DNA of 64,000 nucleotides from an uncultured Rikenellaceae bacterium (lineage in GTDB: Bacteria > Bacteroidota > Bacteroidia > Bacteroidales > VadinHA17): positions 2,298 through 66,297 of the forward strand of contig CAZXSW010000007.1 of assembly GCA_964642615.1 (NCBI GenBank), given 5' to 3'. The position numbers were made by a program, and so were the translations under genes. Each line of letters begins with the position of its first letter. Within the stretch, counting starts at the first letter, position 1. Positions 1 to 64,000 of the stretch are shown here, in pieces. The notes under the pieces are model-generated. The model made no database searches and was not told the origin of the DNA. It worked only from the letters and a program-made list of their open reading frames with translations.

Positions 1-1166
1 GAATATTCAGTAAAAGAACCATCGCGCCGGCCCTGGAAATATTCCTCTTCACGAAGCAGTTCTCCTCCGGGATAATACCAGCTCCATAATCCGTCGGGGC
101 GACCGTTGTTGAACGACCCGGTCTGTTCAAGATGTCCGGAACTGTTGTAAAACTTCCACTGGCCTGTTCTTCTGTTATCGGAGTACTGCCCTTCGGCCTT
201 AACGCTCCCGTCGGGGTAGTAATCTTTCCATCTGCCGTTACTGTTACCGGCTTCATCAACAATACCTTCTGAAAGAACCTGTCCGTTATCATTATACACT
301 AAAGCATTGGTAACCTTTCCATTGCCATCATATTCCCTGTGGGTGCCCACTGGTACATCACTTTTAAAAGGACCGCTGTATACCAGTCTACCGGAATCGT
401 CATACCTGTTATTTATTTCAATATCTGGTTCATCTTCAACCCTTGATTTGACTATGGATCCGTTGTCGTAGAGCATAGTAACAACCAGCTTGCCCTTATT
501 GTCATACTCTTTGTAGTAACCATGGAGCTGGTCATCCTTATAAGTTTTTTCGGAACGCACCGATCCGTCGGGGTAAAAATCTTTCCATGAACCCTGTTTC
601 AGTCCTTTTTGATCAAACCTGTTAATTCTTTCCCTGGATACAAGAAAATCATTATTGTATTCAAAAAGAGTGATGACATTTCCTTCTCTGTCGTATTCTT
701 TTGACAGCCCTTCCTTCTTCCCCTTGTTGTATGTAATAGTCTGTTGTATCTTACCGTCAGGAAAATATATCCAGGCTCTTCCTTCCTTTATATCGCCTGC
801 ATACAGTTCCCTCGACCAAAGATACAGACCTCCGGCTGAAGGGTCTTTTTTGTATTTCTGGTAATAGCCATTCTTTTTCCCGTACAGATAACTGATTTTC
901 TCTGTTGTATCTCCTACCTGATCATAAAAAACCCAGATGCTGTCGAGAAGGAAGTTTTCCCTCTTACCTTCCGATTTCAGAATACCTGTAACATAATAGC
1001 TCTTCCAGAAACCTTCAGGCTGGCCGTTTTTTATTATACCCTCACTTGAAATGGTTCCGTTAGGATATCTGAAAACAGTATAACCATCCTTGAGATCCTG
1101 TTGACTCTGGGCAATCAAGACCGTAAAGAAAAGATTAAGCAACAGAACGCTAAAGAAACGTATCAT
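1..1166 (-). CDS. MORN-variant repeat (YwqK-like) secreted protein; the C-terminal part runs off the left window edge
   Basis: Absent from the ORF track because it is open at the window edge. Reverse translation from the ATG at 1166 gives MIRFFSVLLLNLFFTVLIAQSQ (signal peptide). This is followed by many tandem G-x-W/Y-x-x-Y-Y-x-[DN]-G repeats (NGQPEGFWKSYY, GKKNGYYQKY, KQGSWKDFYPDGS, NGRWKDYYPDGS, TGQWKFYNSSG). The frame stays open to position 1. Confidence 0.75.
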   Translation of the reverse strand, partial: MIRFFSVLLLNLFFTVLIAQSQQDLKDGYTVFRYPNGTISSEGIIKNGQPEGFWKSYYVTGILKSEGKRENFLLDSIWVFYDQVGDTTEKISYLYGKKNGYYQKYKKDPSAGGLYLWSRELYAGDIKEGRAWIYFPDGKIQQTITYNKGKKEGLSKEYDREGNVITLFEYNNDFLVSRERINRFDQKGLKQGSWKDFYPDGSVRSEKTYKDDQLHGYYKEYDNKGKLVVTMLYDNGSIVKSRVEDEPDIEINNRYDDSGRLVYSGPFKSDVPVGTHREYDGNGKVTNALVYNDNGQVLSEGIVDEAGNSNGRWKDYYPDGSVKAEGQYSDNRRTGQWKFYNSSGHLEQTGSFNNGRPDGLWSWYYPGGELLREEEYFQGRRDGSFTEY

Positions 1167-1169
1167 GAT

Positions 1170-2123
1170 TTAAAGTCCTAGTTTTTCGGATATTTCAAGC
1201 ATTCTTACAATAGGTTTTTTTGCTTTCTCAATGATATCCTCATCAAGAAGGATCTCAGGAGACTCGTTTTTAAGACAATTGTAAATCTTTTGCATCGTGA
1301 TAAGCTTCATAAAGTTGCATTCACTGCATCCGCATGTTGAGTCTTTAGGTGGTGCAGGAATGAAAGTTTTTTCAGGATTCTCCTTTTTCATCTGGTGGAG
1401 TATACCTGGTTCAGTTCCTACAATATAAACCGAAGATTTGTCTGTTTTTGTAAATTTAAGCAATCCTGAGGTTGAACCTATATAATCGGCCACAAGTCGT
1501 ACCGGTAATTCACACTCGGGATGAACTATTATTTTTGCTTCGGGATTTTCATTTTTAAGCTTTATAATAGCTTCGAGAGAAAATTCCTCATGCACATGAC
1601 AGGTTCCGTTCCAAACAACAATATCTCTTCCTGTCTTGTTAATAATGTGATTTCCAAGATTTCTGTCGGGTGCAAACAGTATCTTTTCATTTTCCGGAAG
1701 CGACATCACTATCTGGACTGCATTTGAAGATGTGCAACTAATATCTGAAAGAGCCTTGATCTCAGCGGTTGTATTTACGTATGTAATTACAGTACGGCCG
1801 GGATTTTCATCAATGAACCTTATAAAATCTTCAGCTTTACATGAATCGGCCAGTGAACAACCTGCGTTCATATCTGGTAACAGAACCTTTTTTCCAGGTG
1901 CAAGGATCTTTGCAGTTTCGGCCATAAACTTCACACCGGCAAAAAGAATTATATCGGCATCGTTGGCTGCAGCTTTTTGTGAAAGTGCAAGACTGTCGCC
2001 AACAAAATCAGCAATATCCTGAATATCCCCTGTCTGATAATAGTGTGCCAGGATAACTGCATTCTTCTCCTTCTTCATCCTTCTGATCTCATCAGTATAA
2101 TCCATTACCGCAACTTTTTCCAT
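1170..2123 (-). CDS. nadA: quinolinate synthase NadA
   Basis: 317 aa with AILAHYYQ, FAGVKFMAETAKIL, HPECE and a CGCSEC context typical of NadA. The stop lies 3 nt before the ATG of the downstream MORN gene. Confidence 0.93.
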   Translation of the reverse strand: MEKVAVMDYTDEIRRMKKEKNAVILAHYYQTGDIQDIADFVGDSLALSQKAAANDADIILFAGVKFMAETAKILAPGKKVLLPDMNAGCSLADSCKAEDFIRFIDENPGRTVITYVNTTAEIKALSDISCTSSNAVQIVMSLPENEKILFAPDRNLGNHIINKTGRDIVVWNGTCHVHEEFSLEAIIKLKNENPEAKIIVHPECELPVRLVADYIGSTSGLLKFTKTDKSSVYIVGTEPGILHQMKKENPEKTFIPAPPKDSTCGCSECNFMKLITMQKIYNCLKNESPEILLDEDIIEKAKKPIVRMLEISEKLGL

Positions 2124-2722
2124 GGCATTCTTATAAAATATTCAATAACTCATTCTCTGTAAAATTATCCACTATTTTATTAATTTTTCATTTACACAAA
2201 AAGGTAAACAAATAAAGGTATTATTTATTTCAATTTTCATCTGCAAAAGCAGACCTTTTCAACTTATAAACAGTTGTTAACTTCATATAATTCTTATAAG
2301 AATGAAATTTAAATTTCTAATGATGATTATATTATCCTGTTAATTGTGTTGAAAGAAAGATTGTATTTTTCTGGTAAATTCCATAATCAATGTTGTGATA
2401 ACATGTTTTCAACTGTTCAAAAAATATACCATTTTTGAATATCAGATGATTATAAAAGTAATTAACAATTGTTAAGGGAAGCGTTCTGATACACAGCCCC
2501 TGAATTATTTTTTATTCTCACAGTTTATTTCCGGTTGACAAGAATGGATTTTTATGATAATAAAATTTTACTGCTTTGTTAAAAATGAAAATAAAGCTGT
2601 CTGATGATGAAAAGAAATGAGTTTTAACCAATCTTTTACCTGTCTTTGTACATTTTATTAACATTAACATTTATGTAGGGAAACCGGTTCATTAAAACAT
2701 GTATTAATGATTAAAAACCTGA

Positions 2723-2743
2723 TTGAGTAATTATATTACTCAA
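2723..2743. promoter_or_regulatory. perfect 9-3-9 palindrome TTGAGTAAT-TAT-ATTACTCAA about 90 nt upstream of the rpiB-rrf2 operon (candidate operator)
   Basis: Read directly from the sequence. It lies in a 710-bp AT-rich non-coding region. The operon it precedes encodes an Rrf2-family regulator, a family that binds AT-rich inverted repeats. Confidence 0.3.
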
Positions 2744-2833
2744 TTCATTCCTTTTAATAGTTTTATCTTAATAAGTAATTGTATTAATTTGCATAATTAT
2801 AAATAATTCAGAAAAAAAGTAATAGGTTTTAAT

Positions 2834-3280
2834 GTGAAAAAGAAAAAGATAGCTCTTGCTTCAGATCACGCGGGATATTATATGAAGAACAAAGTCCTTG
2901 ATTATTTGTTAAAAGAGCAATACGAAGTGAAGGATTTCGGGTGTTTTACAGAAGATTCGGTTGATTATCCGGATTATGCTCATCCCATGTCGGATGCGGT
3001 ATCTTCAGGTGAATTTGACCTTGGAATTTCGATATGCGGATCCGGTAACGGTATAAATATGACATCGAACAAGCATCAGGGGATAAGAAGTGCCTTATGC
3101 TGGAATGAAGAGATAAGCAGACTGGCAAGGGCTCATAATGATGCTAATGTATGTGCTCTGCCGGGACGTTTTATAAATGAGTCGGAGGCATATCTTATAG
3201 TAAGGACCTTTCTGACCACACCATTTGACGGAGGACGGCATAAGCCAAGAATAGACAAGATACCTTACAATTCATATTGA
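2834..3280 (+). CDS. rpiB: ribose-5-phosphate isomerase B
   Basis: 148 aa with IALASDHAG, ICGSGNGI and ARAHNDANV motifs of the RpiB/LacAB family. The start in the track is GTG. Confidence 0.9.
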   Translation: MKKKKIALASDHAGYYMKNKVLDYLLKEQYEVKDFGCFTEDSVDYPDYAHPMSDAVSSGEFDLGISICGSGNGINMTSNKHQGIRSALCWNEEISRLARAHNDANVCALPGRFINESEAYLIVRTFLTTPFDGGRHKPRIDKIPYNSY

Positions 3281-3281
3281 T

Positions 3282-3722
3282 ATGCTTTCAAACTCGTGCA
3301 GGTATGGGATCAGGGCTGTTATTTACATAGCCAGTCAGACTTTTGAGAAAGGAAAGACCGGAATAAAGCAGATATCCAAGGATCTTGATCTCCCTGCGCC
3401 TTTTCTTGCAAAAATTCTTCAGCAGCTGGCCCGTCACAAGATACTGACCTCACTGAAAGGCCCTCACGGAGGATTTTCACTTTTAAAAGATCCCAAAGAA
3501 ATAACTCTTTTTGATATTGTTATGACAATAGACGGAGAGGAACTTTTTACAAACTGCGTGATGCATAATGGCAGCTGCAGTAGTGTAAGACATGAGAAAA
3601 AACCCTGTCCCCTGCATAACGAATATTCACGGGTAAGGAATGATATGATGAAGCTGTTCAAGAGCCGGACAATAGCAGATATTGTCAAATCAACAAATAA
3701 ATCGGGCAGGATTACGATTTAA
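3282..3722 (+). CDS. Rrf2 family transcriptional regulator
   Basis: 146 aa. The N-terminal wHTH (CRYGIRAVIYIA...ISKDLDLPAPFLAKILQQLARHKIL..KGPHGGFSL) is typical of Rrf2/BadM, with a Cys-containing C-terminal half. It starts 1 nt after the rpiB stop. Confidence 0.85.
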   Translation: MLSNSCRYGIRAVIYIASQTFEKGKTGIKQISKDLDLPAPFLAKILQQLARHKILTSLKGPHGGFSLLKDPKEITLFDIVMTIDGEELFTNCVMHNGSCSSVRHEKKPCPLHNEYSRVRNDMMKLFKSRTIADIVKSTNKSGRITI

Positions 3723-4092
3723 CTTCCTGCCTGTGATAGGGTTTTATAAGAAGCCATAAAAAAACTGCAGCTGCTATACCACACGAATTGAAAATGACAT
3801 CAAGTATATCTCCCTTGCGGGTGAGGGTTAGTCCCGACTGAAGGAATTCAATCACAATGCCGAAAACGAATGGGATAAAAGCTGCCAGTATCATCTGGCG
3901 TGTATTTCTGAATACAGATCTGTGTTCAACAAGTATTGCAGCCATGAAAAGGAAGTAAAGTCCGAAATGTGCATACTTGTCGGCATAGGGTATATCCAAT
4001 AGACCTTTGGTATCGAAAGAAGGGGCTGAGGCCAGGCTCAGATACAGGATTACGAGTGCAAGCAGAATTGAAATAATGTTATTCCGGATCAT
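3712..4092 (-). CDS. VanZ-like membrane protein
   Basis: 126 aa with 4 predicted TM segments and DKYAHFGLYF...EFLQ...R.GDILDVIFN typical of the VanZ family. Its 3' end overlaps the convergent rrf2 gene by 11 nt. Confidence 0.7.
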   Translation of the reverse strand: MIRNNIISILLALVILYLSLASAPSFDTKGLLDIPYADKYAHFGLYFLFMAAILVEHRSVFRNTRQMILAAFIPFVFGIVIEFLQSGLTLTRKGDILDVIFNSCGIAAAVFLWLLIKPYHRQEVKS

Positions 4093-4106
4093 TTTAAAAG
4101 TTTGTG

Positions 4107-4114
4107 CAAAGGTA
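4107..4114 (-). promoter_or_regulatory. putative Bacteroidota -7 promoter box TACCTTTG (TAnnTTTG) for the VanZ-like gene
   Basis: The plus strand reads CAAAGGTA, 15-22 nt upstream of the ATG at 4092. Confidence 0.35.
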
Positions 4115-4163
4115 GTTAATCGGATAATAATTTATTTATTAATTTGATGAACTCAATTTAAAT

Positions 4164-5291
4164 ATGGCAGGAATATATATTCATATCCCGTTTTGCAGAA
4201 AGCTGTGTGCCTATTGTGACTTTTATCACCTTACTGCCTCATCAGGTTATGATACCTTGCTTGAAGCCCTTGCCAGGGAAGCAGGTGAGAGGCATAATTA
4301 TCTGGCCGGAGAGAATATATCGACACTTTATATCGGCGGAGGGACACCCTCTGTGCTTTCTGTTGAAGAACTTACACGGCTTATAAGGGATATATCGGCA
4401 TTTTTTGAGTTTGCTGATGATCCCGAGATAACTGTTGAGCTTAATCCGGATGATATAACTGAAGAATATGCTCTTGGATTGAAGGGATCAGGAATCAACA
4501 GGGTAAGCCTTGGTATCCAGTCGTGGAGTGATGCGGATTTGGTGATGCTTAACAGAAGGCACGACAGTAACCAGTCACGAAGAGCTTTGGAAAACATACT
4601 TAAAGCAGGTTTTGAGAATGTATCTGTTGACCTCATTTACGGCCTGCCAGGTATGACGGATAGCGATTGGGCCAGGAACCTTGACATAACATTTTCATAT
4701 GACATAAAGCATTTATCGGCCTATCATCTTACAATTGAAAAGGGAACCGTCTTTAACAGAATGAAGGAGAGGGGTGTTCTCAAAGAAATTGATGAAGAGG
4801 AGAGTTCGCTTCATTTTCAGACACTTATCGAGAAATCGGCTAAAGCAGGATATATTCAGTACGAGATATCTAATTTTGGCAAACCCGGTTTTTTTTCGGT
4901 TCACAATACAAACTACTGGCGACAGGTTAACTATCTCGGACTTGGTCCTTCTGCCCATTCCTTCAACGGATATTCAAGACAATGGAACCTTCGCGACCTT
5001 AACGGATACATCAGGGCCCTTAATGCGGGAAAGGAATATTTTGAAAGGGAGGAACTGGATACCCGAACACGATTCAATGAATACATACTTACATCATTAA
5101 GGACTATGTGGGGGATCGACCTTGAGTATGTTGAGGCTGCTTTTGAAAAGGAGGGATATGATTATGTGATAAACCTGTCGGGTAAATTCAGGGATTACGG
5201 ATTGATGAAACAGGACAAAAAAAACCTGGTCCTTACGGACCAGGGTAAACTAATATCTGATAATATTATATCTGAATTTATGCTTGTATAA
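4164..5291 (+). CDS. hemW: radical SAM heme chaperone HemW (HemN-like, oxygen-independent coproporphyrinogen III oxidase family)
   Basis: 375 aa with IYIHIPFCRKLCAYCDF (CX3CX2C right at the N-terminus), GGGTPS and a HemN_C-like tail. Confidence 0.85.
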   Translation: MAGIYIHIPFCRKLCAYCDFYHLTASSGYDTLLEALAREAGERHNYLAGENISTLYIGGGTPSVLSVEELTRLIRDISAFFEFADDPEITVELNPDDITEEYALGLKGSGINRVSLGIQSWSDADLVMLNRRHDSNQSRRALENILKAGFENVSVDLIYGLPGMTDSDWARNLDITFSYDIKHLSAYHLTIEKGTVFNRMKERGVLKEIDEEESSLHFQTLIEKSAKAGYIQYEISNFGKPGFFSVHNTNYWRQVNYLGLGPSAHSFNGYSRQWNLRDLNGYIRALNAGKEYFEREELDTRTRFNEYILTSLRTMWGIDLEYVEAAFEKEGYDYVINLSGKFRDYGLMKQDKKNLVLTDQGKLISDNIISEFMLV

Positions 5292-5301
5292 CTCTTATAG
5301 G

Positions 5302-6207
5302 CTATCTCTTACTAAGCATGAAGTTCGTACGGCCAATAATAGTGTTCTCGAGGTAAAGTTCTACGCTGTAGTTACCAACAATGAAATCGCCTGTATTATC
5401 GACGAAGATGCACATCTCGATATCCTGGTTCATATAGTCAACAAGCCTGCTTGCCGAATAGATAAGTTTGTTTCCATTGTAATCGAACAGGTTGTCGGGA
5501 CTAGTTGTGATAACCAGTGAATCGGGTCTTATAATACGCATGAAGACCTCCTTCTCTCCGGCTCTGGCGATCGGGTTTTCCCTCAGGGTAAAGCATATTC
5601 TCAGTTTTTCAAGCAAATTAAGCCTGGTAGTCTCCTTGCTTTTCCTGTTAAGGGATACAGCTACTATGTCTTTTGCCTGGATCACTGATGCCACTTCAAC
5701 CTTGGCATTAAGCTCTTCCCTGACCTTTGACAGTTCGACATTGCTGCTCTGAACCTCAGTGATCTGCTGCTTTATGTCGAGGTTTTCAGCAACGAGTTCC
5801 TTGTTCCTCGTGTTAAGCGAATCGATCTGGACAATATAACTTTTCATTATATCCCTCATTGTGCTGATCTCAGCCCTGTATTTCTTAATGAGCTGAACAT
5901 TTGAGGCATTAATGGAAAGCAACTGGACTATCCTGTTCTTTTCCCTTTCGAGGTTGGCCTGGAGGGTGTCATTGTCAGTTTTAAGCGTATCATACCCATG
6001 GACCATCAGTCTGAGCTCGTTGGCCAGACTGTCTTTCTCACTGGTCAGTACGGTTTCCATCTCAACCATTTTGTTCTTCTGATCGAAATACATCACTACA
6101 AGGAAAATAAGACATGCTGCCAGAAGAATAGTGGTCGCTATCATGGCTATTGGAGCATTTTTTTTCCTGGGCTGCTCAACCGGCGAGGTTTTAGTTGTGT
6201 CTGTCAT
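5302..6207 (-). CDS. hypothetical membrane-anchored coiled-coil protein
   Basis: 301 aa. One N-terminal TM segment (IAMIATTILLAACLIFLVVMYF) is followed by about 150 aa of heptad-like Leu/Glu/Lys/Asn-rich sequence and a roughly 120-aa globular C-terminus. I recognise no family motif. Confidence 0.6.
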   Translation of the reverse strand: MTDTTKTSPVEQPRKKNAPIAMIATTILLAACLIFLVVMYFDQKNKMVEMETVLTSEKDSLANELRLMVHGYDTLKTDNDTLQANLEREKNRIVQLLSINASNVQLIKKYRAEISTMRDIMKSYIVQIDSLNTRNKELVAENLDIKQQITEVQSSNVELSKVREELNAKVEVASVIQAKDIVAVSLNRKSKETTRLNLLEKLRICFTLRENPIARAGEKEVFMRIIRPDSLVITTSPDNLFDYNGNKLIYSASRLVDYMNQDIEMCIFVDNTGDFIVGNYSVELYLENTIIGRTNFMLSKR

Positions 6208-6239
6208 TTATTCTCTTGTGTTTAAAATATTTAATGCTA

Positions 6240-6247
6240 CAAAATTA
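6240..6247 (-). promoter_or_regulatory. putative -7 promoter box TAATTTTG for the coiled-coil gene
   Basis: The plus strand reads CAAAATTA, 33-40 nt upstream of the ATG at 6207. Confidence 0.35.
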
Positions 6248-6335
6248 ATAATATCCTTATAATTTTATAATATCCGATTCAATGATTAAATTTACATCCG
6301 AAATACTGTAAACTAACTAATTAATATTCAAATAT

Positions 6336-7742
6336 ATGAGTGGTTTTTTCGGTGTCATTTCAAAGACCGATTGTGTTCACGATGTGTTTTATGGTACTGA
6401 TTATCATTCGCATTTAGGGACAAAACGTGCAGGTATTGTTTTTATTGTACCAGGCAAAGGATTCAGACGGTCGATCCACAACCTTGAAAATGCTTATTTC
6501 CGCAGCAAATTTGAAGATGACCTGAAAGAATTTAGCGGTAACTCGGGCATGGGTATCATAAGCGACACGGATCCGCAGCCCATCCTGTTCAACTCCCATC
6601 TTGGCAGGTTTGCCATTGTTACTGTAAGCAGGCTGGTTAATATTGAAGAACTCGAGAAAAAATTTCTTGGCAGCCGCAAGCATTTTACTGAAAATTTTGA
6701 GGGTAATATTAATCCCACCGAAGTCATAGCCAATCTTATATGTGAAAGGGACAGTTTTATTTCAGGTATAGAGAATGTATTTGACAATGTAAAGGGTTCG
6801 TGTTCGCTTATGATACTTACCGAAGATGGTATTATTGCTGCAAGGGACAAGAATGGACGCACACCGGTCATCATTGGCAGGAAGGAAAATGCTTTTGCAG
6901 TTGCAAGTGAATCGAGTTCATTTCCCAATACAGGTTACGAAACCGAATATTATCTTGGTCCCGGTGAGATAGTCCATCTGACTTCCGACGGTTACAAACG
7001 GATAAGGGAACCTGAAGAAAAGATGCAGATCTGCGCTTTTCTGTGGGTTTATTATGGTTATCCTCCTTCTTATTATGAAGGTATAAATGTTGATGATTGC
7101 AGGAACCGCTGCGGGGAAGCCCTGGCACGAAGGGACTCTGTGCAGGCTGACTTCGTTTGCGGGATACCCGATTCGGGAGTAGGGCATGCCATTGGTTACA
7201 GCAATGAAAGATGTATTCCATATAAAAGGGCTTATTCTAAATATACGCCCACCTGGCCAAGGAGTTTTATGCCTCAGAATCAGAGTCAGAGAGATCTGGT
7301 GGCAAAGATGAAGCTGATTCCAAACAAGGCTGTTATCGGAAATAAAAGGATGGTTTTCCTTGATGACAGTATTGTCAGGGGAACGCAGCTTAAGGACAGC
7401 ACTGCCGATCTCAGGAATTCAGGCGCCACTGAGGTTCATATGAGAATAGCCTGTCCGCCCCTTCTTTATCCCTGTCAGTTTCTTAATTTCTCCCAGTCGA
7501 GGTCTCCTATGGAACTGGCCGGACGGAAAGCCATTTTCCAGATTGAGGGAAAAGAACCTGAAGATGTCAGGGAATATGCTGACCCTGACTCGGAAAAGCA
7601 TGCACTGATGGTTGAAACGATAAGGAAAACCCTTGATCTTGACTCGCTTATTTATCAACGTATGGATGATATGGTTCAGGCTATCGGCCTTCCTAAGGAA
7701 AAGCTTTGTACACACTGCTGGGATGGATCCGGCTATTTCTAG
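6336..7742 (+). CDS. amidophosphoribosyltransferase-like protein (PurF family, class II amidotransferase plus PRTase domain) with Ser in place of the N-terminal Cys
   Basis: 468 aa. It has a GATase-2-like N-terminal half and the PRTase PRPP loop MVFLDDSIVRGTQ. The C-terminal Cys residues (CPPLLYPC, CTHC) resemble the PurF Fe-S ligands. The N-terminus is MSGFFG, not MCG. Confidence 0.8.
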   Translation: MSGFFGVISKTDCVHDVFYGTDYHSHLGTKRAGIVFIVPGKGFRRSIHNLENAYFRSKFEDDLKEFSGNSGMGIISDTDPQPILFNSHLGRFAIVTVSRLVNIEELEKKFLGSRKHFTENFEGNINPTEVIANLICERDSFISGIENVFDNVKGSCSLMILTEDGIIAARDKNGRTPVIIGRKENAFAVASESSSFPNTGYETEYYLGPGEIVHLTSDGYKRIREPEEKMQICAFLWVYYGYPPSYYEGINVDDCRNRCGEALARRDSVQADFVCGIPDSGVGHAIGYSNERCIPYKRAYSKYTPTWPRSFMPQNQSQRDLVAKMKLIPNKAVIGNKRMVFLDDSIVRGTQLKDSTADLRNSGATEVHMRIACPPLLYPCQFLNFSQSRSPMELAGRKAIFQIEGKEPEDVREYADPDSEKHALMVETIRKTLDLDSLIYQRMDDMVQAIGLPKEKLCTHCWDGSGYF

Positions 7743-7774
7743 CATTTAAGGATCAAATACCCGGCGGTCTGACC

Positions 7775-8539
7775 TTAAAACTTTTTGTTTTTTAGCTTGT
7801 CAATGGTGGCCTTATAACCTATTTCGAACAGTTCAGCTGCTTTATCAGGATCAAGTATCTTGTAATCCTTAAGTTCAGGCGGTGCGATGAACAGATGGAA
7901 TTTCTTCATTTTTTCAACTATTTCCTTCGACATACTGAGGAAGAAAGAACGTTCGGCAATCTTGGTTATTCCGCTTATGGTCTCCTCTTCGCCAATGGGA
8001 TTTACATATGAACCAATAATCCTTTCACACTTTTTTTCAATAGGCTTAACCGGCATGTTATCGAGAACACCCCCATCTACATAGTTTATATTCTTGATTA
8101 TAACAGGGTTAAACAGAACCGGAATGCTGGCTGAAGCTATGACGGCGGTAATAAGTTCACCTTTCGAGAAATATACAGCTTTCCCATGGTTAAGGTCGGT
8201 GGCTGTAACAAACAGAGGGATCTTAAGTTCTTCAAAGGTTTTTGCCCTGAGGTTTGCCGACAGAATCTTTTCCATGCCTGATATCTGAAGAAGCCCGTTT
8301 CTGGGAAGAGTCGGACGCATATAGTCAAGCATGCTTCCTGAGTGCATCATCTCAAGTATCTCTTTCGGTTCATACCCGTCGGCATAAAGAACTCCGGCAA
8401 TGGCTCCGGCGCTGGTCCCCGAGATGATATCAGGAAAAATACCCGATTCATTAAGTGCCTGTATAACCCCAAGATGGGCAAAACCTCTTGCTCCGCCGCC
8501 ACTTAGAACCAAACCTGTTTTGTAATGTGTTATGGACAT
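7775..8539 (-). CDS. patatin-like phospholipase
   Basis: 254 aa with GLVLSGGGARGFAHLGV (oxyanion hole), GTSAG (nucleophile elbow) and a DGG catalytic Asp motif. Confidence 0.85.
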   Translation of the reverse strand: MSITHYKTGLVLSGGGARGFAHLGVIQALNESGIFPDIISGTSAGAIAGVLYADGYEPKEILEMMHSGSMLDYMRPTLPRNGLLQISGMEKILSANLRAKTFEELKIPLFVTATDLNHGKAVYFSKGELITAVIASASIPVLFNPVIIKNINYVDGGVLDNMPVKPIEKKCERIIGSYVNPIGEEETISGITKIAERSFFLSMSKEIVEKMKKFHLFIAPPELKDYKILDPDKAAELFEIGYKATIDKLKNKKF

Positions 8540-8855
8540 ATTAATTTTTTTAATCCGGTACTTTATAGTAAGGCTGAACCTCTACCAGTCAAATCAGTCC
8601 CCGATACCCCAAATAATCTCCCGCACAGCTATACCTGACAAGTGATCCGGGCTTCATGTTTCCACCAGGGTATATAAAACAGATATAAACAGGCGGCAGA
8701 TTTTTACGGGCCTGATTGTTAACGATTCAAAAATACCAGTTATTAAGATTATATGTATAAAAGCTGTATAATTATTTATTCTGAGGGTAGATGGCAGGAT
8801 TCATCCTGATTTCGGCTTTTTTGGACGACAATGGTTCTGGTAATCTATAATTGGT

Positions 8856-8863
8856 TAATTTTG
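8856..8863 (+). promoter_or_regulatory. putative -7 promoter box TAATTTTG for the YciI-like gene
   Basis: Perfect TAnnTTTG 34 nt upstream of the internal ATG at 8897. It would lie inside the longer ORF-track version (8831), which argues for the shorter start. Confidence 0.4.
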
Positions 8864-8896
8864 ATGATAGATATTAATAGTTTAAAACTTCGTAAC

Positions 8897-9187
8897 ATGC
8901 AGTTTTTGTTGATGGGATATGACGGAACCGATAGTGAAGCTCCTCAGAGACGACTCGGTTCAAGAACACAGCATCTGGAAAGGATCACGGTAATGAAGAA
9001 GAAAGGAGAATTTCTTTTTGGAGGTGCCATTCTTGATGAGAATGGTCAGATGAAAGGCTCTATGGTGGTTTTTGAATTTCCCGACAGGGAATCACTTGAC
9101 CGCTGTCTGGAAGATGAGCCATATATTAATAACGGAGTATGGCAGAAGGTGGAGATCACTCCATTCAGGATGGCAGTTGTGGATTGA
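8897..9187 (+). CDS. YciI family protein
   Basis: 96 aa from MQFLLMGYDG. Family-typical features are R...HL..I....GEFLFGGA and DEPY..NGVW..VEI.PF. The track ORF starts at 8831, but that N-terminal extension looks non-native. Confidence 0.7.
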   Translation: MQFLLMGYDGTDSEAPQRRLGSRTQHLERITVMKKKGEFLFGGAILDENGQMKGSMVVFEFPDRESLDRCLEDEPYINNGVWQKVEITPFRMAVVD

Positions 9188-9268
9188 TTGTGCAATTTTT
9201 TGAAAGCTCCCGAGTTTAGCCTGTATGAATAGAATATTATGACATTTAAAAACATAAAATACCCGAAC

Positions 9269-10198
9269 ATGAAAACGCGTCATTACTTTTATTTGTTATT
9301 TCTGCTCTGCTTTGTAAGTACTGAACTTTCTGCCCAGCCTTTTACAGTTAAGCTATGGCCCGACGGCATACCAGGTTCAAAGACCGATGCAACATATATT
9401 GAGGAGATAATCACTGCTGAAGGCAGGATAACACGCTGCAACAGGGTTGTCAGCCCTGATCTTACTGTGTATCTTCCTCCTGCAGGCAAGGGGAACGGAG
9501 CAGCTGTGCTTATATGTCCCGGAGGCGGCTACAGTACCCTGGCGTTCGACCATGAAGGCAATGCCGTGGCCCGCTGGCTTAATGAAAATGGAATAGCAGG
9601 TATAGTTCTCAAGTACAGGCTACCTTCCGACAGGATCATGGAAAACAGATCTGTTGGTCCTCTGCAGGACGCCCAGGAAGCCATGAGGGTGATTAGGAGA
9701 AAAGCCGGCGAATGGCTTCTCGATCCCGCAAAGATCGGGGTTATAGGTTTTTCGGCAGGCGGGCATCTTGCATCGACCATTTCGACACATTATGCAGATA
9801 ATGTTTACAAGGTAAGTGACAATACAGATGCACGTCCTGATTTCTCGCTTCTTATATATCCTGTTATCTCAATGGACAGTACAATAACACATATGGGTTC
9901 GAGGACCAGCCTTATAGGAAGGAACGCCTCAGCGGAACTGGAAAAGCATTTTTCAAACGACAGGCAGATCACCTCTGACACACCTCCTGCTTTTCTTGTG
10001 CATTCGGCTGACGACCGTGTTGTGCCGGTGATGAACAGCCTGAACTATTTCAAAGGGGTCCAGGCACTGAGAATACCTTCTGAACTTCATGTTTTCCAGA
10101 AGGGCGGACATGGTTACGGTCTCGCATCAAATGGCGGAACTGAATCATCATGGCCCGATCTGTGCTTGAAATGGCTTAAGAGTATCGGGATTATCTGA
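9269..10198 (+). CDS. secreted alpha/beta-hydrolase carbohydrate esterase (BD-FAE / acetylxylan-esterase-like)
   Basis: The signal peptide MKTRHYFYLLFLLCFVSTELSAQ begins at the internal ATG at 9269 (track start 9239). It has the CPGGGY oxyanion motif, the GFSAGGH nucleophile elbow and a C-terminal D/H. Confidence 0.8.
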   Translation: MKTRHYFYLLFLLCFVSTELSAQPFTVKLWPDGIPGSKTDATYIEEIITAEGRITRCNRVVSPDLTVYLPPAGKGNGAAVLICPGGGYSTLAFDHEGNAVARWLNENGIAGIVLKYRLPSDRIMENRSVGPLQDAQEAMRVIRRKAGEWLLDPAKIGVIGFSAGGHLASTISTHYADNVYKVSDNTDARPDFSLLIYPVISMDSTITHMGSRTSLIGRNASAELEKHFSNDRQITSDTPPAFLVHSADDRVVPVMNSLNYFKGVQALRIPSELHVFQKGGHGYGLASNGGTESSWPDLCLKWLKSIGII

Positions 10199-10304
10199 AA
10201 ACCACGCTGATTAATCAGACTCTGCTTCTTTAAAGTGCCTGTAATTGGTGCAGGGATATACCTGAGAATAAGCTGACACAAAGCTGAACATTATACCCCC
10301 TTGT

Positions 10305-10787
10305 ATGGTCATAAACAACAGACTTGATAAGATTGCCGGACCTGCGGGTGTTTTCAGCGGTTACTGTCTGATGGCGGCCGGGATTTATGTATTGTCGTTT
10401 TCGTATATGGGACTCATACTGCTTCTTACAGGCGGTGTTTTATCGCTGTCATTTACCGGAACCCTGATTGACATGGAAGGAGGGAAGGTAAAACCCTACC
10501 TGGCCCTGTTCGGGATAATTAGATCAGGCAAGTGGTATGATCTGAAGAAGTTCGACAGTTTCAGGATTTACAGTTCAAGCAGGACATATACAGCTAACAG
10601 CAGGGCAAATATTCAGATGGATATAAAGAAAAGGGATATAAGGCTTGAAATAAGCAGCAGGGATATGGCAAGGGTTATTCTCAATAAATTCAGTTCATTT
10701 GAAGCCGCAAGGAAGGAGATGAAGGAGATGATGGAGAGCCAGTATCTTTCAGAACTCCGGGAAAGTAAGGATGCTATAAGGAAATGA
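10305..10787 (+). CDS. hypothetical membrane protein
   Basis: 160 aa with two N-terminal TM segments followed by a soluble domain. No motif recognised. Confidence 0.5.
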   Translation: MVINNRLDKIAGPAGVFSGYCLMAAGIYVLSFSYMGLILLLTGGVLSLSFTGTLIDMEGGKVKPYLALFGIIRSGKWYDLKKFDSFRIYSSSRTYTANSRANIQMDIKKRDIRLEISSRDMARVILNKFSSFEAARKEMKEMMESQYLSELRESKDAIRK

Positions 10788-10917
10788 TTGTATGCTTGTT
10801 TGATATTATTCTGACTGATCTGCAGTTAGAGTAAAAATGTCTCAAATAATTATTAAATACTTTGGCTGGTAAGACTAAGATGACTATCTTTCGGCGCTCA
10901 TTTAAAACCAATAAATT

Positions 10918-11889
10918 ATGCTACATTATAAAGAACTAGGATTAGTTAATTCAAGAGAATTGTTTCAGAAGGCTGTTAAGGGCGGATACGCAATTCCTGC
11001 CTTCAACTTTAACAATCTTGAGCAGATGCAGGCTATCATCAGTGCCTGTGTGGAAACAAAATCTCCTGTTATACTTCAGGTATCAAAAGGTGCACGTAAG
11101 TATGCCAACCAGACACTCCTTCAATATCTTGCAAAAGGTGCAGTCGAATATGCCAAGGAACTCGGCTATGCGATTCCCATTGTGCTTCATCTCGACCATG
11201 GTGATTCATTTGAGACCTGTAAATCGTGTATTGAAACAGGTTTCTCATCGGTTATGATCGACGGGTCACATTTCTCCTACGAGGAGAATGTCCGCCTGAC
11301 AAAGCAGGTTGTTGAGTTTGCTCATCAGTATGATGTTACTGTTGAGGGTGAGCTTGGTGTTCTCGCAGGCATAGAGGATGAAGTATCATCCGATCATACT
11401 TCATATACAAGGCCTGAAGAGGTTGAAGACTTTGTTAAGAAAACGGGAGTTGACTCACTTGCTATCTCAATAGGTACTTCACACGGTGCTTTCAAGTTCA
11501 AGGTAAAACCCGGAGAACTTCCTCCTCCTCTTCGTTTCGATATTCTTGAAGAGTGTGAAAAACGTATACCGGGTTTCCCGATAGTTCTTCACGGAGCTTC
11601 TTCTGTTCCCCAGGATATTGTTGCTGAGATCAACCAGTATGGAGGCAAAATGGAAAATGCAACCGGAGTATCTGAGGACCAGCTTCGCCGTGCCGCAGGT
11701 TCTGCAGTATGTAAAATAAATATAGACAGTGACGGCCGTCTGGCCATGACAGCTGCCGTACGAAAGGTGCTTGCCGAGAAGCCGGGTGAATTCGACCCGC
11801 GTAACTACCTCGGTCCTGCCCGCGACAAGCTGAAGGAACTCTACAAACACAAGATCAATAATGTGCTTGGCAGCGCCGGTAAGGCATAA
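10918..11889 (+). CDS. fbaA: class II fructose-1,6-bisphosphate aldolase
   Basis: 323 aa with AIPAFNFNN, LHLDHG, MIDGS and GTSHGAFKF motifs of class II FBA. Confidence 0.92.
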   Translation: MLHYKELGLVNSRELFQKAVKGGYAIPAFNFNNLEQMQAIISACVETKSPVILQVSKGARKYANQTLLQYLAKGAVEYAKELGYAIPIVLHLDHGDSFETCKSCIETGFSSVMIDGSHFSYEENVRLTKQVVEFAHQYDVTVEGELGVLAGIEDEVSSDHTSYTRPEEVEDFVKKTGVDSLAISIGTSHGAFKFKVKPGELPPPLRFDILEECEKRIPGFPIVLHGASSVPQDIVAEINQYGGKMENATGVSEDQLRRAAGSAVCKINIDSDGRLAMTAAVRKVLAEKPGEFDPRNYLGPARDKLKELYKHKINNVLGSAGKA

Positions 11890-11917
11890 GACTTCATAAT
11901 AAATTCAAATATTACAC

Positions 11918-11950
11918 CCTCCGGATCACTAAAACCGGGGGGTTTTTTTA
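11918..11950 (+). terminator. rho-independent terminator after fbaA
   Basis: CCTCCGG (11919-11925) pairs with CCGGGGG (11936-11942) including one G-U pair. The loop is 10 nt and the stem is followed by T7 at 11943-11949. Confidence 0.7.
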
Positions 11951-12058
11951 TTTTGCCCCCTGCAGCCACCCCCACAGAACCATTATGGAAAAATATCTTG
12001 CTGCTGCTGGCAGAAAGTCATAATTTCAATAAATTTATAAGTCCTAAAATGACAAGCT

Positions 12059-12298
12059 ATGATGAGGCATCTTGACAGAGGGAGTATTATAGTCATTCTA
12101 ATAACCTTTATCCTTTTTACAGCCGCTTTGTTCACAAAAGGCTTTACCCATGATCTGCTTCTCGAGGCAGGCGTTTTCCTGGTCTCGGTTAAACTGATAA
12201 TGATGGCCTATAAGAACAAACTGAATTATCTGGAAGTGAAAAAGGATCTGACTGAAATAAAGGAGTTGCTTGGGAAGGGCAGGGTTAAAAAATACTGA
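12059..12298 (+). CDS. hypothetical small membrane protein
   Basis: 79 aa with two hydrophobic segments and a charged tail. No motif recognised. Confidence 0.4.
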   Translation: MMRHLDRGSIIVILITFILFTAALFTKGFTHDLLLEAGVFLVSVKLIMMAYKNKLNYLEVKKDLTEIKELLGKGRVKKY

Positions 12299-12368
12299 TA
12301 TCCTGACGGTATCTCATGCATCCTGTTCCTGTCTGCAGTGAAGCTAAGGGTGTTCCTTTGTTTCCTGC

Positions 12369-14621
12369 TCAGTTAAACCAGTAGAGAAGCTTTACAGCCA
12401 CACCGTTGTTCTTTGTTGAGAAGTCACCTGTATAGGAATTGCTTGTGTACACTATGAACAGGTCAGAGACGGGAGCAAAGCGCCATTGAAAGCGGGCATT
12501 TATGTTAAGATTATCGATCTGGTCGTTGTACTGAATGAAGGTGGTGAGGAACAGTTTATCTGTAAAAGTCACGTCAAGCTTGGGACCAATGAGTATAAGT
12601 TCAGCACTGCTGTACGGATCGGGAAGAATTATGTTGTTGTAACTGGCGGCAAGCGATATACTGCCGTAGGGCTGAAACCTGTAACCTGCCGATGCCGAAG
12701 CATTCCATCGTTTTCCGTTATAATAGGTCCCGTAACCCCCCTCAACAGACCACGTGAAGAGGGTCCGCGAATCTGATCTGTAGCCTAGTTCAGCGCTCTT
12801 CCAGTTATAGGATTCTCCGGCAGGCAACCTCTCTCCGCCGGTATTTGTAGGATCGTATGACCTGTCAAGGAGGACGAAGGTTTCAGAAAGGTTGAGACTT
12901 ATCTGGCTTCTGTTTCTGAAGCCTATATTATACTGCAGACCTGTCTGCCTGTCAATCATTTCCATGGCCGGATCATAGATCAGATCAAAGTCGAACGTCG
13001 GTCCATGGCTCAGTACTATCCCTGAGGCAGGATAAAAGGAGTAACTCAAAGCAGGACTCAGTTCATAGTATCCGGTTCTTCTTATATAACCTGTTTCAGC
13101 ATTGAAATCGGCTCCCACCCAGGCGGCAGTTATCCCTGCCTTGAAAAATTGTGTCGAGTAGTTCAGGATACCTGAAGCAGCAGCTGCATTGGCCGATGCT
13201 CCCTGGTAAAATGACTGGTGGTAGAAAGCTTTTCCTGTCCATTTGTTATCCTGGCTTGCAAGATTATATTCCATACCTGCAACCCTGTTGAAGGTGTTGC
13301 CCGAAAATGAATCGGACAGGTCGCCTGTGACCTGTTTGTTTATGAAGAAAGCCGAAACGGACGAACGGCTGAAGACCTGGCGCTGTAACACCGCCACTGC
13401 ATAGTTTGCTCCAGTGAGGGTGTCCTTTTCCCCTGTCTGCATATCCATAAGCCCGACCCTCCATTTTTCGCCAAAGTTTCCACTTAACCTCAGTCCTCCC
13501 GTTACGGGGACATTAAGACCTATGCGACGGGTGAACATAGGACGTATACTTGCGCTTCCAAGACTTGCAAAGAGATCGCTGTTCTCAAGAAAGAACTGCC
13601 TTCGTTCAGGGAAAAAGAGCTCAAAGCGGTCGAGATTAGTGACCTGAACATCCTGTTCAACCTGTGAGTAGTCGGGGTTTACTGTTATGTCGAGGTTCAT
13701 TGATGAAGAGAGCATGACCTTCGCATCCAGGCCAACTCCTCCGGTCTTTGTTGCTTCTTCTTCAGAGAGGTGGTTCCGTGTCATCTTTCCCGACACATAG
13801 GGTATCAATGAAAATCTGAATCCAGGTTTTTCAAGGGGCTGATCCCATATAAGGGTACCGGTATAGGCAAGGTCGCAATGATTGAACTGCCTGGGCATGG
13901 GAGCCCAGGCGGACTTCTCGTTTGTCTTGAGGTCGAGGCGGCCGAAATTGATTCCCCACTGAGTATCTCCCTCCCTGTACCTGAGACTCCTGAAAGGTAT
14001 GCTGTATTCAATAACCCACATATCGTCATAGCTTTTGACTGCCGATTTCCACTTTGTATCCCAGCTTACCATTAACCTGCTGCCGTCGTAGATAAGATGA
14101 TCATACTGTGCCCCGGCAGCTGAAACATAAAATCCGAAACCATTGGTCTGGTCACTGAAGGTATCAAAGAAAAGGGCATAGTTATCACTTCCGAAAAATG
14201 AAAAATCGCGGCGCAACGACTGAATCGGCCTTTTCCCGGGAGTGGGATCGTAGCATATTGCCGCCATGTAAATGTTATTGTCATCATAGGCCAGCATTGA
14301 AATAGTCTGGGCTATTGCATAACCCGTGTCGGTGGGAGTGACACGCGTGAAGTTTTCAGCCCTTTCAGCGGTTTTCCATATAGCTTCATCAAGCTGACCG
14401 TCTATGTCAACCTTTTCAGTGGTTTTTTTTATATGGATCTGACGGGTAAGGTGATTCATACTCTCCGACTGGCCTGAGGCAGGCTTTACAAGCATAAATA
14501 ACACTGCAAGCATGAACGCCTTAGGTAATGATAGGGTGAGTAATATTGAAAAACCGGTACTAAAACCGTGTGCCTTCACCCTTTTCGGGAAGAAGGAAAT
14601 AACAGAAGAAACTACTGACAT
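12369..14621 (-). CDS. DUF5916-type outer-membrane protein with an N-terminal CBM9-like domain
   Basis: IDGQLDEAIW...NFT...DDNNIYMAA...DNYALFFDTF.DQTNGFGFYV resembles the CBM9/DOMON-like module. The long C-terminal part is beta-rich with alternating aromatic residues and ends in ...YWFN. I chose the start at ATG 14621 (MSVVSS..., signal-like); the track extends to 14729. Confidence 0.7.
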   Translation of the reverse strand: MSVVSSVISFFPKRVKAHGFSTGFSILLTLSLPKAFMLAVLFMLVKPASGQSESMNHLTRQIHIKKTTEKVDIDGQLDEAIWKTAERAENFTRVTPTDTGYAIAQTISMLAYDDNNIYMAAICYDPTPGKRPIQSLRRDFSFFGSDNYALFFDTFSDQTNGFGFYVSAAGAQYDHLIYDGSRLMVSWDTKWKSAVKSYDDMWVIEYSIPFRSLRYREGDTQWGINFGRLDLKTNEKSAWAPMPRQFNHCDLAYTGTLIWDQPLEKPGFRFSLIPYVSGKMTRNHLSEEEATKTGGVGLDAKVMLSSSMNLDITVNPDYSQVEQDVQVTNLDRFELFFPERRQFFLENSDLFASLGSASIRPMFTRRIGLNVPVTGGLRLSGNFGEKWRVGLMDMQTGEKDTLTGANYAVAVLQRQVFSRSSVSAFFINKQVTGDLSDSFSGNTFNRVAGMEYNLASQDNKWTGKAFYHQSFYQGASANAAAASGILNYSTQFFKAGITAAWVGADFNAETGYIRRTGYYELSPALSYSFYPASGIVLSHGPTFDFDLIYDPAMEMIDRQTGLQYNIGFRNRSQISLNLSETFVLLDRSYDPTNTGGERLPAGESYNWKSAELGYRSDSRTLFTWSVEGGYGTYYNGKRWNASASAGYRFQPYGSISLAASYNNIILPDPYSSAELILIGPKLDVTFTDKLFLTTFIQYNDQIDNLNINARFQWRFAPVSDLFIVYTSNSYTGDFSTKNNGVAVKLLYWFN

Positions 14622-14823
14622 GTAAATATAGATAAAATGAATCCCCTTTTTGTGGTTCAGGTTCAAAACTGAACTGCTGAAACCCACATGTATTGCACTC
14701 ACAAAATGGCATGCATAATTTTGATACATGTAGGTCCCATCAGACCATTAAAACCGAAAAATAAATAATGATGAAAATAGCAATTATTACTTTCAAACAT
14801 CAGTTAAATCTGAAAATAGAACA

Positions 14824-14855
14824 CGGGGAAGTATATGTTTTACAAAACATCCCCG
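14824..14855 (-). terminator. bulged hairpin downstream of the DUF5686 gene (possible terminator)
   Basis: The sequence is CGGGG-AAGTAT-ATGTTT-TACA-AAACAT-CCCCG. On the minus strand it is followed by moderately T-rich sequence. Confidence 0.35.
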
Positions 14856-14921
14856 GATAGGAACTCATAAACCCCTTAAAAGTTTCATTAACAAAAATAT
14901 AAACTAACTTATACCGCCTGG

Positions 14922-17477
14922 TCAGAGTGTGAATTCAAACATAAAACGGATACCGGTATGCGAGATGTATGGATTATCAAGGTAAGTGAAACGTTTAACA
15001 AGATCAATTCTGAACAGGTGAAGTATATTTGCTATTCCGGCACTTGCTTCAATATAGGGCCCGTTATACAGACTTTGGGTCAGGGAAGTGCCCGCAGCAT
15101 CAACAGGAAACCTTAGTAATCCTTCATTAACAGCCGGATCATTTGAAATATCCAGTTTTCCGAAAAGTATTTTACACGATAAGACTTCCCTCAGTTTCAA
15201 GCGGTTCAATAAAGGAATCTTATTAAAAATCAATCCATTGAAATTATGGTCAGCGTTTATGGCCAGATAACTGTCACTGACAAATTCAAGGAAATTCATC
15301 ATGTTATATGCACCGGTCTGGTAACCATAGGTCTGATTTGCCCTGTGCATAAAGAGTAGCGGATAGGAAACGGTTCCGAATATTTTTCCTGCCGTGGCGG
15401 AAATGTCGGAAACCCCCAGTAACGGAGTATAAAACCTCTTTTGTACTGTAAACTGCAGACGCAGGTAATCGTAGTCATTTCCTATAGATTTATGGCCAAG
15501 GGCATAGTCGAGTTCAAAAACAGGATGCCTGTTCCTGTACCTGTTTCTGTACAGGGCCTTCTGATAGAAACTTTCATTGGGTGCATATCTGAGGATCCCG
15601 TAAAGTTCAGATATTGTTATTCCTTCGTTTATCTCAGGTCCTGACAGATAATCTTCATAACTGAAACGGAGCTTTCCCCTGGCCGACTGATCAGTGTAAC
15701 TGTAGCCGGTCATCACTGAAAAGTGGCTCTCCCATTCATTAAGATATTCAATACGCAATGTTTTGTTCATCACGAATTTATCGTCAATGCCTCTTTTAAA
15801 GGAGGAAAAGAAGTTATTGTTGTCTGAAAACCTGAAATCCTGACCAGGTATAAGAAGGTCTTTTCTGTAGCTTACAGAGATTGATTTAACAGGAAACTCA
15901 TAGATTGTTTTTGGCGACAGGGAGAAGATCAGTCCAAGATTATATTTGAGATCCCTGTCGCCAAATCCGTATGCAATATAACTGTCGACTGTGATCCTTT
16001 TGCTGAAATCCTCTGTGGTTCTTCCTCCGAAGTACAGGCGGTTTCCCTCGGCCGGGTTAAAGCTGAAGAAATTATCTTCGGGCCCTAAGGCTACTTTCCC
16101 CAGATCTATAAGATCGTTGGGGAACATCATTATAAACTTCATCCATCTGCTGTACGAGGTTATGTTGTTAATGCTGTCAATAGTAGACCGCAGCTCACTT
16201 TCAGATCTTCCCAGAGCTACAGGACGGATGTTTTCAACAAATCCGGGCCTCTTATGTTGGTCAACAAGATTTTCTGTTTCTGAGGGTCCTGTGAAAATAT
16301 CTCCGCCGGGAGATTTGTTTATTACAAAGCTGTCGAAAGTCCTGATTCTGGTACCTGTCAGGCCTGCCATCTCAGCTTTTAACCCGAAATCGACAGATAT
16401 CTCTTCTCTTGAGGGTAGCCAGTCATTATCCTTTGTCTCTATGAAATCCTGTGTTATTCTGATATCCCTTATCCAGTCGAGGTTAATCTGCCTGTTCAGG
16501 CTCATTTCAATCTTTTTTACTGCAAAGCTGCTGGCGGGGATTATCCAGAGATATCCTTCAAAAAGATGATCTGCCCTGTTCCGGGGTTCAAAACGCAGCC
16601 TGATACATTCTGTATTATCAATGAATACCGTATCGGTAATGAAGAATTTATAGAAGAGGGGACCTGATCCGGCCACCGGACTTATGAACCTGTTATTGAG
16701 AAAAAGGATCTCATTGTCGTATATGTTAATATCCTGATAGAAGTAGTTGATTTTTTCTGAAATGCCCCTTGTGTCTGTAAACCGTCCCGGATTAAAATTG
16801 TTTATGGCACGGGTGATCTCTTTTACAGCCAGGGGATCTTTTCTGAAATAATGATCCGAGATCTTTTCACTGAGGTACAGGAGCAGCCCTGTTTTTCCTT
16901 CTATCCCTGCCGAAAAGGTTGTGTCAAAGGCAAAACTCATTTTTTTAAAGAGTCTTTTTACTGATGCTTCCCTAAGGCTGGTCAGGGCAAAGCTTATCTT
17001 TTCATACTTCCTGTATTCAAGGAAATCATACTTTTCCTTCCTGTTAAGATTGCGGTTGTCAGTAACTTTACCTATCAGATCAACAGCCGGATTATTCCTG
17101 TTACTGTACTTCCTTCGGGGCGATTTTATTTCTACTTCGCCGATGTCGATTGATGAAAACGACATCGTCACATTTACAACCTGTGAAACTCCCGGAACAA
17201 GTTTTACTGATATGGTATCATAGCCTGTAAATCTGAAAATTATTCTCTCATAACCCGATGTAGTTTCAATTCTGTATTTCCCGTCACTGCCTGTGAAGAC
17301 AGCGGTTCCTGAATTAACAAACCCTGCAAAAGCACCTTCAAGGGGCAGACCTGTTCTGATATCAGTTACTGTCCCTTCAACCTTTGTTGTAGCAGCAGTC
17401 TGGCTGTTTACTTCAGTGAGAGGCAGAACAGCAAAGAGGATAAAAGCAAATATTGACAGTATTCTTGTGAAATACAT
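14922..17477 (-). CDS. CarboxypepD_reg plus DUF5686 domain outer-membrane protein
   Basis: The signal peptide MYFTRILSIFAFILFAVLPLTEVNSQ starts at ATG 17477 (track start 17555). VEGTVTD..TGLPLEGA....G....TGSDGKYRI is the carboxypeptidase-regulatory-like fold. The large C-terminal beta-rich domain ends in an aromatic residue. Confidence 0.75.
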   Translation of the reverse strand: MYFTRILSIFAFILFAVLPLTEVNSQTAATTKVEGTVTDIRTGLPLEGAFAGFVNSGTAVFTGSDGKYRIETTSGYERIIFRFTGYDTISVKLVPGVSQVVNVTMSFSSIDIGEVEIKSPRRKYSNRNNPAVDLIGKVTDNRNLNRKEKYDFLEYRKYEKISFALTSLREASVKRLFKKMSFAFDTTFSAGIEGKTGLLLYLSEKISDHYFRKDPLAVKEITRAINNFNPGRFTDTRGISEKINYFYQDINIYDNEILFLNNRFISPVAGSGPLFYKFFITDTVFIDNTECIRLRFEPRNRADHLFEGYLWIIPASSFAVKKIEMSLNRQINLDWIRDIRITQDFIETKDNDWLPSREEISVDFGLKAEMAGLTGTRIRTFDSFVINKSPGGDIFTGPSETENLVDQHKRPGFVENIRPVALGRSESELRSTIDSINNITSYSRWMKFIMMFPNDLIDLGKVALGPEDNFFSFNPAEGNRLYFGGRTTEDFSKRITVDSYIAYGFGDRDLKYNLGLIFSLSPKTIYEFPVKSISVSYRKDLLIPGQDFRFSDNNNFFSSFKRGIDDKFVMNKTLRIEYLNEWESHFSVMTGYSYTDQSARGKLRFSYEDYLSGPEINEGITISELYGILRYAPNESFYQKALYRNRYRNRHPVFELDYALGHKSIGNDYDYLRLQFTVQKRFYTPLLGVSDISATAGKIFGTVSYPLLFMHRANQTYGYQTGAYNMMNFLEFVSDSYLAINADHNFNGLIFNKIPLLNRLKLREVLSCKILFGKLDISNDPAVNEGLLRFPVDAAGTSLTQSLYNGPYIEASAGIANILHLFRIDLVKRFTYLDNPYISHTGIRFMFEFTL

Positions 17478-17947
17478 AAAAACCCTGAAACCCTGATTAT
17501 GGAATTTTGCGGCAAAGTAACAATTTTGCGGGTTAATAAATGAGTTCTTTGGCATAGTTCTGATTGAAGTGATTTATAGGCTTGATTATCAGGATAATGG
17601 TTGAGGAAACATTGGTCACTTATTTAGTGTCGTTTGTCAAAAGCAAAGAATATAAAAAGCAAAGCGTGGGTTGAATACTTGATAGTGCTATAGTTCATAT
17701 AATCAGCGCTTTAAAATATTTTGTAATTATCTTAAACACTAATATCAGCTACTTTAAAGGTTTAAGCGGGGAAGTGTTTGACAAACATATGGATAATGGT
17801 TATTAACATATGTTTGCAGTATATGGCCAGCTCAGCGGAACCGAAATCTAGTCTGATTTTCATGTCTTTTTACCACTATAAGGGAAGTGTTGATTTGACA
17901 GTGCAGTTGGGTGTGGGTATTTTCATTGAATCAAAAAAGGAGGGGAG

Positions 17948-18115
17948 ATGAAGGTACACTATCAGATTATTTCAGAGGAGACCGGGAGAGTTCTTCTTAG
18001 AAACAGGAAGATTGCAAAATCTCTGCGCTGGTGGCTGAGGGAAAACGGTTTTTCTTTTCAGCATTCTTTTTTTATCCCGAGGTCATTCTATCTGTATAAG
18101 TCGATCGGGGTATAA
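17948..18115 (+). CDS. possible small ORF (55 aa) in a 700-bp non-coding region
   Basis: Translation: MKVHYQIISEETGRVLLRNRKIAKSLRWWLRENGFSFQHSFFIPRSFYLYKSIGV. It is preceded by AAAAAAGGAGGGGAG-ATG, a strong Shine-Dalgarno-like sequence that is atypical for this genome. I recognise no homology. Confidence 0.25.
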   Translation: MKVHYQIISEETGRVLLRNRKIAKSLRWWLRENGFSFQHSFFIPRSFYLYKSIGV

Positions 18116-18154
18116 GCATGTTAATTACAGCCATGGACGTCCGGACGTATTGAG

Positions 18155-18204
18155 AAAAAAAGGCATCCGGACCGTTTCTCCCTGCAGGAGACGTGTCCGG
18201 ATGC
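18155..18204 (-). terminator. rho-independent terminator after the DUF362 gene
   Basis: A perfect 10-bp stem GCATCCGGAC (18163-18172) / GTCCGGATGC (18195-18204) is followed on the minus strand by T7 (plus-strand A-run 18155-18161). Confidence 0.7.
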
Positions 18205-18264
18205 AATATTGTAAGAGACCTTTCAGATCCGGGGGTCGGAATATTATGCGACCCGTATAAATAT

Positions 18265-19401
18265 CTAGTTTCTCTGAGGCTGGGCCGGTTGTCCCGGAGC
18301 TGCAGGCCGGTTCGTTCCCGGCAGTTCAAGCGGATCTTTCCACTGCAGCTGGTTGGTGGCATTGGAGTGCAGTTTATATTTTATTATATGATTATCTGGA
18401 TTTGCACTGCCTATAATATCAATTTTGCTGCGGTCAATAATTCCAAGTCCTGCAGCTTCCATGTAATTGAGGTATCCCACGTCGGACAGGGGGATATCCA
18501 TCAGTTTGCAGCAAATGCTGTCGACTGAGGCGGGATCCAGGCCTGCCAGGGCTATCCTGTGGTCAACGGCGGTACCGCTTACAGGTCCGTTTCCTTCCAT
18601 TCCTTCAACACCGTCAATTATTGAAAAGTCGGGTTTGATATGTTGTGCCACCTGGTACATGTTATAATGCAGCCATCTTGATCCGGCCGCATGCATGCTG
18701 CGCTTATAGTTTACAGGTTTGTTCCCTTCCGATGCCGGAAGGTTGTGGGGAGCACCCAGAAGAATGTTCTTCACGGCGCCCGTCATCACCACGGTGTCGT
18801 GAGTCTTAAGCCTCGATATCGTTATAATGTAGTATGAAGGATCGAGGAATATATCGGCAATCTGTATCTTGTCGAGATGCAGATCCCTATTCATTATGAA
18901 GAGAGGTTTGCCGGGTGTTGTATTAAGATCGAGAAACCTGATATTATAGTCCTTTGCAAGTTCAAGGTAACCATAGTTCTTGAAACCTTCTGATGGATTT
19001 GGCGTTGCACTTGATTCGGCAATAATGATCTGTCCTTTGTAAATGGGCTTCATATACTCAAGAAGAGCTCTTAAGGCATCAACAGGTGTTGCACAGAGTT
19101 CATTATTGGTAACAACCATGTTTGGTTTGATAACAAGTTGTTTTCCCTTGAGACCCTTACGGATCTCACTCTCGAAAGGTCTGATAACCTCATGGATCAT
19201 CTGCTGACGGTCGGTACCTGTTGTAAAAGCAACCGGGCTGTGTCCCGGGATTTCCGGTAACCTGATTTTTGGTTTATCGAGCATTGGCTCGGCTGCAATG
19301 ATGTCACTGAACCCTCCGACCAGCATGGCAGCAGAACTGAGTCCCAGCATTTTAAGGGCACTCCTCCTTTTAATAAGTATTTGATTTTCTTTGCTGTTCA
19401 T
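18265..19401 (-). CDS. DUF362 domain protein with a twin-arginine (Tat) signal peptide
   Basis: 378 aa. The N-terminus is KRRSALKMLGLSSAAMLVGG (RR motif plus h-region). The LVIKPNMV...IIAESSA core is typical of DUF362. The tail is Pro/Gln-rich. Confidence 0.75.
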   Translation of the reverse strand: MNSKENQILIKRRSALKMLGLSSAAMLVGGFSDIIAAEPMLDKPKIRLPEIPGHSPVAFTTGTDRQQMIHEVIRPFESEIRKGLKGKQLVIKPNMVVTNNELCATPVDALRALLEYMKPIYKGQIIIAESSATPNPSEGFKNYGYLELAKDYNIRFLDLNTTPGKPLFIMNRDLHLDKIQIADIFLDPSYYIITISRLKTHDTVVMTGAVKNILLGAPHNLPASEGNKPVNYKRSMHAAGSRWLHYNMYQVAQHIKPDFSIIDGVEGMEGNGPVSGTAVDHRIALAGLDPASVDSICCKLMDIPLSDVGYLNYMEAAGLGIIDRSKIDIIGSANPDNHIIKYKLHSNATNQLQWKDPLELPGTNRPAAPGQPAQPQRN

Positions 19402-19643
19402 CCCTTTAGATTTTATTTATATTATTTCCTGTCTGATAATCAAGTAACGTTTAGCTTATGGCCGCTAAAGTAACCTGAATTTTGTAAAATGCGATTTAAG
19501 TGATAGTTAAAAGAAATATGATATTCAACATATTCCTAATTAATCGGCAGAAGAATATACACAGTTATAAGTCCGGTAGATTTAACTGTATATTATTACC
19601 ATGTTCATTTTTATGTATTGTACGGAACCAGGGGTTGATTTTT

Positions 19644-20495
19644 TCACCTTGTCATTTTCAGGAATCCCGCAGCGAAACGTCTTCCCATCTTTCTCTGGCT
19701 TTGGGAGTTGAAATGTATCCTATCTCCTTTTTCTTTAAGGTCGGAAGTCTTAATAACTGCAGACAAGGGATCTGTTGCTGAATAGTTTCTGATCTGTAAG
19801 TTGATTCCTTCCCAGTTTTCCGGATCTGCTGAGTATGAACCCAGTTCACCCAAAAAGACAGGAAGTGTTTTATCACCGGCGATATCTCTGAAAATACCTG
19901 TAAGTCTGGCAAGCCGTTCGCTGTATAGAGGGATGTCGCGGCTGTTGGCATCACTTTCTCCCTGATGCCAGAGAATGGCTTTTAATTGTCCATAGTTTTG
20001 ACCGATTGCCACCTTTTCCCTGAAATTGGTCAGCAGCTTAACATTCCGGTATAGCGAATCCCCGAGCCACTGGCTGATTGAACTGCCTCCAACGCCAACC
20101 GGAAGCATCAGTACAGACACATCGGAAGGAGCATTTTTAAGGATAGTCCTGGCGAATGACATGCCGCAGTCGAGACCTGTGAGTTCAGGCTCATAGAAGT
20201 GAAGGGGTTCTTTGGCAATTATTATTTCCCCGTGGCTGTTTATTGTAAGAATCCTTTCAGAAGGTATGGTATCCTCAGGTTCGACAAGTCCCCTTCCGGC
20301 CATGTTCGACTGTCCGGCCATTACAAATACCCATACATTTTCCTTTTCAGGAATTAAAGCAGGTTTTATTTCGGACCGTGGGAAAAATGCTTTTCTCTGT
20401 TCAACACTTATACTTTTTTCAGCCATTTTCACCGTACTGCATGCCAGTGTTCCTGAGATAAGAATAAGAGGAAGAATGCTTTTTACTATCGTCAT
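19644..20495 (-). CDS. SASA-family (sialate O-acetylesterase-like, DUF303) carbohydrate esterase lipoprotein
   Basis: VFVMAGQSNMAGRG (catalytic Ser block) and ILWHQGESDA are present. The start was chosen at MTIVKSILPLILISGTLAC (lipobox). The track start 20543 would abut the upstream terminator hairpin. Confidence 0.8.
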   Translation of the reverse strand: MTIVKSILPLILISGTLACSTVKMAEKSISVEQRKAFFPRSEIKPALIPEKENVWVFVMAGQSNMAGRGLVEPEDTIPSERILTINSHGEIIIAKEPLHFYEPELTGLDCGMSFARTILKNAPSDVSVLMLPVGVGGSSISQWLGDSLYRNVKLLTNFREKVAIGQNYGQLKAILWHQGESDANSRDIPLYSERLARLTGIFRDIAGDKTLPVFLGELGSYSADPENWEGINLQIRNYSATDPLSAVIKTSDLKEKGDRIHFNSQSQRKMGRRFAAGFLKMTR

Positions 20496-20535
20496 CTTTA
20501 TGTTATGGGATTTGTCTGAAATAATCATAGCCTGT

Positions 20536-20582
20536 AAAACCAACGCCCGTATCCCGGGGCAGATAGCCTGAGGATACGGGCG
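20536..20582 (-). terminator. terminator hairpin after the GH43/CBM6 gene
   Basis: A perfect 11-bp stem CGCCCGTATCC (20544-20554) / GGATACGGGCG (20572-20582) is followed on the minus strand by TTGGTTTTAC. Confidence 0.55.
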
Positions 20583-20601
20583 ATAATTTAATTATCATCT
20601 G

Positions 20602-21942
20602 TTACTTAAAACTTATCCAGTCTATCTCAACCGGGTTGGAGTCTTTAAGAACAATATAGAGGTCGTGAACTCCTTTCTGGAATTTCTTAACACCAGCATC
20701 TGCAATACTTAAGCTGTTTCCTTTTGGCACAGACACCTCGGCGAGCAGAATACCGTCAGGTTTATCGAGCCTTATTTCAATAGTGGCACCTGCCTGTGAT
20801 GAAGCTTTTAACTGAACGTTTTTTAGTTTCTTCTTACCGAAATCAACAGTGTTGTAACTCATCCAGGCATTTTTACTGCTGAGTATGCTTTTCCATCCGT
20901 TGAATTTACTTGTGGTATCTATGAAAGCAATATCTGCACCTGTTGAACTTTTACTGCTGAAACGGTCTATTTCAATGTTTTTAACTGCACTGGTTACACC
21001 GACACCGCGAAGAGTAGGGATGACTTTCTGAATGGTTCCGTCGGCATTGAAGAAGAGACTGTCGATCCTGGTTGACCTGTTCTTGTCGAAATCGGGTGAG
21101 TAGTCGTTGTGATGATAAAAAAGATACCACTGACCATCGTATTCAACAAGTGAATGATGGTTGGTCCAGCAACCTGTAGGTGACTCATCCATAATGACTC
21201 CGGTAAACTTAAAAGGTCCCATGGGATTATCGCTGATGGCGTATTCAAGCCTTTCAATTTTATTCTCGACATGAGGATAAGTCATATAATAAATACCATT
21301 TCTTTCGAAAACATAAGGACCTTCCTTAAGGCCTTGTTTGGGCATATCTTCAATAACCTTCACTTCCGAGTCGAGTTCAAGCATATTGTCTTTCAGTTTT
21401 GCCACGAATATGTTTCCCTGCGACCAGTAGATGTAAGCCTGTCCATCCTTATCCGTGAACACGACAGGATCGATACCTGATATTCCTTTTATAGGCTCAG
21501 GCTGAGGTGTGTAAGGACCTTCGGGTTTGTCGGCCACTGCAACGCCAATGCCAAAACCTCTTCCCGAGCCAGCTTTTATGTTGGCAGGAAAATAGAAATA
21601 ATACTTACCGTCTTTTTCGAAACAGTCGGGGGCCCACATACTGTAGGTTGTTGCATCTACCCAGTTAACCTTTTCCTGGGTTACAATAACTCCGTGATCG
21701 GTCCAGTCAGTAAGGTTTTCAGATGAGAAAACATGGTAGTCGCGCATACAGAACCAGTCCTTGCGGGCAAAGTCCTCAGGAGCAGGGATATCGTGCGATG
21801 GGAACAGATACATCTTCCCGTTAAAAACCCTTGCTGTGGGGTCGGCTGTGAACTGGTCCCTGATTATTGGATTTTGGGCGGCAGCGTTAAGGAACAAGAG
21901 TGTTGCTGCAATAAAGAACATTAGTGATCTTTTCTTTTTCAT
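20602..21942 (-). CDS. glycoside hydrolase family 43 (xylosidase/arabinofuranosidase type) with a C-terminal CBM6-like module
   Basis: 446 aa. After a signal peptide, NPIIRDQFTADPTARVFNGKMYLFPSHD is the GH43 N-terminal catalytic-Asp block. The roughly 130-aa C-terminus (IEIDRFS....VQLKASS..GATIEIRLD...IDWISF) is CBM6-like. Confidence 0.88.
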   Translation of the reverse strand: MKKKRSLMFFIAATLLFLNAAAQNPIIRDQFTADPTARVFNGKMYLFPSHDIPAPEDFARKDWFCMRDYHVFSSENLTDWTDHGVIVTQEKVNWVDATTYSMWAPDCFEKDGKYYFYFPANIKAGSGRGFGIGVAVADKPEGPYTPQPEPIKGISGIDPVVFTDKDGQAYIYWSQGNIFVAKLKDNMLELDSEVKVIEDMPKQGLKEGPYVFERNGIYYMTYPHVENKIERLEYAISDNPMGPFKFTGVIMDESPTGCWTNHHSLVEYDGQWYLFYHHNDYSPDFDKNRSTRIDSLFFNADGTIQKVIPTLRGVGVTSAVKNIEIDRFSSKSSTGADIAFIDTTSKFNGWKSILSSKNAWMSYNTVDFGKKKLKNVQLKASSQAGATIEIRLDKPDGILLAEVSVPKGNSLSIADAGVKKFQKGVHDLYIVLKDSNPVEIDWISFK

Positions 21943-22036
21943 TGGATTTGATTTTTGATGTAGTTTCAGATGGTTGATAATAAATTTTTTTGGTAATTAG
22001 TTATAGTTGTATGGTTAGTCATGTGAAGTCAAATGG

Positions 22037-23599
22037 TTATTTATGTCCTGTTCTGAACCAGTCGAAGTCGACATAACCTCCCGGGGTTTTCGTGGCATAG
22101 TTGAAAAGTCCGAAACGGTAACCCATAAAATGAGGCATGGAATATTCCATCTTAAGTTTTGTACCGAAGGGGATCCATGTTTTTCCATCGAGGCTGTAGA
22201 AGAAATCCGCGGTATCGGCAAGATCCCTGAAGTCGCATTCAGCCTTCAGGTAGACCCTGTTTTGCAGGAGAGGTATGGATTCTTCTTCAACAGGGTTTCC
22301 CGATTGTGCGTTTATCATTATAATATATTTCTTCCCATCAGCATATTTAACACCAGCTATCCCAAACTTACGCTGGAGCAGGGTAAGGCCTGCGAAGTCT
22401 CCTTCCTTCATGTTTGATACATCGATTAGAGTGGTTCCGAAGCACTGGGGACCAAAGGTACGCTGGGTAAGTGTGTTGCGTGCTGTAACAAGTATTGTGT
22501 CGGTTCTTCCTGTTGTCAGCCTGAGCCATCCTTTTCTGTCGGTCAGCGACCACAGGCTGTTGACGGGGTTATGGTTCCATTGCCATACCAGGGGCAGGGC
22601 GGTGTCTTTCTTTTTCCTTTTAAACTCATCTGATGCCACTATTCCAGGAATGAGTCCTTTGCTTTCAGGAAGGTTCAGTTCATCGGGTACTTTTCCGTCA
22701 ACACCCAGAACCGGCCAGCCGTCTTCCCATTTTACCGGAACCAGATAGGGGATACGTCCAACCGAACCATAATCCCTGAAAAGATAAGCATACCAGTCCC
22801 CTTCCGGGGTATCGACAAGTCCTCCCTGGGCAACTCCCTTGTCCTGAAGGGCCAGTCTGCCTTCCCATGGTCCCGTTATCCTGTCGGCCCTGTGAATTAC
22901 AACTGTTCGCATTCCTCCCCGGGGCCAGGTTATATTGAAAAGGTAGTATTTCCCATTCACTTTGAATAACTGCGATCCTTCAGCCTGAAGGTTAATATTA
23001 CTGCCGGCAGGAGCACTTGCATTCTCTATGATTATCTTTTCTTCGGTTCCTGGCTTTATACCTGAGAGATCCTCACTGAGCTCCACAAGCCTTATTCTTC
23101 CCGCACTGTATAACATATAGATCCGTCCGTCGTCATCAAAGAACAGGGAATTATCGTGCAGACTTGGTGAGAACGAGTATTTTTTCCATGGACCGTTTTC
23201 TATATCACTGGTGGAATAGATATATGTCTTCCCTGTAGTCTGGGAGAAGGTGGAGACATAAAAGGTGTTGTTGTGGTATCTGATACTGCTGGCCCATGAA
23301 CCACGGCCATAGGCATTTTTCCCGTCGACAAGGTTAAGGGCATCAACATCTTCGAGAATGTCGTAGGCATAACTAACAGTTTCCCAGTTTATAAGATCTT
23401 TTGATCTCATTATTGGAACTCCGGGGCTCATATGCATTGTGGTACTGCTCATATAAAATGAATCACCGACCCGGATAACTGAGATATCAGGGACATCAGC
23501 AAATATCACAGGGTTTTGTGCCTTTTTGGTCTGGGCTGACAGGGTTAAGCAGGTTACGCCGGAAATCAGCAGTAAAAATATCAGGTATAGCTTCTTCAT
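22037..23599 (-). CDS. glycoside hydrolase family 43 beta-xylosidase/alpha-L-arabinofuranosidase with a C-terminal beta-sandwich domain
   Basis: 520 aa with a signal peptide. NPVIFADVPDISVIRVGDSFYMSSTTMHMSPGVPIMRSKDLINWE is typical of XynB-like GH43. The C-terminus has a concanavalin-like domain. Confidence 0.88.
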   Translation of the reverse strand: MKKLYLIFLLLISGVTCLTLSAQTKKAQNPVIFADVPDISVIRVGDSFYMSSTTMHMSPGVPIMRSKDLINWETVSYAYDILEDVDALNLVDGKNAYGRGSWASSIRYHNNTFYVSTFSQTTGKTYIYSTSDIENGPWKKYSFSPSLHDNSLFFDDDGRIYMLYSAGRIRLVELSEDLSGIKPGTEEKIIIENASAPAGSNINLQAEGSQLFKVNGKYYLFNITWPRGGMRTVVIHRADRITGPWEGRLALQDKGVAQGGLVDTPEGDWYAYLFRDYGSVGRIPYLVPVKWEDGWPVLGVDGKVPDELNLPESKGLIPGIVASDEFKRKKKDTALPLVWQWNHNPVNSLWSLTDRKGWLRLTTGRTDTILVTARNTLTQRTFGPQCFGTTLIDVSNMKEGDFAGLTLLQRKFGIAGVKYADGKKYIIMINAQSGNPVEEESIPLLQNRVYLKAECDFRDLADTADFFYSLDGKTWIPFGTKLKMEYSMPHFMGYRFGLFNYATKTPGGYVDFDWFRTGHK

Positions 23600-23838
23600 A
23601 AATACTTAAGGGCTAAGAGTGTTTTTGAATATGACAAGATTCAAAGATTCACAAAAAAACTGAGACATGGAACATTTCGGCAGGGATATTCTATCGCGAC
23701 CGGCATTCTTTATGAGATGGGTACTGAATTTATTGGCTGTTTGTTATTTGCTGTAAATAACCTGTTTTGAAGCGGACATTCCATCTAACCATGTCTATGC
23801 CGGGTAAAGGAACAGAAAAAATGTCAAGGGTGTTTAAA

Positions 23839-23873
23839 AGAAAAAACCCTGCAGGTCAGTTACTGCAGGGTTT
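23839..23873 (-). terminator. rho-independent terminator ending the ECF sigma operon
   Basis: The stem is CCCTGCAG (23847-23854) / CTGCAGGG (23863-23870) with an 8-nt loop. T6 follows on the minus strand (plus-strand A6 at 23841-23846). Confidence 0.7.
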
Positions 23874-23897
23874 AATAAAGGTCAGAAAAAACAGAAT

Positions 23898-24293
23898 CTA
23901 TTGCTGTCTGACAGGGTTTGACTCCCTGAGATCGCAGATTCCGTTGTTGTTTGCATCAACATAGTTGCTTCCACCGGGGGCCATTCCTTTACCCTGTCCC
24001 GGGCCCATTCCGCGGCCCTGTGAAGGTCTTAGACCCCTGCCCTGGCCATTGGCCATACCCCTTCTTCCCTGAGCTGCCTGGCCGTTGCCTTTACCGCGGC
24101 CATTGCCAGCCTGCATTCTGTTCCCGGGATAGTTGTCGCAAACTCCGTCATTGTCCTGATCGGCATAATAACCCATACCAGGGCGTGTTACATCTTTTTT
24201 ATCCTGAGCAGCTACATTATCCTGAGAAAAAGCTGTTGCAGAAATTGCCACAAAGGCGATAATTGTTAAAAAAAGTCTTGTTTTCATAACCAT
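23898..24293 (-). CDS. secreted Gly/Arg/Gln/Met-rich low-complexity protein flanked by two DxDxDGxCD motifs
   Basis: The signal peptide is M(VM)KTRLFLTIIAFVAISATAFSQ. The mature part carries DQDNDGVCD and DANNNGICD motifs on either side of about 60 aa of GNGRGKGNGQAAQGRRGMANGQGRGLRPSQGRGMGPGQGKGMAPGG. An alternative start is at 24287. Confidence 0.6.
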   Translation of the reverse strand: MVMKTRLFLTIIAFVAISATAFSQDNVAAQDKKDVTRPGMGYYADQDNDGVCDNYPGNRMQAGNGRGKGNGQAAQGRRGMANGQGRGLRPSQGRGMGPGQGKGMAPGGSNYVDANNNGICDLRESNPVRQQ

Positions 24294-24308
24294 TAAGTTT
24301 TAAATAAA

Positions 24309-24860
24309 TTACTGATTTAATATCTGTCTGCCACGTCCTCTTCTGTATTGCCCGCCCTGCATGTTACCGGACGGCACATCTATGACAAACATTTCCCCGA
24401 ACATCTGGTCGAGTTTTTCTTTCTGTTCCCTGTTGCACATATTCTTAAAGTTCATGTAATACGTGTAGGTTTCCTTTTTAAGTTGTGCATGAAGTAATCC
24501 CACTGAATCGGAAAGGACACTTAGCCTTACTGTATCTGTATTCTCTGACGACATCTCTGCAAGCATCTCCCTGCGGATATTTCCAAGTTTTACATTTATG
24601 TCCCTTGCATTCTGCCTGAAACTGAAGTTGAAATCCCTGAAGCGGGTCATCTGATCCCTGTTGAGGTCAAGTCTGTCGCGGAAATAGCGGCCGCTGAATC
24701 TGAGAGATGCCTCATCCTCTCCGGCGGCTGAGGGTGAATAATAAGCAACCTGCCTGGTATGATTCCGGTTATGGATGACTGTGGCAATTGTAGCAATATT
24801 CATTACTGCAAGGGCAACTATTGCCCATATCATCCATCTGCCACTGTTTTCGGTTCTCAT
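24309..24860 (-). CDS. membrane-anchored Spy/CpxP-like periplasmic protein (periplasmic heavy-metal-sensor family)
   Basis: The start was chosen at MRTENSGRWMIWAIVALAVMNIATIA (TM anchor), 10 nt after the anti-sigma stop. The helical region has LNRDQ and REQKEKL repeats of the LTxxQ type. The C-terminal tail is GGQYRRGRGRQ. Confidence 0.55.
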   Translation of the reverse strand: MRTENSGRWMIWAIVALAVMNIATIATVIHNRNHTRQVAYYSPSAAGEDEASLRFSGRYFRDRLDLNRDQMTRFRDFNFSFRQNARDINVKLGNIRREMLAEMSSENTDTVRLSVLSDSVGLLHAQLKKETYTYYMNFKNMCNREQKEKLDQMFGEMFVIDVPSGNMQGGQYRRGRGRQILNQ

Positions 24861-24870
24861 ATTCAGTCTC

Positions 24871-25293
24871 CTATTCGTTAGAAAGAAAGTACACTGATTC
24901 CAGTGCATTGTCATCCGCCATGGCAAATTCGACAGGTATCCGTTCCGGAATTTCAGTACTGACCGACCATTTGCCCAGGATAACGCCAGCAAAAAGCGCA
25001 GCTGCAATGGAAAGGCTGATGAATACAGGTCTCAGTATCCCTGCAGCTACGGTTTCAGGGTTCAGTTCTCTGTTAAGGTTCTCAATACCTGCCATGATCC
25101 TTGTTGTAAGAAAGGGTCTGTGTTCAAGCGTTTTTTCAGTAGCAATAATTCTCTCTGCCAATAACATTTCATCATAGACACGATGGCAGGCTTCACAATT
25201 TTTGATGTGTGATTCAACCAGTGTATTCGTATCCGGGGTCAACTTTCCCTCGTGATACGCATCCAGATTTTCGCGGCATGATTTGCAATTCAT
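24871..25293 (-). CDS. zf-HC2 anti-sigma factor
   Basis: From ATG 25293 the sequence reads MNCKSCRENLDAYHEGKL....HIKNCEACHRVYDE (H-x3-C-x2-C zinc motif), followed by one TM segment. It sits directly downstream of the ECF sigma gene. Confidence 0.7.
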   Translation of the reverse strand: MNCKSCRENLDAYHEGKLTPDTNTLVESHIKNCEACHRVYDEMLLAERIIATEKTLEHRPFLTTRIMAGIENLNRELNPETVAAGILRPVFISLSIAAALFAGVILGKWSVSTEIPERIPVEFAMADDNALESVYFLSNE

Positions 25294-25324
25294 TTTTGTG
25301 GCTTTTATGGTTAGAAACAAAACT

Positions 25325-25921
25325 TTAGTTTTTCCTGCGCTTGGTCCGGCTTTTTTTTTCACCCGATGAAAGCCGTTCCCTGAGATTTTTCTTTGCGCGC
25401 TGAATAAGAGCCTCAACAGCTCCTTCAGACAGATCCATAATTTCTGATATAGCCTTTTGTGAAAGGTCATCATACTTACTCAGGATAATTGCTGTACGCT
25501 GATTTGCAGGCAGCGAATCCAGAGCCCTTTGCAACCACAGGGAATGTTCGCGCTCTATCATTATCATTTCAGGATCATCAGACAGGGAAAGACCAGGATT
25601 TTTTTCGGCTGATTTCTCTCCTGCAAAGAGTGATTCCAGCCGGTCAAAAAAAGAGATTTTCGAGTGCTTTCTTGTGAAATTGAGAGAAGCATTTACGGCT
25701 ATCCTGTAGATCCATGTCGGGAATGAAGACTGGCCTTTAAATCCCCCGAGAGATTGAAAGGCTCTTATAAATACCTCCTGGGTAAGATCTTCTGCATCTT
25801 CCCTGTTGTGAACAAAACCCATGCAGGTCCTGAAGACCATCTGTGAGTACCTGTCAACCAGGGTCCTGAATTTCTCTTTGTCTCCCTGAAGAATAAGTTC
25901 TATGAGTTCACTATCGTTCAT
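25325..25921 (-). CDS. ECF-type RNA polymerase sigma-70 family factor
   Basis: 198 aa. Region 2 is EDAEDLTQEVFIRAF....F.G.SSF.TWIYRIAVN and region 4 is LP.NQRTAIILSKYDDLSQKAISEIMDLSEGAVEALIQRAK. Confidence 0.9.
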   Translation of the reverse strand: MNDSELIELILQGDKEKFRTLVDRYSQMVFRTCMGFVHNREDAEDLTQEVFIRAFQSLGGFKGQSSFPTWIYRIAVNASLNFTRKHSKISFFDRLESLFAGEKSAEKNPGLSLSDDPEMIMIEREHSLWLQRALDSLPANQRTAIILSKYDDLSQKAISEIMDLSEGAVEALIQRAKKNLRERLSSGEKKSRTKRRKN

Positions 25922-26088
25922 TCAGCCAGTTTGATCAAAATGCCAGCCACGTATTCTTAAATGTCTGATAAACAATTCTGGCAGTGACTGGTTAGTTAAC
26001 CGGTTATTATACTGAGCCGCAGGTAGAATATAACATTATTGCCCGGGAGTCAGGGTTGTAAAGTTAAAGGTTTTTAAATTAATCAGAA

Positions 26089-26601
26089 TCAGAATACAAG
26101 TCCGCTTATCCATCCCCAGATCACATAGCGGAGGAACTTGCCTGCAAGCATTGCTGTGGCTGTAATGGGAATATTTGAACGAAGAAGGCCCAGTCCTACA
26201 GCAAAGACATCACCGACTCCGGGCACCCACGAGAGAAAGGCGAACAGGGCTCCCCGCCTGTAAAGACGTTGGTGCCATTTTTCCAATGTCTCACGTTTTA
26301 TTCTGAGGTATTTTTCAATCCATTCCCATTTTCCCAGATATCCTATTGTATAGCTGCTCATGCCTCCAAGCCAGTTGCCGGCTGTTGAGACAAGCACAGC
26401 CGGAACAGGATCAGTTCCGCCGGCAATAAGAAGGGTAAGAAGGGCCTCAGAGCTGAACGGGACGACAGTAGCCGCCAGGAAACTGGCAAGAAATAAACCC
26501 CAGAGGCCGTATTCAATCAATCCTTCTGTCAATAGTGGTAGTCTTTCAGGATGCGAACTTAAATAAAATAAATGAAAGGAATCAGGCGGAACGACAGGCA
26601 T
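26089..26601 (-). CDS. YqaA/DedA-related (SNARE-associated domain) membrane protein
   Basis: 170 aa with GLWGLFLASFLAATVVPFSSE....GNWLGGMSSY.IG typical of the YqaA family. The exact start is uncertain. Confidence 0.7.
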   Translation of the reverse strand: MPVVPPDSFHLFYLSSHPERLPLLTEGLIEYGLWGLFLASFLAATVVPFSSEALLTLLIAGGTDPVPAVLVSTAGNWLGGMSSYTIGYLGKWEWIEKYLRIKRETLEKWHQRLYRRGALFAFLSWVPGVGDVFAVGLGLLRSNIPITATAMLAGKFLRYVIWGWISGLVF

Positions 26602-26796
26602 TCGTCTGCACGGATCATTCCTGGGATGGTAAGAATGAAAAACACTCTCAACCTATATTTGTTTCGCGCTACTGTGATTACACCGAAAAAAGGTTGCTTT
26701 ATTATTTATTTATGGCTCCTCATAAAATCTTAACAAAGTATTTATAAAAGAATTTCCAATTTTGACAGACTTATTCATGATGCCGGAAATCAGGTT

Positions 26797-26804
26797 TAAA
26801 TTTG
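26797..26804 (+). promoter_or_regulatory. putative -7 promoter box TAAATTTG for the histidine kinase operon
   Basis: Perfect TAnnTTTG 13 nt upstream of the ATG at 26817. Confidence 0.35.
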
Positions 26805-26816
26805 TAAAAAGCCTTT

Positions 26817-28349
26817 ATGGTGAAAAAGAACAGAATCAAAGCCCGGAGCTATCTTAAATCAGACATACTTCAGTATTTCATTGCAATACTTGTTATAGGC
26901 CTTACTATATTTATCTGTCTTCCCCTGGCTAGCTCAGAGAGTTATCACATAGTATCCCTGATACTGCTGTTCATAGTGGCATTGCTGGCTGTTTTTATGG
27001 ATATCGGACCTGTTTTGCTTGCCTCCACCTTAAGTGCAATAGGCTGGAATTATTTCTTTATACCACCTTACCACACTTTCAATATTGACAGGACAGAGGA
27101 CAGGCTGATGTTTGGTTCATTCTTTATCATAGCACTTCTTAATGGAATACTTACCAACAGAATCAGGCGTCAGGAACAGAAGGTCCGTGAGCGGGAAGAT
27201 CAGACGAATGCCCTGTTTCATCTTACCGGGGAACTATCAAAGGCCAGTGGAAAGGAAAAGGTACTTGAAGTTGCAGCTAAGGTATTCAGTAATCATTTTG
27301 GTACTGCTCCCCTTTTTTTGTTGCAGGACGGGAGTAATAATATTATGCTACCGGCTGAAGATGATACAGATAGCTTAAGAGCCGGGTTTGATCCTGATAT
27401 CGCATTGTGGGTTTTTTCAAACGGTGAGAAAGCCGGAAGATATACAGGTACCTATGAAGAATCGGATCTTACATATTTCCCGCTTACCGGGACAAGGCTT
27501 AATCCCGGAGTGATAGTCTTCAGTCTTGACCGACATGTCTATGGCAGGAAGGATGATTTCTGGAGAACCTATTTTACTCAGATAAGTAATGCACTTGAAA
27601 GGGAATTTCTTGGAGAGCTTGCTCTTAAAGCCAGGATACTGGATGAGTCGGATAAGCTTTACAAAACACTGTTTAATCTTATTTCTCATGAGTTCAGGAT
27701 ACCAATAGCCACTATCATGGGAGCTTCTGATACTCTGCTTGCTCCCTATACATCGGAGGTAAACAGGAAGGAACTATATAACGAGATTCTTAAAGCATCA
27801 GCCCGTCTTAATCATCTCATTGAAAATCTGTTGAATATGTCGCGCCTTGAAAGCGGGAAGTTGTCACTCCGTACTGACTGGTGCGACATAAATGATTTAA
27901 TCAACAGGGTTTCTCAAAACCTTAAACAGGAACTGGAACAATTTAAGCTGGTTATAGTGGTTCCGGATGACTTTCCCTTTGTAAGGCTTGATTTTGGTCT
28001 TATGGAGCGGGTTCTTTATAATCTGCTTCTTAATTCATGCAGGTATTCGCCTCCCGCATCGGAAATAAGGATAGAGGCTGATTACGGGAGCGGAAACGTT
28101 ATCCTTAAGATTTCTGATCAGGGACCGGGTTTCCCGACTGACGCATTGCAAAAGCTCTTTGACAAATTCTTCAGAGTGGATGAGTTAAAATCAGGAGGAC
28201 TTGGACTTGGCCTGTCAATAGTAAGGGGAATCGTCGAATCGCATAAAGGAACTGTAAAGGCTGAAAACGGGAAGTATGGAGGTGCGGTTTTTACTATTAC
28301 CATACCATCGGAAGTACCTGATATGGATGAAATAAAACTGGAGCAATGA
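26817..28349 (+). CDS. KdpD-C-terminal-type sensor histidine kinase (DUF4118 membrane domain, GAF-like linker, HisKA, HATPase_c) lacking the KdpD N-terminal/Usp sensor part
   Basis: 510 aa with 4 TM segments and the FFIPPYHTF motif of DUF4118. The H-box is ISHEFRIPIA, and the N/G boxes are LLLNSCRYS, DQGPGF and GGLGLGLSIV. Confidence 0.85.
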   Translation: MVKKNRIKARSYLKSDILQYFIAILVIGLTIFICLPLASSESYHIVSLILLFIVALLAVFMDIGPVLLASTLSAIGWNYFFIPPYHTFNIDRTEDRLMFGSFFIIALLNGILTNRIRRQEQKVREREDQTNALFHLTGELSKASGKEKVLEVAAKVFSNHFGTAPLFLLQDGSNNIMLPAEDDTDSLRAGFDPDIALWVFSNGEKAGRYTGTYEESDLTYFPLTGTRLNPGVIVFSLDRHVYGRKDDFWRTYFTQISNALEREFLGELALKARILDESDKLYKTLFNLISHEFRIPIATIMGASDTLLAPYTSEVNRKELYNEILKASARLNHLIENLLNMSRLESGKLSLRTDWCDINDLINRVSQNLKQELEQFKLVIVVPDDFPFVRLDFGLMERVLYNLLLNSCRYSPPASEIRIEADYGSGNVILKISDQGPGFPTDALQKLFDKFFRVDELKSGGLGLGLSIVRGIVESHKGTVKAENGKYGGAVFTITIPSEVPDMDEIKLEQ

Positions 28350-29029
28350 ACGAGAATGAAGCAATTCTGATTATAGATGATGAGGTGCAGATACGCCGTT
28401 TGCTGGAGATTACCCTTAATGCCAACAACTACCGGACTTTCTTCGCATCAAATGGAAAGGATGGAATGATTGCAGCTGCAACATACAATCCCATGCTGGT
28501 TATACTTGACCTTGGCCTGCCTGATATTGACGGACAGGAGTTGCTCAGGAAATTAAGGGAGTGGTTTTCAAAACCGGTTATAGTACTTTCGGTGCGCGAC
28601 TCGGAGGATGATATAATAATGGCATTGGATAACGGTGCCAATGACTATCTGACAAAGCCTTTCAGAAGCGGTGAACTTCTGGCCAGGATACGTGCAGCCA
28701 TCAGACTTAACCAGGAAAAGGAAGATGATCCTTTACCTGAGTTCGGAGCTCTGAGCATAGATATGATAAATCATGTTGTTCGTAAAGGAGGAGATATCAT
28801 TAAGCTTACTTCAACCGAGTTTTCACTCCTGACCCTTATGGCAAGAAATCATGGCAGGGTCCTTACCCATCAATATATACCAAAAGAGATATGGGGCCAT
28901 GGTTACATCGATAAGACCCAGTATCTGCGTGTTTTTGTGGCTCAGCTGAGAAAAAAAATCGAAGATAACCCTTCAAACCCTGTACTGCTTGTAACCGAAT
29001 CAGGAATAGGATACAGGTTTGGAAAATAG
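28346..29029 (+). CDS. OmpR-family response regulator (KdpE-like)
   Basis: 227 aa. The receiver domain is ILIIDDE...LVILDLGLPDIDG...LSVR.....K and the winged-helix output domain is LT.TEF.LL..MA...GRVLTH..I...WG. ATGA overlap with the kinase gene. Confidence 0.9.
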   Translation: MNENEAILIIDDEVQIRRLLEITLNANNYRTFFASNGKDGMIAAATYNPMLVILDLGLPDIDGQELLRKLREWFSKPVIVLSVRDSEDDIIMALDNGANDYLTKPFRSGELLARIRAAIRLNQEKEDDPLPEFGALSIDMINHVVRKGGDIIKLTSTEFSLLTLMARNHGRVLTHQYIPKEIWGHGYIDKTQYLRVFVAQLRKKIEDNPSNPVLLVTESGIGYRFGK

Positions 29030-29192
29030 ACAATTGCCTTTTCACGTCAGTTTTTCTGAGTAAGAATGATTTTAGAATCGGGTAGTAATGATTCTTTTAT
29101 AAAATCTTTATACCCCGGGTCGCAATTTTTACTAAAAGAATATAAGTATTGATGTACTTTTTGCCCGCCGGAATCACCGGAAAAAGGGTAAG

Positions 29193-30638
29193 ATGAAATT
29201 AATAAATTCCCGGATTATTTTCATGATAATGAGTACTATAGTACTCATCGAGACCATCTTTTTTATTCCCTGTATAGCAATAGGTCTTTTTTATGGAGAA
29301 AGTATCCTTCCCTTTCTTCTGTCGACGGCAGTCACAGGATCATTTTTTATATTTTTCAGGCTCTGCGGAAGGAATTCACGGCTTCAGCAGATAAGTACCA
29401 GGGACACATTTCTGATAGTCACCCTTTCGTGGCTGGTGTTTTCTCTTGCAGGTTCGTTACCTTACCTGTTCAGCAACACTATCCCGTCTTTTACCGATGC
29501 CTTTTTTGAATCATCATCCGGTTTCACCACAACAGGGGCTTCAATACTACAGGAGGTTGAAAGTCTTCCCCGTTCGGTACTGTTCTGGCGGAGTCTTACC
29601 CATTGGATAGGAGGGATCGGAATAATAGTACTTGTAATAATTATACTTCCCTCACTTAATGTAAGCGGTTACCATCTCTTCAGCCTTGAGTCGTCACTTA
29701 AGGAAAAGATTCATCCTAAAGCAAGAGGTGTCGGATTCAGGATAATGATCATTTATATCAGCCTGACCTTTATTGAAACACTTCTTCTTTACTTTGGTGA
29801 TATGTCACTCTTCGACAGTATCTGTCATGCATTCGGAACTGTTGCCACGGGTGGTTTCTCGACAAAAAACACAAGCCTGATGTACTTTTCGGTATACAGC
29901 CAGTATGTTGTAATGATATTTATGTTTCTCTCAGGAATAAGCCAGGTGGTTTATTACTATCTGATTAAGATGAACTTCAGGAAGGTAAAACATAATGAAG
30001 AATTCTGGTTTTACCTGGTTACTGTCATCATTTCGGGAACCCTTGCCTTATGTCTTTTGCTTGTCAAAACCACCAAACCATTTGAAGTGGCATTCAGAGA
30101 GGGTTTTTTTCAGGTCATATCAGTTATTTCATGTACAGGCTTTGCAACTGCTGATTACTTATTATGGCCCACAGCAGGAATTGCACTTATCTTTTTGCTT
30201 ATGTTCTCGGGCGGAAGCACCGGATCTACAAGCGGTGGAATAAAACTGGCCAGGCATCTCATCTTTTTAAAAAATGTAAAGAGAACCCTTATACGTGTCA
30301 GTCACCCCAACGCAGTAGTTTCTGTAAAGCTCAATGGCAAAAGCCTCGATGAACGTACCAATATCTCAGTTATTTCTTTCATAGTGCTCTATTTCTTTAT
30401 TTTTATCACCGGGACAGTATTAATGGCTGTTAGCGGTCCGGATCTGATTACTTCAGCCTCATCGGTTGCCACCTGCCTTGCAGGAGTCGGTCCCGGATTA
30501 GGCTCTGTTGGACCGATGAGCAATTTTTCAGCGCTTCCTGACTTAAGTAAAATAGTCCTTAGTCTTGTAATGATTTTAGGCAGGCTTGAGATAATACCTG
30601 TATTTATTTTGTTTTCACGATCATTCTGGAAACTGTAA
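29193..30638 (+). CDS. trkH: TrkH-family potassium uptake permease
   Basis: 481 aa and polytopic. It has repeated pore-loop motifs (TTTGAS, ATGGFST, CTGFAT, GGSTGSTSGGIK) characteristic of TrkH/KtrB. Confidence 0.9.
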   Translation: MKLINSRIIFMIMSTIVLIETIFFIPCIAIGLFYGESILPFLLSTAVTGSFFIFFRLCGRNSRLQQISTRDTFLIVTLSWLVFSLAGSLPYLFSNTIPSFTDAFFESSSGFTTTGASILQEVESLPRSVLFWRSLTHWIGGIGIIVLVIIILPSLNVSGYHLFSLESSLKEKIHPKARGVGFRIMIIYISLTFIETLLLYFGDMSLFDSICHAFGTVATGGFSTKNTSLMYFSVYSQYVVMIFMFLSGISQVVYYYLIKMNFRKVKHNEEFWFYLVTVIISGTLALCLLLVKTTKPFEVAFREGFFQVISVISCTGFATADYLLWPTAGIALIFLLMFSGGSTGSTSGGIKLARHLIFLKNVKRTLIRVSHPNAVVSVKLNGKSLDERTNISVISFIVLYFFIFITGTVLMAVSGPDLITSASSVATCLAGVGPGLGSVGPMSNFSALPDLSKIVLSLVMILGRLEIIPVFILFSRSFWKL

Positions 30639-30648
30639 GCATTATTCC

Positions 30649-30671
30649 GGAATACAGTATTTCCTTTTTTT
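30649..30671 (+). terminator. weak rho-independent terminator after trkH
   Basis: Bulged hairpin GGAATAC-AG-TATTTCC followed by T7 (30665-30671). Confidence 0.45.
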
Positions 30672-30745
30672 GAGGAACCTGATTTGATTAATATGCAGGT
30701 TGGCTGACAAAACCTTAATTGTCGGCCATGCTTATAAAAAATCTT

Positions 30746-30753
30746 TAAATTTG
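30746..30753 (+). promoter_or_regulatory. putative -7 promoter box TAAATTTG for the CE12 esterase gene
   Basis: Perfect TAnnTTTG 23 nt upstream of the ATG at 30776. Confidence 0.4.
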
Positions 30754-30775
30754 TTATTATAAAAAGCCAGGTAGT

Positions 30776-31534
30776 ATGATGAAGAGACCGCTAAAATTCC
30801 TTGTCTTTATGTTTTTGATCATGACTCTCCAATACTGTGCCGGTGACAGGAAGGGCTTTACAATATACACTATAGGCGATTCAACTATGGCTGATAAGGG
30901 ACCTGAGGTTTTTCCTGAAAAGGGATGGTGCCAGGGGCTGGCCGCTTATTTTGTTCCCGGAGTGAAGGTTAGAAATCATGCTGTGAACGGGAGAAGTACT
31001 AAAAGCTTTATTGATGAAGGCCGCTGGCAGACTGTCCTCGATAGTCTGATGCCCGGCGACTATGTCTTTATCCAGTTCGGGCATAATGATGAAAAAGAGT
31101 ATGATACAACACGATATACAACTCCTTTCGGAAGTTATAAGGACAATCTTGTCAGATTTGTTAATGCGACACGTGCGAAGGGTGCCACACCGGTGCTGTT
31201 TACTTCTATTATTCGCCGCAATTTCAACGACGACGGCATTCTTGTACCAACACACGGAGACTATCCAGCAGCTGTCAGAAAGGTAGCAGACAGTATGGAT
31301 GTAGCTTTCATTGATCATGAAAAGCTGACTGAAGAATGGGTCAGTTCACTAGGTGATGAAGTATCTAGGGAATACTATCTGTGGACCTCTCCTGATGACC
31401 GTTACCCTGAAGGCCGCCAGGACAACACTCATCTGTCGTTTAAAGGAGCCGATGCTGTTGCCCGTCTTGCTCTTGGTGAGGCCATTGTGAAGCAGCTTTC
31501 TTTTGCAGAAAGTATTATTAAAGAAAAGATATGA
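30776..31534 (+). CDS. rhamnogalacturonan acetylesterase-like SGNH hydrolase (CE12)
   Basis: 252 aa with a signal peptide. SGNH block I is IYTIGDSTMAD, and NHAVNGRSTKSF, FIQFGHNDE and a C-terminal D..H are also present. Confidence 0.85.
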   Translation: MMKRPLKFLVFMFLIMTLQYCAGDRKGFTIYTIGDSTMADKGPEVFPEKGWCQGLAAYFVPGVKVRNHAVNGRSTKSFIDEGRWQTVLDSLMPGDYVFIQFGHNDEKEYDTTRYTTPFGSYKDNLVRFVNATRAKGATPVLFTSIIRRNFNDDGILVPTHGDYPAAVRKVADSMDVAFIDHEKLTEEWVSSLGDEVSREYYLWTSPDDRYPEGRQDNTHLSFKGADAVARLALGEAIVKQLSFAESIIKEKI

Positions 31535-31601
31535 AAGGGCTGACCGGCAACTCTTTTCAGGCGACATAAAAAGTCCCTTGCACCTTTGGCAATCAACCTT
31601 A

Positions 31602-31684
31602 CCCCATCCCGGGGGGGGAATTTATTCTGGCTTCGCCAGGCTCCCTGCTTTGCTTAATTGGTTCTTTTCTCCCCCGGGCCGGGG
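31602..31684. repeat. GC-rich imperfect inverted repeat (CCCCATCCCGGGGGGGG ... CTCCCCCGGGCCGGGG) enclosing a 50-nt segment with an inner hairpin
   Basis: The arms at 31602-31618 and 31669-31684 can pair as 4 bp, a 2x2 internal loop, then 10 bp. An inner stem CTGGC/GCCAG lies at 31627-31639. The element contains a G8 tract (31611-31618) and sits in an otherwise AT-rich intergenic region. Confidence 0.5.
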
Positions 31685-31806
31685 CTAACAAAGAAAATCA
31701 ATGAGGGTCCACGCATGATTCCCTGTACTATATTAAATAATTATAAATGTCTTATTTCTTCAGAAAACTTATCTGAAATGGATTACTTTGCAGGATATCT
31801 CAGATA

Positions 31807-33558
31807 ATGATGGAGAAACCCGTAAGCACATCAGTGGGAGGAGCAGGTAACCGTAGCGGGTTGTTCAGTGTTCTGTGGCCCTACAGGCTGATGGTTTTTG
31901 TTCTTGTGGTACTGGCCCTGGGAGGAAGCAGCATCAACCTCATCATTCCCGGTATCATAGCCCGGGGCATTGATGCATTTACAGCGGGTAACTTTAATGC
32001 CATAAGGATAATAGCCGAATTTGCCGCTGCTGCTGCCGGCATTTTTATCTTTACCTTGCTCCAGGGAGTGCTGCAGACGGTGACAGCTGAAAGAGTGGCA
32101 CGCGAACTCAGGGAAAAAATAGCCGGGAAACTTTCAAATCAGACCTATACCTTTATTCTTGACTCCAATCCATCAAAACTTCTGACAATAATAACCTCTG
32201 ATATGGATTCGGTAAAGATGTTCGTGTCACAGGCTTTTGTCAATATAATATCGTCACTGTTCGTAATAGCCGGTGCCGCCATACTGCTGCTTCTTATAAA
32301 CTGGAAACTTGCCCTTATGGTCCTTCTGATAGTACCCCTGATAGCCGGTGCCTTCTATTTTGTGTTCAGAAAGGTGAGGGTAATTTTCAGAAAGAGCAGG
32401 GAGGTCATTGATGCTCTCAACAGGATTATAAATGAGAGTATTCTTGGAGCAGCCCTTATAAGGGTGCTTAATTCGCAGCAACAGGAGAGCCTTAAGTTCT
32501 TTGAAAAGAATATGGAATCGCGCGACCTGGGATTGTCTATAGTAAAACTCTTTTCGGTGCTTATCCCTGTCATTATGTTTGTTTCAAACATGGCAGCTGT
32601 AGTGATACTTGCCATGGGAGGTCATTATGTGGTAGCCGGAACACTGAGCCTTGGAAATTTTGCCGCATTCAACAGCTATCTGATGATGCTTATCTACCCG
32701 GTGATGATGATCGGATTTATGAGTAATATAATTGCCTCGGCCACTGCATCATACGGCAGGATTAAAAAGGTCATGGACGAACCGCCTCCAAAGGAGACCG
32801 GGACTATCAGTTCTGATCTCACCGGTCATATTTCGGTCAGGGGTATTAATCTGAGCTATGGCGGAAAGCCGGTCCTTAAAAATCTCTCATTTGAAATCAA
32901 GGCAGGAAGTAAATGTGCAATAATCGGTCCAACGGCAGCCGGCAAGAGTCAGCTTCTCTACCTCCTGGCAAATCTCATCTCTCCCGATTCGGGCAGTATT
33001 GAGTTTGACGGTATCCCTGCAGCCAGATATTCGGGTGAGGTCTTTCACAAGCAGACGGGGTTTGTGTTTCAGGACAGTGTGATCTTTAACCTTAGTCTCA
33101 GGGAGAATATTGCATTCAACGATTCGGTGACGGTTGAGGGGCTTGAAAAGGCAATAGCTACGGCCGGCCTGGATGACTTTATTGACACTCTTCCCGGGAA
33201 ACTCGATACCATGGTATCGGAAAGAGGTACCAGCCTGTCGGGCGGACAGAAGCAGAGGATAATGCTGGCCAGGGCCCTGGCCCTTAATCCGCGGATCCTC
33301 CTCCTCGATGATTTTACGTCGAGGGTTGACAGGAAGACTGAAGACAGGATAATGTGCAACATCATGAATAACTATCCCGGTATGACCTTGCTGTCGGTTA
33401 CACAGAAAATTGCCCCCGTCAGGCATTTCGATCAGCTCATCCTGCTTATGGAAGGAGAGATTATTGCCACCGGGCGGCATAAGGATTTGCTTGTAAGTTC
33501 ACCTGAGTACAACCAGATATACGGCTCACAAAGGAGTACGCATCATTATGAAGTATAA
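31807..33558 (+). CDS. ABC exporter subunit (TMD-NBD half transporter) with a degenerate NBD
   Basis: 583 aa with 6 TM segments. Walker A is GPTAAGKS and the signature is LSGGQKQR. Walker B is ILLLDDF (no catalytic Glu), and the switch position is TQK instead of His. Confidence 0.9.
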   Translation: MMEKPVSTSVGGAGNRSGLFSVLWPYRLMVFVLVVLALGGSSINLIIPGIIARGIDAFTAGNFNAIRIIAEFAAAAAGIFIFTLLQGVLQTVTAERVARELREKIAGKLSNQTYTFILDSNPSKLLTIITSDMDSVKMFVSQAFVNIISSLFVIAGAAILLLLINWKLALMVLLIVPLIAGAFYFVFRKVRVIFRKSREVIDALNRIINESILGAALIRVLNSQQQESLKFFEKNMESRDLGLSIVKLFSVLIPVIMFVSNMAAVVILAMGGHYVVAGTLSLGNFAAFNSYLMMLIYPVMMIGFMSNIIASATASYGRIKKVMDEPPPKETGTISSDLTGHISVRGINLSYGGKPVLKNLSFEIKAGSKCAIIGPTAAGKSQLLYLLANLISPDSGSIEFDGIPAARYSGEVFHKQTGFVFQDSVIFNLSLRENIAFNDSVTVEGLEKAIATAGLDDFIDTLPGKLDTMVSERGTSLSGGQKQRIMLARALALNPRILLLDDFTSRVDRKTEDRIMCNIMNNYPGMTLLSVTQKIAPVRHFDQLILLMEGEIIATGRHKDLLVSSPEYNQIYGSQRSTHHYEV

Positions 33559-35311
33559 CCTCAACCAGGAACCCGATGAGGCCGGGAAGAAACTCCCGGT
33601 AATAGCATCGCTGAGGAAGCTGATAACCATCATCAGCAGTGAGCGTCGCAATCTTACCGTGGCCTTTGTGGCCATCTTTCTGAATGCCGGATTAAGCCTG
33701 CTGGGTCCGTATCTGGTAGGTTACACAATTGATACTTATGTTGTGACGAAGAACCTGAACGGGGTCCTCCTTTTTTCAGGCATCCTTCTGCTCATATATG
33801 TCATTGCCTTTGCAGTCAACTATGCCCAGATGAGAATGATGGGAGGGATAGGACAAAGGATGCTTTTCAGCCTCCGTAACTCAGTCTTCAACAAGCTTCA
33901 GGAGCTGCCTCTCGATTTCTTTAATCAGAATAAGTCAGGCGACCTGATCTCACGGATCAATAATGATACAGATAAGGTCAACCAGTTTTTTTCTCAGTCG
34001 CTGATGCAGTTTATAGGAAGCCTTTTTACCATGACAGGTGCCGGCATCCTTCTTCTAGCCATCAATCTGCCCCTGGGCCTGGCTGCCCTTTCACCTGCCC
34101 TCCTGCTCTGGATCTTTACCAGGCTTATTTCTCCCTGGATAAGGAAAAGGAACGATTTAAGCCTGCGAACCCTGGGCGACCTTTCGGCAGAGGTTCAGGA
34201 AAGTCTTGCCAACTTCAGGGTGGTGGCTGCCTTTGACCGCCGCGACTATTTCAGACGGCATTTTGCTGAGGTGAACAATGCCAACTATAAACGTTCGGTC
34301 GATGCCGGGATAGCTAATAACCTTCTTACCCCGGTCTACACCTTTGCTGCACATATAGGTCAGCTTATAGTACTTACTCTTGGAATATGGCTTATTGTTA
34401 AAGGTCATTTCACGATCGGACTGCTTATCAGTTTCCTTGCCTATATAACAAACTTTTATAATCCGCTGAGACAGATGGCTGCCCTGTGGGCCAATTTCCA
34501 GCTTGCCCTGGCAGCATGGGACAGGATATCACTTCTTCTATCACTTGAAAACAATCTTAAAGTGATTCCGGAAACCGGCAAAAAAGACGGCAGTCCTTTT
34601 ATAAGCTTCGGAAATGTATCATTCAGTTATCCCAACGGCAAGGAAGTGCTGCACAATGTAACCCTTAACCTGGAAAAGGGCAGGACCTATGCTTTTGTCG
34701 GACCCACGGGAGGGGGAAAGACAACCACTGCATCTCTTATTGCAAGGCTGTACGACTCATCCAGAGGCCCGATACTTCTTGAGGGCAGGGACATCAGATC
34801 ATATTCTCCTGCTGAAAGAGCTTCGCTTATAGGCTTTATTCTTCAGGAGCCCCTTCTTTTTACAGGCACGGTAAGAGAAAATATCTTATATGGAAACCCC
34901 GGATATGCAGGTCTTTCAAACGAACAACTCACAAGGGTCATTGAAGAAGAAAACCTTCAGGATCTTCTCAAGAGGTTTGACAGGGGACTGGATACGCCGG
35001 TCCAGATGAACGGCGACGGAATAAGCCTGGGACAGAAGCAGCTTATTGCCTTTATCCGGGCCATCCTGCGTAAACCCTCATTGCTTATTCTCGATGAAGC
35101 ATCAGCCAATATAGATACTGTTACCGAACAACAGCTCGAAACAATACTTACCAATCTTCCTTCGTCAACCACAAAGGTCATCATTGCTCATCGTCTTAAC
35201 ACAATAGAAAATGCCGATGAGATCTTTTTCGTAAACGAGGGTAAGATCATTGCAGCTGGTTCCTTCAGGGAAGCCCTCGACATGCTGATGCAGGGGAAAG
35301 TAGCCAGCTGA
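33548..35311 (+). CDS. ABC exporter subunit (TMD-NBD half transporter) with a consensus NBD but a degenerate signature motif
   Basis: 587 aa. Walker A is GPTGGGKT, Walker B is LLILDEAS and the H-loop is IIAHRL, but the signature is ISLGQKQL. It overlaps the upstream partner gene by 11 nt. Confidence 0.9.
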   Translation: MKYNLNQEPDEAGKKLPVIASLRKLITIISSERRNLTVAFVAIFLNAGLSLLGPYLVGYTIDTYVVTKNLNGVLLFSGILLLIYVIAFAVNYAQMRMMGGIGQRMLFSLRNSVFNKLQELPLDFFNQNKSGDLISRINNDTDKVNQFFSQSLMQFIGSLFTMTGAGILLLAINLPLGLAALSPALLLWIFTRLISPWIRKRNDLSLRTLGDLSAEVQESLANFRVVAAFDRRDYFRRHFAEVNNANYKRSVDAGIANNLLTPVYTFAAHIGQLIVLTLGIWLIVKGHFTIGLLISFLAYITNFYNPLRQMAALWANFQLALAAWDRISLLLSLENNLKVIPETGKKDGSPFISFGNVSFSYPNGKEVLHNVTLNLEKGRTYAFVGPTGGGKTTTASLIARLYDSSRGPILLEGRDIRSYSPAERASLIGFILQEPLLFTGTVRENILYGNPGYAGLSNEQLTRVIEEENLQDLLKRFDRGLDTPVQMNGDGISLGQKQLIAFIRAILRKPSLLILDEASANIDTVTEQQLETILTNLPSSTTKVIIAHRLNTIENADEIFFVNEGKIIAAGSFREALDMLMQGKVAS

Positions 35312-35324
35312 AGGGAATTCTTCT

Positions 35325-35332
35325 TAAATTTG
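35325..35332 (+). promoter_or_regulatory. putative -7 promoter box TAAATTTG for the P-type ATPase gene
   Basis: Perfect TAnnTTTG 52 nt upstream of the ATG at 35384. Confidence 0.35.
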
Positions 35333-35383
35333 GCTCTTGAACCTGTGTAGATTTTTTGCGAATAACTTAACTATCCGGTAAAT

Positions 35384-38071
35384 ATGATTCATTATTTTAA
35401 TCAGGAGATAAGCGAATTAGTAAATTCACTGAATGTTGATGAAAAAAACGGCCTTACAACAGATGAGGCAGTCATCCGAATAGGCAAGTACGGTCATAAT
35501 CAGCTTGAGTCGAAAAACAAAAAATCTTTTCTCCGGATATTCCTGGAGCAGTTTAAGAGCTTTATGATCATAATTCTTCTGGTAGCTGCTGCCGTTTCGG
35601 GAGTGGTCGGAGTGATGGAAGGCGAGGGTTTGCTTGATACTTATGTTATTATGGGTATTCTGGTACTGAATGCCTTTGTGGGAGCTTATCAGGAAAAGAA
35701 AGCGGAAGCTTCGCTTGAAGCCCTTAAGACTCTCACCACTCCACTGACCAGGGTATTGCGCGACGGGGATGTTAAGGAGATTCCCTCGGTGGATCTTGTC
35801 CCGGGCGATATAGTGATACTTGAGACAGGAGCTTTCATCCCGGCTGACCTTCGTCTGTCGGAGGCCATCAACCTTAAGATCCAGGAATCGTCGCTTACAG
35901 GAGAGTCTGTACCTGTTGATAAACAGACTGATGCTCTTCATGGTCAGGAGATACCACTTGGCGACCGCAGCAATATGGCTTTCTCGAGCGGGATGGTAAC
36001 ATACGGGCGCGGCCGTGGCATTGTGGTGGCCACAGGAATGAAGACCGAGGTGGGTAAAATAGCCGGGATGCTGCAGGAGACCATGGATACACAGACACCC
36101 ATGAGCAGGCGTCTTGAACAATTGGGGAAAGTCCTTGGAATAGCCGCCCTTATAATCTGCGGGGTGATCTTTCTTGTCGGAATCCTGTACGGAAACAAAG
36201 TCCTTGACATGTTCATGACAGCTGTCACCCTTGCCGTGGCTGCAATACCTGAGGGCCTGCCCGCCGTGTCGACAGTCGTTCTTGCAATCGGAGTGCAGAG
36301 GATGGTTAAGAAAAATGCCATTATACGTACACTTCCGTCAGTCGAGACTCTGGGAAGTGCAACAGTAATATGTTCCGACAAGACCGGTACTCTTACCCAG
36401 AATAAGATGACTGTGGTTGAAGCATTCGTTAATCATAAGAGAGATACAATAAACAGAGCTGCCCCTGCGACGGTTCTTAATGATGAAGAAAACAGGCTTC
36501 TCACCATCTCTGTGCTTTGCACCGACGCCAGATCACGGACGGGCAACGAAGGTAAATTCGAGTTCACAGGCGATCCTACCGAGACTGCACTTCTTGACTT
36601 CGGAATCCTGTATAATCTGTTCAAGGACAAGGCTGAAGAGGAATTTCCAAGGGTAGACGAGATCCCTTTCGACTCGGAGAGAAAGCGTATGACAACAGTA
36701 AACAGGATGTCTGAAACCCTGTACCGCGTTAATGTAAAAGGAGGACTCGACGAGGTTTTAAGCGTATGCGATAAGATAATAATAGAGGGCAGTGTCAGAC
36801 CGATAAGTGCCGACGACATAAACCTGATAAGGAACACAAACGAAGAGATGGCGAAATCGGCACTGCGTGTTCTTGCCATGGCTTACAGGGATCTGAATGA
36901 AGCGCCTGATAAGGCTGCAGTCAATGATCTTGAGAAAGGCCTGATCTTTATTGGAATGCTTGGTATGATAGATCCGGCACGGCCCGAGGTAATAGATGCG
37001 GTGGCTCGCTGTAATACAGCCGGCATACGCCCTGTTATGATAACCGGCGACCATAAAACAACCGCCATGGCGATTGCCAGGGAGATAGGCATTTTTAAGG
37101 ACGGTGATATTGCCCTTACAGGAGAAGAACTCCAGAAGATAGATGAGGAAGAATTTACCCGGAACGTCTCAAACTATACAGTCTATGCCAGGGTAGCCCC
37201 TGAACACAAAGTGAGGATTGTCAAAGCCTGGCAGAAGCATAATGAGGTAGTTGCCATGACGGGTGACGGGGTAAATGATGCTCCGGCATTACGGCAGGCT
37301 GATATAGGGGCGGCAATGGGAATTGTAGGTACCGATGTTGCCAAGGGAGCTGCTGATATGGTACTTACCGATGACAACTTCGCCACAATAGTGTCGGCTG
37401 TCGAAGAGGGGAGGAGGATCTATGATAATATACTTAAGGTGATCCAGTTCCTTCTCTCAACCAATATAGGGGAGATCTTCCTGCTCCTCGTGACTGCGGT
37501 GTTCAATATGGGAATACCACTTCTTCCTATTCATATTCTCTGGGTTAACCTTGTTACTGACAGTCTTCCTGCTCTTGCGCTCAGTATCGATCCGGCTGAA
37601 AATGATATAATGAAAAGGAAACCTGTTAATTCAAAAAAGGGCTTTATGACAAAAGGAATGATCTGGAGGATCATGTACCAGGGAATAATGATAGGATCAA
37701 TTCCATTGGGGGCCTTTATTATTGGATTAAGGGAAGGTGGCCTTGTACTGGGCCAGACGATGGCATTTGCATCACTTATCTTTGCCCAGCTCGTTCATGT
37801 AAGGAACCTTCATTCAAAAAGCAGGTCCTCACTTGCAATAAGCCCTTTTAAAAACATCCCGCTTATTGGGGCTATCATGGTTTCGGCAGGACTTGCCCTT
37901 ATTGTGTTACTTGTACCTCAGGTAAGGGAAGCCTTCAGCCTTACAGAGATGAGTGGCAGGAACTGGCTTTTTGTGGGTCTGATATCACTTATACCCATAC
38001 TGGTGGTCGACATCTTCAAGCTGTTGAGGATTAATACCACAAAGGAAGAAAAGAACCTTCAGGATTCATAG
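35384..38071 (+). CDS. calcium-translocating P-type ATPase (P2A/SERCA-PMCA-like)
   Basis: 895 aa with TGES, IPEGLPAV (TM4 PEGL), ICSDKTGTLTQN, MITGDHKTTA and TGDGVNDAPAL motifs, and 10 TM segments. Confidence 0.9.
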   Translation: MIHYFNQEISELVNSLNVDEKNGLTTDEAVIRIGKYGHNQLESKNKKSFLRIFLEQFKSFMIIILLVAAAVSGVVGVMEGEGLLDTYVIMGILVLNAFVGAYQEKKAEASLEALKTLTTPLTRVLRDGDVKEIPSVDLVPGDIVILETGAFIPADLRLSEAINLKIQESSLTGESVPVDKQTDALHGQEIPLGDRSNMAFSSGMVTYGRGRGIVVATGMKTEVGKIAGMLQETMDTQTPMSRRLEQLGKVLGIAALIICGVIFLVGILYGNKVLDMFMTAVTLAVAAIPEGLPAVSTVVLAIGVQRMVKKNAIIRTLPSVETLGSATVICSDKTGTLTQNKMTVVEAFVNHKRDTINRAAPATVLNDEENRLLTISVLCTDARSRTGNEGKFEFTGDPTETALLDFGILYNLFKDKAEEEFPRVDEIPFDSERKRMTTVNRMSETLYRVNVKGGLDEVLSVCDKIIIEGSVRPISADDINLIRNTNEEMAKSALRVLAMAYRDLNEAPDKAAVNDLEKGLIFIGMLGMIDPARPEVIDAVARCNTAGIRPVMITGDHKTTAMAIAREIGIFKDGDIALTGEELQKIDEEEFTRNVSNYTVYARVAPEHKVRIVKAWQKHNEVVAMTGDGVNDAPALRQADIGAAMGIVGTDVAKGAADMVLTDDNFATIVSAVEEGRRIYDNILKVIQFLLSTNIGEIFLLLVTAVFNMGIPLLPIHILWVNLVTDSLPALALSIDPAENDIMKRKPVNSKKGFMTKGMIWRIMYQGIMIGSIPLGAFIIGLREGGLVLGQTMAFASLIFAQLVHVRNLHSKSRSSLAISPFKNIPLIGAIMVSAGLALIVLLVPQVREAFSLTEMSGRNWLFVGLISLIPILVVDIFKLLRINTTKEEKNLQDS

Positions 38072-38112
38072 TAACAGATGTCGCATGCATTTTAAGTAAG
38101 AAGAACAGGGTT

Positions 38113-39717
38113 TCAGCCGTTATTTTCGGATATCCTGTAGCTTTCTGATGTGTTATGGAATATAAGTGAAGGGAAAGTCTCCTTCATCACTTTTACCATC
38201 CATTCACTGTCAGCAAAAAACACCGGGTCGTTGTCCTTGTCATAGGCAATGAGGGATGATTTCCGGTTAAAGAATTCGGCTTCCTCCTTAGGATCACCAA
38301 AGGTGAACCATAAGGCTTTTACATACGGCTGTGGCCGAAGGTCACATCGGGCTCCATATTCATTTTCGAGTCTGAATTTTATTACATCAAACTGAAGCTC
38401 CCCCACGGTGCCGATAAACCTCCTGTTGCCGGGCTGCTGGGTAAAGAGCTGGGCAAGACCTTCATCAGTAAGCTGTCTGACTCCCTTGTCGAGCTGCTTG
38501 CTTTTTGAGGGATCGAGATTGATAACCTCCCTCAGGAGTTCGGGTGAGAAATTGGGTACGCCCTTGAAATGGAGGTTTTCTCCTTCAGTCAGGGTATCTC
38601 CTATCTTCATGTTACCTGTATCATAGATACCTATCACATCGCCCGGGAACGCCTCGTCGATGGTGTTTTTTGCATTGGCCATGAAAGAAGCAGAGGAAGA
38701 AAACCTCATCTTCCTGCCAAGGCGGGTATGATGGTAAAGTTTGTTCCTTTCAAACCTGCCGGAACATACTCTTATAAAAGCGATCCTGTTCCTGTGGTTG
38801 GGATCCAGGTTGGCATGTATCTTGAAAATGTAACCTGTGAAAAAGGGTTCTTCAGGACTGACTATCCGTTCATGGGCCACTGAATACGACGGGGGAGGAG
38901 CAATCTCCAGAAAGGTTGAAAGTATCTCCAGGACACCTATGTTGTTAAGGGCACTTCCGAAAAAAACCGGAGCCAGTAGTCCTTCAAGATACAGGTTCTC
39001 CTGAAAGGGTTCAAAAACATCTGAAGCCAGATCCGTCTCTTCATGCAGCTGCCTTATAATGTCTTCCCCGGCAAATTCCACGAGCCTGGGATCGTAAAGA
39101 TCGCCTGTCTCCAGAAGCATGTCTGACATACTGCTTTTCTCAGGCGTATAAAGCTGGATATTCTTCCTGAAGATGTTGTAAACACCCTTGAAGTCATTCC
39201 CCCTGCCAATGGGCCAGGTAAAAGGTGAAGCGGCTATTTTAAGCTCCTGTTCAAGTTCTTCTATAAGGTCGAACAGTTCCCTGCCTTCCCTGTCCATCTT
39301 GTTTATGAAGATCATTACCGGAGTAGCCCTCATGCGGCATACTTCCATGAGCCTTCTTGTCTGTTCTTCCACTCCCTTGGCACTGTCGACAACCAGTATG
39401 ACACTGTCGACAGCCGTAAGAGTACGGTATGTGTCTTCAGCAAAATCCTTGTGCCCGGGGGTGTCGAGTATGTTTATCTTGAATCCTTCATAGTCAAAAC
39501 TCATCACCGAGGTGGCAACTGAGATCCCCCTTTGTTTCTCTATCTCGAGAAAATCGGAGGTGGCTGTCTTCCTGATCTTGTTATTCTTTACTGCCCCGGC
39601 AACATGAATGGCACCTCCGAAAAGCAGCAGCTTCTCGGTAAGAGTGGTCTTTCCGGCATCAGGATGTGAAATGATGGCAAAGGTCCTTCTTTTTTCTATT
39701 TCGTTGATTATACCCAC
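38113..39717 (-). CDS. prfC: peptide chain release factor 3
   Basis: 534 aa. The motifs are [24 protein letters not shown] (G1), DTPGHKDF and NKMD, and the length and C-terminal domains are typical of RF3. Confidence 0.95.
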
Positions 39718-39831
39718 AGAGCTTAATTATGTGAATGCCGGTAAGGCACTCCTGTTAATGGATTATAAATACCGGAGTCTTTATAACAATACATTTAATA
39801 GTAATTCATTTGGGGTAAGGGCATGCCCTCT

Positions 39832-41091
39832 TCATGGCCTTCGCTTATTGCGGTCAGGTGAACCGGCAGATCTGTTTCGGCCCTTCTGAAACCTCTTCTT
39901 TCTGAAACCCGGACCCCGGGAAATTGTCCGGTCAGATTCCTGAGGATTCTCTTTATATCCCGACTTTATGGATTCGGGCAGCTCCATCCGGTTGATCCTG
40001 TAGCCAATCAGCTTCTCTATCTGCTGTATCCTGGACATGTCGTGGCTGTTAATAAGAGTAACTGCCATACCTGTCTTTTCAGCACGGGCAGTACGTCCGA
40101 CGCGGTGAACATAATCCTCGGCATCGGAAGGGGCATCAAAATTGATTACCATGCTTATATCCATGATGTCGATTCCCCGGCTGAGAACATCGGTCGCCAC
40201 GAGTACCCTGCTTTTTTTTGAACTGAAGCGGGCCAGTATCTCCTCCCTGTCCTTTTGTTCGAGATCAGATGAGATGCCTTCGACAAGGTAATTATCAGAA
40301 CGGAGGCCACGGACTATCTCACTTACTTTTTTCTTTGTTGAACTGAAAACAAGAATACTCCTGTAATCGGGATTGTCAGCAACGATATGTTTGATAAGCG
40401 GCAGCTTCTGGTTGTCGCCCAGCAGGCAAACCGACTGGGAAACACCTTCGGCAGGCTTTGATATCTCAAGAGCTATGCTGGATGGATTGTTCATTATCCT
40501 CTTTGACAGGTCCCTGATCCTTGAAGGCATTGTGGCACTGAACATGAGAGTCTGACGCTTCTCAGGCAGATAGGAAATAATGTGCATGATGTCGTCGAGG
40601 AACCCGATGTCGAGCATCCGGTCGGCCTCGTCAAGGACAAGAACCTCGATCCGGTCGAATTTCACATATCCCTGATTAAGGTGAGAAATAAGCCGGCCCG
40701 GAGTGGCAACAATGATATCGGCACCTGTTGTCAGGGCGCTTTTTTCCTGATCCCAGGTGCTCCCGTCACCTCCTCCGTAAACGGCAAGAGAGGTAATGTC
40801 AAGTGTATATGCCAGTCCGAGAATCTGTCTGTCAATCTGTATAGCCAGTTCCCTCGTGGGTACAAGTATAAGGGTGTGTATGTGAGCAGGTCGTTTCCTG
40901 AAGATGTCGTTCAGTACGGGAAGCAGAAATGCTGCAGTCTTCCCCGTTCCGGTCTGGGCACAGGCAATAAGATCCTTTCCCGACATAATGACGGGAATCG
41001 CCTGTCCCTGCACCGGAGTGGTTTCCCTGAAACCCATATAATCTACTGACTCCATTAACTCCGGAATCAGACCCAGTTCATCAAATAACAT
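39832..41091 (-). CDS. DEAD-box ATP-dependent RNA helicase with a basic RG-rich tail
   Basis: 419 aa with the Q-motif GF...TPVQ, AQTGTGKT, PTRELA, VLDEADRMLD, SAT and HRVGRTAR, plus the C-terminal tail RGPGFRKKRFQKGRNRS. Confidence 0.9.
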   Translation of the reverse strand: MLFDELGLIPELMESVDYMGFRETTPVQGQAIPVIMSGKDLIACAQTGTGKTAAFLLPVLNDIFRKRPAHIHTLILVPTRELAIQIDRQILGLAYTLDITSLAVYGGGDGSTWDQEKSALTTGADIIVATPGRLISHLNQGYVKFDRIEVLVLDEADRMLDIGFLDDIMHIISYLPEKRQTLMFSATMPSRIRDLSKRIMNNPSSIALEISKPAEGVSQSVCLLGDNQKLPLIKHIVADNPDYRSILVFSSTKKKVSEIVRGLRSDNYLVEGISSDLEQKDREEILARFSSKKSRVLVATDVLSRGIDIMDISMVINFDAPSDAEDYVHRVGRTARAEKTGMAVTLINSHDMSRIQQIEKLIGYRINRMELPESIKSGYKENPQESDRTISRGPGFRKKRFQKGRNRSAGSPDRNKRRP

Positions 41092-41125
41092 TTTTGTCTG
41101 ATTTTTTCATTTACTTAAGAAGCCG

Positions 41126-41133
41126 CAAAGATA
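41126..41133 (-). promoter_or_regulatory. putative -7 promoter box TATCTTTG for the helicase gene
   Basis: The plus strand reads CAAAGATA, 35-42 nt upstream of the ATG at 41091. Confidence 0.4.
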
Positions 41134-41283
41134 AATAAAAAAAATATAACAATATTTGAAACGGCTATTTGTCAGTCACCTGTTTGCCGTAAAGCTTATT
41201 GTGAAGCAGTAGCTTCTGATACACTGAAGGCAAAACGAAGGGGTAAATTTATGTATTATTGAAATCCTAAAAAAGGCAGCACC

Positions 41284-41838
41284 ATGACAGAACAGATCAG
41301 GCAGATTGCAGAAAGGATAAGGGAGATCCGTGAGATATCCGGCATTTCGGCAGAGGCTCTGGCCGCAAGACTGGGGCTTGACAGTGAGCTCTATCTTGAA
41401 TACGAAAGCGGAGAGTCAGATATCCCCGTTGGTATAATATTCAGGATTGCCGAGTTGTTCAATGTTGAACTTTCCGTCCTGCTGGGAGGTAATAATCCCA
41501 GGCTTCATGTTTACGGGATAGTCAGAAACGGCAAGGGACTCAGACTCGAAAGAAGGCAGCAGTACAGGTATGAAAGCCTAGCCTTTAACTTCATACACAA
41601 GAAAGCTGAACCGTTTATGGTTACTATCGATCCACGGCCTGAAGGAGAGACTCTGGAATTCAATTCTCATCCGGGACAGGAATTCAACTATGTACTGCAG
41701 GGATCGATGATGACTATAATTGACGGACATGAGATTATTCTTAATGAAGGTGATTCAATTTATTTTGATTCAGGCTTCAACCATGCAATGAGGGCTCTTA
41801 ATAATGAACAGGTGAGATTCCTGGCAATAGTATTATAA
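41284..41838 (+). CDS. XRE-family transcriptional regulator with a C-terminal cupin domain
   Basis: 184 aa. The N-terminal HTH_3 is IRE.REISGISAEALAARLGL, and the C-terminal cupin is HPGQEFNYVLQG......GD..YFDS...H. Confidence 0.85.
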   Translation: MTEQIRQIAERIREIREISGISAEALAARLGLDSELYLEYESGESDIPVGIIFRIAELFNVELSVLLGGNNPRLHVYGIVRNGKGLRLERRQQYRYESLAFNFIHKKAEPFMVTIDPRPEGETLEFNSHPGQEFNYVLQGSMMTIIDGHEIILNEGDSIYFDSGFNHAMRALNNEQVRFLAIVL

Positions 41839-41855
41839 GATAAAAGCTTTAAATA

Positions 41856-43511
41856 ATGATTCTTGAAAAATATCTGAAACAGACTACATTCAATTCCTAC
41901 GAAGAGTTTAAAGAAAATTTCGAAATACAAATCCCGGATAGTTTCAATTTCGCCTACGACGTGGTTGATGAGATTGCACAGGAAACTCCTGACCGGATTG
42001 CCATGGTATGGTGCGATGACAGAGGTAATGAGGCAACCTTCACCTTTGGCCAGATGAAGTACTACAGCGAAAAGGCTGCTAATTTCTTCTGGTCGGCAGG
42101 TATCAGAAAAGGCGATCCGGTGATGCTAATCCTGAAGAGACACTACACATTCTGGTTCTGCTCCCTTGCACTTAACAGGATTGGCGCAGTAACCATTCCG
42201 GCAACACATCTGCTTTCAGCAAAAGATATAGTCTACAGGAATAATGCGGCTGATATAAAAATGATTGTCTGCGTGCCCGAGCCTCAGATAATTGAGCATG
42301 TCGAAGAATCCATGAAGCTCTCCCCATCGCTCAAGGCTAAAGTACTCATAGGTGAGGAAAGGGAAGGCTGGCTCGACTTCCTGAAAGGCATGGAGGAAAG
42401 CCCGGCTGAGTTTGCCAGACCGGAGGGGGACGAAGCTACAGTGAACAATGATATAATGCTTCTTTATTTTACCTCAGGTACAACAGGAATGCCAAAAATG
42501 GTAAGTCACGACTATACTTATCCCCTTGGACATATTGTTACTGCCCGCTACTGGCAGAATGTTATAGATGGTGGCCTTCATTTTACAATAGCTGATACTG
42601 GCTGGGCCAAATCAGCCTGGGGTAAGATCTACGGTCAGTGGCTCTCGGGAAGTGCAGTGATGACCTATGACTATGACAAGTTTGTTCCAAAGAATATCCT
42701 TGAGGTGATTGAGAAGTGCAAAGTCACCACCTTCTGTGCTCCTCCTACCATATACAGGTTCCTTATAAAGGAAGACCTTGCACTTTATGACCTGAGCAGC
42801 CTCAGGCATTGTGTTGTAGCCGGAGAACCCCTTAATCCGGAAGTTTTTAAACATTTCCATGAGAAGACAGGACTGAAACTTATGGAAGGGTACGGACAGA
42901 CAGAATGTACGGTTGCAATGGCAACCTACCCCTGGCTTGAACCCAAACCGGGTTCCATGGGGAAGCCCTCCCCGGGTTATGACATAGCTATAGTCGATGA
43001 TGAAGACAATCCCTGCGAGATAGGTATTGAAGGTGAGATAGTCATACGGACGGGAAGGAGAAAACCTGTTGGTATGTTTAAAGGTTATCACCGCGATGCA
43101 TCGATGACTGAAAGGGTATGGTCGGGTGATGTATACAGGACAGGAGATATGGCCTGGTGTGACGAAGACGGGTATTACTGGTTTGTCGGCAGGGCCGATG
43201 ATATTATAAAAAGCTCAGGTTACAGGATCGGTCCTTTTGAGGTAGAAAGCGCCCTGATAGAACATCCTGCTGTACTTGAATGTGCCGTCACTGCGGTTCC
43301 TGACCCTGACAGGGGGCAGATAGTAAAAGCTACCGTTGTACTGTCAAAGAACTATTACCCCGGCGAGGAACTGGCAAAAGACCTGCAGGAGCATGTCAAG
43401 CGGGTGACGGCACCCTATAAATATCCCAGGATAGTTGAATTTGTTACAGAACTTCCCAAAACAATAAGCGGCAAGATAAGAAGGGTCCAGATCAGGGAAA
43501 ATGAGTCGTGA
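41856..43511 (+). CDS. AMP-binding acyl-CoA synthetase (medium-chain type)
   Basis: 551 aa with [11 protein letters not shown] (AMP-binding core), GYGQTE, YRTGD and the C-terminal KTISGKIRR. Confidence 0.9.
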
Positions 43512-43563
43512 AATTCGGGTTTTTCAAGCATAATCACTGTTCCGGCCCTTCCGATATGTTTTC

Positions 43564-44889
43564 TTATTCGTCCGCCGTATTCCCGGACTTCCGAGTTTTT
43601 TTAAACAGCTCCATCCTGCCCGATAATTTCATAATTACTGCAAGCAGAACAAATAGCCCTGCGTTGCCTGCCAGATAAGCGTATTCATCAAGGGTAAGGA
43701 GAACAAAGATAAAAGAGTAGAGGATAGTCAGCATCATAAATACTGTTAGGGCAGGCTTTTTATCCCTGAACAGAGTGAAGGTGAAAATCGAAATAAGCAA
43801 TACCGTGGACAGAGCAGAGATCAGATAGGCTGTATTAAATCCTGTCTGTTCACTGAGCGAGTTAAGAAGTGAAAAGAACAACACAAGTCCCATTGATACA
43901 AGCAAATAATGGAATATATGAATTGTCTCTTTTCTTGTTACCTCAAGAAAAATAAGAACAAAAAAGGTGAGGGCTATAAAGAGTATCCCGTACTTTGAAC
44001 TTCTCCATGACTTCTGGTAGTGGTCGACAGGCTGAAACAGATCAACGCCAAAAGAACTGCCCAGAGGGTCGAACGAACTTCCTGTCCAGCTTTGCGGGTA
44101 ATTCCTGTTAAGATAAGTAACTTCCCATTCGGCTGTAAACCCCGATTCATCAATAGTCCTTTCACCTGGAAGGAAACCTCCGCTGAAGCGTGGTGAGTCC
44201 CAGTCTGAGCTAAGAACTACATTTGTATTTTTCCCAAGCGGTGTAAACAATAAGCCCTCCGAACCCGACAGGTTTAAATCCATCTCAAAGGGAATGGTGT
44301 CTCCCTCGGTTATCCCCTTCCCGGGAAATGATATGCCGGAGCTGAATATATCGTTGTCCCTCACTCCTGGCTCGGCTTCAGGTTCATAATCTCCTGTTTT
44401 TATACTTATGGTGCCTTTCAGGCCCCTGTTGTCAGTTATTCCTGCAGTAAAGTAGGCTTCATTCCAGAGGATCTCATATTTCTTAAGCAATCCGGCTTCG
44501 GGAACGGCAATGTCACCCCTGATGCTTAGCTTCGAATCATATACAACTGATTTGTATATTCCCTTATATCTGATCTCAGGATCAATATTTCCACTGACAG
44601 TGAGATTCTCAGGAAGAATATGCCATATTCCGCTTTCGTGGCCGGCATCTTTTTCCACACCCTGACTCCTGAAGGGAATATTAAGCACCGGTCCTGAAAA
44701 ACACTGTTTTCCTCCCCACTGTAGTGATATATCCTTCATTACCTTCTCTGCATTAGCTTCCCTTTCCTTTATCATCTCCTTTATCATCTCAAGAGGGACC
44801 AGCAGTACAAGTCCAAGGATGCCCAGCAGTGCCAGTTTTACCGTAAGCGACTGATGCCATCTGTCTGTGTTGTTGATTTCTATTTTCAT
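43564..44889 (-). CDS. creD: cell envelope integrity protein CreD
   Basis: The start was chosen at MKIEINN (ATG 44889; track start 44931). It has an N-terminal TM segment, a large periplasmic region and then 5 C-terminal TM segments. Motifs such as YKS.KYGILFI resemble CreD. Confidence 0.8.
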   Translation of the reverse strand: MKIEINNTDRWHQSLTVKLALLGILGLVLLVPLEMIKEMIKEREANAEKVMKDISLQWGGKQCFSGPVLNIPFRSQGVEKDAGHESGIWHILPENLTVSGNIDPEIRYKGIYKSVVYDSKLSIRGDIAVPEAGLLKKYEILWNEAYFTAGITDNRGLKGTISIKTGDYEPEAEPGVRDNDIFSSGISFPGKGITEGDTIPFEMDLNLSGSEGLLFTPLGKNTNVVLSSDWDSPRFSGGFLPGERTIDESGFTAEWEVTYLNRNYPQSWTGSSFDPLGSSFGVDLFQPVDHYQKSWRSSKYGILFIALTFFVLIFLEVTRKETIHIFHYLLVSMGLVLFFSLLNSLSEQTGFNTAYLISALSTVLLISIFTFTLFRDKKPALTVFMMLTILYSFIFVLLTLDEYAYLAGNAGLFVLLAVIMKLSGRMELFKKTRKSGNTADE

Positions 44890-44917
44890 GACTAAAGATT
44901 TTTGTGTATGTAAAAGT

Positions 44918-44934
44918 ACTTTGAATAACAAAGT
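44918..44934. promoter_or_regulatory. palindrome ACTTTG-AATAA-CAAAGT upstream of creD (copy 1 of a repeated motif of about 29 bp)
   Basis: AAAAGTACTTTGAATAACAAAGTGAATAA at 44912-44940 lies between the wHTH gene stop and the creD ATG. Confidence 0.5.
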
Positions 44935-44950
44935 GAATAAATAAAAAAAA

Positions 44951-45247
44951 TTATATATCCTTTATAAGGTTTTCAAGAGCCCTCAGATGAAGGTTGAATT
45001 CTGCAATTCCTTTTTCTGTGGCCGAATAGCTTGTATTTGGTTTGCGTCCGATAAAGCTTTTGTTAACTTCTATCATCCCCTTTTCCTCGAGAGCCCTGAG
45101 GTGACTTGCCAGATTTCCGTCGGTAACATCAAGGGTTTCCTTAAGACTGTTGAAATCATAAGATTCGTTTGCCATAAGCACCGACATGATACCCAGCCGT
45201 ATGCGGCTTTCAAATATCTTGTTTATGTTGGATAGGAGATCCTTCAT
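44951..45247 (-). CDS. small winged-helix transcriptional regulator
   Basis: 98 aa. R..IMS.L......FN.LKE.L.VTDGNLASHLRALEE.G.I...K.F.GRKP.T.Y..T..G is the layout of a wHTH DNA-binding domain. ATGA overlap with the upstream membrane-protein gene. Confidence 0.8.
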   Translation of the reverse strand: MKDLLSNINKIFESRIRLGIMSVLMANESYDFNSLKETLDVTDGNLASHLRALEEKGMIEVNKSFIGRKPNTSYSATEKGIAEFNLHLRALENLIKDI

Positions 45248-45879
45248 GATTCATATTTTCTGTACAGGGCTATCCCGTATAAAATATGAAGTAATCCGAA
45301 CCCGAAAATCCAGAAAAACAGGTCACCTCCAGAAAAGAAGGCAGCTGCAAGTCCAGTCAGTACTTCAAGTATCCCCAGGTAAACGATCTCACTGAAGGTG
45401 AATTTACCGGCATTTACAAGTGCCAGTCCGTAAAAGATAAGTAAAGAAGGAATAATAAGTGCGAAATTGTTTTGAAGTATAAGAATCACTGCAAAAATAC
45501 CTCCGGTGGCAAGGGGTATGAGAAGGTTTATAAGAAGTCTTTTTGAAACCGGGGTCCAGAAAAGCTTGCCTGTCCTTGCAGCTTTTCTTACGGCCAGGAA
45601 AAGAGCGAACAGCACTGATATGACAAGCACCAGTGCCGCACATGCCACAAGCCAACATATTACAGACCCCGGGGCATTGCCCGAAAGGCTTCCCGTGCTT
45701 TCATCATACCCGAAGGCGGAGCCTTTCAGGATGAGAAAATATGCTGCAAGTCCTCCGGCTGTGGCTGTCAATCCGGCCAGTACCCCTGACAAGCCGCTGA
45801 GCGACAGGAATCTGGAAGACTCTTCCATTATTTTCCGGATCGCCTTTAAGTCCTCAATTGATGTGTTTCCGCTTTTCAT
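45244..45879 (-). CDS. hypothetical polytopic membrane protein (first gene of the wHTH-creD cluster)
   Basis: 211 aa with about 5 TM segments. No motif recognised. Confidence 0.6.
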   Translation of the reverse strand: MKSGNTSIEDLKAIRKIMEESSRFLSLSGLSGVLAGLTATAGGLAAYFLILKGSAFGYDESTGSLSGNAPGSVICWLVACAALVLVISVLFALFLAVRKAARTGKLFWTPVSKRLLINLLIPLATGGIFAVILILQNNFALIIPSLLIFYGLALVNAGKFTFSEIVYLGILEVLTGLAAAFFSGGDLFFWIFGFGLLHILYGIALYRKYES

Positions 45880-45890
45880 AATTAAAAAGT

Positions 45891-45907
45891 GCTTTGAATT
45901 ACAAAGT
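45891..45907. promoter_or_regulatory. palindrome GCTTTG-AATTA-CAAAGT upstream of the membrane-protein gene (copy 2 of the repeated motif)
   Basis: AAAAGTGCTTTGAATTACAAAGTAAAATA at 45885-45913 lies 12 nt upstream of the ATG at 45879. It matches copy 1 at 25 of 29 positions. Confidence 0.5.
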
Positions 45908-46173
45908 AAAATATAATTACCGGATGATGCAAGTTTTTTTAAGATTATTATTCCTGATATTCCTGAGTAATCCGGCTTTCAACGGCAGAACTGATTATTT
46001 AAAGACAGGATCAGCTGAATTGTGACAGGCGAAGCGTGTGATTACTGATTTTAGATATATTTGCATTTAATCCGTGCAGGTATTCAGTCAGGCTTTGGAA
46101 TAAAATGAAAATGACTGGCAGGATATCAGATGCAGGTAGCGGATCTTTCAGTTAACCAACTAAACCAAACATT

Positions 46174-46770
46174 ATGAAAACGAAAGTGTTTATTCTGGGT
46201 GTTTTGTTAATGCTTTCATCAGCTTCTTTTTCACAGACTGAGAAGGGAACATTTCTTGTTTCGGGAAGAACCAGCCTGGAATTTGCAAGGAGTGTGACCA
46301 ATTTTTCGTATGACGGGCAATCAATTCCTCAGGCGAATTCAGATATCAATTCTTTCAGGCTGTTTTCCGACCTTGGATACTTTGTTGCAAATAATTTTGT
46401 TGCCGGTGTTTCAGTGAATTATTCCCTCAGCACAAGCTTCCCTTCTTCAGGAGAGAAGGTTAAGGCAGGTGAGTTCATCATTATGCCCACACTGATATAT
46501 TATATTCCTCTTGAGTCTTCTCTTCGGCCTTTTATTCAGGTTGGAGGTGGTTATGCCAATGCTACTGAGGAAGCAGGAGGAGATAAGCAGAATTTTTCTG
46601 GTGTTGGTTATGGAGCCGGCGCCGGCCTGGCCTGGTTTGTCAGTGAAAAACTTTCCATTGACCTGGGGATACAATGGGCCGGGACAAAGTTGAAATATTC
46701 GGAGGATAGCGATGTGAAATTGTCGGGCGACTCCCTTGGAGCCGCAATAGGATTCTCTCTGTACCTTTAA
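46174..46770 (+). CDS. small outer-membrane beta-barrel protein (OmpW/porin_OmpA-like 8-strand type)
   Basis: 198 aa with a signal peptide ending SFSQ, alternating hydrophobic strands and the C-terminal sequence GFSLYL. Confidence 0.7.
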   Translation: MKTKVFILGVLLMLSSASFSQTEKGTFLVSGRTSLEFARSVTNFSYDGQSIPQANSDINSFRLFSDLGYFVANNFVAGVSVNYSLSTSFPSSGEKVKAGEFIIMPTLIYYIPLESSLRPFIQVGGGYANATEEAGGDKQNFSGVGYGAGAGLAWFVSEKLSIDLGIQWAGTKLKYSEDSDVKLSGDSLGAAIGFSLYL

Positions 46771-46855
46771 TCTGACCGGCGGTGCCGGACTTTATGATTA
46801 GACCTGCAGGAGAAAAAAAGTGGCCTGACAGGTAACAATAAAATAAAATGTCAGT

Positions 46856-47452
46856 ATGGCCTGTATGACAAAACCAAATGACTGTCGGGCCTGGAAGAAC
46901 CATTTCCTGGTTCCTCTGCTTATAATGGCAGTCATTCAGTTACTTATGTCGTCGTGTTCCGGCAGGCTTTACCGTGATATTCAGGCAGGGACTACTGTAA
47001 ACAGGGTCGAGGCCGGCGATCTTCGCAGTTTCATGAATTCGGATGTTGAAAAAGAATTGGATACCCGTAAGGCAAATCCTGATATGATTATTCAGACTGC
47101 GCGGCGCTATCTCGGGGTTCCACACTGTATGGGAGGAACAACTGAAAAGTGTATGGACTGTTCGGGTCTTCTGTACAGGGTCTTTTTAATACATGGAATA
47201 AAGCTGCCTCATAACTCTGAGGAGCAGGCAAGGTATGGTAAGATAATAGCTGATGAAGGAAAGCTTAAAACCGGAGATCTGGTCTTTTTTACCAGGACAT
47301 ACAATACAAAACAATTCGTAACACATTCAGGCATCTATACAGGTAGCGGAAAGTTTATTCATACGTCATCATCCGGAGGTGTTGTCGTAACATCGATAAA
47401 TGATCCATGGTGGAGGGAGAGATATCTCTTTGGGACAAGGGTTTTTGACTGA
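46856..47452 (+). CDS. NlpC/P60 (C40) peptidoglycan peptidase lipoprotein
   Basis: It has the lipobox LLMSSC, the catalytic Cys block MDCSGLLYRVF, and His/His in THSGIY.GSGKFIHTSS. Confidence 0.8.
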   Translation: MACMTKPNDCRAWKNHFLVPLLIMAVIQLLMSSCSGRLYRDIQAGTTVNRVEAGDLRSFMNSDVEKELDTRKANPDMIIQTARRYLGVPHCMGGTTEKCMDCSGLLYRVFLIHGIKLPHNSEEQARYGKIIADEGKLKTGDLVFFTRTYNTKQFVTHSGIYTGSGKFIHTSSSGGVVVTSINDPWWRERYLFGTRVFD

Positions 47453-47697
47453 TTTTTATACTGCTGTGTTTCCTTCGTTCAACGGTGTATGCCAGTGGTT
47501 TCAGCCTGTGGCTGACGCGGCTATTATCAAAATGACTGAAAATTAAAAGTAATTGACAAGTAAGAGATATGCCGGCCTGCTAAAAGTGTTTTTTTTTGTA
47601 ACTGAGACGGAGTATCAGTTTACTCCAGTAAAGTTATTTCCGTTTCCGGAAAAACTATTTTAGTAAGGATAATCAGTAGGAAGAAATTAAACCTTAA

Positions 47698-48864
<1,167 letters not shown>

Positions 48865-48982
48865 GATTGATTTTTTATAGCAGGGGGGATAATCCTGAAC
48901 CATGTGGAAAACCATAGTCAGGGTTCCGTAGTAAGGGAAAGGCTCCCCTGCAATTTTTTCAAGAATAAATATTAATTAAATT

Positions 48983-50143
48983 ATGAAGAAAGTATTAAGT
49001 GTTTTTTTAAGCGTGTTTTTAGTTACTGCACTGATAATGGTCAGTTCGGAAACTGCTACCGGTCAGACTGCCAAACCGGCTGCTAAAAAAATTGTTCCCG
49101 GAGTACAGGCTCCTCCTGCCAATCCAGGACAGAATAACTTCGGTGGGATGCGTCCACCTGCAGGCTCAGCTCAACCAAGGCCTCCCATGGCCCGTCCTCC
49201 AATGGCTGAACCAAAGATTACTACGGTTTCACTTGATGATATTTCAATGAGTGACCCTTTTATCTATGTTGAGAAATCGACGAATACCTATTATCTCACA
49301 GGTACCGGCGGACGTCTTTATAAAAGCAATGACCTTAAGATGTGGACAGGACCGTATTCCATTATCAACCTGGAGGGAACATGGATGGATGGTAATTTTG
49401 TTGCTGCCGCAGAGATTCACAAGATAGGTAATAAGTATTACCTGGCAGGCACCTGGAGTGATCACAGCACAATTATCCAGTATGTACCCCGCCGTTATAA
49501 TGTGCCGCGTAACCAGACCCAGCTTCTGGTTGCCGATACGCCCGAGGGTCCGTATTACCCCCTTGTCAAGGAGAAAGAGTTTTGCCTCGGTCCTGAAGAC
49601 TGGGATATCATCGATGGAACACTTTATGAGGAGAACGATACTACCTATATGGTAATAGTTCATGAATGGACCCAGCTGATCGACGGGACAATGGATTACA
49701 TGCCTCTTTCAAAGGACCTTACACACAGGACGGCTGATCCGATCACTATGTTCCGTGCAAGTGAAGCAGCCTGGTCAAAGGAAATGAACGGTATTGGAGA
49801 AGCTACTTTTGGTCTTAAAATGCCGGGTTGGGTAACTGATGGTCCTCAGATGTTCAGGACAAAAACAGGAAGACTTGGAATGTTATGGTCGAGCTGGGGT
49901 GACAGAAGATATGCTCAGGGGATTGCCTGGTCGGAGTCAGGTACTATCCACGGTCCGTGGATCCAGGAACCAGAATCGTTCAAAGGCGATAACTCGGGTC
50001 ATGGAATGCTGTTCACCACCCTTGAGGGCAAACTGCTGTTTATCATTCACCATGCCGAAGGCAACGGCCCCAGGAAACCAGAGCTTTATGAAATAGACAA
50101 CTCGGGTGATAAACTTATTCTGGGAGCCAGATATAATCCCTGA
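48983..50143 (+). CDS. glycoside hydrolase family 43 protein with a Pro-rich N-terminal linker
   Basis: 386 aa. The signal peptide is followed by about 50 aa of low complexity (PPANPGQNNFGGMRPPAGSAQPRPPMARPPMAEP) and then a five-bladed-propeller-like GH43 core (SDPFIYV.....YYLTGT, WAPE-like AAEIH, DG). Confidence 0.8.
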   Translation: MKKVLSVFLSVFLVTALIMVSSETATGQTAKPAAKKIVPGVQAPPANPGQNNFGGMRPPAGSAQPRPPMARPPMAEPKITTVSLDDISMSDPFIYVEKSTNTYYLTGTGGRLYKSNDLKMWTGPYSIINLEGTWMDGNFVAAAEIHKIGNKYYLAGTWSDHSTIIQYVPRRYNVPRNQTQLLVADTPEGPYYPLVKEKEFCLGPEDWDIIDGTLYEENDTTYMVIVHEWTQLIDGTMDYMPLSKDLTHRTADPITMFRASEAAWSKEMNGIGEATFGLKMPGWVTDGPQMFRTKTGRLGMLWSSWGDRRYAQGIAWSESGTIHGPWIQEPESFKGDNSGHGMLFTTLEGKLLFIIHHAEGNGPRKPELYEIDNSGDKLILGARYNP

Positions 50144-50220
50144 TTCTTTAAATAGTTTATTTGATGTCGCGACCCCGAAGGTTTATCTTCATTTTCCAGG
50201 GGTCGGTATTTAGCAGCAAA

Positions 50221-50259
50221 GATCCCTGACCTCAATGGTCAGGGATCTTTTAATTTTTA
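50221..50259 (+). terminator. rho-independent terminator after the GH43 gene
   Basis: A perfect 11-bp stem GATCCCTGACC (50221-50231) / GGTCAGGGATC (50237-50247) with a 5-nt loop is followed by TTTTAATTTTT. Confidence 0.8.
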
Positions 50260-50360
50260 CCTGAAACCGGAATTGCGCTTTCGGGCTGACCGTCGGGCTG
50301 CTGCTGTCAGTTTTTGGAGTTAATGCTACTTTCTTTCAGGCCCGGCAAGAGGCGGTATTG

Positions 50361-51128
50361 CTAAATATCAAGTATAATGCCTACCGGGCAATGGTCTGAT
50401 CCGGTTATTTCTTCATGAATAAAGGAGTCTTTCACCTTAGGGAGGAAGTAACTGCTTACAAGGAAATAATCGATTCTCCAGCCTATGTTTCTCGATCTTG
50501 CGCCTGCCCTGAAGCTCCACCAGGTGTATCTTCCGGCCATTTCAGGATAAAAATGGCGGAAAGTATCAGCCAGACCGCCACCGGTCAGCCTGTCCATACC
50601 GTCTATTTCTTCCTGCATATACCCTGCTGCCTTGTTGTAGTTCTCTTTAGGCCTGGCCAGGTCAATACTCCTGTGTGCCACATTCAGGTCGCCGCAGACG
50701 ACAACCGGTTTGGTTTTTTCAAGTTCCTTAAGGTATCCGAAAAATGCCTTGTCCCATTCCTGCCTGTAACCCAGTCTCAGGAGCTCACTCCCTGAATTCG
50801 GCACATATACATTTACAAGGAAGAACTGTTCAAACTCAAGGCATAAAACCCTGCCCTCAGTGTCATGTTCTGCAATTCCGATGTCGTAAGTCACATTAAG
50901 AGGTCTGATCCTTGAAATAACAGCTGTTCCTGAATAACCCGGCCTTATGGCTGAGTTGGAATATATATACAGGCCACTCAGTGGTTCAAGGGTTTCAGCA
51001 ACCTGACCATCCTGTGCCTTTGTCTCCTGCAGGCATGTTATGTCGGCGTCAAGAAATTCAAGATCGCTGAAGAAAGATTTCTTTGCTATCGCTCTTATGC
51101 CGTTGACGTTCCATGAAATGATCTTCAT
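50361..51128 (-). CDS. xth: exodeoxyribonuclease III
   Basis: The start is at MKIISWNVNGIRA (ATG 51128). The motifs are CLQETK, GDLNVAH, WWS.R and the C-terminal SDHCPV. Confidence 0.9.
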   Translation of the reverse strand: MKIISWNVNGIRAIAKKSFFSDLEFLDADITCLQETKAQDGQVAETLEPLSGLYIYSNSAIRPGYSGTAVISRIRPLNVTYDIGIAEHDTEGRVLCLEFEQFFLVNVYVPNSGSELLRLGYRQEWDKAFFGYLKELEKTKPVVVCGDLNVAHRSIDLARPKENYNKAAGYMQEEIDGMDRLTGGGLADTFRHFYPEMAGRYTWWSFRAGARSRNIGWRIDYFLVSSYFLPKVKDSFIHEEITGSDHCPVGIILDI

Positions 51129-51281
51129 ATGCGGTAATAAATTAATCAATATCCTGTAAAGATTCCATATCCGGGATAATTTTCAGGACTATGGTTATGC
51201 CCTTCGGGGTACTGCCTGAAGATAATATCTTTGATTCAAAAATGGCAGGAGTATGCCGCTAAAAATTCAAGGAGTCTTAGG

Positions 51282-51620
51282 TCAGAGTACCCTTGTTGAG
51301 GCAAGGGGTTTCGGAGCTTTGACGACCAGGATCCGGGCCCTGGCTTCGGAACTGTTTGACAGGCAGTGGATGATGTCTTTCGGACTCTCAACAAGTCGGT
51401 CTGAGCTGACAGTCACTGTCTCGTCACCAACCCTTATATCAACATCTCCTTCGAGGATGTAAAAAAAGACATCCACAGGAGTGATATGGGGTTTCAGTGA
51501 CTCTCCCGGCTTTAGTGTTATATGCATAACCTGTGCGCTGTCGAGGTCGTACAGCTTCCTTACGTCAACCTTGTGTGGTGTTTCGACAATGCTTTTATCT
51601 TTCCAGTCGGTAATTATCAT
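51282..51620 (-). CDS. cupin domain protein
   Basis: 112 aa with the cupin_2 pattern PGESLKPH......FFYILEG...I.VGDE. Confidence 0.7.
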   Translation of the reverse strand: MIITDWKDKSIVETPHKVDVRKLYDLDSAQVMHITLKPGESLKPHITPVDVFFYILEGDVDIRVGDETVTVSSDRLVESPKDIIHCLSNSSEARARILVVKAPKPLASTRVL

Positions 51621-51626
51621 ATTTAT

Positions 51627-52175
51627 CTATTTTAAGGAAGGATCCCCCTTCCATAGTCCTTTATTGCCTTTTCGTGCCCCTGAAGCCAGTTCAGTGAATG
51701 TACCTGCATGCCTTACATTGGGTGGAACAGTCATTACAGTTGCGTAACCGTTCTTTACCATCTCGGCATTGACGAAGGTACCATCCTCAAGAAATACATA
51801 CGCCAGTGTGCGTCCATACCTGTCATACCTCGAAACATCGAATTCAAGTCTTACCTTTTTGTTATATAACAACTCTTTGAGGTAAATGGTTGACTCTGCC
51901 CCGAAGAAACTTTTTGTCTTTGTTCCGGTATTGCGTGGTTCGGGCGAGTCGATTCCTGTCAGACGTATCTTCAACCCCTTTGAACTGCCGTCATCAATCC
52001 AGAATGTATCGCCGTCGACTATTTTCTTAACAGGGAACCATATTCCGTCAGCAGGGCTGACGGCGGTTGATGGAAGGGTTTTTTCAGAAGCCTGTTCTGA
52101 GATGGCCGTTACCTTGTCCTGCGAAAATGCAGTAAAAGGCAGAATGGCCAGGAGTATTTGGAGAATATATTTCAC
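51627..52175 (-). CDS. secreted thermonuclease (SNase) family protein
   Basis: 182 aa with a signal peptide. The motifs are IRLTGIDSPE, DRYGRTLAYVF and VNAEMVKNGYA. Confidence 0.8.
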   Translation of the reverse strand: MKYILQILLAILPFTAFSQDKVTAISEQASEKTLPSTAVSPADGIWFPVKKIVDGDTFWIDDGSSKGLKIRLTGIDSPEPRNTGTKTKSFFGAESTIYLKELLYNKKVRLEFDVSRYDRYGRTLAYVFLEDGTFVNAEMVKNGYATVMTVPPNVRHAGTFTELASGARKGNKGLWKGDPSLK

Positions 52176-52270
52176 CTGTCAGATCAGATAGTGATTATTA
52201 CAAATAAAGGATCGGCAATTTAAGAAATTATTCCTTTTGCTTTTACTGACAAGCCTGTTAAGAAAAAGAG

Positions 52271-53539
52271 CTATTCCATCTCCCTGGCAATAGCCATTGC
52301 CGCTATTGTCCCGTCGGCCACTGCTGTTGTTATCTGCCTGTATTTTTTGCTTATGACATCTCCTACAGCATAAATGCCTGGTATGCTTGTCTGCATATCT
52401 TCATCTGTAATGATGAAGCCCCGGTTATCAAGCTTAAGCTTATCGCTGAAGAGTTCAACGTTGGGTTTCATTCCAATGAATACAAAGACGCCGTCACTTA
52501 CAAGCTCTGTTTTCTCACCCGTTTTTACATTTTTCGTAAGGGTAATAAGCTTATCTCCTTCTTTTCTGAATTCCCTGGGTTCATTATTGAAAATGAAATT
52601 CATCTTAGGATTTTTAAATATCCGTTCCTGGGCCTGCTTATTGGCTGTAAGTTTATCGAACTGGTGAACCAGGGTAATCCTGGATGCAAACTTGCTTATA
52701 TATTCCGATTCTTCTACTGCAGAGTTACCTCCTCCAATAACGACGACATCCTTGTCGTTAAAATATTTGGCATCGCAGGTTGCGCAATAGGAGATACCCC
52801 TGCCTTTAAGTTCTTTTTCGCCTGCAGCACCAGTGAGGTTGGGAGTGGTACCGGTGGCGATAACTATTTTTTTTGCCTTTATTGTCTCGTACTCATCTAT
52901 AACAACCTCTTTTTTTACAAGGTCGACAGAGGTAACATCCACAGCCACTTTGTATACTGTTCCGCAAAGCTTGGTCTGCTCACTCATGTTGTGCGACAGA
53001 AGAAAGCCGGGCTGGGGCTCAATAAATCCGGGATAGTTTGAAACCTGATGGGTTGTTGACACATTTCCTCCCGGCAAAGCAAGGTCAATGAGCACGGTAT
53101 TTATCTTTGACTGGCATAGATATAATCCGGCAGTAAGTCCTCCCGGTCCGGCTCCCAGAACAATTACATCGAACTCAGATACCGAAGGTTTAATTGTTGA
53201 CTTTATCGCGCCGGCTCTTTCGGGTGTAAGCATGGAATCGAGATTTTTAATGATCTCACTTCTTTTTATGCCGCCACCCAGTCTTCCCGAAATCTCCTTT
53301 CCGTTGTCATAGAAAAGAAGTGTCGGGGATGATTTAACTCCCAGCTTTTCTGCAAGCTCTCTGTTTTCCTGACGGAATATTTTCAGGAATTTTATATCCT
53401 TTCCGTATAGTAATGAAAGGTCCTCAAATTTTGAAGCAAGAGCCTCGCACGGAGGACATTCGCTCGAATAAAAATCAAGTACTACTTTTCCACCATCGAT
53501 AACTTCATTGTCAAATTCCTGAGCAGTGATCTCTTTCAT
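52271..53539 (-). CDS. thioredoxin::thioredoxin-reductase fusion protein (N-terminal Trx domain with a CPPC motif fused to a low-Mr TrxR)
   Basis: 422 aa from ATG 53539 (MKEITAQEFD...). The Trx fold is VVLDFYSSECPPCEAL...SSPTLLFY. The TrxR part has VIVLGAGPGGLTAG (FAD), the redox-active CATCD and VIGGGNSAVEE (NADPH). The ATG overlaps the TGA of the radical SAM gene (ATGA). Confidence 0.85.
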   Translation of the reverse strand: MKEITAQEFDNEVIDGGKVVLDFYSSECPPCEALASKFEDLSLLYGKDIKFLKIFRQENRELAEKLGVKSSPTLLFYDNGKEISGRLGGGIKRSEIIKNLDSMLTPERAGAIKSTIKPSVSEFDVIVLGAGPGGLTAGLYLCQSKINTVLIDLALPGGNVSTTHQVSNYPGFIEPQPGFLLSHNMSEQTKLCGTVYKVAVDVTSVDLVKKEVVIDEYETIKAKKIVIATGTTPNLTGAAGEKELKGRGISYCATCDAKYFNDKDVVVIGGGNSAVEESEYISKFASRITLVHQFDKLTANKQAQERIFKNPKMNFIFNNEPREFRKEGDKLITLTKNVKTGEKTELVSDGVFVFIGMKPNVELFSDKLKLDNRGFIITDEDMQTSIPGIYAVGDVISKKYRQITTAVADGTIAAMAIAREME

Positions 53540-54870
53540 ATTACCTGTTGATTTAAATAAACTGAAAATCCAAGTTCCATAAGTTCCTTTACAGGACGGC
53601 AATCAGGGGCATTTATGATACCCGTTCTGTTTTTTGCCACCGAGCCGCATCCTCCTCCGCAGGCAAGCTGAACAGGGCAGCTTTTGCATTCGGGAATCGA
53701 AGTGACATCGCGTGTTTCCCATTTTTCTATTAATTCGTCCTTTCTGGTGACATCGGGATAAAAAGTCCCCAGCAGCTCATCTCTTTTCCCAACCGTTGCC
53801 GTGCACGAATAGATACCTCCTGTATAGTCAAAGGCCCATTCTGTCTTGCAGGCGGGACATGAATCGAAGAGGGGATCGGGAAGAGTTCCGTTTTCGGAAA
53901 GGAATTTTGTCAGTGACCATGCGGGCTTGTAAAATTCCTGAATATGAGGATGGATCTTTACAAGCTCAAATATCTTCTCATAAAGTGATAGCCTGTCAAA
54001 AAGCTTTTCAGGTGCTGACTGACAATGATGAAGCTCATAATTGCGGCCTATCTGTGTTTTAAAAAGACCGCTGCCTGTCCAGCCACTGTCAATTGCATAC
54101 CGTGCGAGATTGGGTAAGTCATCAATATTATCCTTGTCGGCTACCATACGAAGGTTAATATTGATTCCGTTTTCGAGGCAGGCATCAATCCCTTTTGCTA
54201 TTTTCTCAAAGGTTTTTCCTCCGCCTTTTAATGATCTCCTGGTGTCGTGAATTACAGCAGTGCCATCGAGAGTAACCTGGATCTCCCTTATTATGCCTTT
54301 TTGCAGGACAGGGATATACTCTTCAAGATAATAACCATTGGTTACAAAACAGAGGGGAAGACCAGCACCGGCAGATTTTTCGACTATATAGGATATCAGC
54401 TCTTTCTGTGCCGGATTTCCCAGCATAGGCTCCCCGCCGAATATTGTAATATATTTTCTCCGCGATGCAAACTCCTTATCCACATATATGAAGAAAGTAT
54501 CAATAATTTCTTTTGTAAGAGCTTGTGAAGTATAGCTGTACTGATCCTGGTAACAATAGCTGCAGGCAAAGTTGCAACTGTAGTTTGTCACGAAAAATAT
54601 CTGAATTTCTTCATCTTCCCTGTTATCTATGAAATCGAGATATTTACTGCGGTAAAGCTTTTCTTCTTCAGACTCTTCAGACAGATAGCCTTTTTCAGTC
54701 AGTTCATCCGTGAAGGCCCTGTCATCAGGATTTCCACCTTCGATGATAAGCTTTAACTTAGTGGCATCTTCCTTATTAAGTATGTCAGCATTACCTGAGA
54801 GGACATTAACTATGAAATAGTTCTCAGAATCTCTTATCCTTGAGAAGATGTTGTGTTTTGAATATTTCAT
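53536..54870 (-). CDS. radical SAM/SPASM-domain peptide-maturase-like enzyme
   Basis: 444 aa. CNFACSYC (CX3CX2C) lies at residues 99-106, after an extension of about 90 aa (NIFSRIRDSENYFIVNVLSGNADIL, as in peptide maturases). A complete SPASM motif is present: CKTEWAFDYTGGIYSC (CX9GX4C) ... CKSCPVQLACGGGC (CX2CX5CX3C) ... C. Confidence 0.9.
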   Translation of the reverse strand: MKYSKHNIFSRIRDSENYFIVNVLSGNADILNKEDATKLKLIIEGGNPDDRAFTDELTEKGYLSEESEEEKLYRSKYLDFIDNREDEEIQIFFVTNYSCNFACSYCYQDQYSYTSQALTKEIIDTFFIYVDKEFASRRKYITIFGGEPMLGNPAQKELISYIVEKSAGAGLPLCFVTNGYYLEEYIPVLQKGIIREIQVTLDGTAVIHDTRRSLKGGGKTFEKIAKGIDACLENGININLRMVADKDNIDDLPNLARYAIDSGWTGSGLFKTQIGRNYELHHCQSAPEKLFDRLSLYEKIFELVKIHPHIQEFYKPAWSLTKFLSENGTLPDPLFDSCPACKTEWAFDYTGGIYSCTATVGKRDELLGTFYPDVTRKDELIEKWETRDVTSIPECKSCPVQLACGGGCGSVAKNRTGIINAPDCRPVKELMELGFSVYLNQQVI

Positions 54871-54873
54871 TTA

Positions 54874-54978
54874 TCAGTCGTGGCAGCCTGCAACTGTTTT
54901 TGAGGTTTTTGCACAACACTGAGCCACTTTGGCTTTACTTTTTGTCTTGTCCGTTTTTTTTCTGATAAAACTTTTCAT
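54874..54978 (-). CDS. unannotated 34-aa Cys-containing peptide (candidate rSAM/SPASM substrate or RiPP precursor)
   Basis: Hand translation of the minus strand gives ATG(54978)...TGA(54874) = MKSFIRKKTDKTKSKAKVAQCCAKTSKTVAGCHD. It begins 8 nt after the thioredoxin stop, and its TGA is followed by TAA and then the ATG of the radical SAM gene. It occupies 105 of the 116 intergenic nt. Confidence 0.55.
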   Translation of the reverse strand: MKSFIRKKTDKTKSKAKVAQCCAKTSKTVAGCHD

Positions 54979-54986
54979 GATTTCTT

Positions 54987-55454
54987 TTATTTGATTTTAA
55001 GTATTTCATTTATAGCACCAACAAGGGCTTCCCTGGGAAGAGCTCCCATAGTCCCCTGAGGAGGCCCTTCAGCAGGAATGAAAAGCAGTGTCGGCAGACT
55101 TGTTATGCCAAGCGTTTGAGCCAGAAGCTGCTCCTTGTCTGTATCCACCTTATAGACATCTATCTTCCCCGAATATTCCTTTGCAATCTCTTCAACAAGA
55201 GGAGATAGCTGCCTGCAGGGAGGACACCAGTCGGCATAAAAATCAATGATAGCCGGTCTTTCGCCTTCAAATTTCCATTCCTTATTTATGTCATAATTGA
55301 AGATCATTTCCTTGAATGAATCGTTGGAAAGGGTCCTTACAGCGCCTTCTCCGGCAATTTCTGAGACAGCAGTTGCCTCCGGACGCCTGTCGGCTTTGCA
55401 ATCACTGAATATCAGCGTAAAGCCTGCGATCAATATTAAAAAATATTTACTCAT
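54987..55454 (-). CDS. exported thioredoxin-family protein (probable lipoprotein) with a WCPPC active site
   Basis: 155 aa. The signal sequence is MSKYFLILIAGFTLIFSDC. The Trx fold is AIIDFYADWCPPCRQLSP....YKVDTD......LGI.SLPTLLFIP. Confidence 0.85.
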   Translation of the reverse strand: MSKYFLILIAGFTLIFSDCKADRRPEATAVSEIAGEGAVRTLSNDSFKEMIFNYDINKEWKFEGERPAIIDFYADWCPPCRQLSPLVEEIAKEYSGKIDVYKVDTDKEQLLAQTLGITSLPTLLFIPAEGPPQGTMGALPREALVGAINEILKIK

Positions 55455-55506
55455 CTTCTGTCAAATAGATATTGATATTTGTAATTATTTAAATAATTTT
55501 TTTTCT

Positions 55507-55539
55507 GCCTGCATGGCTGTGTGCTAAATCAATGCAGGC
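55507..55539. other. 8-bp hairpin GCCTGCAT/ATGCAGGC (17-nt loop) in the gap between the methyltransferase and thioredoxin genes
   Basis: Read directly from the sequence. On the transcribed (minus) strand it is followed by A8 rather than a U-tract, so it is not a canonical terminator. Confidence 0.4.
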
Positions 55540-55552
55540 AACAGCAGATTAT

Positions 55553-56179
55553 TTATTTCTTTTTTCCTGTAATGGTCCAGCTGCTAACCAGTACACTGCC
55601 TTTTTCATAGGGGGCAGATTCTTCGAGCACTGTTACTGAATTGAATCCTGCATTTTCGAGCTGACCTGAATATTCATTCCTGGTTACAGCCCCGGCCCAG
55701 CATTCGGCCACAGCTTCAGGATCATTCCTGTATTTGTCGGGAACAGGCTCGAGGGAATATATATCACTTACAACAAATCTTCCACCGGGTTTGAGAATAC
55801 GGTTTACTTCATTCCATACAGATTGTTTATCTGAAGAATGATTGATTGTGCAGTTTGAAATTACCAGATCGACACTTGAATCATCGAGACATAGTTTCTC
55901 AAGCGGGCAGTTAAGAAAGCTTACGTTTTTAACACCAAGACGTTCGGCTGTATTTCTTGCTTTCTGAAGCATGCCCTCTGAAATATCTATTCCATATACA
56001 AAGCCCTGTGGACCTGCTGACTCAGCCATCCTTAACACATCAGTTCCCCTTCCGCTTCCCAGATCAACTATAGTCTCTCCTTCAGAAACCTCAGAATGGT
56101 TTATAGCCCCTCCACATGAGAGGCAACAATCTGTGTCTGCCAGTGTACTGTATCTTTTATTTATTTCAATATTATTCAT
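55553..56179 (-). CDS. arsM: ArsM-like SAM-dependent methyltransferase (short form)
   Basis: 208 aa. It has an N-terminal Cys cluster DCCLSCGG, the SAM motif I VDLGSGRGTD, VISNCTINHSSDK and ECWAGA. The Cys placement matches the arsenite methyltransferase pattern (SNCVINL, C.AGA). Confidence 0.6.
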   Translation of the reverse strand: MNNIEINKRYSTLADTDCCLSCGGAINHSEVSEGETIVDLGSGRGTDVLRMAESAGPQGFVYGIDISEGMLQKARNTAERLGVKNVSFLNCPLEKLCLDDSSVDLVISNCTINHSSDKQSVWNEVNRILKPGGRFVVSDIYSLEPVPDKYRNDPEAVAECWAGAVTRNEYSGQLENAGFNSVTVLEESAPYEKGSVLVSSWTITGKKK

Positions 56180-56198
56180 AGTGAAAATCAGGTTAATA

Positions 56199-56453
56199 TC
56201 AGTCCTGTTTTTTCTGCGCCCCTTTACCCGGAGAAGGTGTGATAAGGAAACCCAATAAACCTCCCATTATAATGCTTCCCCATGGTGTGCTTGTTATCGG
56301 ACAGGTCCCGGAATTACATCCGATAAAGTAATAATAAAGATATCCTGCCACAGCTCCGGTTGCTACTCCCAGGAAAGGTCTCCAGAAATGCCACGACTTA
56401 AAAAAATCCATTCCGGATTTTGGTTTTGTTGTTGCAGATAAGTCAGAATCCAT
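56199..56453 (-). CDS. DUF6132-like small membrane protein with a GCNSGTCPITS motif
   Basis: 84 aa (or 70 aa from the second Met at 56411). It has two TM segments flanking a GC-x-SG-x-C-P-I-T-S motif. Confidence 0.6.
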   Translation of the reverse strand: MDSDLSATTKPKSGMDFFKSWHFWRPFLGVATGAVAGYLYYYFIGCNSGTCPITSTPWGSIIMGGLLGFLITPSPGKGAQKKQD

Positions 56454-56475
56454 TAATCAGTATTTATTTTTTTTG

Positions 56476-56483
56476 CAAAGATA
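56476..56483 (-). promoter_or_regulatory. putative -7 promoter box TATCTTTG for the minus-strand DUF6132/arsM(/trx-peptide-rSAM) transcription unit
   Basis: The plus strand reads CAAAGATA, 23-30 nt upstream of the ATG at 56453. Confidence 0.45.
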
Positions 56484-56492
56484 TAAATTTTA

Positions 56493-56506
56493 TGCGATAA
56501 ATCGCA
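56493..56506. promoter_or_regulatory. palindrome TGCGAT-AA-ATCGCA in the divergent control region (candidate operator)
   Basis: A perfect 6-2-6 inverted repeat lies immediately upstream of the minus-strand -7 box and 41 nt upstream of the plus-strand -7 box. Confidence 0.4.
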
Positions 56507-56546
56507 ATAGTATCACTTAAATCATATTATTATCACTCATTTTTTT

Positions 56547-56554
56547 TATCTTTG
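56547..56554 (+). promoter_or_regulatory. putative -7 promoter box TATCTTTG for the zinc-ribbon ORF
   Basis: Perfect TAnnTTTG 18 nt upstream of the ATG at 56572. The 8-mer is identical to the divergent promoter box. Confidence 0.45.
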
Positions 56555-56571
56555 TTGTTAATAAGTACTTT

Positions 56572-57018
56572 ATGGAGCCAATTTTCAAAGGAGAACTTTC
56601 AGAAAGACAGCTTGAAGAGCTTTTCAGCAGTGATGAAAAATGTCTTCAGTTTCTTGCAGAGATTAAATGGAAGGATGGTTTTGTCTGCCGGAAATGTGGG
56701 AATGATAATTACTGTGCCGGAAAAACTCCGTGGTCAAGGAGATGTACGAAGTGTAAATCAGAGGAATCGGCGTCGGCGGGGACTATATTTCACAACTGCA
56801 AATTCCCGTTGCATAAAGCATTTTACATTGCCTACAACGTTTGTAAGGGGAAGGAAGACATTTCAACCTATGAATTTGCACGGAGGTTATCGCTGAGGCA
56901 GATGACCTGCTGGAACTTCAAAACAAAAATATTCCATGCCCTTCAGGAGATGGATTCTCTTACAGAAAAAGAAAAACAGTCGATACAAAGGATCTTTTCC
57001 CAGGAGATCAGGAAATAG
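56572..57018 (+). CDS. stand-alone IS1595-type transposase N-terminal zinc-ribbon/HTH domain protein (no DDE domain)
   Basis: 148 aa. CLQFLAEIKWKDGFVCRKCGN......RRCTKCKSEESASAGTIFHNCKFPL.KAFYIAY matches the Zn_Tnp_IS1595 layout. The ORF stops where the DDE catalytic domain would begin. I saw no flanking terminal inverted repeats. Confidence 0.65.
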   Translation: MEPIFKGELSERQLEELFSSDEKCLQFLAEIKWKDGFVCRKCGNDNYCAGKTPWSRRCTKCKSEESASAGTIFHNCKFPLHKAFYIAYNVCKGKEDISTYEFARRLSLRQMTCWNFKTKIFHALQEMDSLTEKEKQSIQRIFSQEIRK

Positions 57019-57409
57019 CTTTGTTTACTATTTCAAGCGTTTCATCCGAAGCAGCTTTCATCACTTTTGCTATTGAATCGGGCTGGCCGGCTGACATTTT
57101 ACTTCCGTCAATAACTGCAATGTATGTAAGGCCGTCGTCCTTTACATAAACCGAAATACGGCATGGCATCATAACCGACATTATCCGTTCATGATTGAGT
57201 TCAAGCATCTGTCCGGAGTATTGGGGTTTGCAGATCTCAATTACCTTAACCGGTTTTACAGTTTTTCCTGATTTAAGCAGTGAAAGTTGCAGGTCGTGTG
57301 TTGCGGGTATGTTCCATGATCTTTCACCAGCTTCTTTTAAAATATTGTCAACGGTCCGGTCAAAGTCGTATCCGCTGGTCAGTTCAATAATAAAATCACC
57401 TTTACTCAT
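57008..57409 (-). CDS. DUF302 domain protein
   Basis: 133 aa. The pattern H.L...L......VKPVKVIEICKP.....L......MSVMMPCRISVY..D....IA is typical of DUF302. Its 3' end overlaps the convergent zinc-ribbon ORF by 11 nt. Confidence 0.8.
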   Translation of the reverse strand: MSKGDFIIELTSGYDFDRTVDNILKEAGERSWNIPATHDLQLSLLKSGKTVKPVKVIEICKPQYSGQMLELNHERIMSVMMPCRISVYVKDDGLTYIAVIDGSKMSAGQPDSIAKVMKAASDETLEIVNKAIS

Positions 57410-57560
57410 ATCTCATTTCTTTTAACCGGGGTTCTGGTTTATTACACTTCTTAAATTTAACCACTTTATTTTATTTAATAAGAGGATATTGGATATTATT
57501 TAAACATCCACCTCCAGCCGGGGGTTTTTCCGGCCAGGTCACTTTTGAGATCATGCCTCC

Positions 57561-57602
57561 ACAAAAAGAAAGGAACAGGAATCTTCTACAATTTCCTGTT
57601 CC
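57561..57602 (-). terminator. rho-independent terminator after the GH10 gene
   Basis: A perfect 10-bp stem GGAACAGGAA (57572-57581) / TTCCTGTTCC (57593-57602) is followed on the minus strand by TTTCTTTTTGT. Confidence 0.7.
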
Positions 57603-57655
57603 ATGAATCTGCCGGGAAATAACAATGTTTTTGGTATGCCCGGACCTTTGATTTA

Positions 57656-58759
57656 TCAGAACTTTACAACTTCCCAGAATACTTTTTTGGGTTTGGAGTT
57701 TTCATCAAACAGCAGGGGATACACTTTCATATCTCTTCTGTCGCGCCAGCTGTGCCTGTCGGTTACGTTCCAGAAGGTGATGCTGTTGACAACATCCTTT
57801 TTCTCCCTGAAAACGTTAAAGGCCATTTTGTAAAGATCAATCTGTTTCTGTTCTCTTTCGGGGGTAAAGCCAATTCCGATGGTATCGGTTCTTGAACCAT
57901 AAATCGACACGTCAAGTTCGGTGACCTGTACTTTAAGACCCAGTGAAGCAAATTTATCAATGCTTGCCCTCAGGTTTTCCTCGGTAGGGTCAGTGATGCT
58001 CCAGTGACCCTGCAGTCCCACTGCATGAACCGGTACCCCGGCGTCAATAAGCTTTTTAAGCATTGTATACATGCGGTCCCTTTTGGAAGGGTTTTCTGTA
58101 TTATAGTCATTATAAACAAGAAGGGCATCGGGATCGGCTTCATGGGCCCACTCGAACACTTTAGCCACATATTCCTCGCCTATTATTTTGTACCATTGAG
58201 TCTCCCTGAAGATTCTGGTTGTATCACGATCTTCAATAACTTCATTAAGAACGTCCCATGCATATACTTTTCCCTTGTAACGCGACACTACAGCCGTTAT
58301 GTGATCCTTAAGCCTTGCCATGGCCACTTCCTTTGAAACCTGGTTCCCTTTATCATCCTTGAACATCCAGTCAGCCGTCTGCGTGTGCCAGCATAGTGTA
58401 TGTCCTCTTACTTTCATTCCGTTTGCCATGGCAAAATCGACTATCATATCGGCATTTTCCCATGCAAAACTATCTTCAGCAGGATGAATCGGACCGGGTT
58501 TCATAACGTTTTCAGCGGTGATGCTGTTGAAATGTTTTTTTATCAGCTCGGCTTCTTCTCCCTGAAGGTTTTGAGGACTTACAGCCACCCCGATATCAAA
58601 ATAACCCTGGTAAAAGTCCTTAAGTCCTTTTGTGGAATCAATTCCTCCGGCATCTTTAAGGCCTGAACCGCTGCAGTTGGCTAGCAGGACTATCAGGGCA
58701 GCCATGGCTGACACTGAAAAAAATCTGATAATGGTTGTCATTGATGTTTTTGTCTTCAT
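57656..58759 (-). CDS. glycoside hydrolase family 10 endo-1,4-beta-xylanase
   Basis: 367 aa with a signal/lipoprotein N-terminus. The motifs are GHTLCWH.Q, WDVLNE (acid/base Glu), NDYN and VQVTELDV (nucleophile Glu). Confidence 0.9.
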   Translation of the reverse strand: MKTKTSMTTIIRFFSVSAMAALIVLLANCSGSGLKDAGGIDSTKGLKDFYQGYFDIGVAVSPQNLQGEEAELIKKHFNSITAENVMKPGPIHPAEDSFAWENADMIVDFAMANGMKVRGHTLCWHTQTADWMFKDDKGNQVSKEVAMARLKDHITAVVSRYKGKVYAWDVLNEVIEDRDTTRIFRETQWYKIIGEEYVAKVFEWAHEADPDALLVYNDYNTENPSKRDRMYTMLKKLIDAGVPVHAVGLQGHWSITDPTEENLRASIDKFASLGLKVQVTELDVSIYGSRTDTIGIGFTPEREQKQIDLYKMAFNVFREKKDVVNSITFWNVTDRHSWRDRRDMKVYPLLFDENSKPKKVFWEVVKF

Positions 58760-58889
58760 AAGTATATGTGTTAGGGGTTAATAGACAAAAGCGGCAAAAT
58801 CTTATTTCGGTTTAATGATCAGGTAATTCAAAAATAGTTAAAAAACGTTAAAAAAGACGTAATTAATATGGCTAAAAACTTAAAATAAA

Positions 58890-58952
58890 ACACTTTTACA
58901 GGAACAGGGATCCGGAACAGCTGATAATAAAGTTGAATTATCCTGTTCCGGA
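58890..58952 (-). terminator. terminator-like hairpin after the GH95 gene, with two alternative partner arms
   Basis: TCCGGAACAG (58911-58920) pairs with CTGTTCCGGA (58943-58952). Alternatively GGAACAGG (58901-58908) pairs with CCTGTTCC (58942-58949). T-rich sequence follows on the minus strand. Confidence 0.45.
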
Positions 58953-58969
58953 CCCAGTGCCATGTCAGT

Positions 58970-61423
58970 TTATGGTTTATTGCTTTTTACAACCGCAACT
59001 GTTTTCCCTTTACGGGTTGAAAGATCATATTCATATACTTTCTCAGGTGCATCCGGGGTTATAGCCGCATGGATCAGCGGGCTTTTTATTCCGGGGACCT
59101 TATAAAACATATTGGGATTTTCGCCCTTTGCTTTTTTCAGGCCTTTACCTTTTAAGGGGACGTATGACCTGATACGGCAGTTACCTCCAAGTGATGATTT
59201 GATCACAGCTTCACTTATCTCACCGTTTTCCCATTCGATATCGAGTTCAAATCCGCCTCTGGCTTTTAGTCCGCTTACACTGCCTTTCTTCCATATTCCG
59301 GGAAGGGCTGGCAGAAGATGGACGGCTCCGTCGTGGCTCTGAAGAAACATCTCTGCTATTCCAGAAGTACAACCGAAATTGCCGTCAATCTGGAACGGAG
59401 GGTGGGCGTCAAAAAGGTTGGGATAGGTGCCTCCCCTTTCCCTTCTTCCGGCCTGGATCGATGGACTAAGCTGGTCGGTAATCAGTTTATACGCATGGTC
59501 ACCGTCGAGAAGCCTTGCCCAGAGGTTCACCTTCCATCCCATGGACCATCCTGTTGATTCATCACCACGTGCCTCGAGTGAGGTCCGGGCTGCCGAGAAC
59601 AGTTCAGGGTTTCTGTAAGGCGATATCTGGTTTGAAGGATACAGGCCGTACAGGTGTGAAACATGACGGTGTTTGTCCTCGGGGTTATCCAGATCCTGCA
59701 TCCATTCCTGCAACTGACCCCAGCTACCTGTCTGCATGGGAGGGAGACGGTCAAGAGCCGTCTGAAGACGCGATACAAACTCCGTGTCAGTATCCAGGAT
59801 ACGGGCAGCATTGATTGTCTTGCTTAACAGGTCGAAGACGAGCTGGTTATCCATGGTTGTTCCGGCGCTTATTGAATAAGCCGAACGTACTGACGGAGCA
59901 TTCTCCGGAGAGTTGGATGGAGAAACGACAAGCCATTTGTTTTCGGGCTCTTCAGTAAGAAAGTCGAGAAAGAATTGCGATGCTTCCTTTACTACCGGAT
60001 AGATAGTTTTGAGATACTCCCTGTCGCCGCTGAAATCATATTTGTCGAACAGGTGCTGCGAAAGCCATGCTCCTCCCAGAGGCCATTGTCCCCAGAAAGC
60101 TCCGTCGACAGGTCCGGTAATCCTCCAAATATCCGTATTATGATGAAGAACCCAGCCGCCGGCTCCGTACATATCGCGGGCGGTCTGACGGCCTGTCTGC
60201 GACAGTTCCTGTACCATCTTTATCAGAGGTTCATTCATCTCTGTAAGGTTGGTTATCTCGGAAGGCCAGTAGTTCATCTCAGTGTTTATGTTGACAGTGT
60301 ATTTGCTGTCCCACGAAGGAGTAAGCTGATGGTTCCATAATCCCTGCAGGTTGGCCGGCTGACCTCCTGGCCTGGAAGACGATATAAGAAGATAGCGGCC
60401 AAACTGGAAATAAAGTTCAACAAGCTGGGGATCATCACCCGTGGCAAACTCATTAAGTCTTTGATCAGTAGGTTTCCTTACGGCTTCCGTTGAGCCAAGG
60501 TCAAGGCTGACCCGTCTGAAGAAACTGCGGTAATCGGCAATATGATCATTCAGAATGGCCTCATAGTCTTTCTTTGAGGCAGTGTTGAGGTAGGCAAGGG
60601 CCCTTTCAGAAGGGTCGGCGCCGATGTCTTCATAACTCCTGAAGCCTGAAGCCATCGAGATGAAGATTGTTACTTCATCTGCTCCCCTGACATCAATTAC
60701 CGAATCGGTCGCTGCAACCTGTCCGCCCTTGTTTATAAACCTAGCCCGGGCTTCAAAGCGAAGGCCGCCTTTCACTGTTTCAAAATCGCCTGTCGTTCCC
60801 GACATTATCAGTTCGTTGGTCCCGGCAGTCGATTTGTCAACCTTTGATGGTCTTTCGAGGCTGGCTGAGAAACTTACTGATCCGTGTTTGTCGGCAGAGA
60901 TGCGTACTATCACAACCTGGTCCACACCCGAGGCAAAGACGCTAGTTTTGTAAGCAACACCGTTGACGCTGTATCGCGACGACACCACAGCCCTGTCTAT
61001 ATCAAGCTCACGGTAGTAGTCTGAAAAACCGGCGTTGCCCGGGAATTCCAGTTTCAGGTTACCAACGGTCTGATAAGGCATTCCGTGGGATGTTTTGGAG
61101 ATGAACGCCTGGTTAACCAGATCCTGGGCTTCCTTGTATTTGCCCTCGAAAATAAGCCTCCTGACTTCAGGCAGGGCCTCCCTGGCAGCTGTATTGTCGT
61201 TCCTGTTGGGTTGTCCTGCCCATACAGTGTTTTCATTAAGCTGGATGACCTCGTTAACCGGATCCCCGAACACCATGGCTCCCAGGCGTCCGTTGCCTAC
61301 AGGTAACGCTTCGACCCACTGTATTGCGGGCTTGTCGTACCATAGCTTCAGCAGGTTGTTTTCCTGGGCAGTAAGACCGGTTAAAGACAGGATACTTAAT
61401 ACCAGAACAATCAATTTCTTCAT
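58970..61423 (-). CDS. glycoside hydrolase family 95 (alpha-L-fucosidase/galactosidase type)
   Basis: 817 aa with a signal peptide. [23 protein letters not shown]......IQLNE.T.W.G is the typical GH95 N-terminus. Further family-typical blocks are YT.NINT.MNYW and SPEN. Confidence 0.9.
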
Positions 61424-61455
61424 ATAAAGCAGTTTAGATATTTATTGCCATCAGC

Positions 61456-63051
61456 CTATTTAACTTTTCCCTTTATCATGGTAAGGGAGTGGGCCGGGAA
61501 CGAGTAGGTGGCAGTATTTCCTTTAGCTTTAAGCGCAGGTTTTGAAACCGTTTTTACATTTTCAGCGTCGAAATCATTGACTGTCTTGACATCCTTGCCA
61601 TTAACCTCAAAAACTTCAAGAGTACCGTCGAAGACACCCGACTGGCAGATGATATCAGTGGTTATTGGCTTATCCAGATGCCTGTTGACAACCGAAAATA
61701 CCACTTCTCCGTTCTCATAAACGGCTGATACATCGAGATAGGGGACATCGGTTTGTTTTGTCATTACTTCGCCGGGACCGATAAAGAAATCATCGGTATC
61801 ATAGGTAGGGCAGTCTACAAAGATGTCGAGCGACTTCCCGTACATGTTTTTTGCAAACAATTCGAGCGGGAAATATATAGTCTGGCGGAACATTCCCTTT
61901 TCTTCAGCGAAAATGGGAGCAATGACATTTACAAGCTGGGCCATATTGGCCATCTTTACAACATCTGCATTTCTGATGAACACATTAAGGAAACCTCCTA
62001 TAACAAGAGCATCCTCGAGGTTGTATCTTTCTTCAAGAGCCCTGGTTCCCCTTGTGGTCTCATCAGTTCTTGCCCTGTACCATACGTTATATTCATCCCA
62101 GGCTATGTAGATGGGAGGCCTGTCGCCCCTGTCGGCTTTCTGCATGACCTCATTGATCATTCCTCTTGCAATGTCTGTTCTTTGCTCCATCACCAGAGGG
62201 GTTGTCAGGAAGTTGTAGTAGTTGCCGTCGGGATTGCCCACATACATATGGAGGGCTATGTAATCGACCACATCCCTGAGGTTGGTAAGGATGGTACGGT
62301 TCCAGTGGTCAGGATCAGCAGCGGGTCTGTAGTTTGATGATCCGGCAGCAATAAGTTTGATGTCGGGAGAGGTCAGTCTCATCAGCTTTGCAGCTTCCAG
62401 GGCCTTCTTTGAATAGTCTTCAGCATTCAGGTGACCCATCTGCCATTCTCCATCCATCTCATTTCCAAGACTCCAGTATTTTATATCATAGGGCTCAGAA
62501 AAACCGTGTTTCTTTCTGAGTTCGGCAAAATACGGCCCCTCTTTCACGTTGCAGTATTCGACCCATCTCTGAGCTTCTTCGATAGTACCAGTACCCATGT
62601 TTACCGACATATAGGGTTCACTGCCAACAGCCCTGCAGTATTTTACGAATTCGTTGGTACCGAATTCATTTGTCTCAAGCCTTGCCCAGGCCAGTTCCAT
62701 CCTTGGCACCCTTTCATTCTTAGGCCCAACACCATCGAGCCAGTGATAGTTTGAGACAAAGTTACCACCTGGATAGCGGATCAGGGAGACATTGAGTCCT
62801 TTTACTGCATCCAGCACGTCCTTGCGGAAACCGTCGGCATCCGACAGAGGTGAGCCGGGTTCATAGATTCCACCATATACGCATCTTCCGAGATGTTCAA
62901 CGAAATTCCCGTAGATGTTTTTATCAACCTCCCCGATGATTCTTTCGGTGTCGAATTTTATCCTGGCATTCTGCCCTGTTACATATCCTGTAAGAGGATA
63001 GCTGAGAAAAAGGATAAGTAAAATTGAATAAATGACTTTGCGTTTTTTCAT
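61456..63051 (-). CDS. glycoside hydrolase family 51 alpha-L-arabinofuranosidase
   Basis: 531 aa with IYG.F.EHLGR.VYGGIY, IRYPGGNFVSNYHW and WSLGNEMDG (acid/base Glu). Confidence 0.9.
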   Translation of the reverse strand: MKKRKVIYSILLILFLSYPLTGYVTGQNARIKFDTERIIGEVDKNIYGNFVEHLGRCVYGGIYEPGSPLSDADGFRKDVLDAVKGLNVSLIRYPGGNFVSNYHWLDGVGPKNERVPRMELAWARLETNEFGTNEFVKYCRAVGSEPYMSVNMGTGTIEEAQRWVEYCNVKEGPYFAELRKKHGFSEPYDIKYWSLGNEMDGEWQMGHLNAEDYSKKALEAAKLMRLTSPDIKLIAAGSSNYRPAADPDHWNRTILTNLRDVVDYIALHMYVGNPDGNYYNFLTTPLVMEQRTDIARGMINEVMQKADRGDRPPIYIAWDEYNVWYRARTDETTRGTRALEERYNLEDALVIGGFLNVFIRNADVVKMANMAQLVNVIAPIFAEEKGMFRQTIYFPLELFAKNMYGKSLDIFVDCPTYDTDDFFIGPGEVMTKQTDVPYLDVSAVYENGEVVFSVVNRHLDKPITTDIICQSGVFDGTLEVFEVNGKDVKTVNDFDAENVKTVSKPALKAKGNTATYSFPAHSLTMIKGKVK

Positions 63052-63087
63052 GTTTCTTGAATTTAGGTATTTATAATTATTAATTTT

Positions 63088-64000
63088 TCAGAATAATTCC
63101 TGAAGTGAATTGGTCAGGTAGGTTCTTGCACTGATCCAGTCGTGGGCACCTTTGGCGTAATGGGTTTCCAGGATCAGGCCTTTTCCCAGAAGGAGGGAGA
63201 CGGTTCCCAGGACTTTCTCGTAGAGATAATCCTTTGACCCTATATGGACGGAGAAGTGTTTGATCTGCTCCTTAAGTTCTTCCGGGTCGGGATTCCATCC
63301 CGAAATAAATTCATCGTACATCTTATTTTCAGTTTCAGGTGCGTAAGTGCAAATATTGGCAAATATGCCGGGATTTGAAAGACCTGCAACGGCAGACAGT
63401 GCCCCACCCTTTCCAAAACCGGCAATTGCCCTGTCCGCACTTTCTGTCACTACCGGATATTCCTCTTCTACAAAGGGAATAATATCATCGATGAGTTCAT
63501 CGGTCAAGTCTTTTCCTGTACCGGACAGATAGTCGGTGTATGGCATTACTATTATTACGGGTATCGTCCTTTTCATTGCAATCAGATTGTCGGCAATAAG
63601 GTTGACCCGTCCTGTCTTTACCCATGACTCCTCATTACCGGTTTCATCATGAAGAAGATAAATTACCGGATAACGTATGTTGTTGCATATATTGAAACCA
63701 GGTGGTGTATATATTACCAGTGGCCTTATCTCACCGTCTTTTGAAGAGTGATAGTAACGGTAGTGTATATTACCATGAGGCACCCGTATCAATGATATCA
63801 TTGGTGGTGAATCTCCGGGTATCTCCACGAGGCTGTTTTTAAAACCTGTTCCCGATTCGATAAGGGTGTTGTTGGGATCACATACCCTTACCCCGTCAAC
63901 AATGAAGCTATAAGCATACAGATCGGCCCGGATGCGGCCCAGTGTTACGCTCCAGATTCCTGAACTGTCTCTTGTCATATCGACAGGTAAAGTTGTCATG
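63088..64000 (-). CDS. CE1-type esterase, N-terminus truncated by the right window edge
   Basis: It is a paralog of 47701-48864. YAYSFIVDG is the N-domain motif, and YPVIYLLHD, AGFGKGG and a C-terminal HDW are present. The track Met at 63999 aligns to the middle of the Ig-like domain of the paralog, so the true start lies beyond 64000. Confidence 0.8.
   Translation of the reverse strand, partial: MTTLPVDMTRDSSGIWSVTLGRIRADLYAYSFIVDGVRVCDPNNTLIESGTGFKNSLVEIPGDSPPMISLIRVPHGNIHYRYYHSSKDGEIRPLVIYTPPGFNICNNIRYPVIYLLHDETGNEESWVKTGRVNLIADNLIAMKRTIPVIIVMPYTDYLSGTGKDLTDELIDDIIPFVEEEYPVVTESADRAIAGFGKGGALSAVAGLSNPGIFANICTYAPETENKMYDEFISGWNPDPEELKEQIKHFSVHIGSKDYLYEKVLGTVSLLLGKGLILETHYAKGAHDWISARTYLTNSLQELF

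Follow-up and report, generated by a model that had tools for sequence, protein, structure and literature searches.

The closest described systems to the locus reported here belong either to peptide maturation or to arsenic methylation. In the SCIFF system of Clostridia (ScfA with ScfB/CteB), a short conserved Cys peptide is encoded directly upstream of an RRE-bearing radical SAM (rSAM)/SPASM enzyme; to our knowledge these clusters hold neither protease nor transporter, and a probable intracellular role is assigned to the product. PapB (freyrasin) and QhpD are Cys-to-Asp/Glu thioether synthases, and mycofactocin is made from a tiny peptide, MftA, with MftB and the rSAM/SPASM maturase MftC. The disulfide cascade of the arsenite methyltransferase ArsM (AS3MT) is reduced by thioredoxin (Trx) and thioredoxin reductase (TrxR), and ArsD and ArsR bind As(III) via three Cys, vicinal pairs among them.

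The locus lies on contig CAZXSW010000007.1 of an uncultured Rikenellaceae bacterium (GCA_964642615.1), within positions 2,298-66,297 of the forward strand. This 64,000-nt stretch is the window that was analysed, and all coordinates below are window positions; the cassette piece spans 52,271-56,506. In an ORF listing, all the minus-strand ORFs that had been predicted were found, together with their short gaps: the peptide ORF is 8 nt from the exported Trx gene and 3 nt from the rSAM gene, and the rSAM stop overlaps the start of the Trx::TrxR fusion in the expected ATGA. We set the start of the fusion at the ATG at 53539, not at an upstream TTG, because homologs align from residue 1. The features are as follows.

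52271-53539, minus: fusion of a Trx (CPPC) to a TrxR-like protein (Thioredoxin + Pyr_redox_2)
53536-54870, minus: predicted radical SAM/SPASM peptide maturase, 444 aa (PF04055, TIGR04085, structure model)
54874-54978, minus: 34-aa Cys peptide, precursor or carrier (ORF, homologs, codon-level selection)
54987-55454, minus: exported Trx with signal peptide, lipobox Cys19 and WCPPC, accessory (ORF and domain search)
55553-56179, minus: ArsM-type SAM methyltransferase, 208 aa (PRK11873 match, ArsM structure alignment)
56199-56453, minus: DUF6132-like small membrane protein, accessory (PF19628, 35.8 bits)
56476-56483, minus: putative -7 promoter box for the operon, TATCTTTG (conserved column block TATCTTTGC)
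56498-56538, minus: conserved operator-like tandem direct repeat (alignment of 50 intergenic regions)
56547-56554, plus: putative -7 box for the divergent zinc-ribbon gene, TATCTTTG (conserved block CAAAGATAA, operon-strand reading)
56572-57018, plus: divergent zinc-ribbon protein, 148 aa (PF12760; NF033547, N-terminal part only)
57008-57409, minus: DUF302 protein, accessory (PF03625)

At least 100 retrieved loci contain the ArsM-like methyltransferase, the peptide, the rSAM/SPASM enzyme and Trx::TrxR together. Our best explanation, to which we give a probability of roughly 0.35, is that the cassette makes an intracellular thioether-modified tri-thiol peptide that, with the methyltransferase and the Trx system, would act on a thiophilic metalloid or chalcogen. 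As part of this explanation we infer that the four core genes form one transcription unit and work jointly inside the cell.

The peptide is nearly invariant and 32-34 residues long among its homologs, which adjoin an rSAM gene in 103 loci and fall into more than 1400 clusters of the protein collection, every one unnamed. Its N-terminal half is Lys-rich (MKSFIRKK...) and is followed by the invariant C-terminal core AQCCAKTSKTVAGCHD and a stop. Across 95 distinct DNA sequences of homologs, the core has the ending A-Q-C-C-A-K-x-S-x4-G-C-H-D-stop; its residues A, C, C, A, K, G, C and H never vary, and all synonymous codons occur at these positions. Per sequence pair, 8.6 of the 16 third positions of the core codons differ (54%), compared with 2.8 of the 32 first and second positions (9%), a pattern of strong purifying selection at the codon level. 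Because the core is conserved across these 95 sequences and third-position differences dominate, the 34-aa ORF is, by its codon pattern, a real and strongly constrained gene product.

In profile searches, the rSAM protein matched PF04055 (72.9 bits) and the SPASM model TIGR04085 (42.6 bits, above the cut-off of 27), bearing out the original assignment, although the Pfam SPASM and PqqD models gave no match. The rSAM cluster motif is C99x3C103x2C106, and the seven SPASM Cys C338/C356/C395/C398/C404/C408/C424 are invariant among homologs; an eighth Cys, C341, varies, a pattern shared with enzymes whose Aux-I site is open. Residues 1-82 of an AF2 model form a β3-α3 RRE-like N-terminal domain (pLDDT 74-93), and model confidence is low over the SPASM half; this, with the silent Pfam SPASM and PqqD models, counts against our best explanation. 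The top full-length Foldseek matches of the model were CteB and SuiB, and the nearest PDB sequence was CteB (5WGG), with all SPASM Cys aligned. The expected pairing of a short Cys peptide with an enzyme of thioether-maturase type, here an RRE-bearing one, is supported. The best NCBIfam matches were Cys-peptide maturases throughout; none of the named families reached its cut-off, the best (CefB, TIGR04463 and PapB) falling far below, in line with the earlier view that the locus fits no named RiPP family. Taken together, sequence and fold identify the enzyme as a probable peptide maturase of the class that forms cross-links between a Cys sulfur and a carbon within one peptide (CteB, PapB, QhpD, sactisynthases).

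These data also bear on whether the enzyme is an anaerobic sulfatase maturase serving a distant sulfatase, with a short ORF beside it by chance. Glycoside hydrolase genes abound in the window, and C-C-A-K-T in the core loosely resembles the sulfatase motif C-x-A-x-R, but the anSME model gave 60 bits against a cut-off of 349 and was outscored by a dozen peptide-maturase models. The RRE-like domain, too, speaks against this idea, which is refuted by the anSME score, the codon-level selection on the ORF and its synteny in more than 100 loci, and which we regard as barely credible.

The methyltransferase had been described as merely preceding the operon; it proved to be a core member, lying within 2.3 kb upstream of the rSAM gene in 76/79 loci and more constant than the exported Trx (this count and those out of 66 cover only loci with enough flank). 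ArsM families outscored all other methyltransferase families by more than 100 bits, and the nearest solved structures are ArsMs. In alignments to 5EVJ and 4FR0, the invariant motifs CCLSCGG, SNCTIN and ECWAG coincide with CmArsM Cys72, Cys174 and Cys224, so the As(III)-binding Cys triad is complete; its members are invariant in cassette copies and absent from a neighbouring paralog. The protein has neither the N-terminal extension nor the C-terminal domain of ArsM, and its PRK11873 score (197.9 bits) is below the NCBI arsenite-methyltransferase threshold of 263; the low score and the missing C-terminal domain count against a metalloid reading.

The fusion joins a Trx with an ECPPC active site to a low-Mr thioredoxin-reductase-like flavoprotein with CATC and GGGNSA (TIGR01292, 309 bits versus a cut-off of 343). 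Its mean identity of 74% is the highest in the set, and it lies within 2.8 kb downstream of the rSAM gene in 77/79 loci. In Myxococcota, Trx and TrxR are separate genes in a changed order and yet remain linked, a Rosetta-stone argument for their partnership; the four-gene linkage survives this rearrangement. Of the complete NADPH-TrxR-Trx chain in the original prediction, the linked Trx/TrxR pair stands, whereas the NADPH part is unsupported because the 2'-phosphate motif HRRxxxR, which reads HQFDKLT here, is replaced by HQFxxxx in 83/83 homologs. A TrxR-like protein without an NADPH site needs another donor, and this could favour a redox cofactor or electron carrier like mycofactocin or PQQ, in which the rSAM enzyme would act on the C-terminal GCHD, an unlinked peptidase would trim it and methylation would follow, the product serving the flavoprotein or some other redox enzyme. 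The peptide's C-terminal core, extremely conserved and encoded immediately upstream of an rSAM/SPASM gene, recalls MftA/MftC, and the mycofactocin maturase model matches weakly over its full length. However, that match reaches 54 bits against a cut-off of 265, neither a peptidase nor a cofactor-dependent dehydrogenase family is linked, and all 16 core residues are conserved rather than the last two, which makes a cofactor quite improbable.

Hundreds of uncultured anaerobes in several phyla carry the gene set (Bacteroidota, Ignavibacteria, Spirochaetota, Myxococcota and Fibrobacterota among others), and rSAM homologs are syntenic with the Cys ORF and Trx/TrxR across phyla. When loci were anchored on the peptide, all partners were present in 16/22 well-flanked cases. 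By this linkage, the methyltransferase and the Trx plus TrxR-like disulfide reductase appear as obligate partners of the peptide and rSAM enzyme. A few Anaeromyxobacteraceae loci have peptide, Trx and TrxR with no rSAM or ArsM-like gene nearby, which counts against our best explanation, as does the fact that all carriers are MAGs. Sources call the cassette genes only 'radical SAM protein' or 'hypothetical', and the databases and literature searched yielded no paper or entry that names or explains the set.

An RRE-rSAM/SPASM enzyme adjoining a Cys peptide is the canonical signature of a RiPP, and in that reading the rSAM enzyme would make a classical sacti- or ranthipeptide, which the methyltransferase would methylate on S, N or O. 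The Trx system would do no more than hold the Cys in reduced form until they are cross-linked, and a signal or antibiotic would be released by housekeeping proteases and transporters encoded elsewhere. The closest relatives (~30% identity) do belong to ordinary RiPP clusters of Firmicutes, whose Cys peptides are unrelated, and SCIFF clusters are not known to hold a protease or transporter either. Against this, no protease, exporter or immunity gene recurs among the neighbours in ~200 loci, as had been noticed for this locus. The core is invariant across at least five phyla, unlike bioactive RiPP cores; the methyltransferase keeps a metalloid-binding Cys triad needless for peptide methylation; and the most conserved protein is a dedicated disulfide reductase. 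We consider a classical RiPP unlikely. Because the core is near-invariant across phyla and export genes are absent, the data argue against a classical secreted RiPP, and in our best explanation the product is not a secreted bacteriocin.

Other neighbours are accessory. The exported Trx, predicted as a second Trx of the operon, is indeed encoded here, but only about half of the loci have it (upstream of the peptide gene in 42/79, sometimes downstream of the rSAM gene). The GCxSGxC membrane protein is likewise present, as a two-helix DUF6132 protein with G-C-x-S-G-x-C-P between its helices, and is upstream in 51/79 loci. DUF302 occurs in 36/66, and its place varies: upstream of the regulator or, in other genomes, downstream of Trx::TrxR. 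Low-frequency recurrent neighbours with Cys motifs or sulfur/chalcogen-handling roles are YgaP-like TM, TehB-like MT, rhodanese, SQR-like, YeeE/YedE and TauE proteins, and OsmC, peroxiredoxin and rubrerythrin/ferritin accompany subsets of loci. Such genes (TehB-like MT aside), with DUF302, which is reported beside sox genes, would suit a module for reactive sulfur or disulfide/oxidative stress, its peptide a thiol/persulfide carrier or sensor recycled by Trx::TrxR and its methyltransferase detoxifying sulfide, persulfide or selenide. We think this improbable: each of these neighbours (DUF302 aside) is found in <25% of loci, the rSAM enzyme is left without a role, and ArsM-type Cys triads are not a known requirement for sulfide methylation. 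Regarding the metalloid reading, the recurrent neighbours of the cassette include no ars gene (arsR, acr3/arsB, arsC), and the regulators are zinc-ribbon, MarR-like or Crp-like proteins, not ArsR; both points count against it.

TAnnTTTG is the Bacteroidota-type -7 promoter consensus, familiar from Bacteroides promoters. Between the two divergent promoters sits a tandem direct repeat, on the minus strand GAGTGATAATAATATGATTT then AAGTGATACTATTGCGATTTA. Its motif GTGRTA-N6-8-GATTY was found in 48/48 loci having the zinc-ribbon gene, with 125 matches on the operon strand versus 9 on the opposite strand. The palindrome mentioned in the original prediction (TGCGAT-AA-ATCGCA, 56493-56506) is present in the window, but none of the 50 aligned homologous intergenic regions has it; the conserved element is the repeat. 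The zinc-ribbon protein comprises only the zinc-ribbon/N-terminal region of an IS1595-type transposase, without the DDE domain, and 43/66 well-flanked loci encode it at the same place with 64-84% identity. It is probably a dedicated regulator.

In the metalloid/chalcogen reading that we prefer, the N-terminal domain of the rSAM enzyme would bind the Lys-rich MKSLIKK leader, and the enzyme would install at least one thioether link in the invariant core, with C-terminal C-H-D/N a plausible Cys-to-Asp/Asn link. The rigid product, still presenting thiol and His ligands, could act as an intracellular carrier or chelator, with As(III) the prime candidate and Sb, Se and Te as alternatives. The ArsM-like enzyme would methylate the bound element, and Trx::TrxR, drawing electrons from NADH or ferredoxin/flavodoxin and not NADPH, would re-reduce methyltransferase and peptide disulfides each cycle, as Trx/TrxR does for ArsM. 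The zinc-ribbon protein may control the operon via the tandem-repeat operator; where present, DUF6132, YgaP-like membrane proteins and the exported Trx may carry thiol chemistry to the envelope. The need for radical SAM modification has no direct explanation in the carrier reading, which counts against it.

Compared with known systems, the cassette shares with mycofactocin a tiny peptide with a conserved C-terminal core, an rSAM/SPASM maturase and a redox context, but it lacks equivalents of MftB, MftE, MftD and MftF, MftC scores far below cut-off, and its chemistry is Cys-centred rather than Val-Tyr. With PapB and QhpD it shares the seven-Cys SPASM architecture, and its C-H-D/N might serve for a Cys-Xn-Asp/Asn cross-link. 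The PapB model spans rSAM residues 97-422 but reaches 105 bits against a cut-off of 340, and the cassette has a single invariant core instead of repeated CX3D motifs, its product being a prediction. As in SCIFF, a short conserved Cys peptide lies directly upstream of an RRE-bearing rSAM/SPASM gene, protease, transporter and immunity genes are lacking, an intracellular role is probable, and CteB is the closest solved structure by sequence and fold. Unlike SCIFF, the peptide has 3 Cys in ~32 aa and another motif, the ScfB model gives 76 bits versus a cut-off of 425, the hosts are Bacteroidota, Spirochaetota and Myxococcota, and a methyltransferase and Trx/TrxR are linked. Radical SAM and ArsM-type genes also stand side by side in ArsS-ArsM (arsenosugars) and ArsL-ArsM (arsinothricin); ArsS and ArsL, however, do not belong to the SPASM/RRE peptide maturases and act on no peptide, and the ArsM models of the two pathways score 84 (cut-off 400) and 116 (cut-off 500), respectively, on the cassette methyltransferase. 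ArsM itself is the best family and structure match, with the SAM motif and Cys triad conserved and a vicinal CC just upstream, as in many ArsMs. The cassette enzyme differs in its 208-aa length, its missing extension and C-terminal domain and its sub-threshold PRK11873 score; it lies outside an ars operon, always paired with the peptide and rSAM genes, and, as for ArsM, a Trx system would reset its catalytic disulfides.

Every minus-strand ORF claimed in the original prediction was reproduced by the ORF listing, the gaps of 8 nt and 3 nt between cassette genes agree with the coordinates, and the ATGA stop/start overlap leading from the radical SAM (rSAM) gene into the Trx::TrxR gene is seen in the sequence. 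The predicted domain assignments are likewise supported by Pfam and NCBIfam. The cassette proper comprises the methyltransferase, the Cys peptide, the rSAM enzyme and the Trx::TrxR fusion.

Genes of the cassette and its accessory genes on the minus strand, from the ORF listing
56199-56453, minus strand: DUF6132-like protein
55553-56179, minus strand: ArsM-like methyltransferase, 208 aa
54987-55454, minus strand: thioredoxin (Trx), 155 aa, with an N-terminal signal/lipobox and WCPPC
54874-54978, minus strand: Cys peptide ORF, 34 aa, MKSFIRKKTDKTKSKAKVAQCCAKTSKTVAGCHD
53536-54870, minus strand: radical SAM protein, 444 aa
53539 (start ATG) to 52271 (end), minus strand: Trx::TrxR fusion

The cassette is an island amid unrelated genes (window 48983-52175 and 57656-61423), which include a GH43-like protein, an ExoIII-like nuclease and a large GH95-like hydrolase, as judged by eye from translations, and a cupin, an SNase and a GH10 xylanase, as identified by Pfam. 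No cassette-adjacent conservation of the genes in these two flanks was found in other genomes.

We regard the 34-aa ORF as a real gene because it shows codon-level purifying selection and has homologs 5′ of the rSAM gene. Of 116 retrieved loci, 103 have a peptide gene 0-210 nt 5′ of the rSAM gene, as located by tblastn and ORF extraction. In the alignment, the N-terminal half is variable and Lys-rich, starting MKSLIKK, and the C-terminal 16 residues read A-Q-C-C-A-K-x-S-x-x-x-x-G-C-H-D, followed by the stop codon; the A, C, C, A, K, G, C and H residues of this core are invariant among homologs. Among 95 distinct DNA versions, every synonymous codon is in use for the invariant residues, and pairwise differences amount to 8.6 of 16 third positions versus 2.8 of 32 first and second positions. 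Judged at the codon level, this pattern is a textbook sign of purifying selection on the protein, and the explanation of the peptide as a chance ORF is refuted. There were no selenocysteine variants, the three Cys codons being TGY in 95/95 DNA variants. A profile search of a 5.8-billion-protein collection, queried with an alignment whose first sequence is a 43-aa variant, gave more than 1400 clusters, all unnamed or labelled ‘hypothetical protein’.

Scanning a single genome from each GTDB species yielded at least 552 loci coding for a relative of the rSAM protein. Among 79 well-flanked loci, an ArsM-like methyltransferase lies no more than 2.3 kb upstream in 76, and Trx::TrxR no more than 2.8 kb downstream in 77. 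The exported Trx (42/79), DUF6132 (51/79), DUF302 (36/66) and a divergent zinc-ribbon gene (43/66) are frequent but dispensable. An independent scan by peptide DNA pattern added at least 120 loci, with hosts that include Myxococcota/Anaeromyxobacteraceae, ‘Deltaproteobacteria’, Fibrobacterota, Spirochaetota, Leptospirales and Ignavibacteria, as well as a Cyclobacteriaceae MAG and a Marinamargulisbacteria MAG; ORFs in the high-GC Myxococcota loci were called with a GC3 filter. In the more distant of these lineages the cassette genes are reordered or reoriented, and Trx and TrxR are two adjacent but separate genes. Among 22 loci anchored on the peptide and flanked by 3 kb or more on either side, 16 have all four partners. 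The expected synteny of peptide, rSAM and Trx/TrxR genes thus holds, both in the Trx::TrxR counts and in the complete peptide-anchored loci. This is strong evidence that the cassette is a functional unit, because the linkage outlasts rearrangement and because Trx and TrxR are fused in one lineage and separate in another.

Some loci depart from the common arrangement. One Bacteroidales MAG carries the peptide-rSAM-Trx-Trx::TrxR series twice, head to tail (locus L001, CAWHGX010000065.1, 51-6799), in copies 71-72% identical to the query, and a further copy lies on a different contig of that MAG (L043). In two other retrieved loci (L009 and L074, ~6453-7004) a Cys-rich DUF1847 protein is encoded between the rSAM and Trx::TrxR genes. 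The leader of Myxococcota peptides (L124, L155, L180 and L194, from Anaeromyxobacteraceae and ‘delta proteobacterium’ MAGs) contains a further vicinal CC, as in MKLLTKVKKACCTTEKAAQCCAKASRLVSGCHD. There are loci where such a peptide is accompanied by separate Trx and TrxR genes only, in an 8-kb stretch with no rSAM or ArsM-like gene; the neighbours at these include a TehB-like methyltransferase, a rhodanese, an SQR-like flavoprotein, YeeE/YedE, TauE and DUF5714.

All ORFs were clustered over ~100 and then ~200 loci, and none of the recurrent clusters is a peptidase, an exporter of the ABC or any other type, an immunity gene or an ars gene, which bears out the earlier remark that no protease, transporter or immunity gene is seen in the operon. 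A classical RiPP, with the methyltransferase acting in peptide methylation, has to be weighed against this gene content, and we consider it unlikely. Minority neighbours in the 200 loci were a YgaP-like one-Cys membrane protein (43), a Cys-less TehB-like methyltransferase (36), DUF1847 (26), a rhodanese (12) and an SQR-like flavoprotein (8); OsmC, a Nitro_FeMo-Co family protein, DUF134, YeeE/YedE sulfur-transport proteins and TauE also recur. The flavour of this neighbourhood is thiol, sulfur, chalcogen or soft-metalloid handling, but none of these partners recurs often enough by itself to identify the substrate. The same genes are where a reactive-sulfur or oxidative-stress module would be sought, a reading that we find quite improbable. 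Roughly one in four of the rSAM-anchored Bacteroidales loci carry a recurrent accessory block downstream of the cassette, made up of the YgaP-like one-Cys membrane protein, the Cys-less (TehB-like) methyltransferase, OsmC, a Nitro_FeMo-Co protein with a His/Cys-rich tail, and DUF134 (L003 9039-9656, L004 8964-9593, L005 12419-13042, L008 12078-12692 and L036 12740-14544).

For the rSAM protein, the HMM searches with PF04055 (72.9 bits, cut-off 29.5) and the SPASM model TIGR04085 (42.6 bits, cut-off 27) both passed; the Pfam SPASM and PqqD models gave no match to the protein or its isolated domains. In an alignment covering 54-72% identity, C99/C103/C106 of the CX3CX2C radical SAM motif are invariant, as are the seven SPASM Cys in C338..G351x4C356..C395x2C398x5C404x3C408..C424; C341 is variable in the same alignment. 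By sequence, CteB, the thioether synthase of SCIFF, is the nearest protein of solved structure, and the SPASM Cys align with its own Cys-for-Cys. In CteB-type enzymes with this pattern, the first auxiliary cluster has an open site for a substrate cysteine, and by analogy the Cys pattern of the cassette enzyme is that of enzymes with such an open site. The AF2 model has an overall pLDDT of 64, falling below 50 from residue 330, and the SPASM half was left out of our interpretation because of this low pLDDT. Residues 1-82 (pLDDT 74-93) are modelled as strands 7-11, 18-22 and 27-31 followed by helices 33-43, 51-59 and 66-82; three strands and then three helices is the RRE topology, in a region that Pfam PqqD does not match. 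The best Foldseek matches, aligned over full length (435-459 columns), are CteB and SuiB, both RRE-bearing SPASM maturases.

The best-scoring NCBIfam models for the rSAM protein are Cys-peptide maturases, and none of the named maturase families, CcpM included, is at or above its curated cut-off. Scores against cut-offs were 143/600 for CefB (NF038107), 123/525 for TIGR04463, 107/600 for Clo7bot, 105/340 for PapB (NF047865), 76/425 for SCIFF ScfB (TIGR03974), 64/453 for QhpD and 54/265 for MftC, in line with the earlier view that the system belongs to no named RiPP family. An anaerobic sulfatase-maturating enzyme acting on a distant sulfatase was also considered; the corresponding model, TIGR03942, gave 60.4 bits against a cut-off of 349, and a dedicated syntenic peptide is present. 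The grouping with sulfatase maturases that the original prediction had named as a risk did not appear, and this explanation is refuted. Close rSAM homologs number in the thousands; the best 120 are 68-100% identical and carry either no name or the names ‘radical SAM protein’ or ‘uncharacterized protein’. The next relatives, at ~30% identity in Firmicutes and Mycoplasmatota MAGs, have unrelated Cys peptides alongside and neither methyltransferase nor Trx. The cassette rSAM family is a well-separated clade.

Among the NCBIfam matches of the methyltransferase, ArsM models predominate. It scored 197.9 bits with the ArsM model PRK11873/NF008823, below the cut-off of 263 because the match covers no more than model positions 57-246 of 272; the first non-ArsM family reached 62 bits. 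Its nearest PDB entries are ArsM structures (4FR0/4KW7 and 5EVJ were aligned), and C22, C110 and C160 fall in register with the As(III)-binding C72, C174 and C224 of CmArsM, so that the alignment displays both a class I SAM-binding fold and all three Cys of the As(III) site. Intact-frame cassette copies from all phyla retrieved share the essentially invariant motifs CCLSCGG, SNCTIN and ECWAG; some genomes have a second methyltransferase paralog downstream, which is Cys-less and lacks all three. No ars resistance gene was among the recurrent neighbours in ~200 loci, and the regulators are zinc-ribbon, MarR-like or Crp-like proteins and not ArsR. Some cassette methyltransferases have Cys-rich tails (...SCSCCKN and ...KGCCN; L007 5685-5744 and L014 5722-5853), and Cys-rich C-termini are also known in some ArsMs. 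Source annotations differ, with many copies labelled ‘arsenite methyltransferase’ and others ‘UbiE’ by JGI, and ‘methyltransferase domain-containing protein’ by NCBI.

The fusion joins a Trx domain (ECPPC) to a low-Mr TrxR domain carrying CATC and GGGNSA, both of which are kept in at least 90% of 83 homologs. It scored 193.7 bits with Pyr_redox_2 and 309 bits with TIGR01292, for which the cut-off is 343. The NADPH 2′-phosphate is bound by a VxxxHRRDxxRA/HRRxxxR motif (PMC10880999, PMC5627308). At this position (residues ~300-312) the fusion has VHQFDKLTA, with HRRxxxR replaced by HQFDKLT; the family pattern is HQF....ANK, and HQF is conserved in the 83-homolog alignment. The use of NADPH proposed earlier finds no support in this. 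From its motifs, the fusion is a genuine disulfide reductase module of a non-NTR type, for which NADH or ferredoxin/flavodoxin is the more likely electron donor. Reduction of Fe-S clusters by the fusion is unlikely because CxxC is retained; disulfides of the peptide, of the methyltransferase or of both are its more probable targets. A compact pair of Trx and a non-NADPH TrxR-like protein with defined genetic partners may help to find the donor of such reductases.

The palindrome noted originally in the divergent region, TGCGAT-AA-ATCGCA (56493-56506), is rejected as the control element. It is absent from 50/50 homologous intergenic regions: a search for GCGAT..ATCGC came back empty, and only its left half lies within a conserved repeat. 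The conserved intergenic element is instead a tandem direct repeat of 20 bp, AGTGATAyTAA-AAAGATTT then ARGTGATAyTATTGCGATTTA.

Conserved features of the intergenic region and the divergent gene
56476-56483, minus strand: TAnnTTTG box on one side of the repeat, from the conserved intergenic block
56498-56538, minus strand: operator-like tandem direct repeat, from alignment of homologous intergenic regions
56547-56554, plus strand: TAnnTTTG box on the other side, opposite facing, from the conserved intergenic block
56572-57018, plus strand: zinc-ribbon protein, 148 aa, IS1595 transposase zinc-ribbon/N-terminal region only, lacking the DDE domain

The pattern GTGRTA-N6-8-GATTY occurs in 48/48 loci with the divergent zinc-ribbon gene, in at least two copies in 44, and within 939 kb it is found 125 times on the operon strand versus 9 times on the opposite strand. 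The zinc-ribbon protein occupies the same position in dozens of genomes, at 64-84% identity, and looks like a domesticated transposase DNA-binding domain that regulates the cassette. Paired with an operator that can be recognised, the gene is a clear candidate for a regulator derived from a transposase DNA-binding domain. In Spirochaetota and Leptospirales loci a 142-aa gene, MarR-like as judged by eye, takes this position, and in some Bacteroidales loci Pfam identifies a Crp-family gene nearby. The zinc-ribbon gene (plus strand) and the DUF302 gene (minus strand) converge, their 3′ ends sharing 11 nt (window 57008-57018). A riboswitch or other RNA element was rejected: an Rfam search of 51000-57800 at E≤1 gave a single match, RT-7, at chance level (19.5 bits, cut-off 116.8). 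Scans for sigma-70 promoters and terminators found no more sites than in shuffled sequence.

What these comparisons establish, at the level of genes and predicted proteins, is a genetically locked set consisting of a constrained peptide, an rSAM/SPASM maturase of the Cys cross-linking class with an RRE-like N-terminus, an ArsM-type methyltransferase whose metalloid site is intact in the alignments, and a disulfide reductase. We propose that the maturase binds the Lys-rich leader and sets one or more thioether links in the invariant core, where the C-terminal C-H-D/N is a plausible site for a Cys-to-Asp/Asn link by analogy with PapB and QhpD. The modified peptide would remain intracellular, where it and the methyltransferase would jointly act on a metalloid or chalcogen of thiophilic character, and Trx::TrxR would reset disulfides, mirroring the known dependence of ArsM on Trx. 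To this specific reading we assign a probability of roughly one in three (0.35); much higher is our confidence in its generic form, a conserved intracellular peptide/rSAM/methyltransferase/Trx module that is no bacteriocin.

A bolder variant, which we count as a long shot, makes the peptide a template of organo-metalloid chemistry. Its three thiolates would hold As(III), or Se/Te, a SPASM-made peptide carbon radical would be captured by or beside the bound metalloid to give a C-As or C-Se bond, and the ArsM-type enzyme would methylate the product, with Trx/TrxR resetting the thiols. If true, this would be the first RiPP to contain arsenic or a chalcogen, or else a peptide-bound methylation carrier, and an unrecognised route of metalloid methylation in anoxic sediments and soils.

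The cassette links an ArsM-type enzyme with a ribosomally made peptide and an rSAM enzyme. Counts of arsM in metagenomes from paddy soils, sediments and digesters probably include the cassette methyltransferase, of which JGI labels many copies ‘arsenite methyltransferase’; which substrate it really uses therefore bears on how the potential for anaerobic arsenic methylation is judged. Many cassette homologs of 208-220 aa already carry this label from public pipelines, and arsM counts from anoxic settings may partly reflect the cassette and not canonical ArsM.

The cassette is among the most widespread unnamed peptide/rSAM systems that can be documented, spanning several phyla of uncultured anaerobes, and its peptide core is conserved on a par with an enzyme active site. 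SCIFF, mycofactocin and PQQ, which have a similar profile, turned out to be cofactor-like or physiological and not antibiotic; that the cassette peptide is the source of a peptide-derived cofactor is, in our judgement, distinctly improbable. We found the cassette described neither in NCBIfam or Pfam, nor in source annotations, nor in such literature as could be searched; clusters linked to thioredoxin or arsenic go unmentioned in a paper on RiPP mining in Bacteroidales (PMC10352776). SCIFF is nearest in architecture to the peptide/rSAM pair, but the cassette falls short of the cut-off of every named family. The gene pairing recalls the ArsS-ArsM and ArsL-ArsM organoarsenical pathways, whereas the cassette's rSAM enzyme is of the peptide-maturase type. 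We classify the cassette as an rSAM/SPASM-peptide system with unprecedented obligate ArsM-type and Trx/TrxR partners.

Follow-up and report, generated by a model that had tools for sequence, protein, structure and literature searches.

A 34-codon ORF located between a thioredoxin gene and a radical-SAM gene of an uncultured Rikenellaceae bacterium is a real, strongly conserved small coding gene. Its product is probably the ribosomally made precursor or substrate of the CteB-like radical-SAM/SPASM enzyme encoded next to it. By analogy, it is most likely a SCIFF-like peptide, putatively cross-linked via its cysteines. The peptide has two equally conserved partners, an ArsM-type methyltransferase whose tri-thiolate metalloid site is intact and a fusion of thioredoxin with thioredoxin reductase (Trx-TrxR). 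The four-gene cassette consisting of methyltransferase, peptide, radical-SAM/SPASM enzyme and Trx-TrxR is previously undescribed. Literature searches on DUF6132 (a neighbouring protein; Table 1), on the peptide strings and on combinations of radical SAM, ranthipeptide, thioredoxin reductase and arsenite methyltransferase yielded nothing relevant, and a compendium of RiPP radical-SAM enzymes (PMC10288494) mentions neither Bacteroidetes nor thioredoxin nor arsenic.

The peptide gene and its neighbours

Coordinates refer to the window, i.e. the whole 64,000-nt stretch of DNA that was analysed (Table 1). The peptide ORF opens with an ATG at 54978 and closes with a TGA at 54876-54874 on the minus strand, and takes up 105 nt of a 116-nt intergenic gap. 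It starts 8 nt past the stop codon of the upstream thioredoxin gene (which ends at 54987), and the string TGA-TAA-ATG joins its own stop to the start of the radical-SAM gene at 54870. Eight of residues 1-17 are Lys or Arg, and the cysteines are at positions 21, 22 and 32. All of these features, which had been listed in an earlier note on this DNA, were re-derived from the sequence. The same note had taken the ORF for a member of an operon, a view that is supported. The ArsM-like gene said to lie upstream was found as well, one gene beyond the thioredoxin.

Table 1. The peptide gene, its parts and the surrounding genes (window positions)
Feature	Position	Strand	Product or evidence
34-codon peptide gene (plus stop codon)	54874..54978	minus	product MKSFIRKKTDKTKSKAKVAQCCAKTSKTVAGCHD; comparative and codon-level evidence
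Leader-like part, residues 1-17	54928..54978	minus	MKS(L/V/F)I(K/R)(K/N)K and variable basic spacer; position-wise conservation
Core, residues 18-34	54877..54927	minus	VAQCCAKTSKTVAGCHD; conservation across the family
Radical-SAM/SPASM peptide-maturase-like enzyme, 444 aa	53536..54870	minus	Pfam Radical_SAM and NCBIfam matches
Trx-TrxR fusion, 422 aa	52271..53539	minus	TRX_reduct (309 bits), Thioredoxin, Pyr_redox_2
Thioredoxin, 155 aa	54987..55454	minus	hydrophobic N-terminal signal/anchor, WCPPC active site
Short ArsM-like SAM methyltransferase, 208 aa	55553..56179	minus	NF008823 match, CmArsM alignment
DUF6132 small membrane protein, 84 aa, GCxxGxC	56199..56453	minus	PF19628, E 6e-9; 46/80 loci
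148-aa protein with IS1595-type zinc ribbon, divergent	56572..57018	plus	same relative position in 49/80 loci, 69-84% identity
DUF302 protein, 133 aa	57008..57409	minus	PF03625; 52/80 loci

The ATG of the Trx-TrxR gene at 53539 overlaps the stop codon of the radical-SAM gene (ATGA). This start is the one used in the identical public contig, while the ORF list extends the gene to a TTG at 53602. The 155-aa thioredoxin is confined to the cluster as it occurs in Bacteroidales; in most of the 80 Bacteroidales loci compared, a full-length match to it immediately precedes the peptide, and the lower-identity matches in the remaining loci correspond to the Trx domain of the fusion. The DUF302 gene accompanies the cluster either on its upstream side or directly behind the Trx-TrxR gene. 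The 148-aa zinc-ribbon protein is a candidate regulator rather than a transposase remnant. Additional genes for thioredoxin, DUF6132 (CxxGxC), rhodanese and YgaP-like proteins are scattered around various cassettes. A 54-aa protein containing a CC pair, encoded downstream of one cassette (L083), was discarded as a cassette member since neither the Bacteroidales loci nor the window encodes a counterpart.

A scan for promoters and terminators gave counts no higher than those in shuffled sequence and detected no terminator after the peptide in this window. Among the 33 related loci in which a spacer of 51-100 nt follows the peptide stop codon, about 12 carry a strong hairpin with a U-tract there. 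RiPP operons often use a hairpin after the precursor gene to over-express the precursor, and the finding counts in favour of a substrate role.

Conservation and coding status

The length of the peptide ORF is not significant on its own, as 127 ORFs of 30 aa or more overlap the 14 kb of AT-rich DNA around it. The gene caller passed over it on the identical public contig, and public records label the peptide merely "hypothetical protein". The abundance of ORFs in this DNA and the omission by the gene caller are what would recommend a chance ORF, or a non-coding spacer or RNA element with an accidental frame. Against such an origin, the peptide frame is open in 78 of 78 copies, while each of the other five frames is open in 0-28 of them. 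The core exists in 77 distinct nucleotide versions but only 34 protein versions, all synonymous codons are in use at its invariant residues, and its pN/pS is 0.10 with a pS of 0.79, i.e. near-saturated synonymous change. The first 8 codons have a pN/pS of 0.18. The same peptide is encoded in genomes of 27% and of 72% GC. A search of Rfam with positions 50000-59000 of the window (E up to 0.1) gave no match, leaving the RNA explanation unsupported.

The peptide was found in 76 of the 80 related Bacteroidales loci, always on the same strand and upstream of the radical-SAM gene; the 80 loci come without exception from MAGs. Together, the open frame, the pN/pS value and the number of loci show that the ORF is more than a product of chance. 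The accidental explanation is refuted by codon-level conservation and was rejected; we give it practically no probability. The earlier note had named conserved Cys spacing and synonymous-biased substitution as the expected marks of a coding sequence, and both are present.

Comparison with Pfam and NCBIfam (E up to 0.1) assigned the peptide to no family; a sub-threshold match to the BTK motif (E 0.038) is meaningless. The query of a word-indexed protein search was a 43-aa upstream-extended reading of the ORF of one homologue (L041), and the family was collected by a profile search. The latter gave 103 representative clusters at 50% identity, with lengths of 30-62 aa except for one ORF of 134 aa. 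In the 30-62-aa members the profile matches at the C-terminus.

The family has a common layout, with MKSL(I/T)KK at the N-terminus, then a spacer that varies and finally an invariant core. The spacer ranges from about 6 to about 30 residues and is, in the window, 2 residues longer than in most relatives. The last 16 residues, AQCCAKxSxxxxGCHD, show almost no change although their codons are free to vary. Residues A19, Q20, C21, C22, A23, K24, S26, G31, C32, H33 and D34 are invariant or nearly so, D34 being the C-terminus of the peptide. The proposed division into leader and core thus holds, with a conserved N-terminal MKSxIKKK, a variable spacer and a Cys-bearing C-terminal core. Parts with such different conservation patterns are also what is generally expected of a RiPP precursor. 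The N-terminal part may well be a recognition sequence for the N-terminal domain of the enzyme. In agreement with the earlier note, no GG or other leader-cleavage motif was found, and the conserved cassette set likewise holds neither a protease nor an exporter.

Gene linkage

Most of the 80 Bacteroidales loci have the peptide directly upstream of the radical-SAM gene; in about 16 the two are 100-270 nt apart. The peptide also precedes the radical-SAM gene in genomes of 27%, 65% and 70-72% GC. The association with the adjacent radical-SAM/SPASM enzyme, proposed earlier from the window sequence, therefore extends to 76 of the 80 loci and to distant genomes. A small ORF on the same strand as a maturase gene, linked to it across genomes, is again in line with the general description of RiPP systems. 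The methyltransferase is matched in 75 of the 80 loci and is the gene immediately before the peptide in all distant contexts. Trx-TrxR is present in 80 of 80 loci and in those distant cassettes that reach far enough.

There are exceptions. In three loci that encode the enzyme (L042, L055 and L078), no peptide was found within 5 kb. In two others (L061 and L062), the peptide is separated from the radical-SAM gene downstream of it by 1.1 and 4.6 kb and still adjoins the methyltransferase. This arrangement indicates that the linkage with the methyltransferase is at least as tight as that with the radical-SAM gene. Both groups of loci are points against a role of the peptide as substrate of the radical-SAM enzyme. 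Also counting against it, the ArsM-type methyltransferase and the Trx-TrxR fusion are, to our knowledge, not among the usual RiPP tailoring genes.

The radical-SAM/SPASM enzyme

The enzyme carries the radical-SAM motif C99x3C103x2C106 and a SPASM motif made up of C338(/C341)...G351x4C356, C395x2C398x5C404x3C408 and C424. The CX3CX2C and SPASM cysteines are invariant in 15 homologues and align with the SPASM region of CteB. The enzyme therefore combines CX3CX2C with the auxiliary-cluster cysteines, as generally expected of a maturase of this type. The enzyme was confirmed in no fewer than 556 stretches from species-representative genomes.

With respect to named maturase families, the enzyme falls far below every cut-off. 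The best NCBIfam matches are CefB (NF038107; 143 bits vs a cut-off of 600), TIGR04463 (123 vs 525), Clo7bot (TIGR04334; 107 vs 600) and PapB (105 vs 340). Membership in these four families was rejected, the scores being 3-5 times under the cut-offs. The SCIFF maturase family (TIGR03974) gives 76 bits vs a cut-off of 425. The closest solved relative by sequence is CteB (5WGG/5WHY, E 4e-16), which is also the closest by fold, over 420-437 columns and the full length. The nearest characterised relatives, CteB, PapB, CefB and TIGR04463, all have Cys-rich peptides as substrates, two of them, CteB and PapB, forming thioethers.

From residue 1 onward, the N-terminus of the enzyme aligns with CefB, the geopeptide maturase and FlmE/OhkG. 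In the model, the first ~90 residues form three strands and then helices, an RRE-like topology, with a pLDDT of 53-85; a Pfam search gave no PqqD/RRE match. It must be noted that the AlphaFold model was built from a 15-sequence alignment and has a pLDDT below 50 from residue 315 on, i.e. in the SPASM half, and that it was used for the N-terminal topology and a coarse fold match only. Six positions close to the catalytic site of CteB are listed in PMC10288494. According to the alignment, two of the six are identical in the enzyme (F152->F144 and T186->T177) and two are conservatively changed (F112->Y107 and S210->T200), while the two that lie past the auxiliary-cluster Cys differ (H363/Q364->T357/A358). 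These differences from CteB, the low family scores, the poor model of the SPASM half and the missing PqqD/RRE match count against the substrate role.

The ArsM-like methyltransferase

The best solved relatives of the methyltransferase are ArsM structures (5EVJ and 4FR0/4FS8, E 1e-23 to 1e-21), and such short methyltransferases are labelled "arsenite methyltransferase" by JGI. Its score against NF008823, the arsenite methyltransferase family, is 198 bits, below the cut-off of 263. It has 208 aa as against 320-390 aa in solved ArsMs and lacks the ArsM C-terminal domain. Residues C22, C110 and C160 align with C72, C174 and C224, the As(III) ligands of CmArsM, so that the As(III)-binding cysteines of an ArsM are in place. 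These three and C18 and C19 are invariant in seven cassettes spanning 27-72% GC, several of which encode a methyltransferase with an extra CC tail at the C-terminus.

These features bear on another possible role for the peptide, in which its three invariant thiols (vicinal C21/C22 plus C32) would bind As(III) or a similar soft metalloid and hand it over to the methyltransferase. In organisms that lack glutathione, the ribosomally made peptide would then take the place of As(GS)3 or phytochelatin. Trx-TrxR would recycle the catalytic disulfide of the methyltransferase, and the radical-SAM enzyme would do no more than pre-organise the peptide or would have its function elsewhere. Besides the complete and invariant set of methyltransferase cysteines, including the C18-C19 pair, this model draws on gene linkage: the methyltransferase adjoins the peptide in every distant context and, in L061 and L062, stays next to it where the radical-SAM gene is separated from it, and two of the three loci without a peptide within 5 kb also have no methyltransferase match, the third having a partial one at 48%. 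It agrees with established biochemistry too, thioredoxin and thioredoxin reductase being a known reductant system of ArsM/AS3MT and thiol-complexed As(III) its preferred substrate. The earlier note had offered a tri-thiol As(III)-binding peptide as its alternative, and this functional idea has gained support, given an ArsM-like partner that has the full Cys set and is as constant as the radical-SAM enzyme, and a Trx-TrxR fusion in every locus that is long enough.

Several observations weigh against a metalloid carrier. The cassettes examined showed no arsR, arsC, acr3/arsB or arsA, the neighbours having been screened for ArsA by comparison with the proteins of the window's own cluster and by precomputed Pfam labels on a few contigs. 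An ArsR-type HTH occurs in only one distant contig, where it stands beside a second, longer methyltransferase. The low NF008823 score and the missing C-terminal domain point in the same direction. Moreover, a simple metal binder would need no radical-SAM maturase with a putative peptide-recognition domain, yet the enzyme is always present, and conservation over more than 550 species-level genomes would be unusual for an accessory resistance trait. We regard delivery of As(III) to the methyltransferase as rather unlikely. It is compatible with a substrate role, though, and modification by the radical-SAM enzyme and binding of As(III) are probably complementary and not exclusive.

Taken further, the cassette would be a self-contained, peptide-dependent system for metalloid methylation, with the peptide, once shaped by the radical-SAM enzyme, as an obligatory thiol carrier or co-substrate that would present As(III) (or Sb, Se or Te) to the methyltransferase. 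We consider this broader proposal unlikely. In its extreme version, the peptide itself would be covalently arsenylated or methylated.

Trx-TrxR and a possible redox role

The constant presence of Trx-TrxR, translationally coupled here to the radical-SAM gene, is open to another interpretation. By analogy with cofactor-type RiPPs such as mycofactocin and PQQ, the peptide could be the precursor of a redox cofactor; the processed and methylated peptide, or a C-terminal fragment of it, would serve as a thiol/disulfide carrier cycled by Trx-TrxR. A core that is invariant across phyla next to a leader that drifts is the pattern of a cofactor-type RiPP, not of an antibiotic. The lack of an exporter and a protease in the conserved set would suit such a role, as would the thioredoxin, DUF6132, rhodanese and YgaP-like genes that surround various cassettes. 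Conversely, there is no peptidase that could free a small cofactor, conserved families of dependent oxidoreductases are missing beside the cassette, and the ArsM-type tri-cysteine site of the methyltransferase is left unexplained. A cofactor precursor is, on balance, quite unlikely.

Proposed function

If the peptide is the substrate of the radical-SAM/SPASM enzyme, as we favour, the following steps can be envisaged. The MKSxIKKK motif would dock on the RRE-like N-terminal domain of the enzyme, and the variable basic spacer would bring the core to the active site. There, a cysteine thiol would bind an auxiliary Fe-S cluster, and the 5'-deoxyadenosyl radical would take a hydrogen from an acceptor residue, candidates for which are the invariant D34, S26, K24 and Q20. 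One to three intramolecular cross-links of the thioether type, from Cys to carbon, may be formed in this way, either to a beta- or gamma-carbon as in ranthipeptides or to an alpha-carbon as in sactipeptides. Trx-TrxR would keep the cysteines of the peptide, of the methyltransferase or of both reduced.

The absence of a protease and an exporter, together with a core invariant across phyla, suggests a cell-associated functional peptide rather than a secreted antibiotic. Invariance of the core over genomes of 27-72% GC likewise speaks for a physiological role, as with SCIFF. The product is thus more likely to be a cell-associated functional peptide, akin to SCIFF or to a cofactor precursor.

Significance

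The peptide and its enzyme define a widespread and unstudied family of radical-SAM-associated peptides. Small peptide genes of this kind get lost from annotation, the ORF skipped on the identical public contig being an example. The constant pairing with an ArsM-type methyltransferase and Trx-TrxR also bears on arsenic biogeochemistry. Should these methyltransferases act on or with the peptide, arsM counts from metagenomes of anoxic soils and sediments may be open to misinterpretation; should they methylate arsenic with its help, the mechanism would be new. Peptide-dependent metalloid methylation would, if true, constitute a new functional class of RiPP and could explain why many "arsM" genes of anaerobes are unlike classical ArsM.

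Comparison with known systems

The vicinal Cys pair and the third Cys of the peptide could form a tri-thiolate As(III) site, like that of ArsD. ArsD, at ~120 aa, adopts a thioredoxin-like fold, uses Cys12-Cys13-Cys18 and works with the ArsA ATPase. The resemblance suggested in the earlier note does not extend to family membership, which was rejected: the peptide has 34 aa and a CC-x9-C spacing, shows no homology to ArsD (no significant match in Pfam or NCBIfam), and no ArsA-type label was found nearby.

As in ArsM/AS3MT systems, the methyltransferase has the cysteines matching C72, C174 and C224 of CmArsM and an N-terminal Cys pair, and Trx-TrxR is encoded alongside. It differs in its short length, in the loss of the C-terminal domain and in the lack of other ars genes in the cassette. 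We are not aware of any ArsM encoded together with a radical-SAM enzyme and a small peptide, nor did the literature searches turn one up.

Within CxxxD motifs, PapB joins the sulfur of Cys to the Asp beta-carbon. The peptide shares Cys and Asp with PapA, the partner of PapB in the freyrasin system, in the form of its invariant C-terminal C-H-D. However, PapA has repeated CxxxD motifs whereas the peptide has a single CxD.

The closest parallel is the SCIFF (six-cysteines-in-forty-five) system, the peptide CteA with its ranthipeptide synthase CteB. In both cases, a short hydrophilic Cys-containing peptide is encoded beside a radical-SAM/SPASM enzyme of ~440-450 aa, whose N-terminal domain, in the present enzyme, is a putative peptide-recognition domain like that of CteB. 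In both, too, the core is not hypervariable but strongly conserved across a broad range of taxa, and the cluster is devoid of a dedicated protease or exporter. The MKS-L-I-K-K start of the peptide recalls the MKHIKTL start of SCIFF peptides. Nevertheless, SCIFF peptides have six Cys, whereas the peptide has three and a core of 16-17 residues ending in GCHD. Membership in the SCIFF family was rejected on the Cys count, on the absence of any NCBIfam peptide match at E up to 0.1 and on the maturase score. SCIFF belongs to the Clostridia, while the peptide described here is found in Bacteroidales and in lineages of 27% and 65-72% GC. Finally, unlike SCIFF, it has an ArsM-type methyltransferase as a constant companion and a Trx-TrxR fusion as a usual one.

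The 34-codon reading frame

The ORF translates as MKSFIRKKTDKTKSKAKVAQCCAKTSKTVAGCHD. The earlier note's residue counts and its description of tight, operon-like spacing are both borne out by the sequence: 8 nt separate the stop of the 155-aa thioredoxin gene from the ORF start, and TGA-TAA-ATG at its end supplies the start of the 444-aa radical-SAM gene. Alone, such an ORF proves nothing, since ORFs of 30 codons or longer are plentiful (127 overlap the 14 kb around it). It was missed by the gene caller on the public contig identical to the window, and public records that do call the gene name it only 'hypothetical protein' (e.g. MBP1665647.1). The region gives no Rfam match.

Homologues of the radical-SAM protein number in the thousands. 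A genome scan with it provided a comparison set of 80 loci from species-representative Bacteroidales/Bacteroidota MAGs (64-74% protein identity). In a six-frame search, 76 of them encode the peptide upstream of the enzyme gene and on its strand; the other four include one without any upstream DNA. The last 17 codons occur in 77 nucleotide versions vs only 34 protein versions. Core residues A, Q, C, C, A, K, S, G, C, H and D show little or no amino-acid variation, with all synonymous codons, and all three stop codons, in use. Nei-Gojobori counts yield a pN of 0.079 in the core and a pN/pS ratio of 0.18 in the first eight codons. Conservation of the cysteines with synonymous-biased change, the check proposed in the earlier note, is thus observed. 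A chance ORF is excluded by the core ratio of 0.10, at a pS of 0.79, and by a frame open in 78/78 copies, as against 0-28/78 for the five other frames. Judged from these substitutions, the ORF codes for protein, and purifying selection on it is strong.

Features of the cluster and its flanks in the window
Feature	Position	Strand	Loci (of 80)	Remark
GH10 xylanase (Pfam label), two large glycoside-hydrolase-like ORFs, esterase-like ORF	57656-63999	minus		flank
DUF302	57008-57409	minus	52
Zinc-ribbon protein, 148 aa	56572-57018	plus	49	divergently transcribed
DUF6132 membrane protein	56199-56453	minus	46
ArsM-like methyltransferase	55553-56179	minus	75
Signal-bearing thioredoxin, 155 aa	54987-55454	minus
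Peptide, 34 codons	54874-54978	minus		from sequence; ATG at 54978, TGA 54876-54874
Radical-SAM/SPASM enzyme, 444 aa	53536-54870	minus
Trx-TrxR fusion	52271-53539	minus	80	ATG overlaps radical-SAM stop
SNase-type nuclease, cupin (Pfam labels), exonuclease-III-like ORF	50361-52175	minus		flank

The cassette and its surroundings

Because the gene set recurs in the 80 loci and in divergent contexts, the conserved unit is a four-part cassette of ArsM-like methyltransferase, peptide, radical-SAM enzyme and thioredoxin/thioredoxin-reductase (Trx-TrxR) fusion. The ATGA overlap between the last two genes implies translational coupling. A mechanical ORF list has the fusion at 52271-53602 (TTG start, 443 aa); translation from the conserved start, the ATG at 53539, gives 422 aa. 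The flanking genes in the window are unrelated to the cluster and those of other loci differ; the cassette therefore behaves as a module of its own. In the neighbourhoods compared it includes no protease or ABC exporter.

Matches of the zinc-ribbon protein to IS1595 transposases are confined to the zinc ribbon and N-terminal region. Its homologues are 69-84% identical and hold the same divergent position, and at its 3' end the gene shares 11 nt with the convergent DUF302 gene. Sequence and position suggest a domesticated DNA-binding protein that regulates the cluster rather than a fragment of a transposase.

Two cassettes are present in some genomes: L003/L007 and L006/L036 (L-numbers denote retrieved loci) are pairs of separate loci, each pair from one MAG. 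In L003 1-6423, as assembled, peptide, radical-SAM gene and a 124-aa ORF recur in tandem, with at least one Trx-TrxR gene. In about 12 of the 33 loci with a 51-100 nt peptide-to-enzyme spacer (L044, L045, L064, L065, L067, L071, L073, L074, L077, L080, L036, L025), a hairpin and U-tract directly follow the peptide stop (-19 to -28 kcal/mol vs -7 to -12 for shuffles). The element is reminiscent of an attenuating terminator, which would increase the ratio of precursor to enzyme. The window, where peptide stop and enzyme start are 3 nt apart, lacks a spacer of this kind.

The contexts of six divergent peptides were recovered. In genomes of 65-72% GC the order is methyltransferase, peptide, radical-SAM enzyme, with the Trx-TrxR fusion next in every case where the contig reaches far enough. 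The downstream enzyme carries a precomputed Radical_SAM label in the MarR-linked contig only and was assigned by tblastn in L083, L084, L088 and L090; the truncated ORF downstream of the peptide in L081, L082 and L089 has no tblastn match at E 1e-5. In a 27% GC genome Trx-TrxR comes first, followed by methyltransferase, peptide and radical-SAM enzyme. Compared with the window proteins, identities are 47-61% (methyltransferase), 39-53% (radical-SAM enzyme) and 52-54% (Trx-TrxR).

An OPT transporter follows the cassette in one lineage and MarR precedes it in two. L062 583-4148 contains an inserted NifB/NifX-type cofactor-binding-like protein, DUF134, a metallo-beta-lactamase-fold protein and a second class-I methyltransferase (ORF translations read by eye). 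The MarR-linked contig also encodes a Cys/Met PLP enzyme, a YgaP-like membrane protein and an ArsR-type HTH; a rhodanese lies on a further contig. These recurring genes hint at sulfur, thiol or metalloid metabolism. Downstream of one high-GC cassette, after the OPT transporter, is a 54-aa ORF with a GIDCCKEE motif (L083 6886-7050), which has no homologue in the Bacteroidales loci or the window; a 53-aa gene occupies the equivalent place in the MarR-linked contig.

The peptide family and its partner enzymes

A profile of the window peptide and 15 relatives, searched against 1.84 billion representative proteins, matched 103 clusters at E up to 1e-3. Apart from a single ORF of 134 aa, members are 30-62 aa long and match the profile at their C-terminus. 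A conserved M-K-S-L-(I/T)-K-K motif at the N-terminus is followed by a spacer of varying length and composition (lysine-rich in low-GC, Ala/Pro/Arg-rich in high-GC genomes), which in some members contains an extra CC. The core AQCCAKxSxxxxGCHD is invariant, with the stop codon directly after it.

In the enzyme, C99x3C103x2C106 and the full set of SPASM cysteines are present, and they do not vary among 15 homologues. Its best NCBIfam matches are CefB (143 bits), TIGR04463 (123), Clo7bot (107), PapB (105) and the SCIFF maturase (76), all maturases of Cys-rich peptides and all far below their curated cut-offs; several alignments begin at residue 1. CteB, the SCIFF thioether synthase, is the best solved relative by both sequence (E 4e-16, residues 75-417) and fold (420-437 aligned columns). 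The AlphaFold model is weak in the SPASM half. Its N-terminal ~60 residues, modelled as three strands then helices, may have the topology of a RiPP recognition element. Six CteB positions are listed for their proximity to the catalytic site (PMC10288494); in an alignment read by eye, two are identical in our enzyme (Phe, Thr), two are conservative (Phe to Tyr, Ser to Thr) and two differ (His-Gln to Thr-Ala).

The best solved relatives of the methyltransferase are ArsM structures (5EVJ, 4FR0/4FS8), and its C22, C110 and C160 align with the As(III) ligands C72, C174 and C224 of CmArsM. These three, and also C18 and C19, are unchanged across seven cassettes whose GC content spans 27% to 72%. The protein is short (208 aa), lacks the ArsM C-terminal domain and scores 198 bits, below the NCBIfam ArsM cut-off of 263. 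Five of the seven proteins end in a CC or CCC tail, absent from the window and 27% GC versions. Short Cys-rich tails are frequent among cassette methyltransferases and include GCCCKG, GSCCS, GRCC, GGCCA and GQCCAG (L061 3098-3748, L062 61-303, L081, L083, L084, L089). In L061 and L062 the peptide is parted from the radical-SAM gene and still lies directly behind the methyltransferase; their DUF6132 proteins end in C-x4-C.

Proposed role and relation to known systems

The reading best supported by these sequences is that the CteB-like enzyme next door takes the ORF's product as its precursor or substrate peptide. Its N-terminal motif would be the docking element; modification, most probably by thioether-type cross-links, would take place at the invariant Cys-containing C-terminus. 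Invariance of the core across phyla and the lack of a protease or exporter suggest a functional peptide that is cell-associated, similar to SCIFF or cofactor-type RiPPs, and look unlike a diversifying antibiotic.

The methyltransferase and Trx-TrxR might tailor the peptide and keep it reduced, or the processed peptide might be a redox carrier cycled by Trx-TrxR. The peptide might also act as thiol carrier in metalloid methylation of the ArsM type; ArsM prefers As(III) complexed with thiols, and Trx/TrxR is a reductant. Although treated as a rival, this carrier role is compatible with radical-SAM processing. The earlier note compared the cysteine layout with the As(III) site of ArsD; the peptide is not ArsD-like. 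The cassette bears on the question of what the 'arsM' genes of anaerobes do.

We found no paper on the peptide, DUF6132 or this gene combination; the peptide family is large, deeply conserved and unstudied. From its genes, the system would work like SCIFF/CteB and PapA/PapB. The peptide matches no family model and the enzyme is below every cut-off, which places the system outside all named families. What appears to be new is a probable radical-SAM-modified peptide system whose partnership with an ArsM-type methyltransferase and Trx-TrxR is unusual and strictly conserved.
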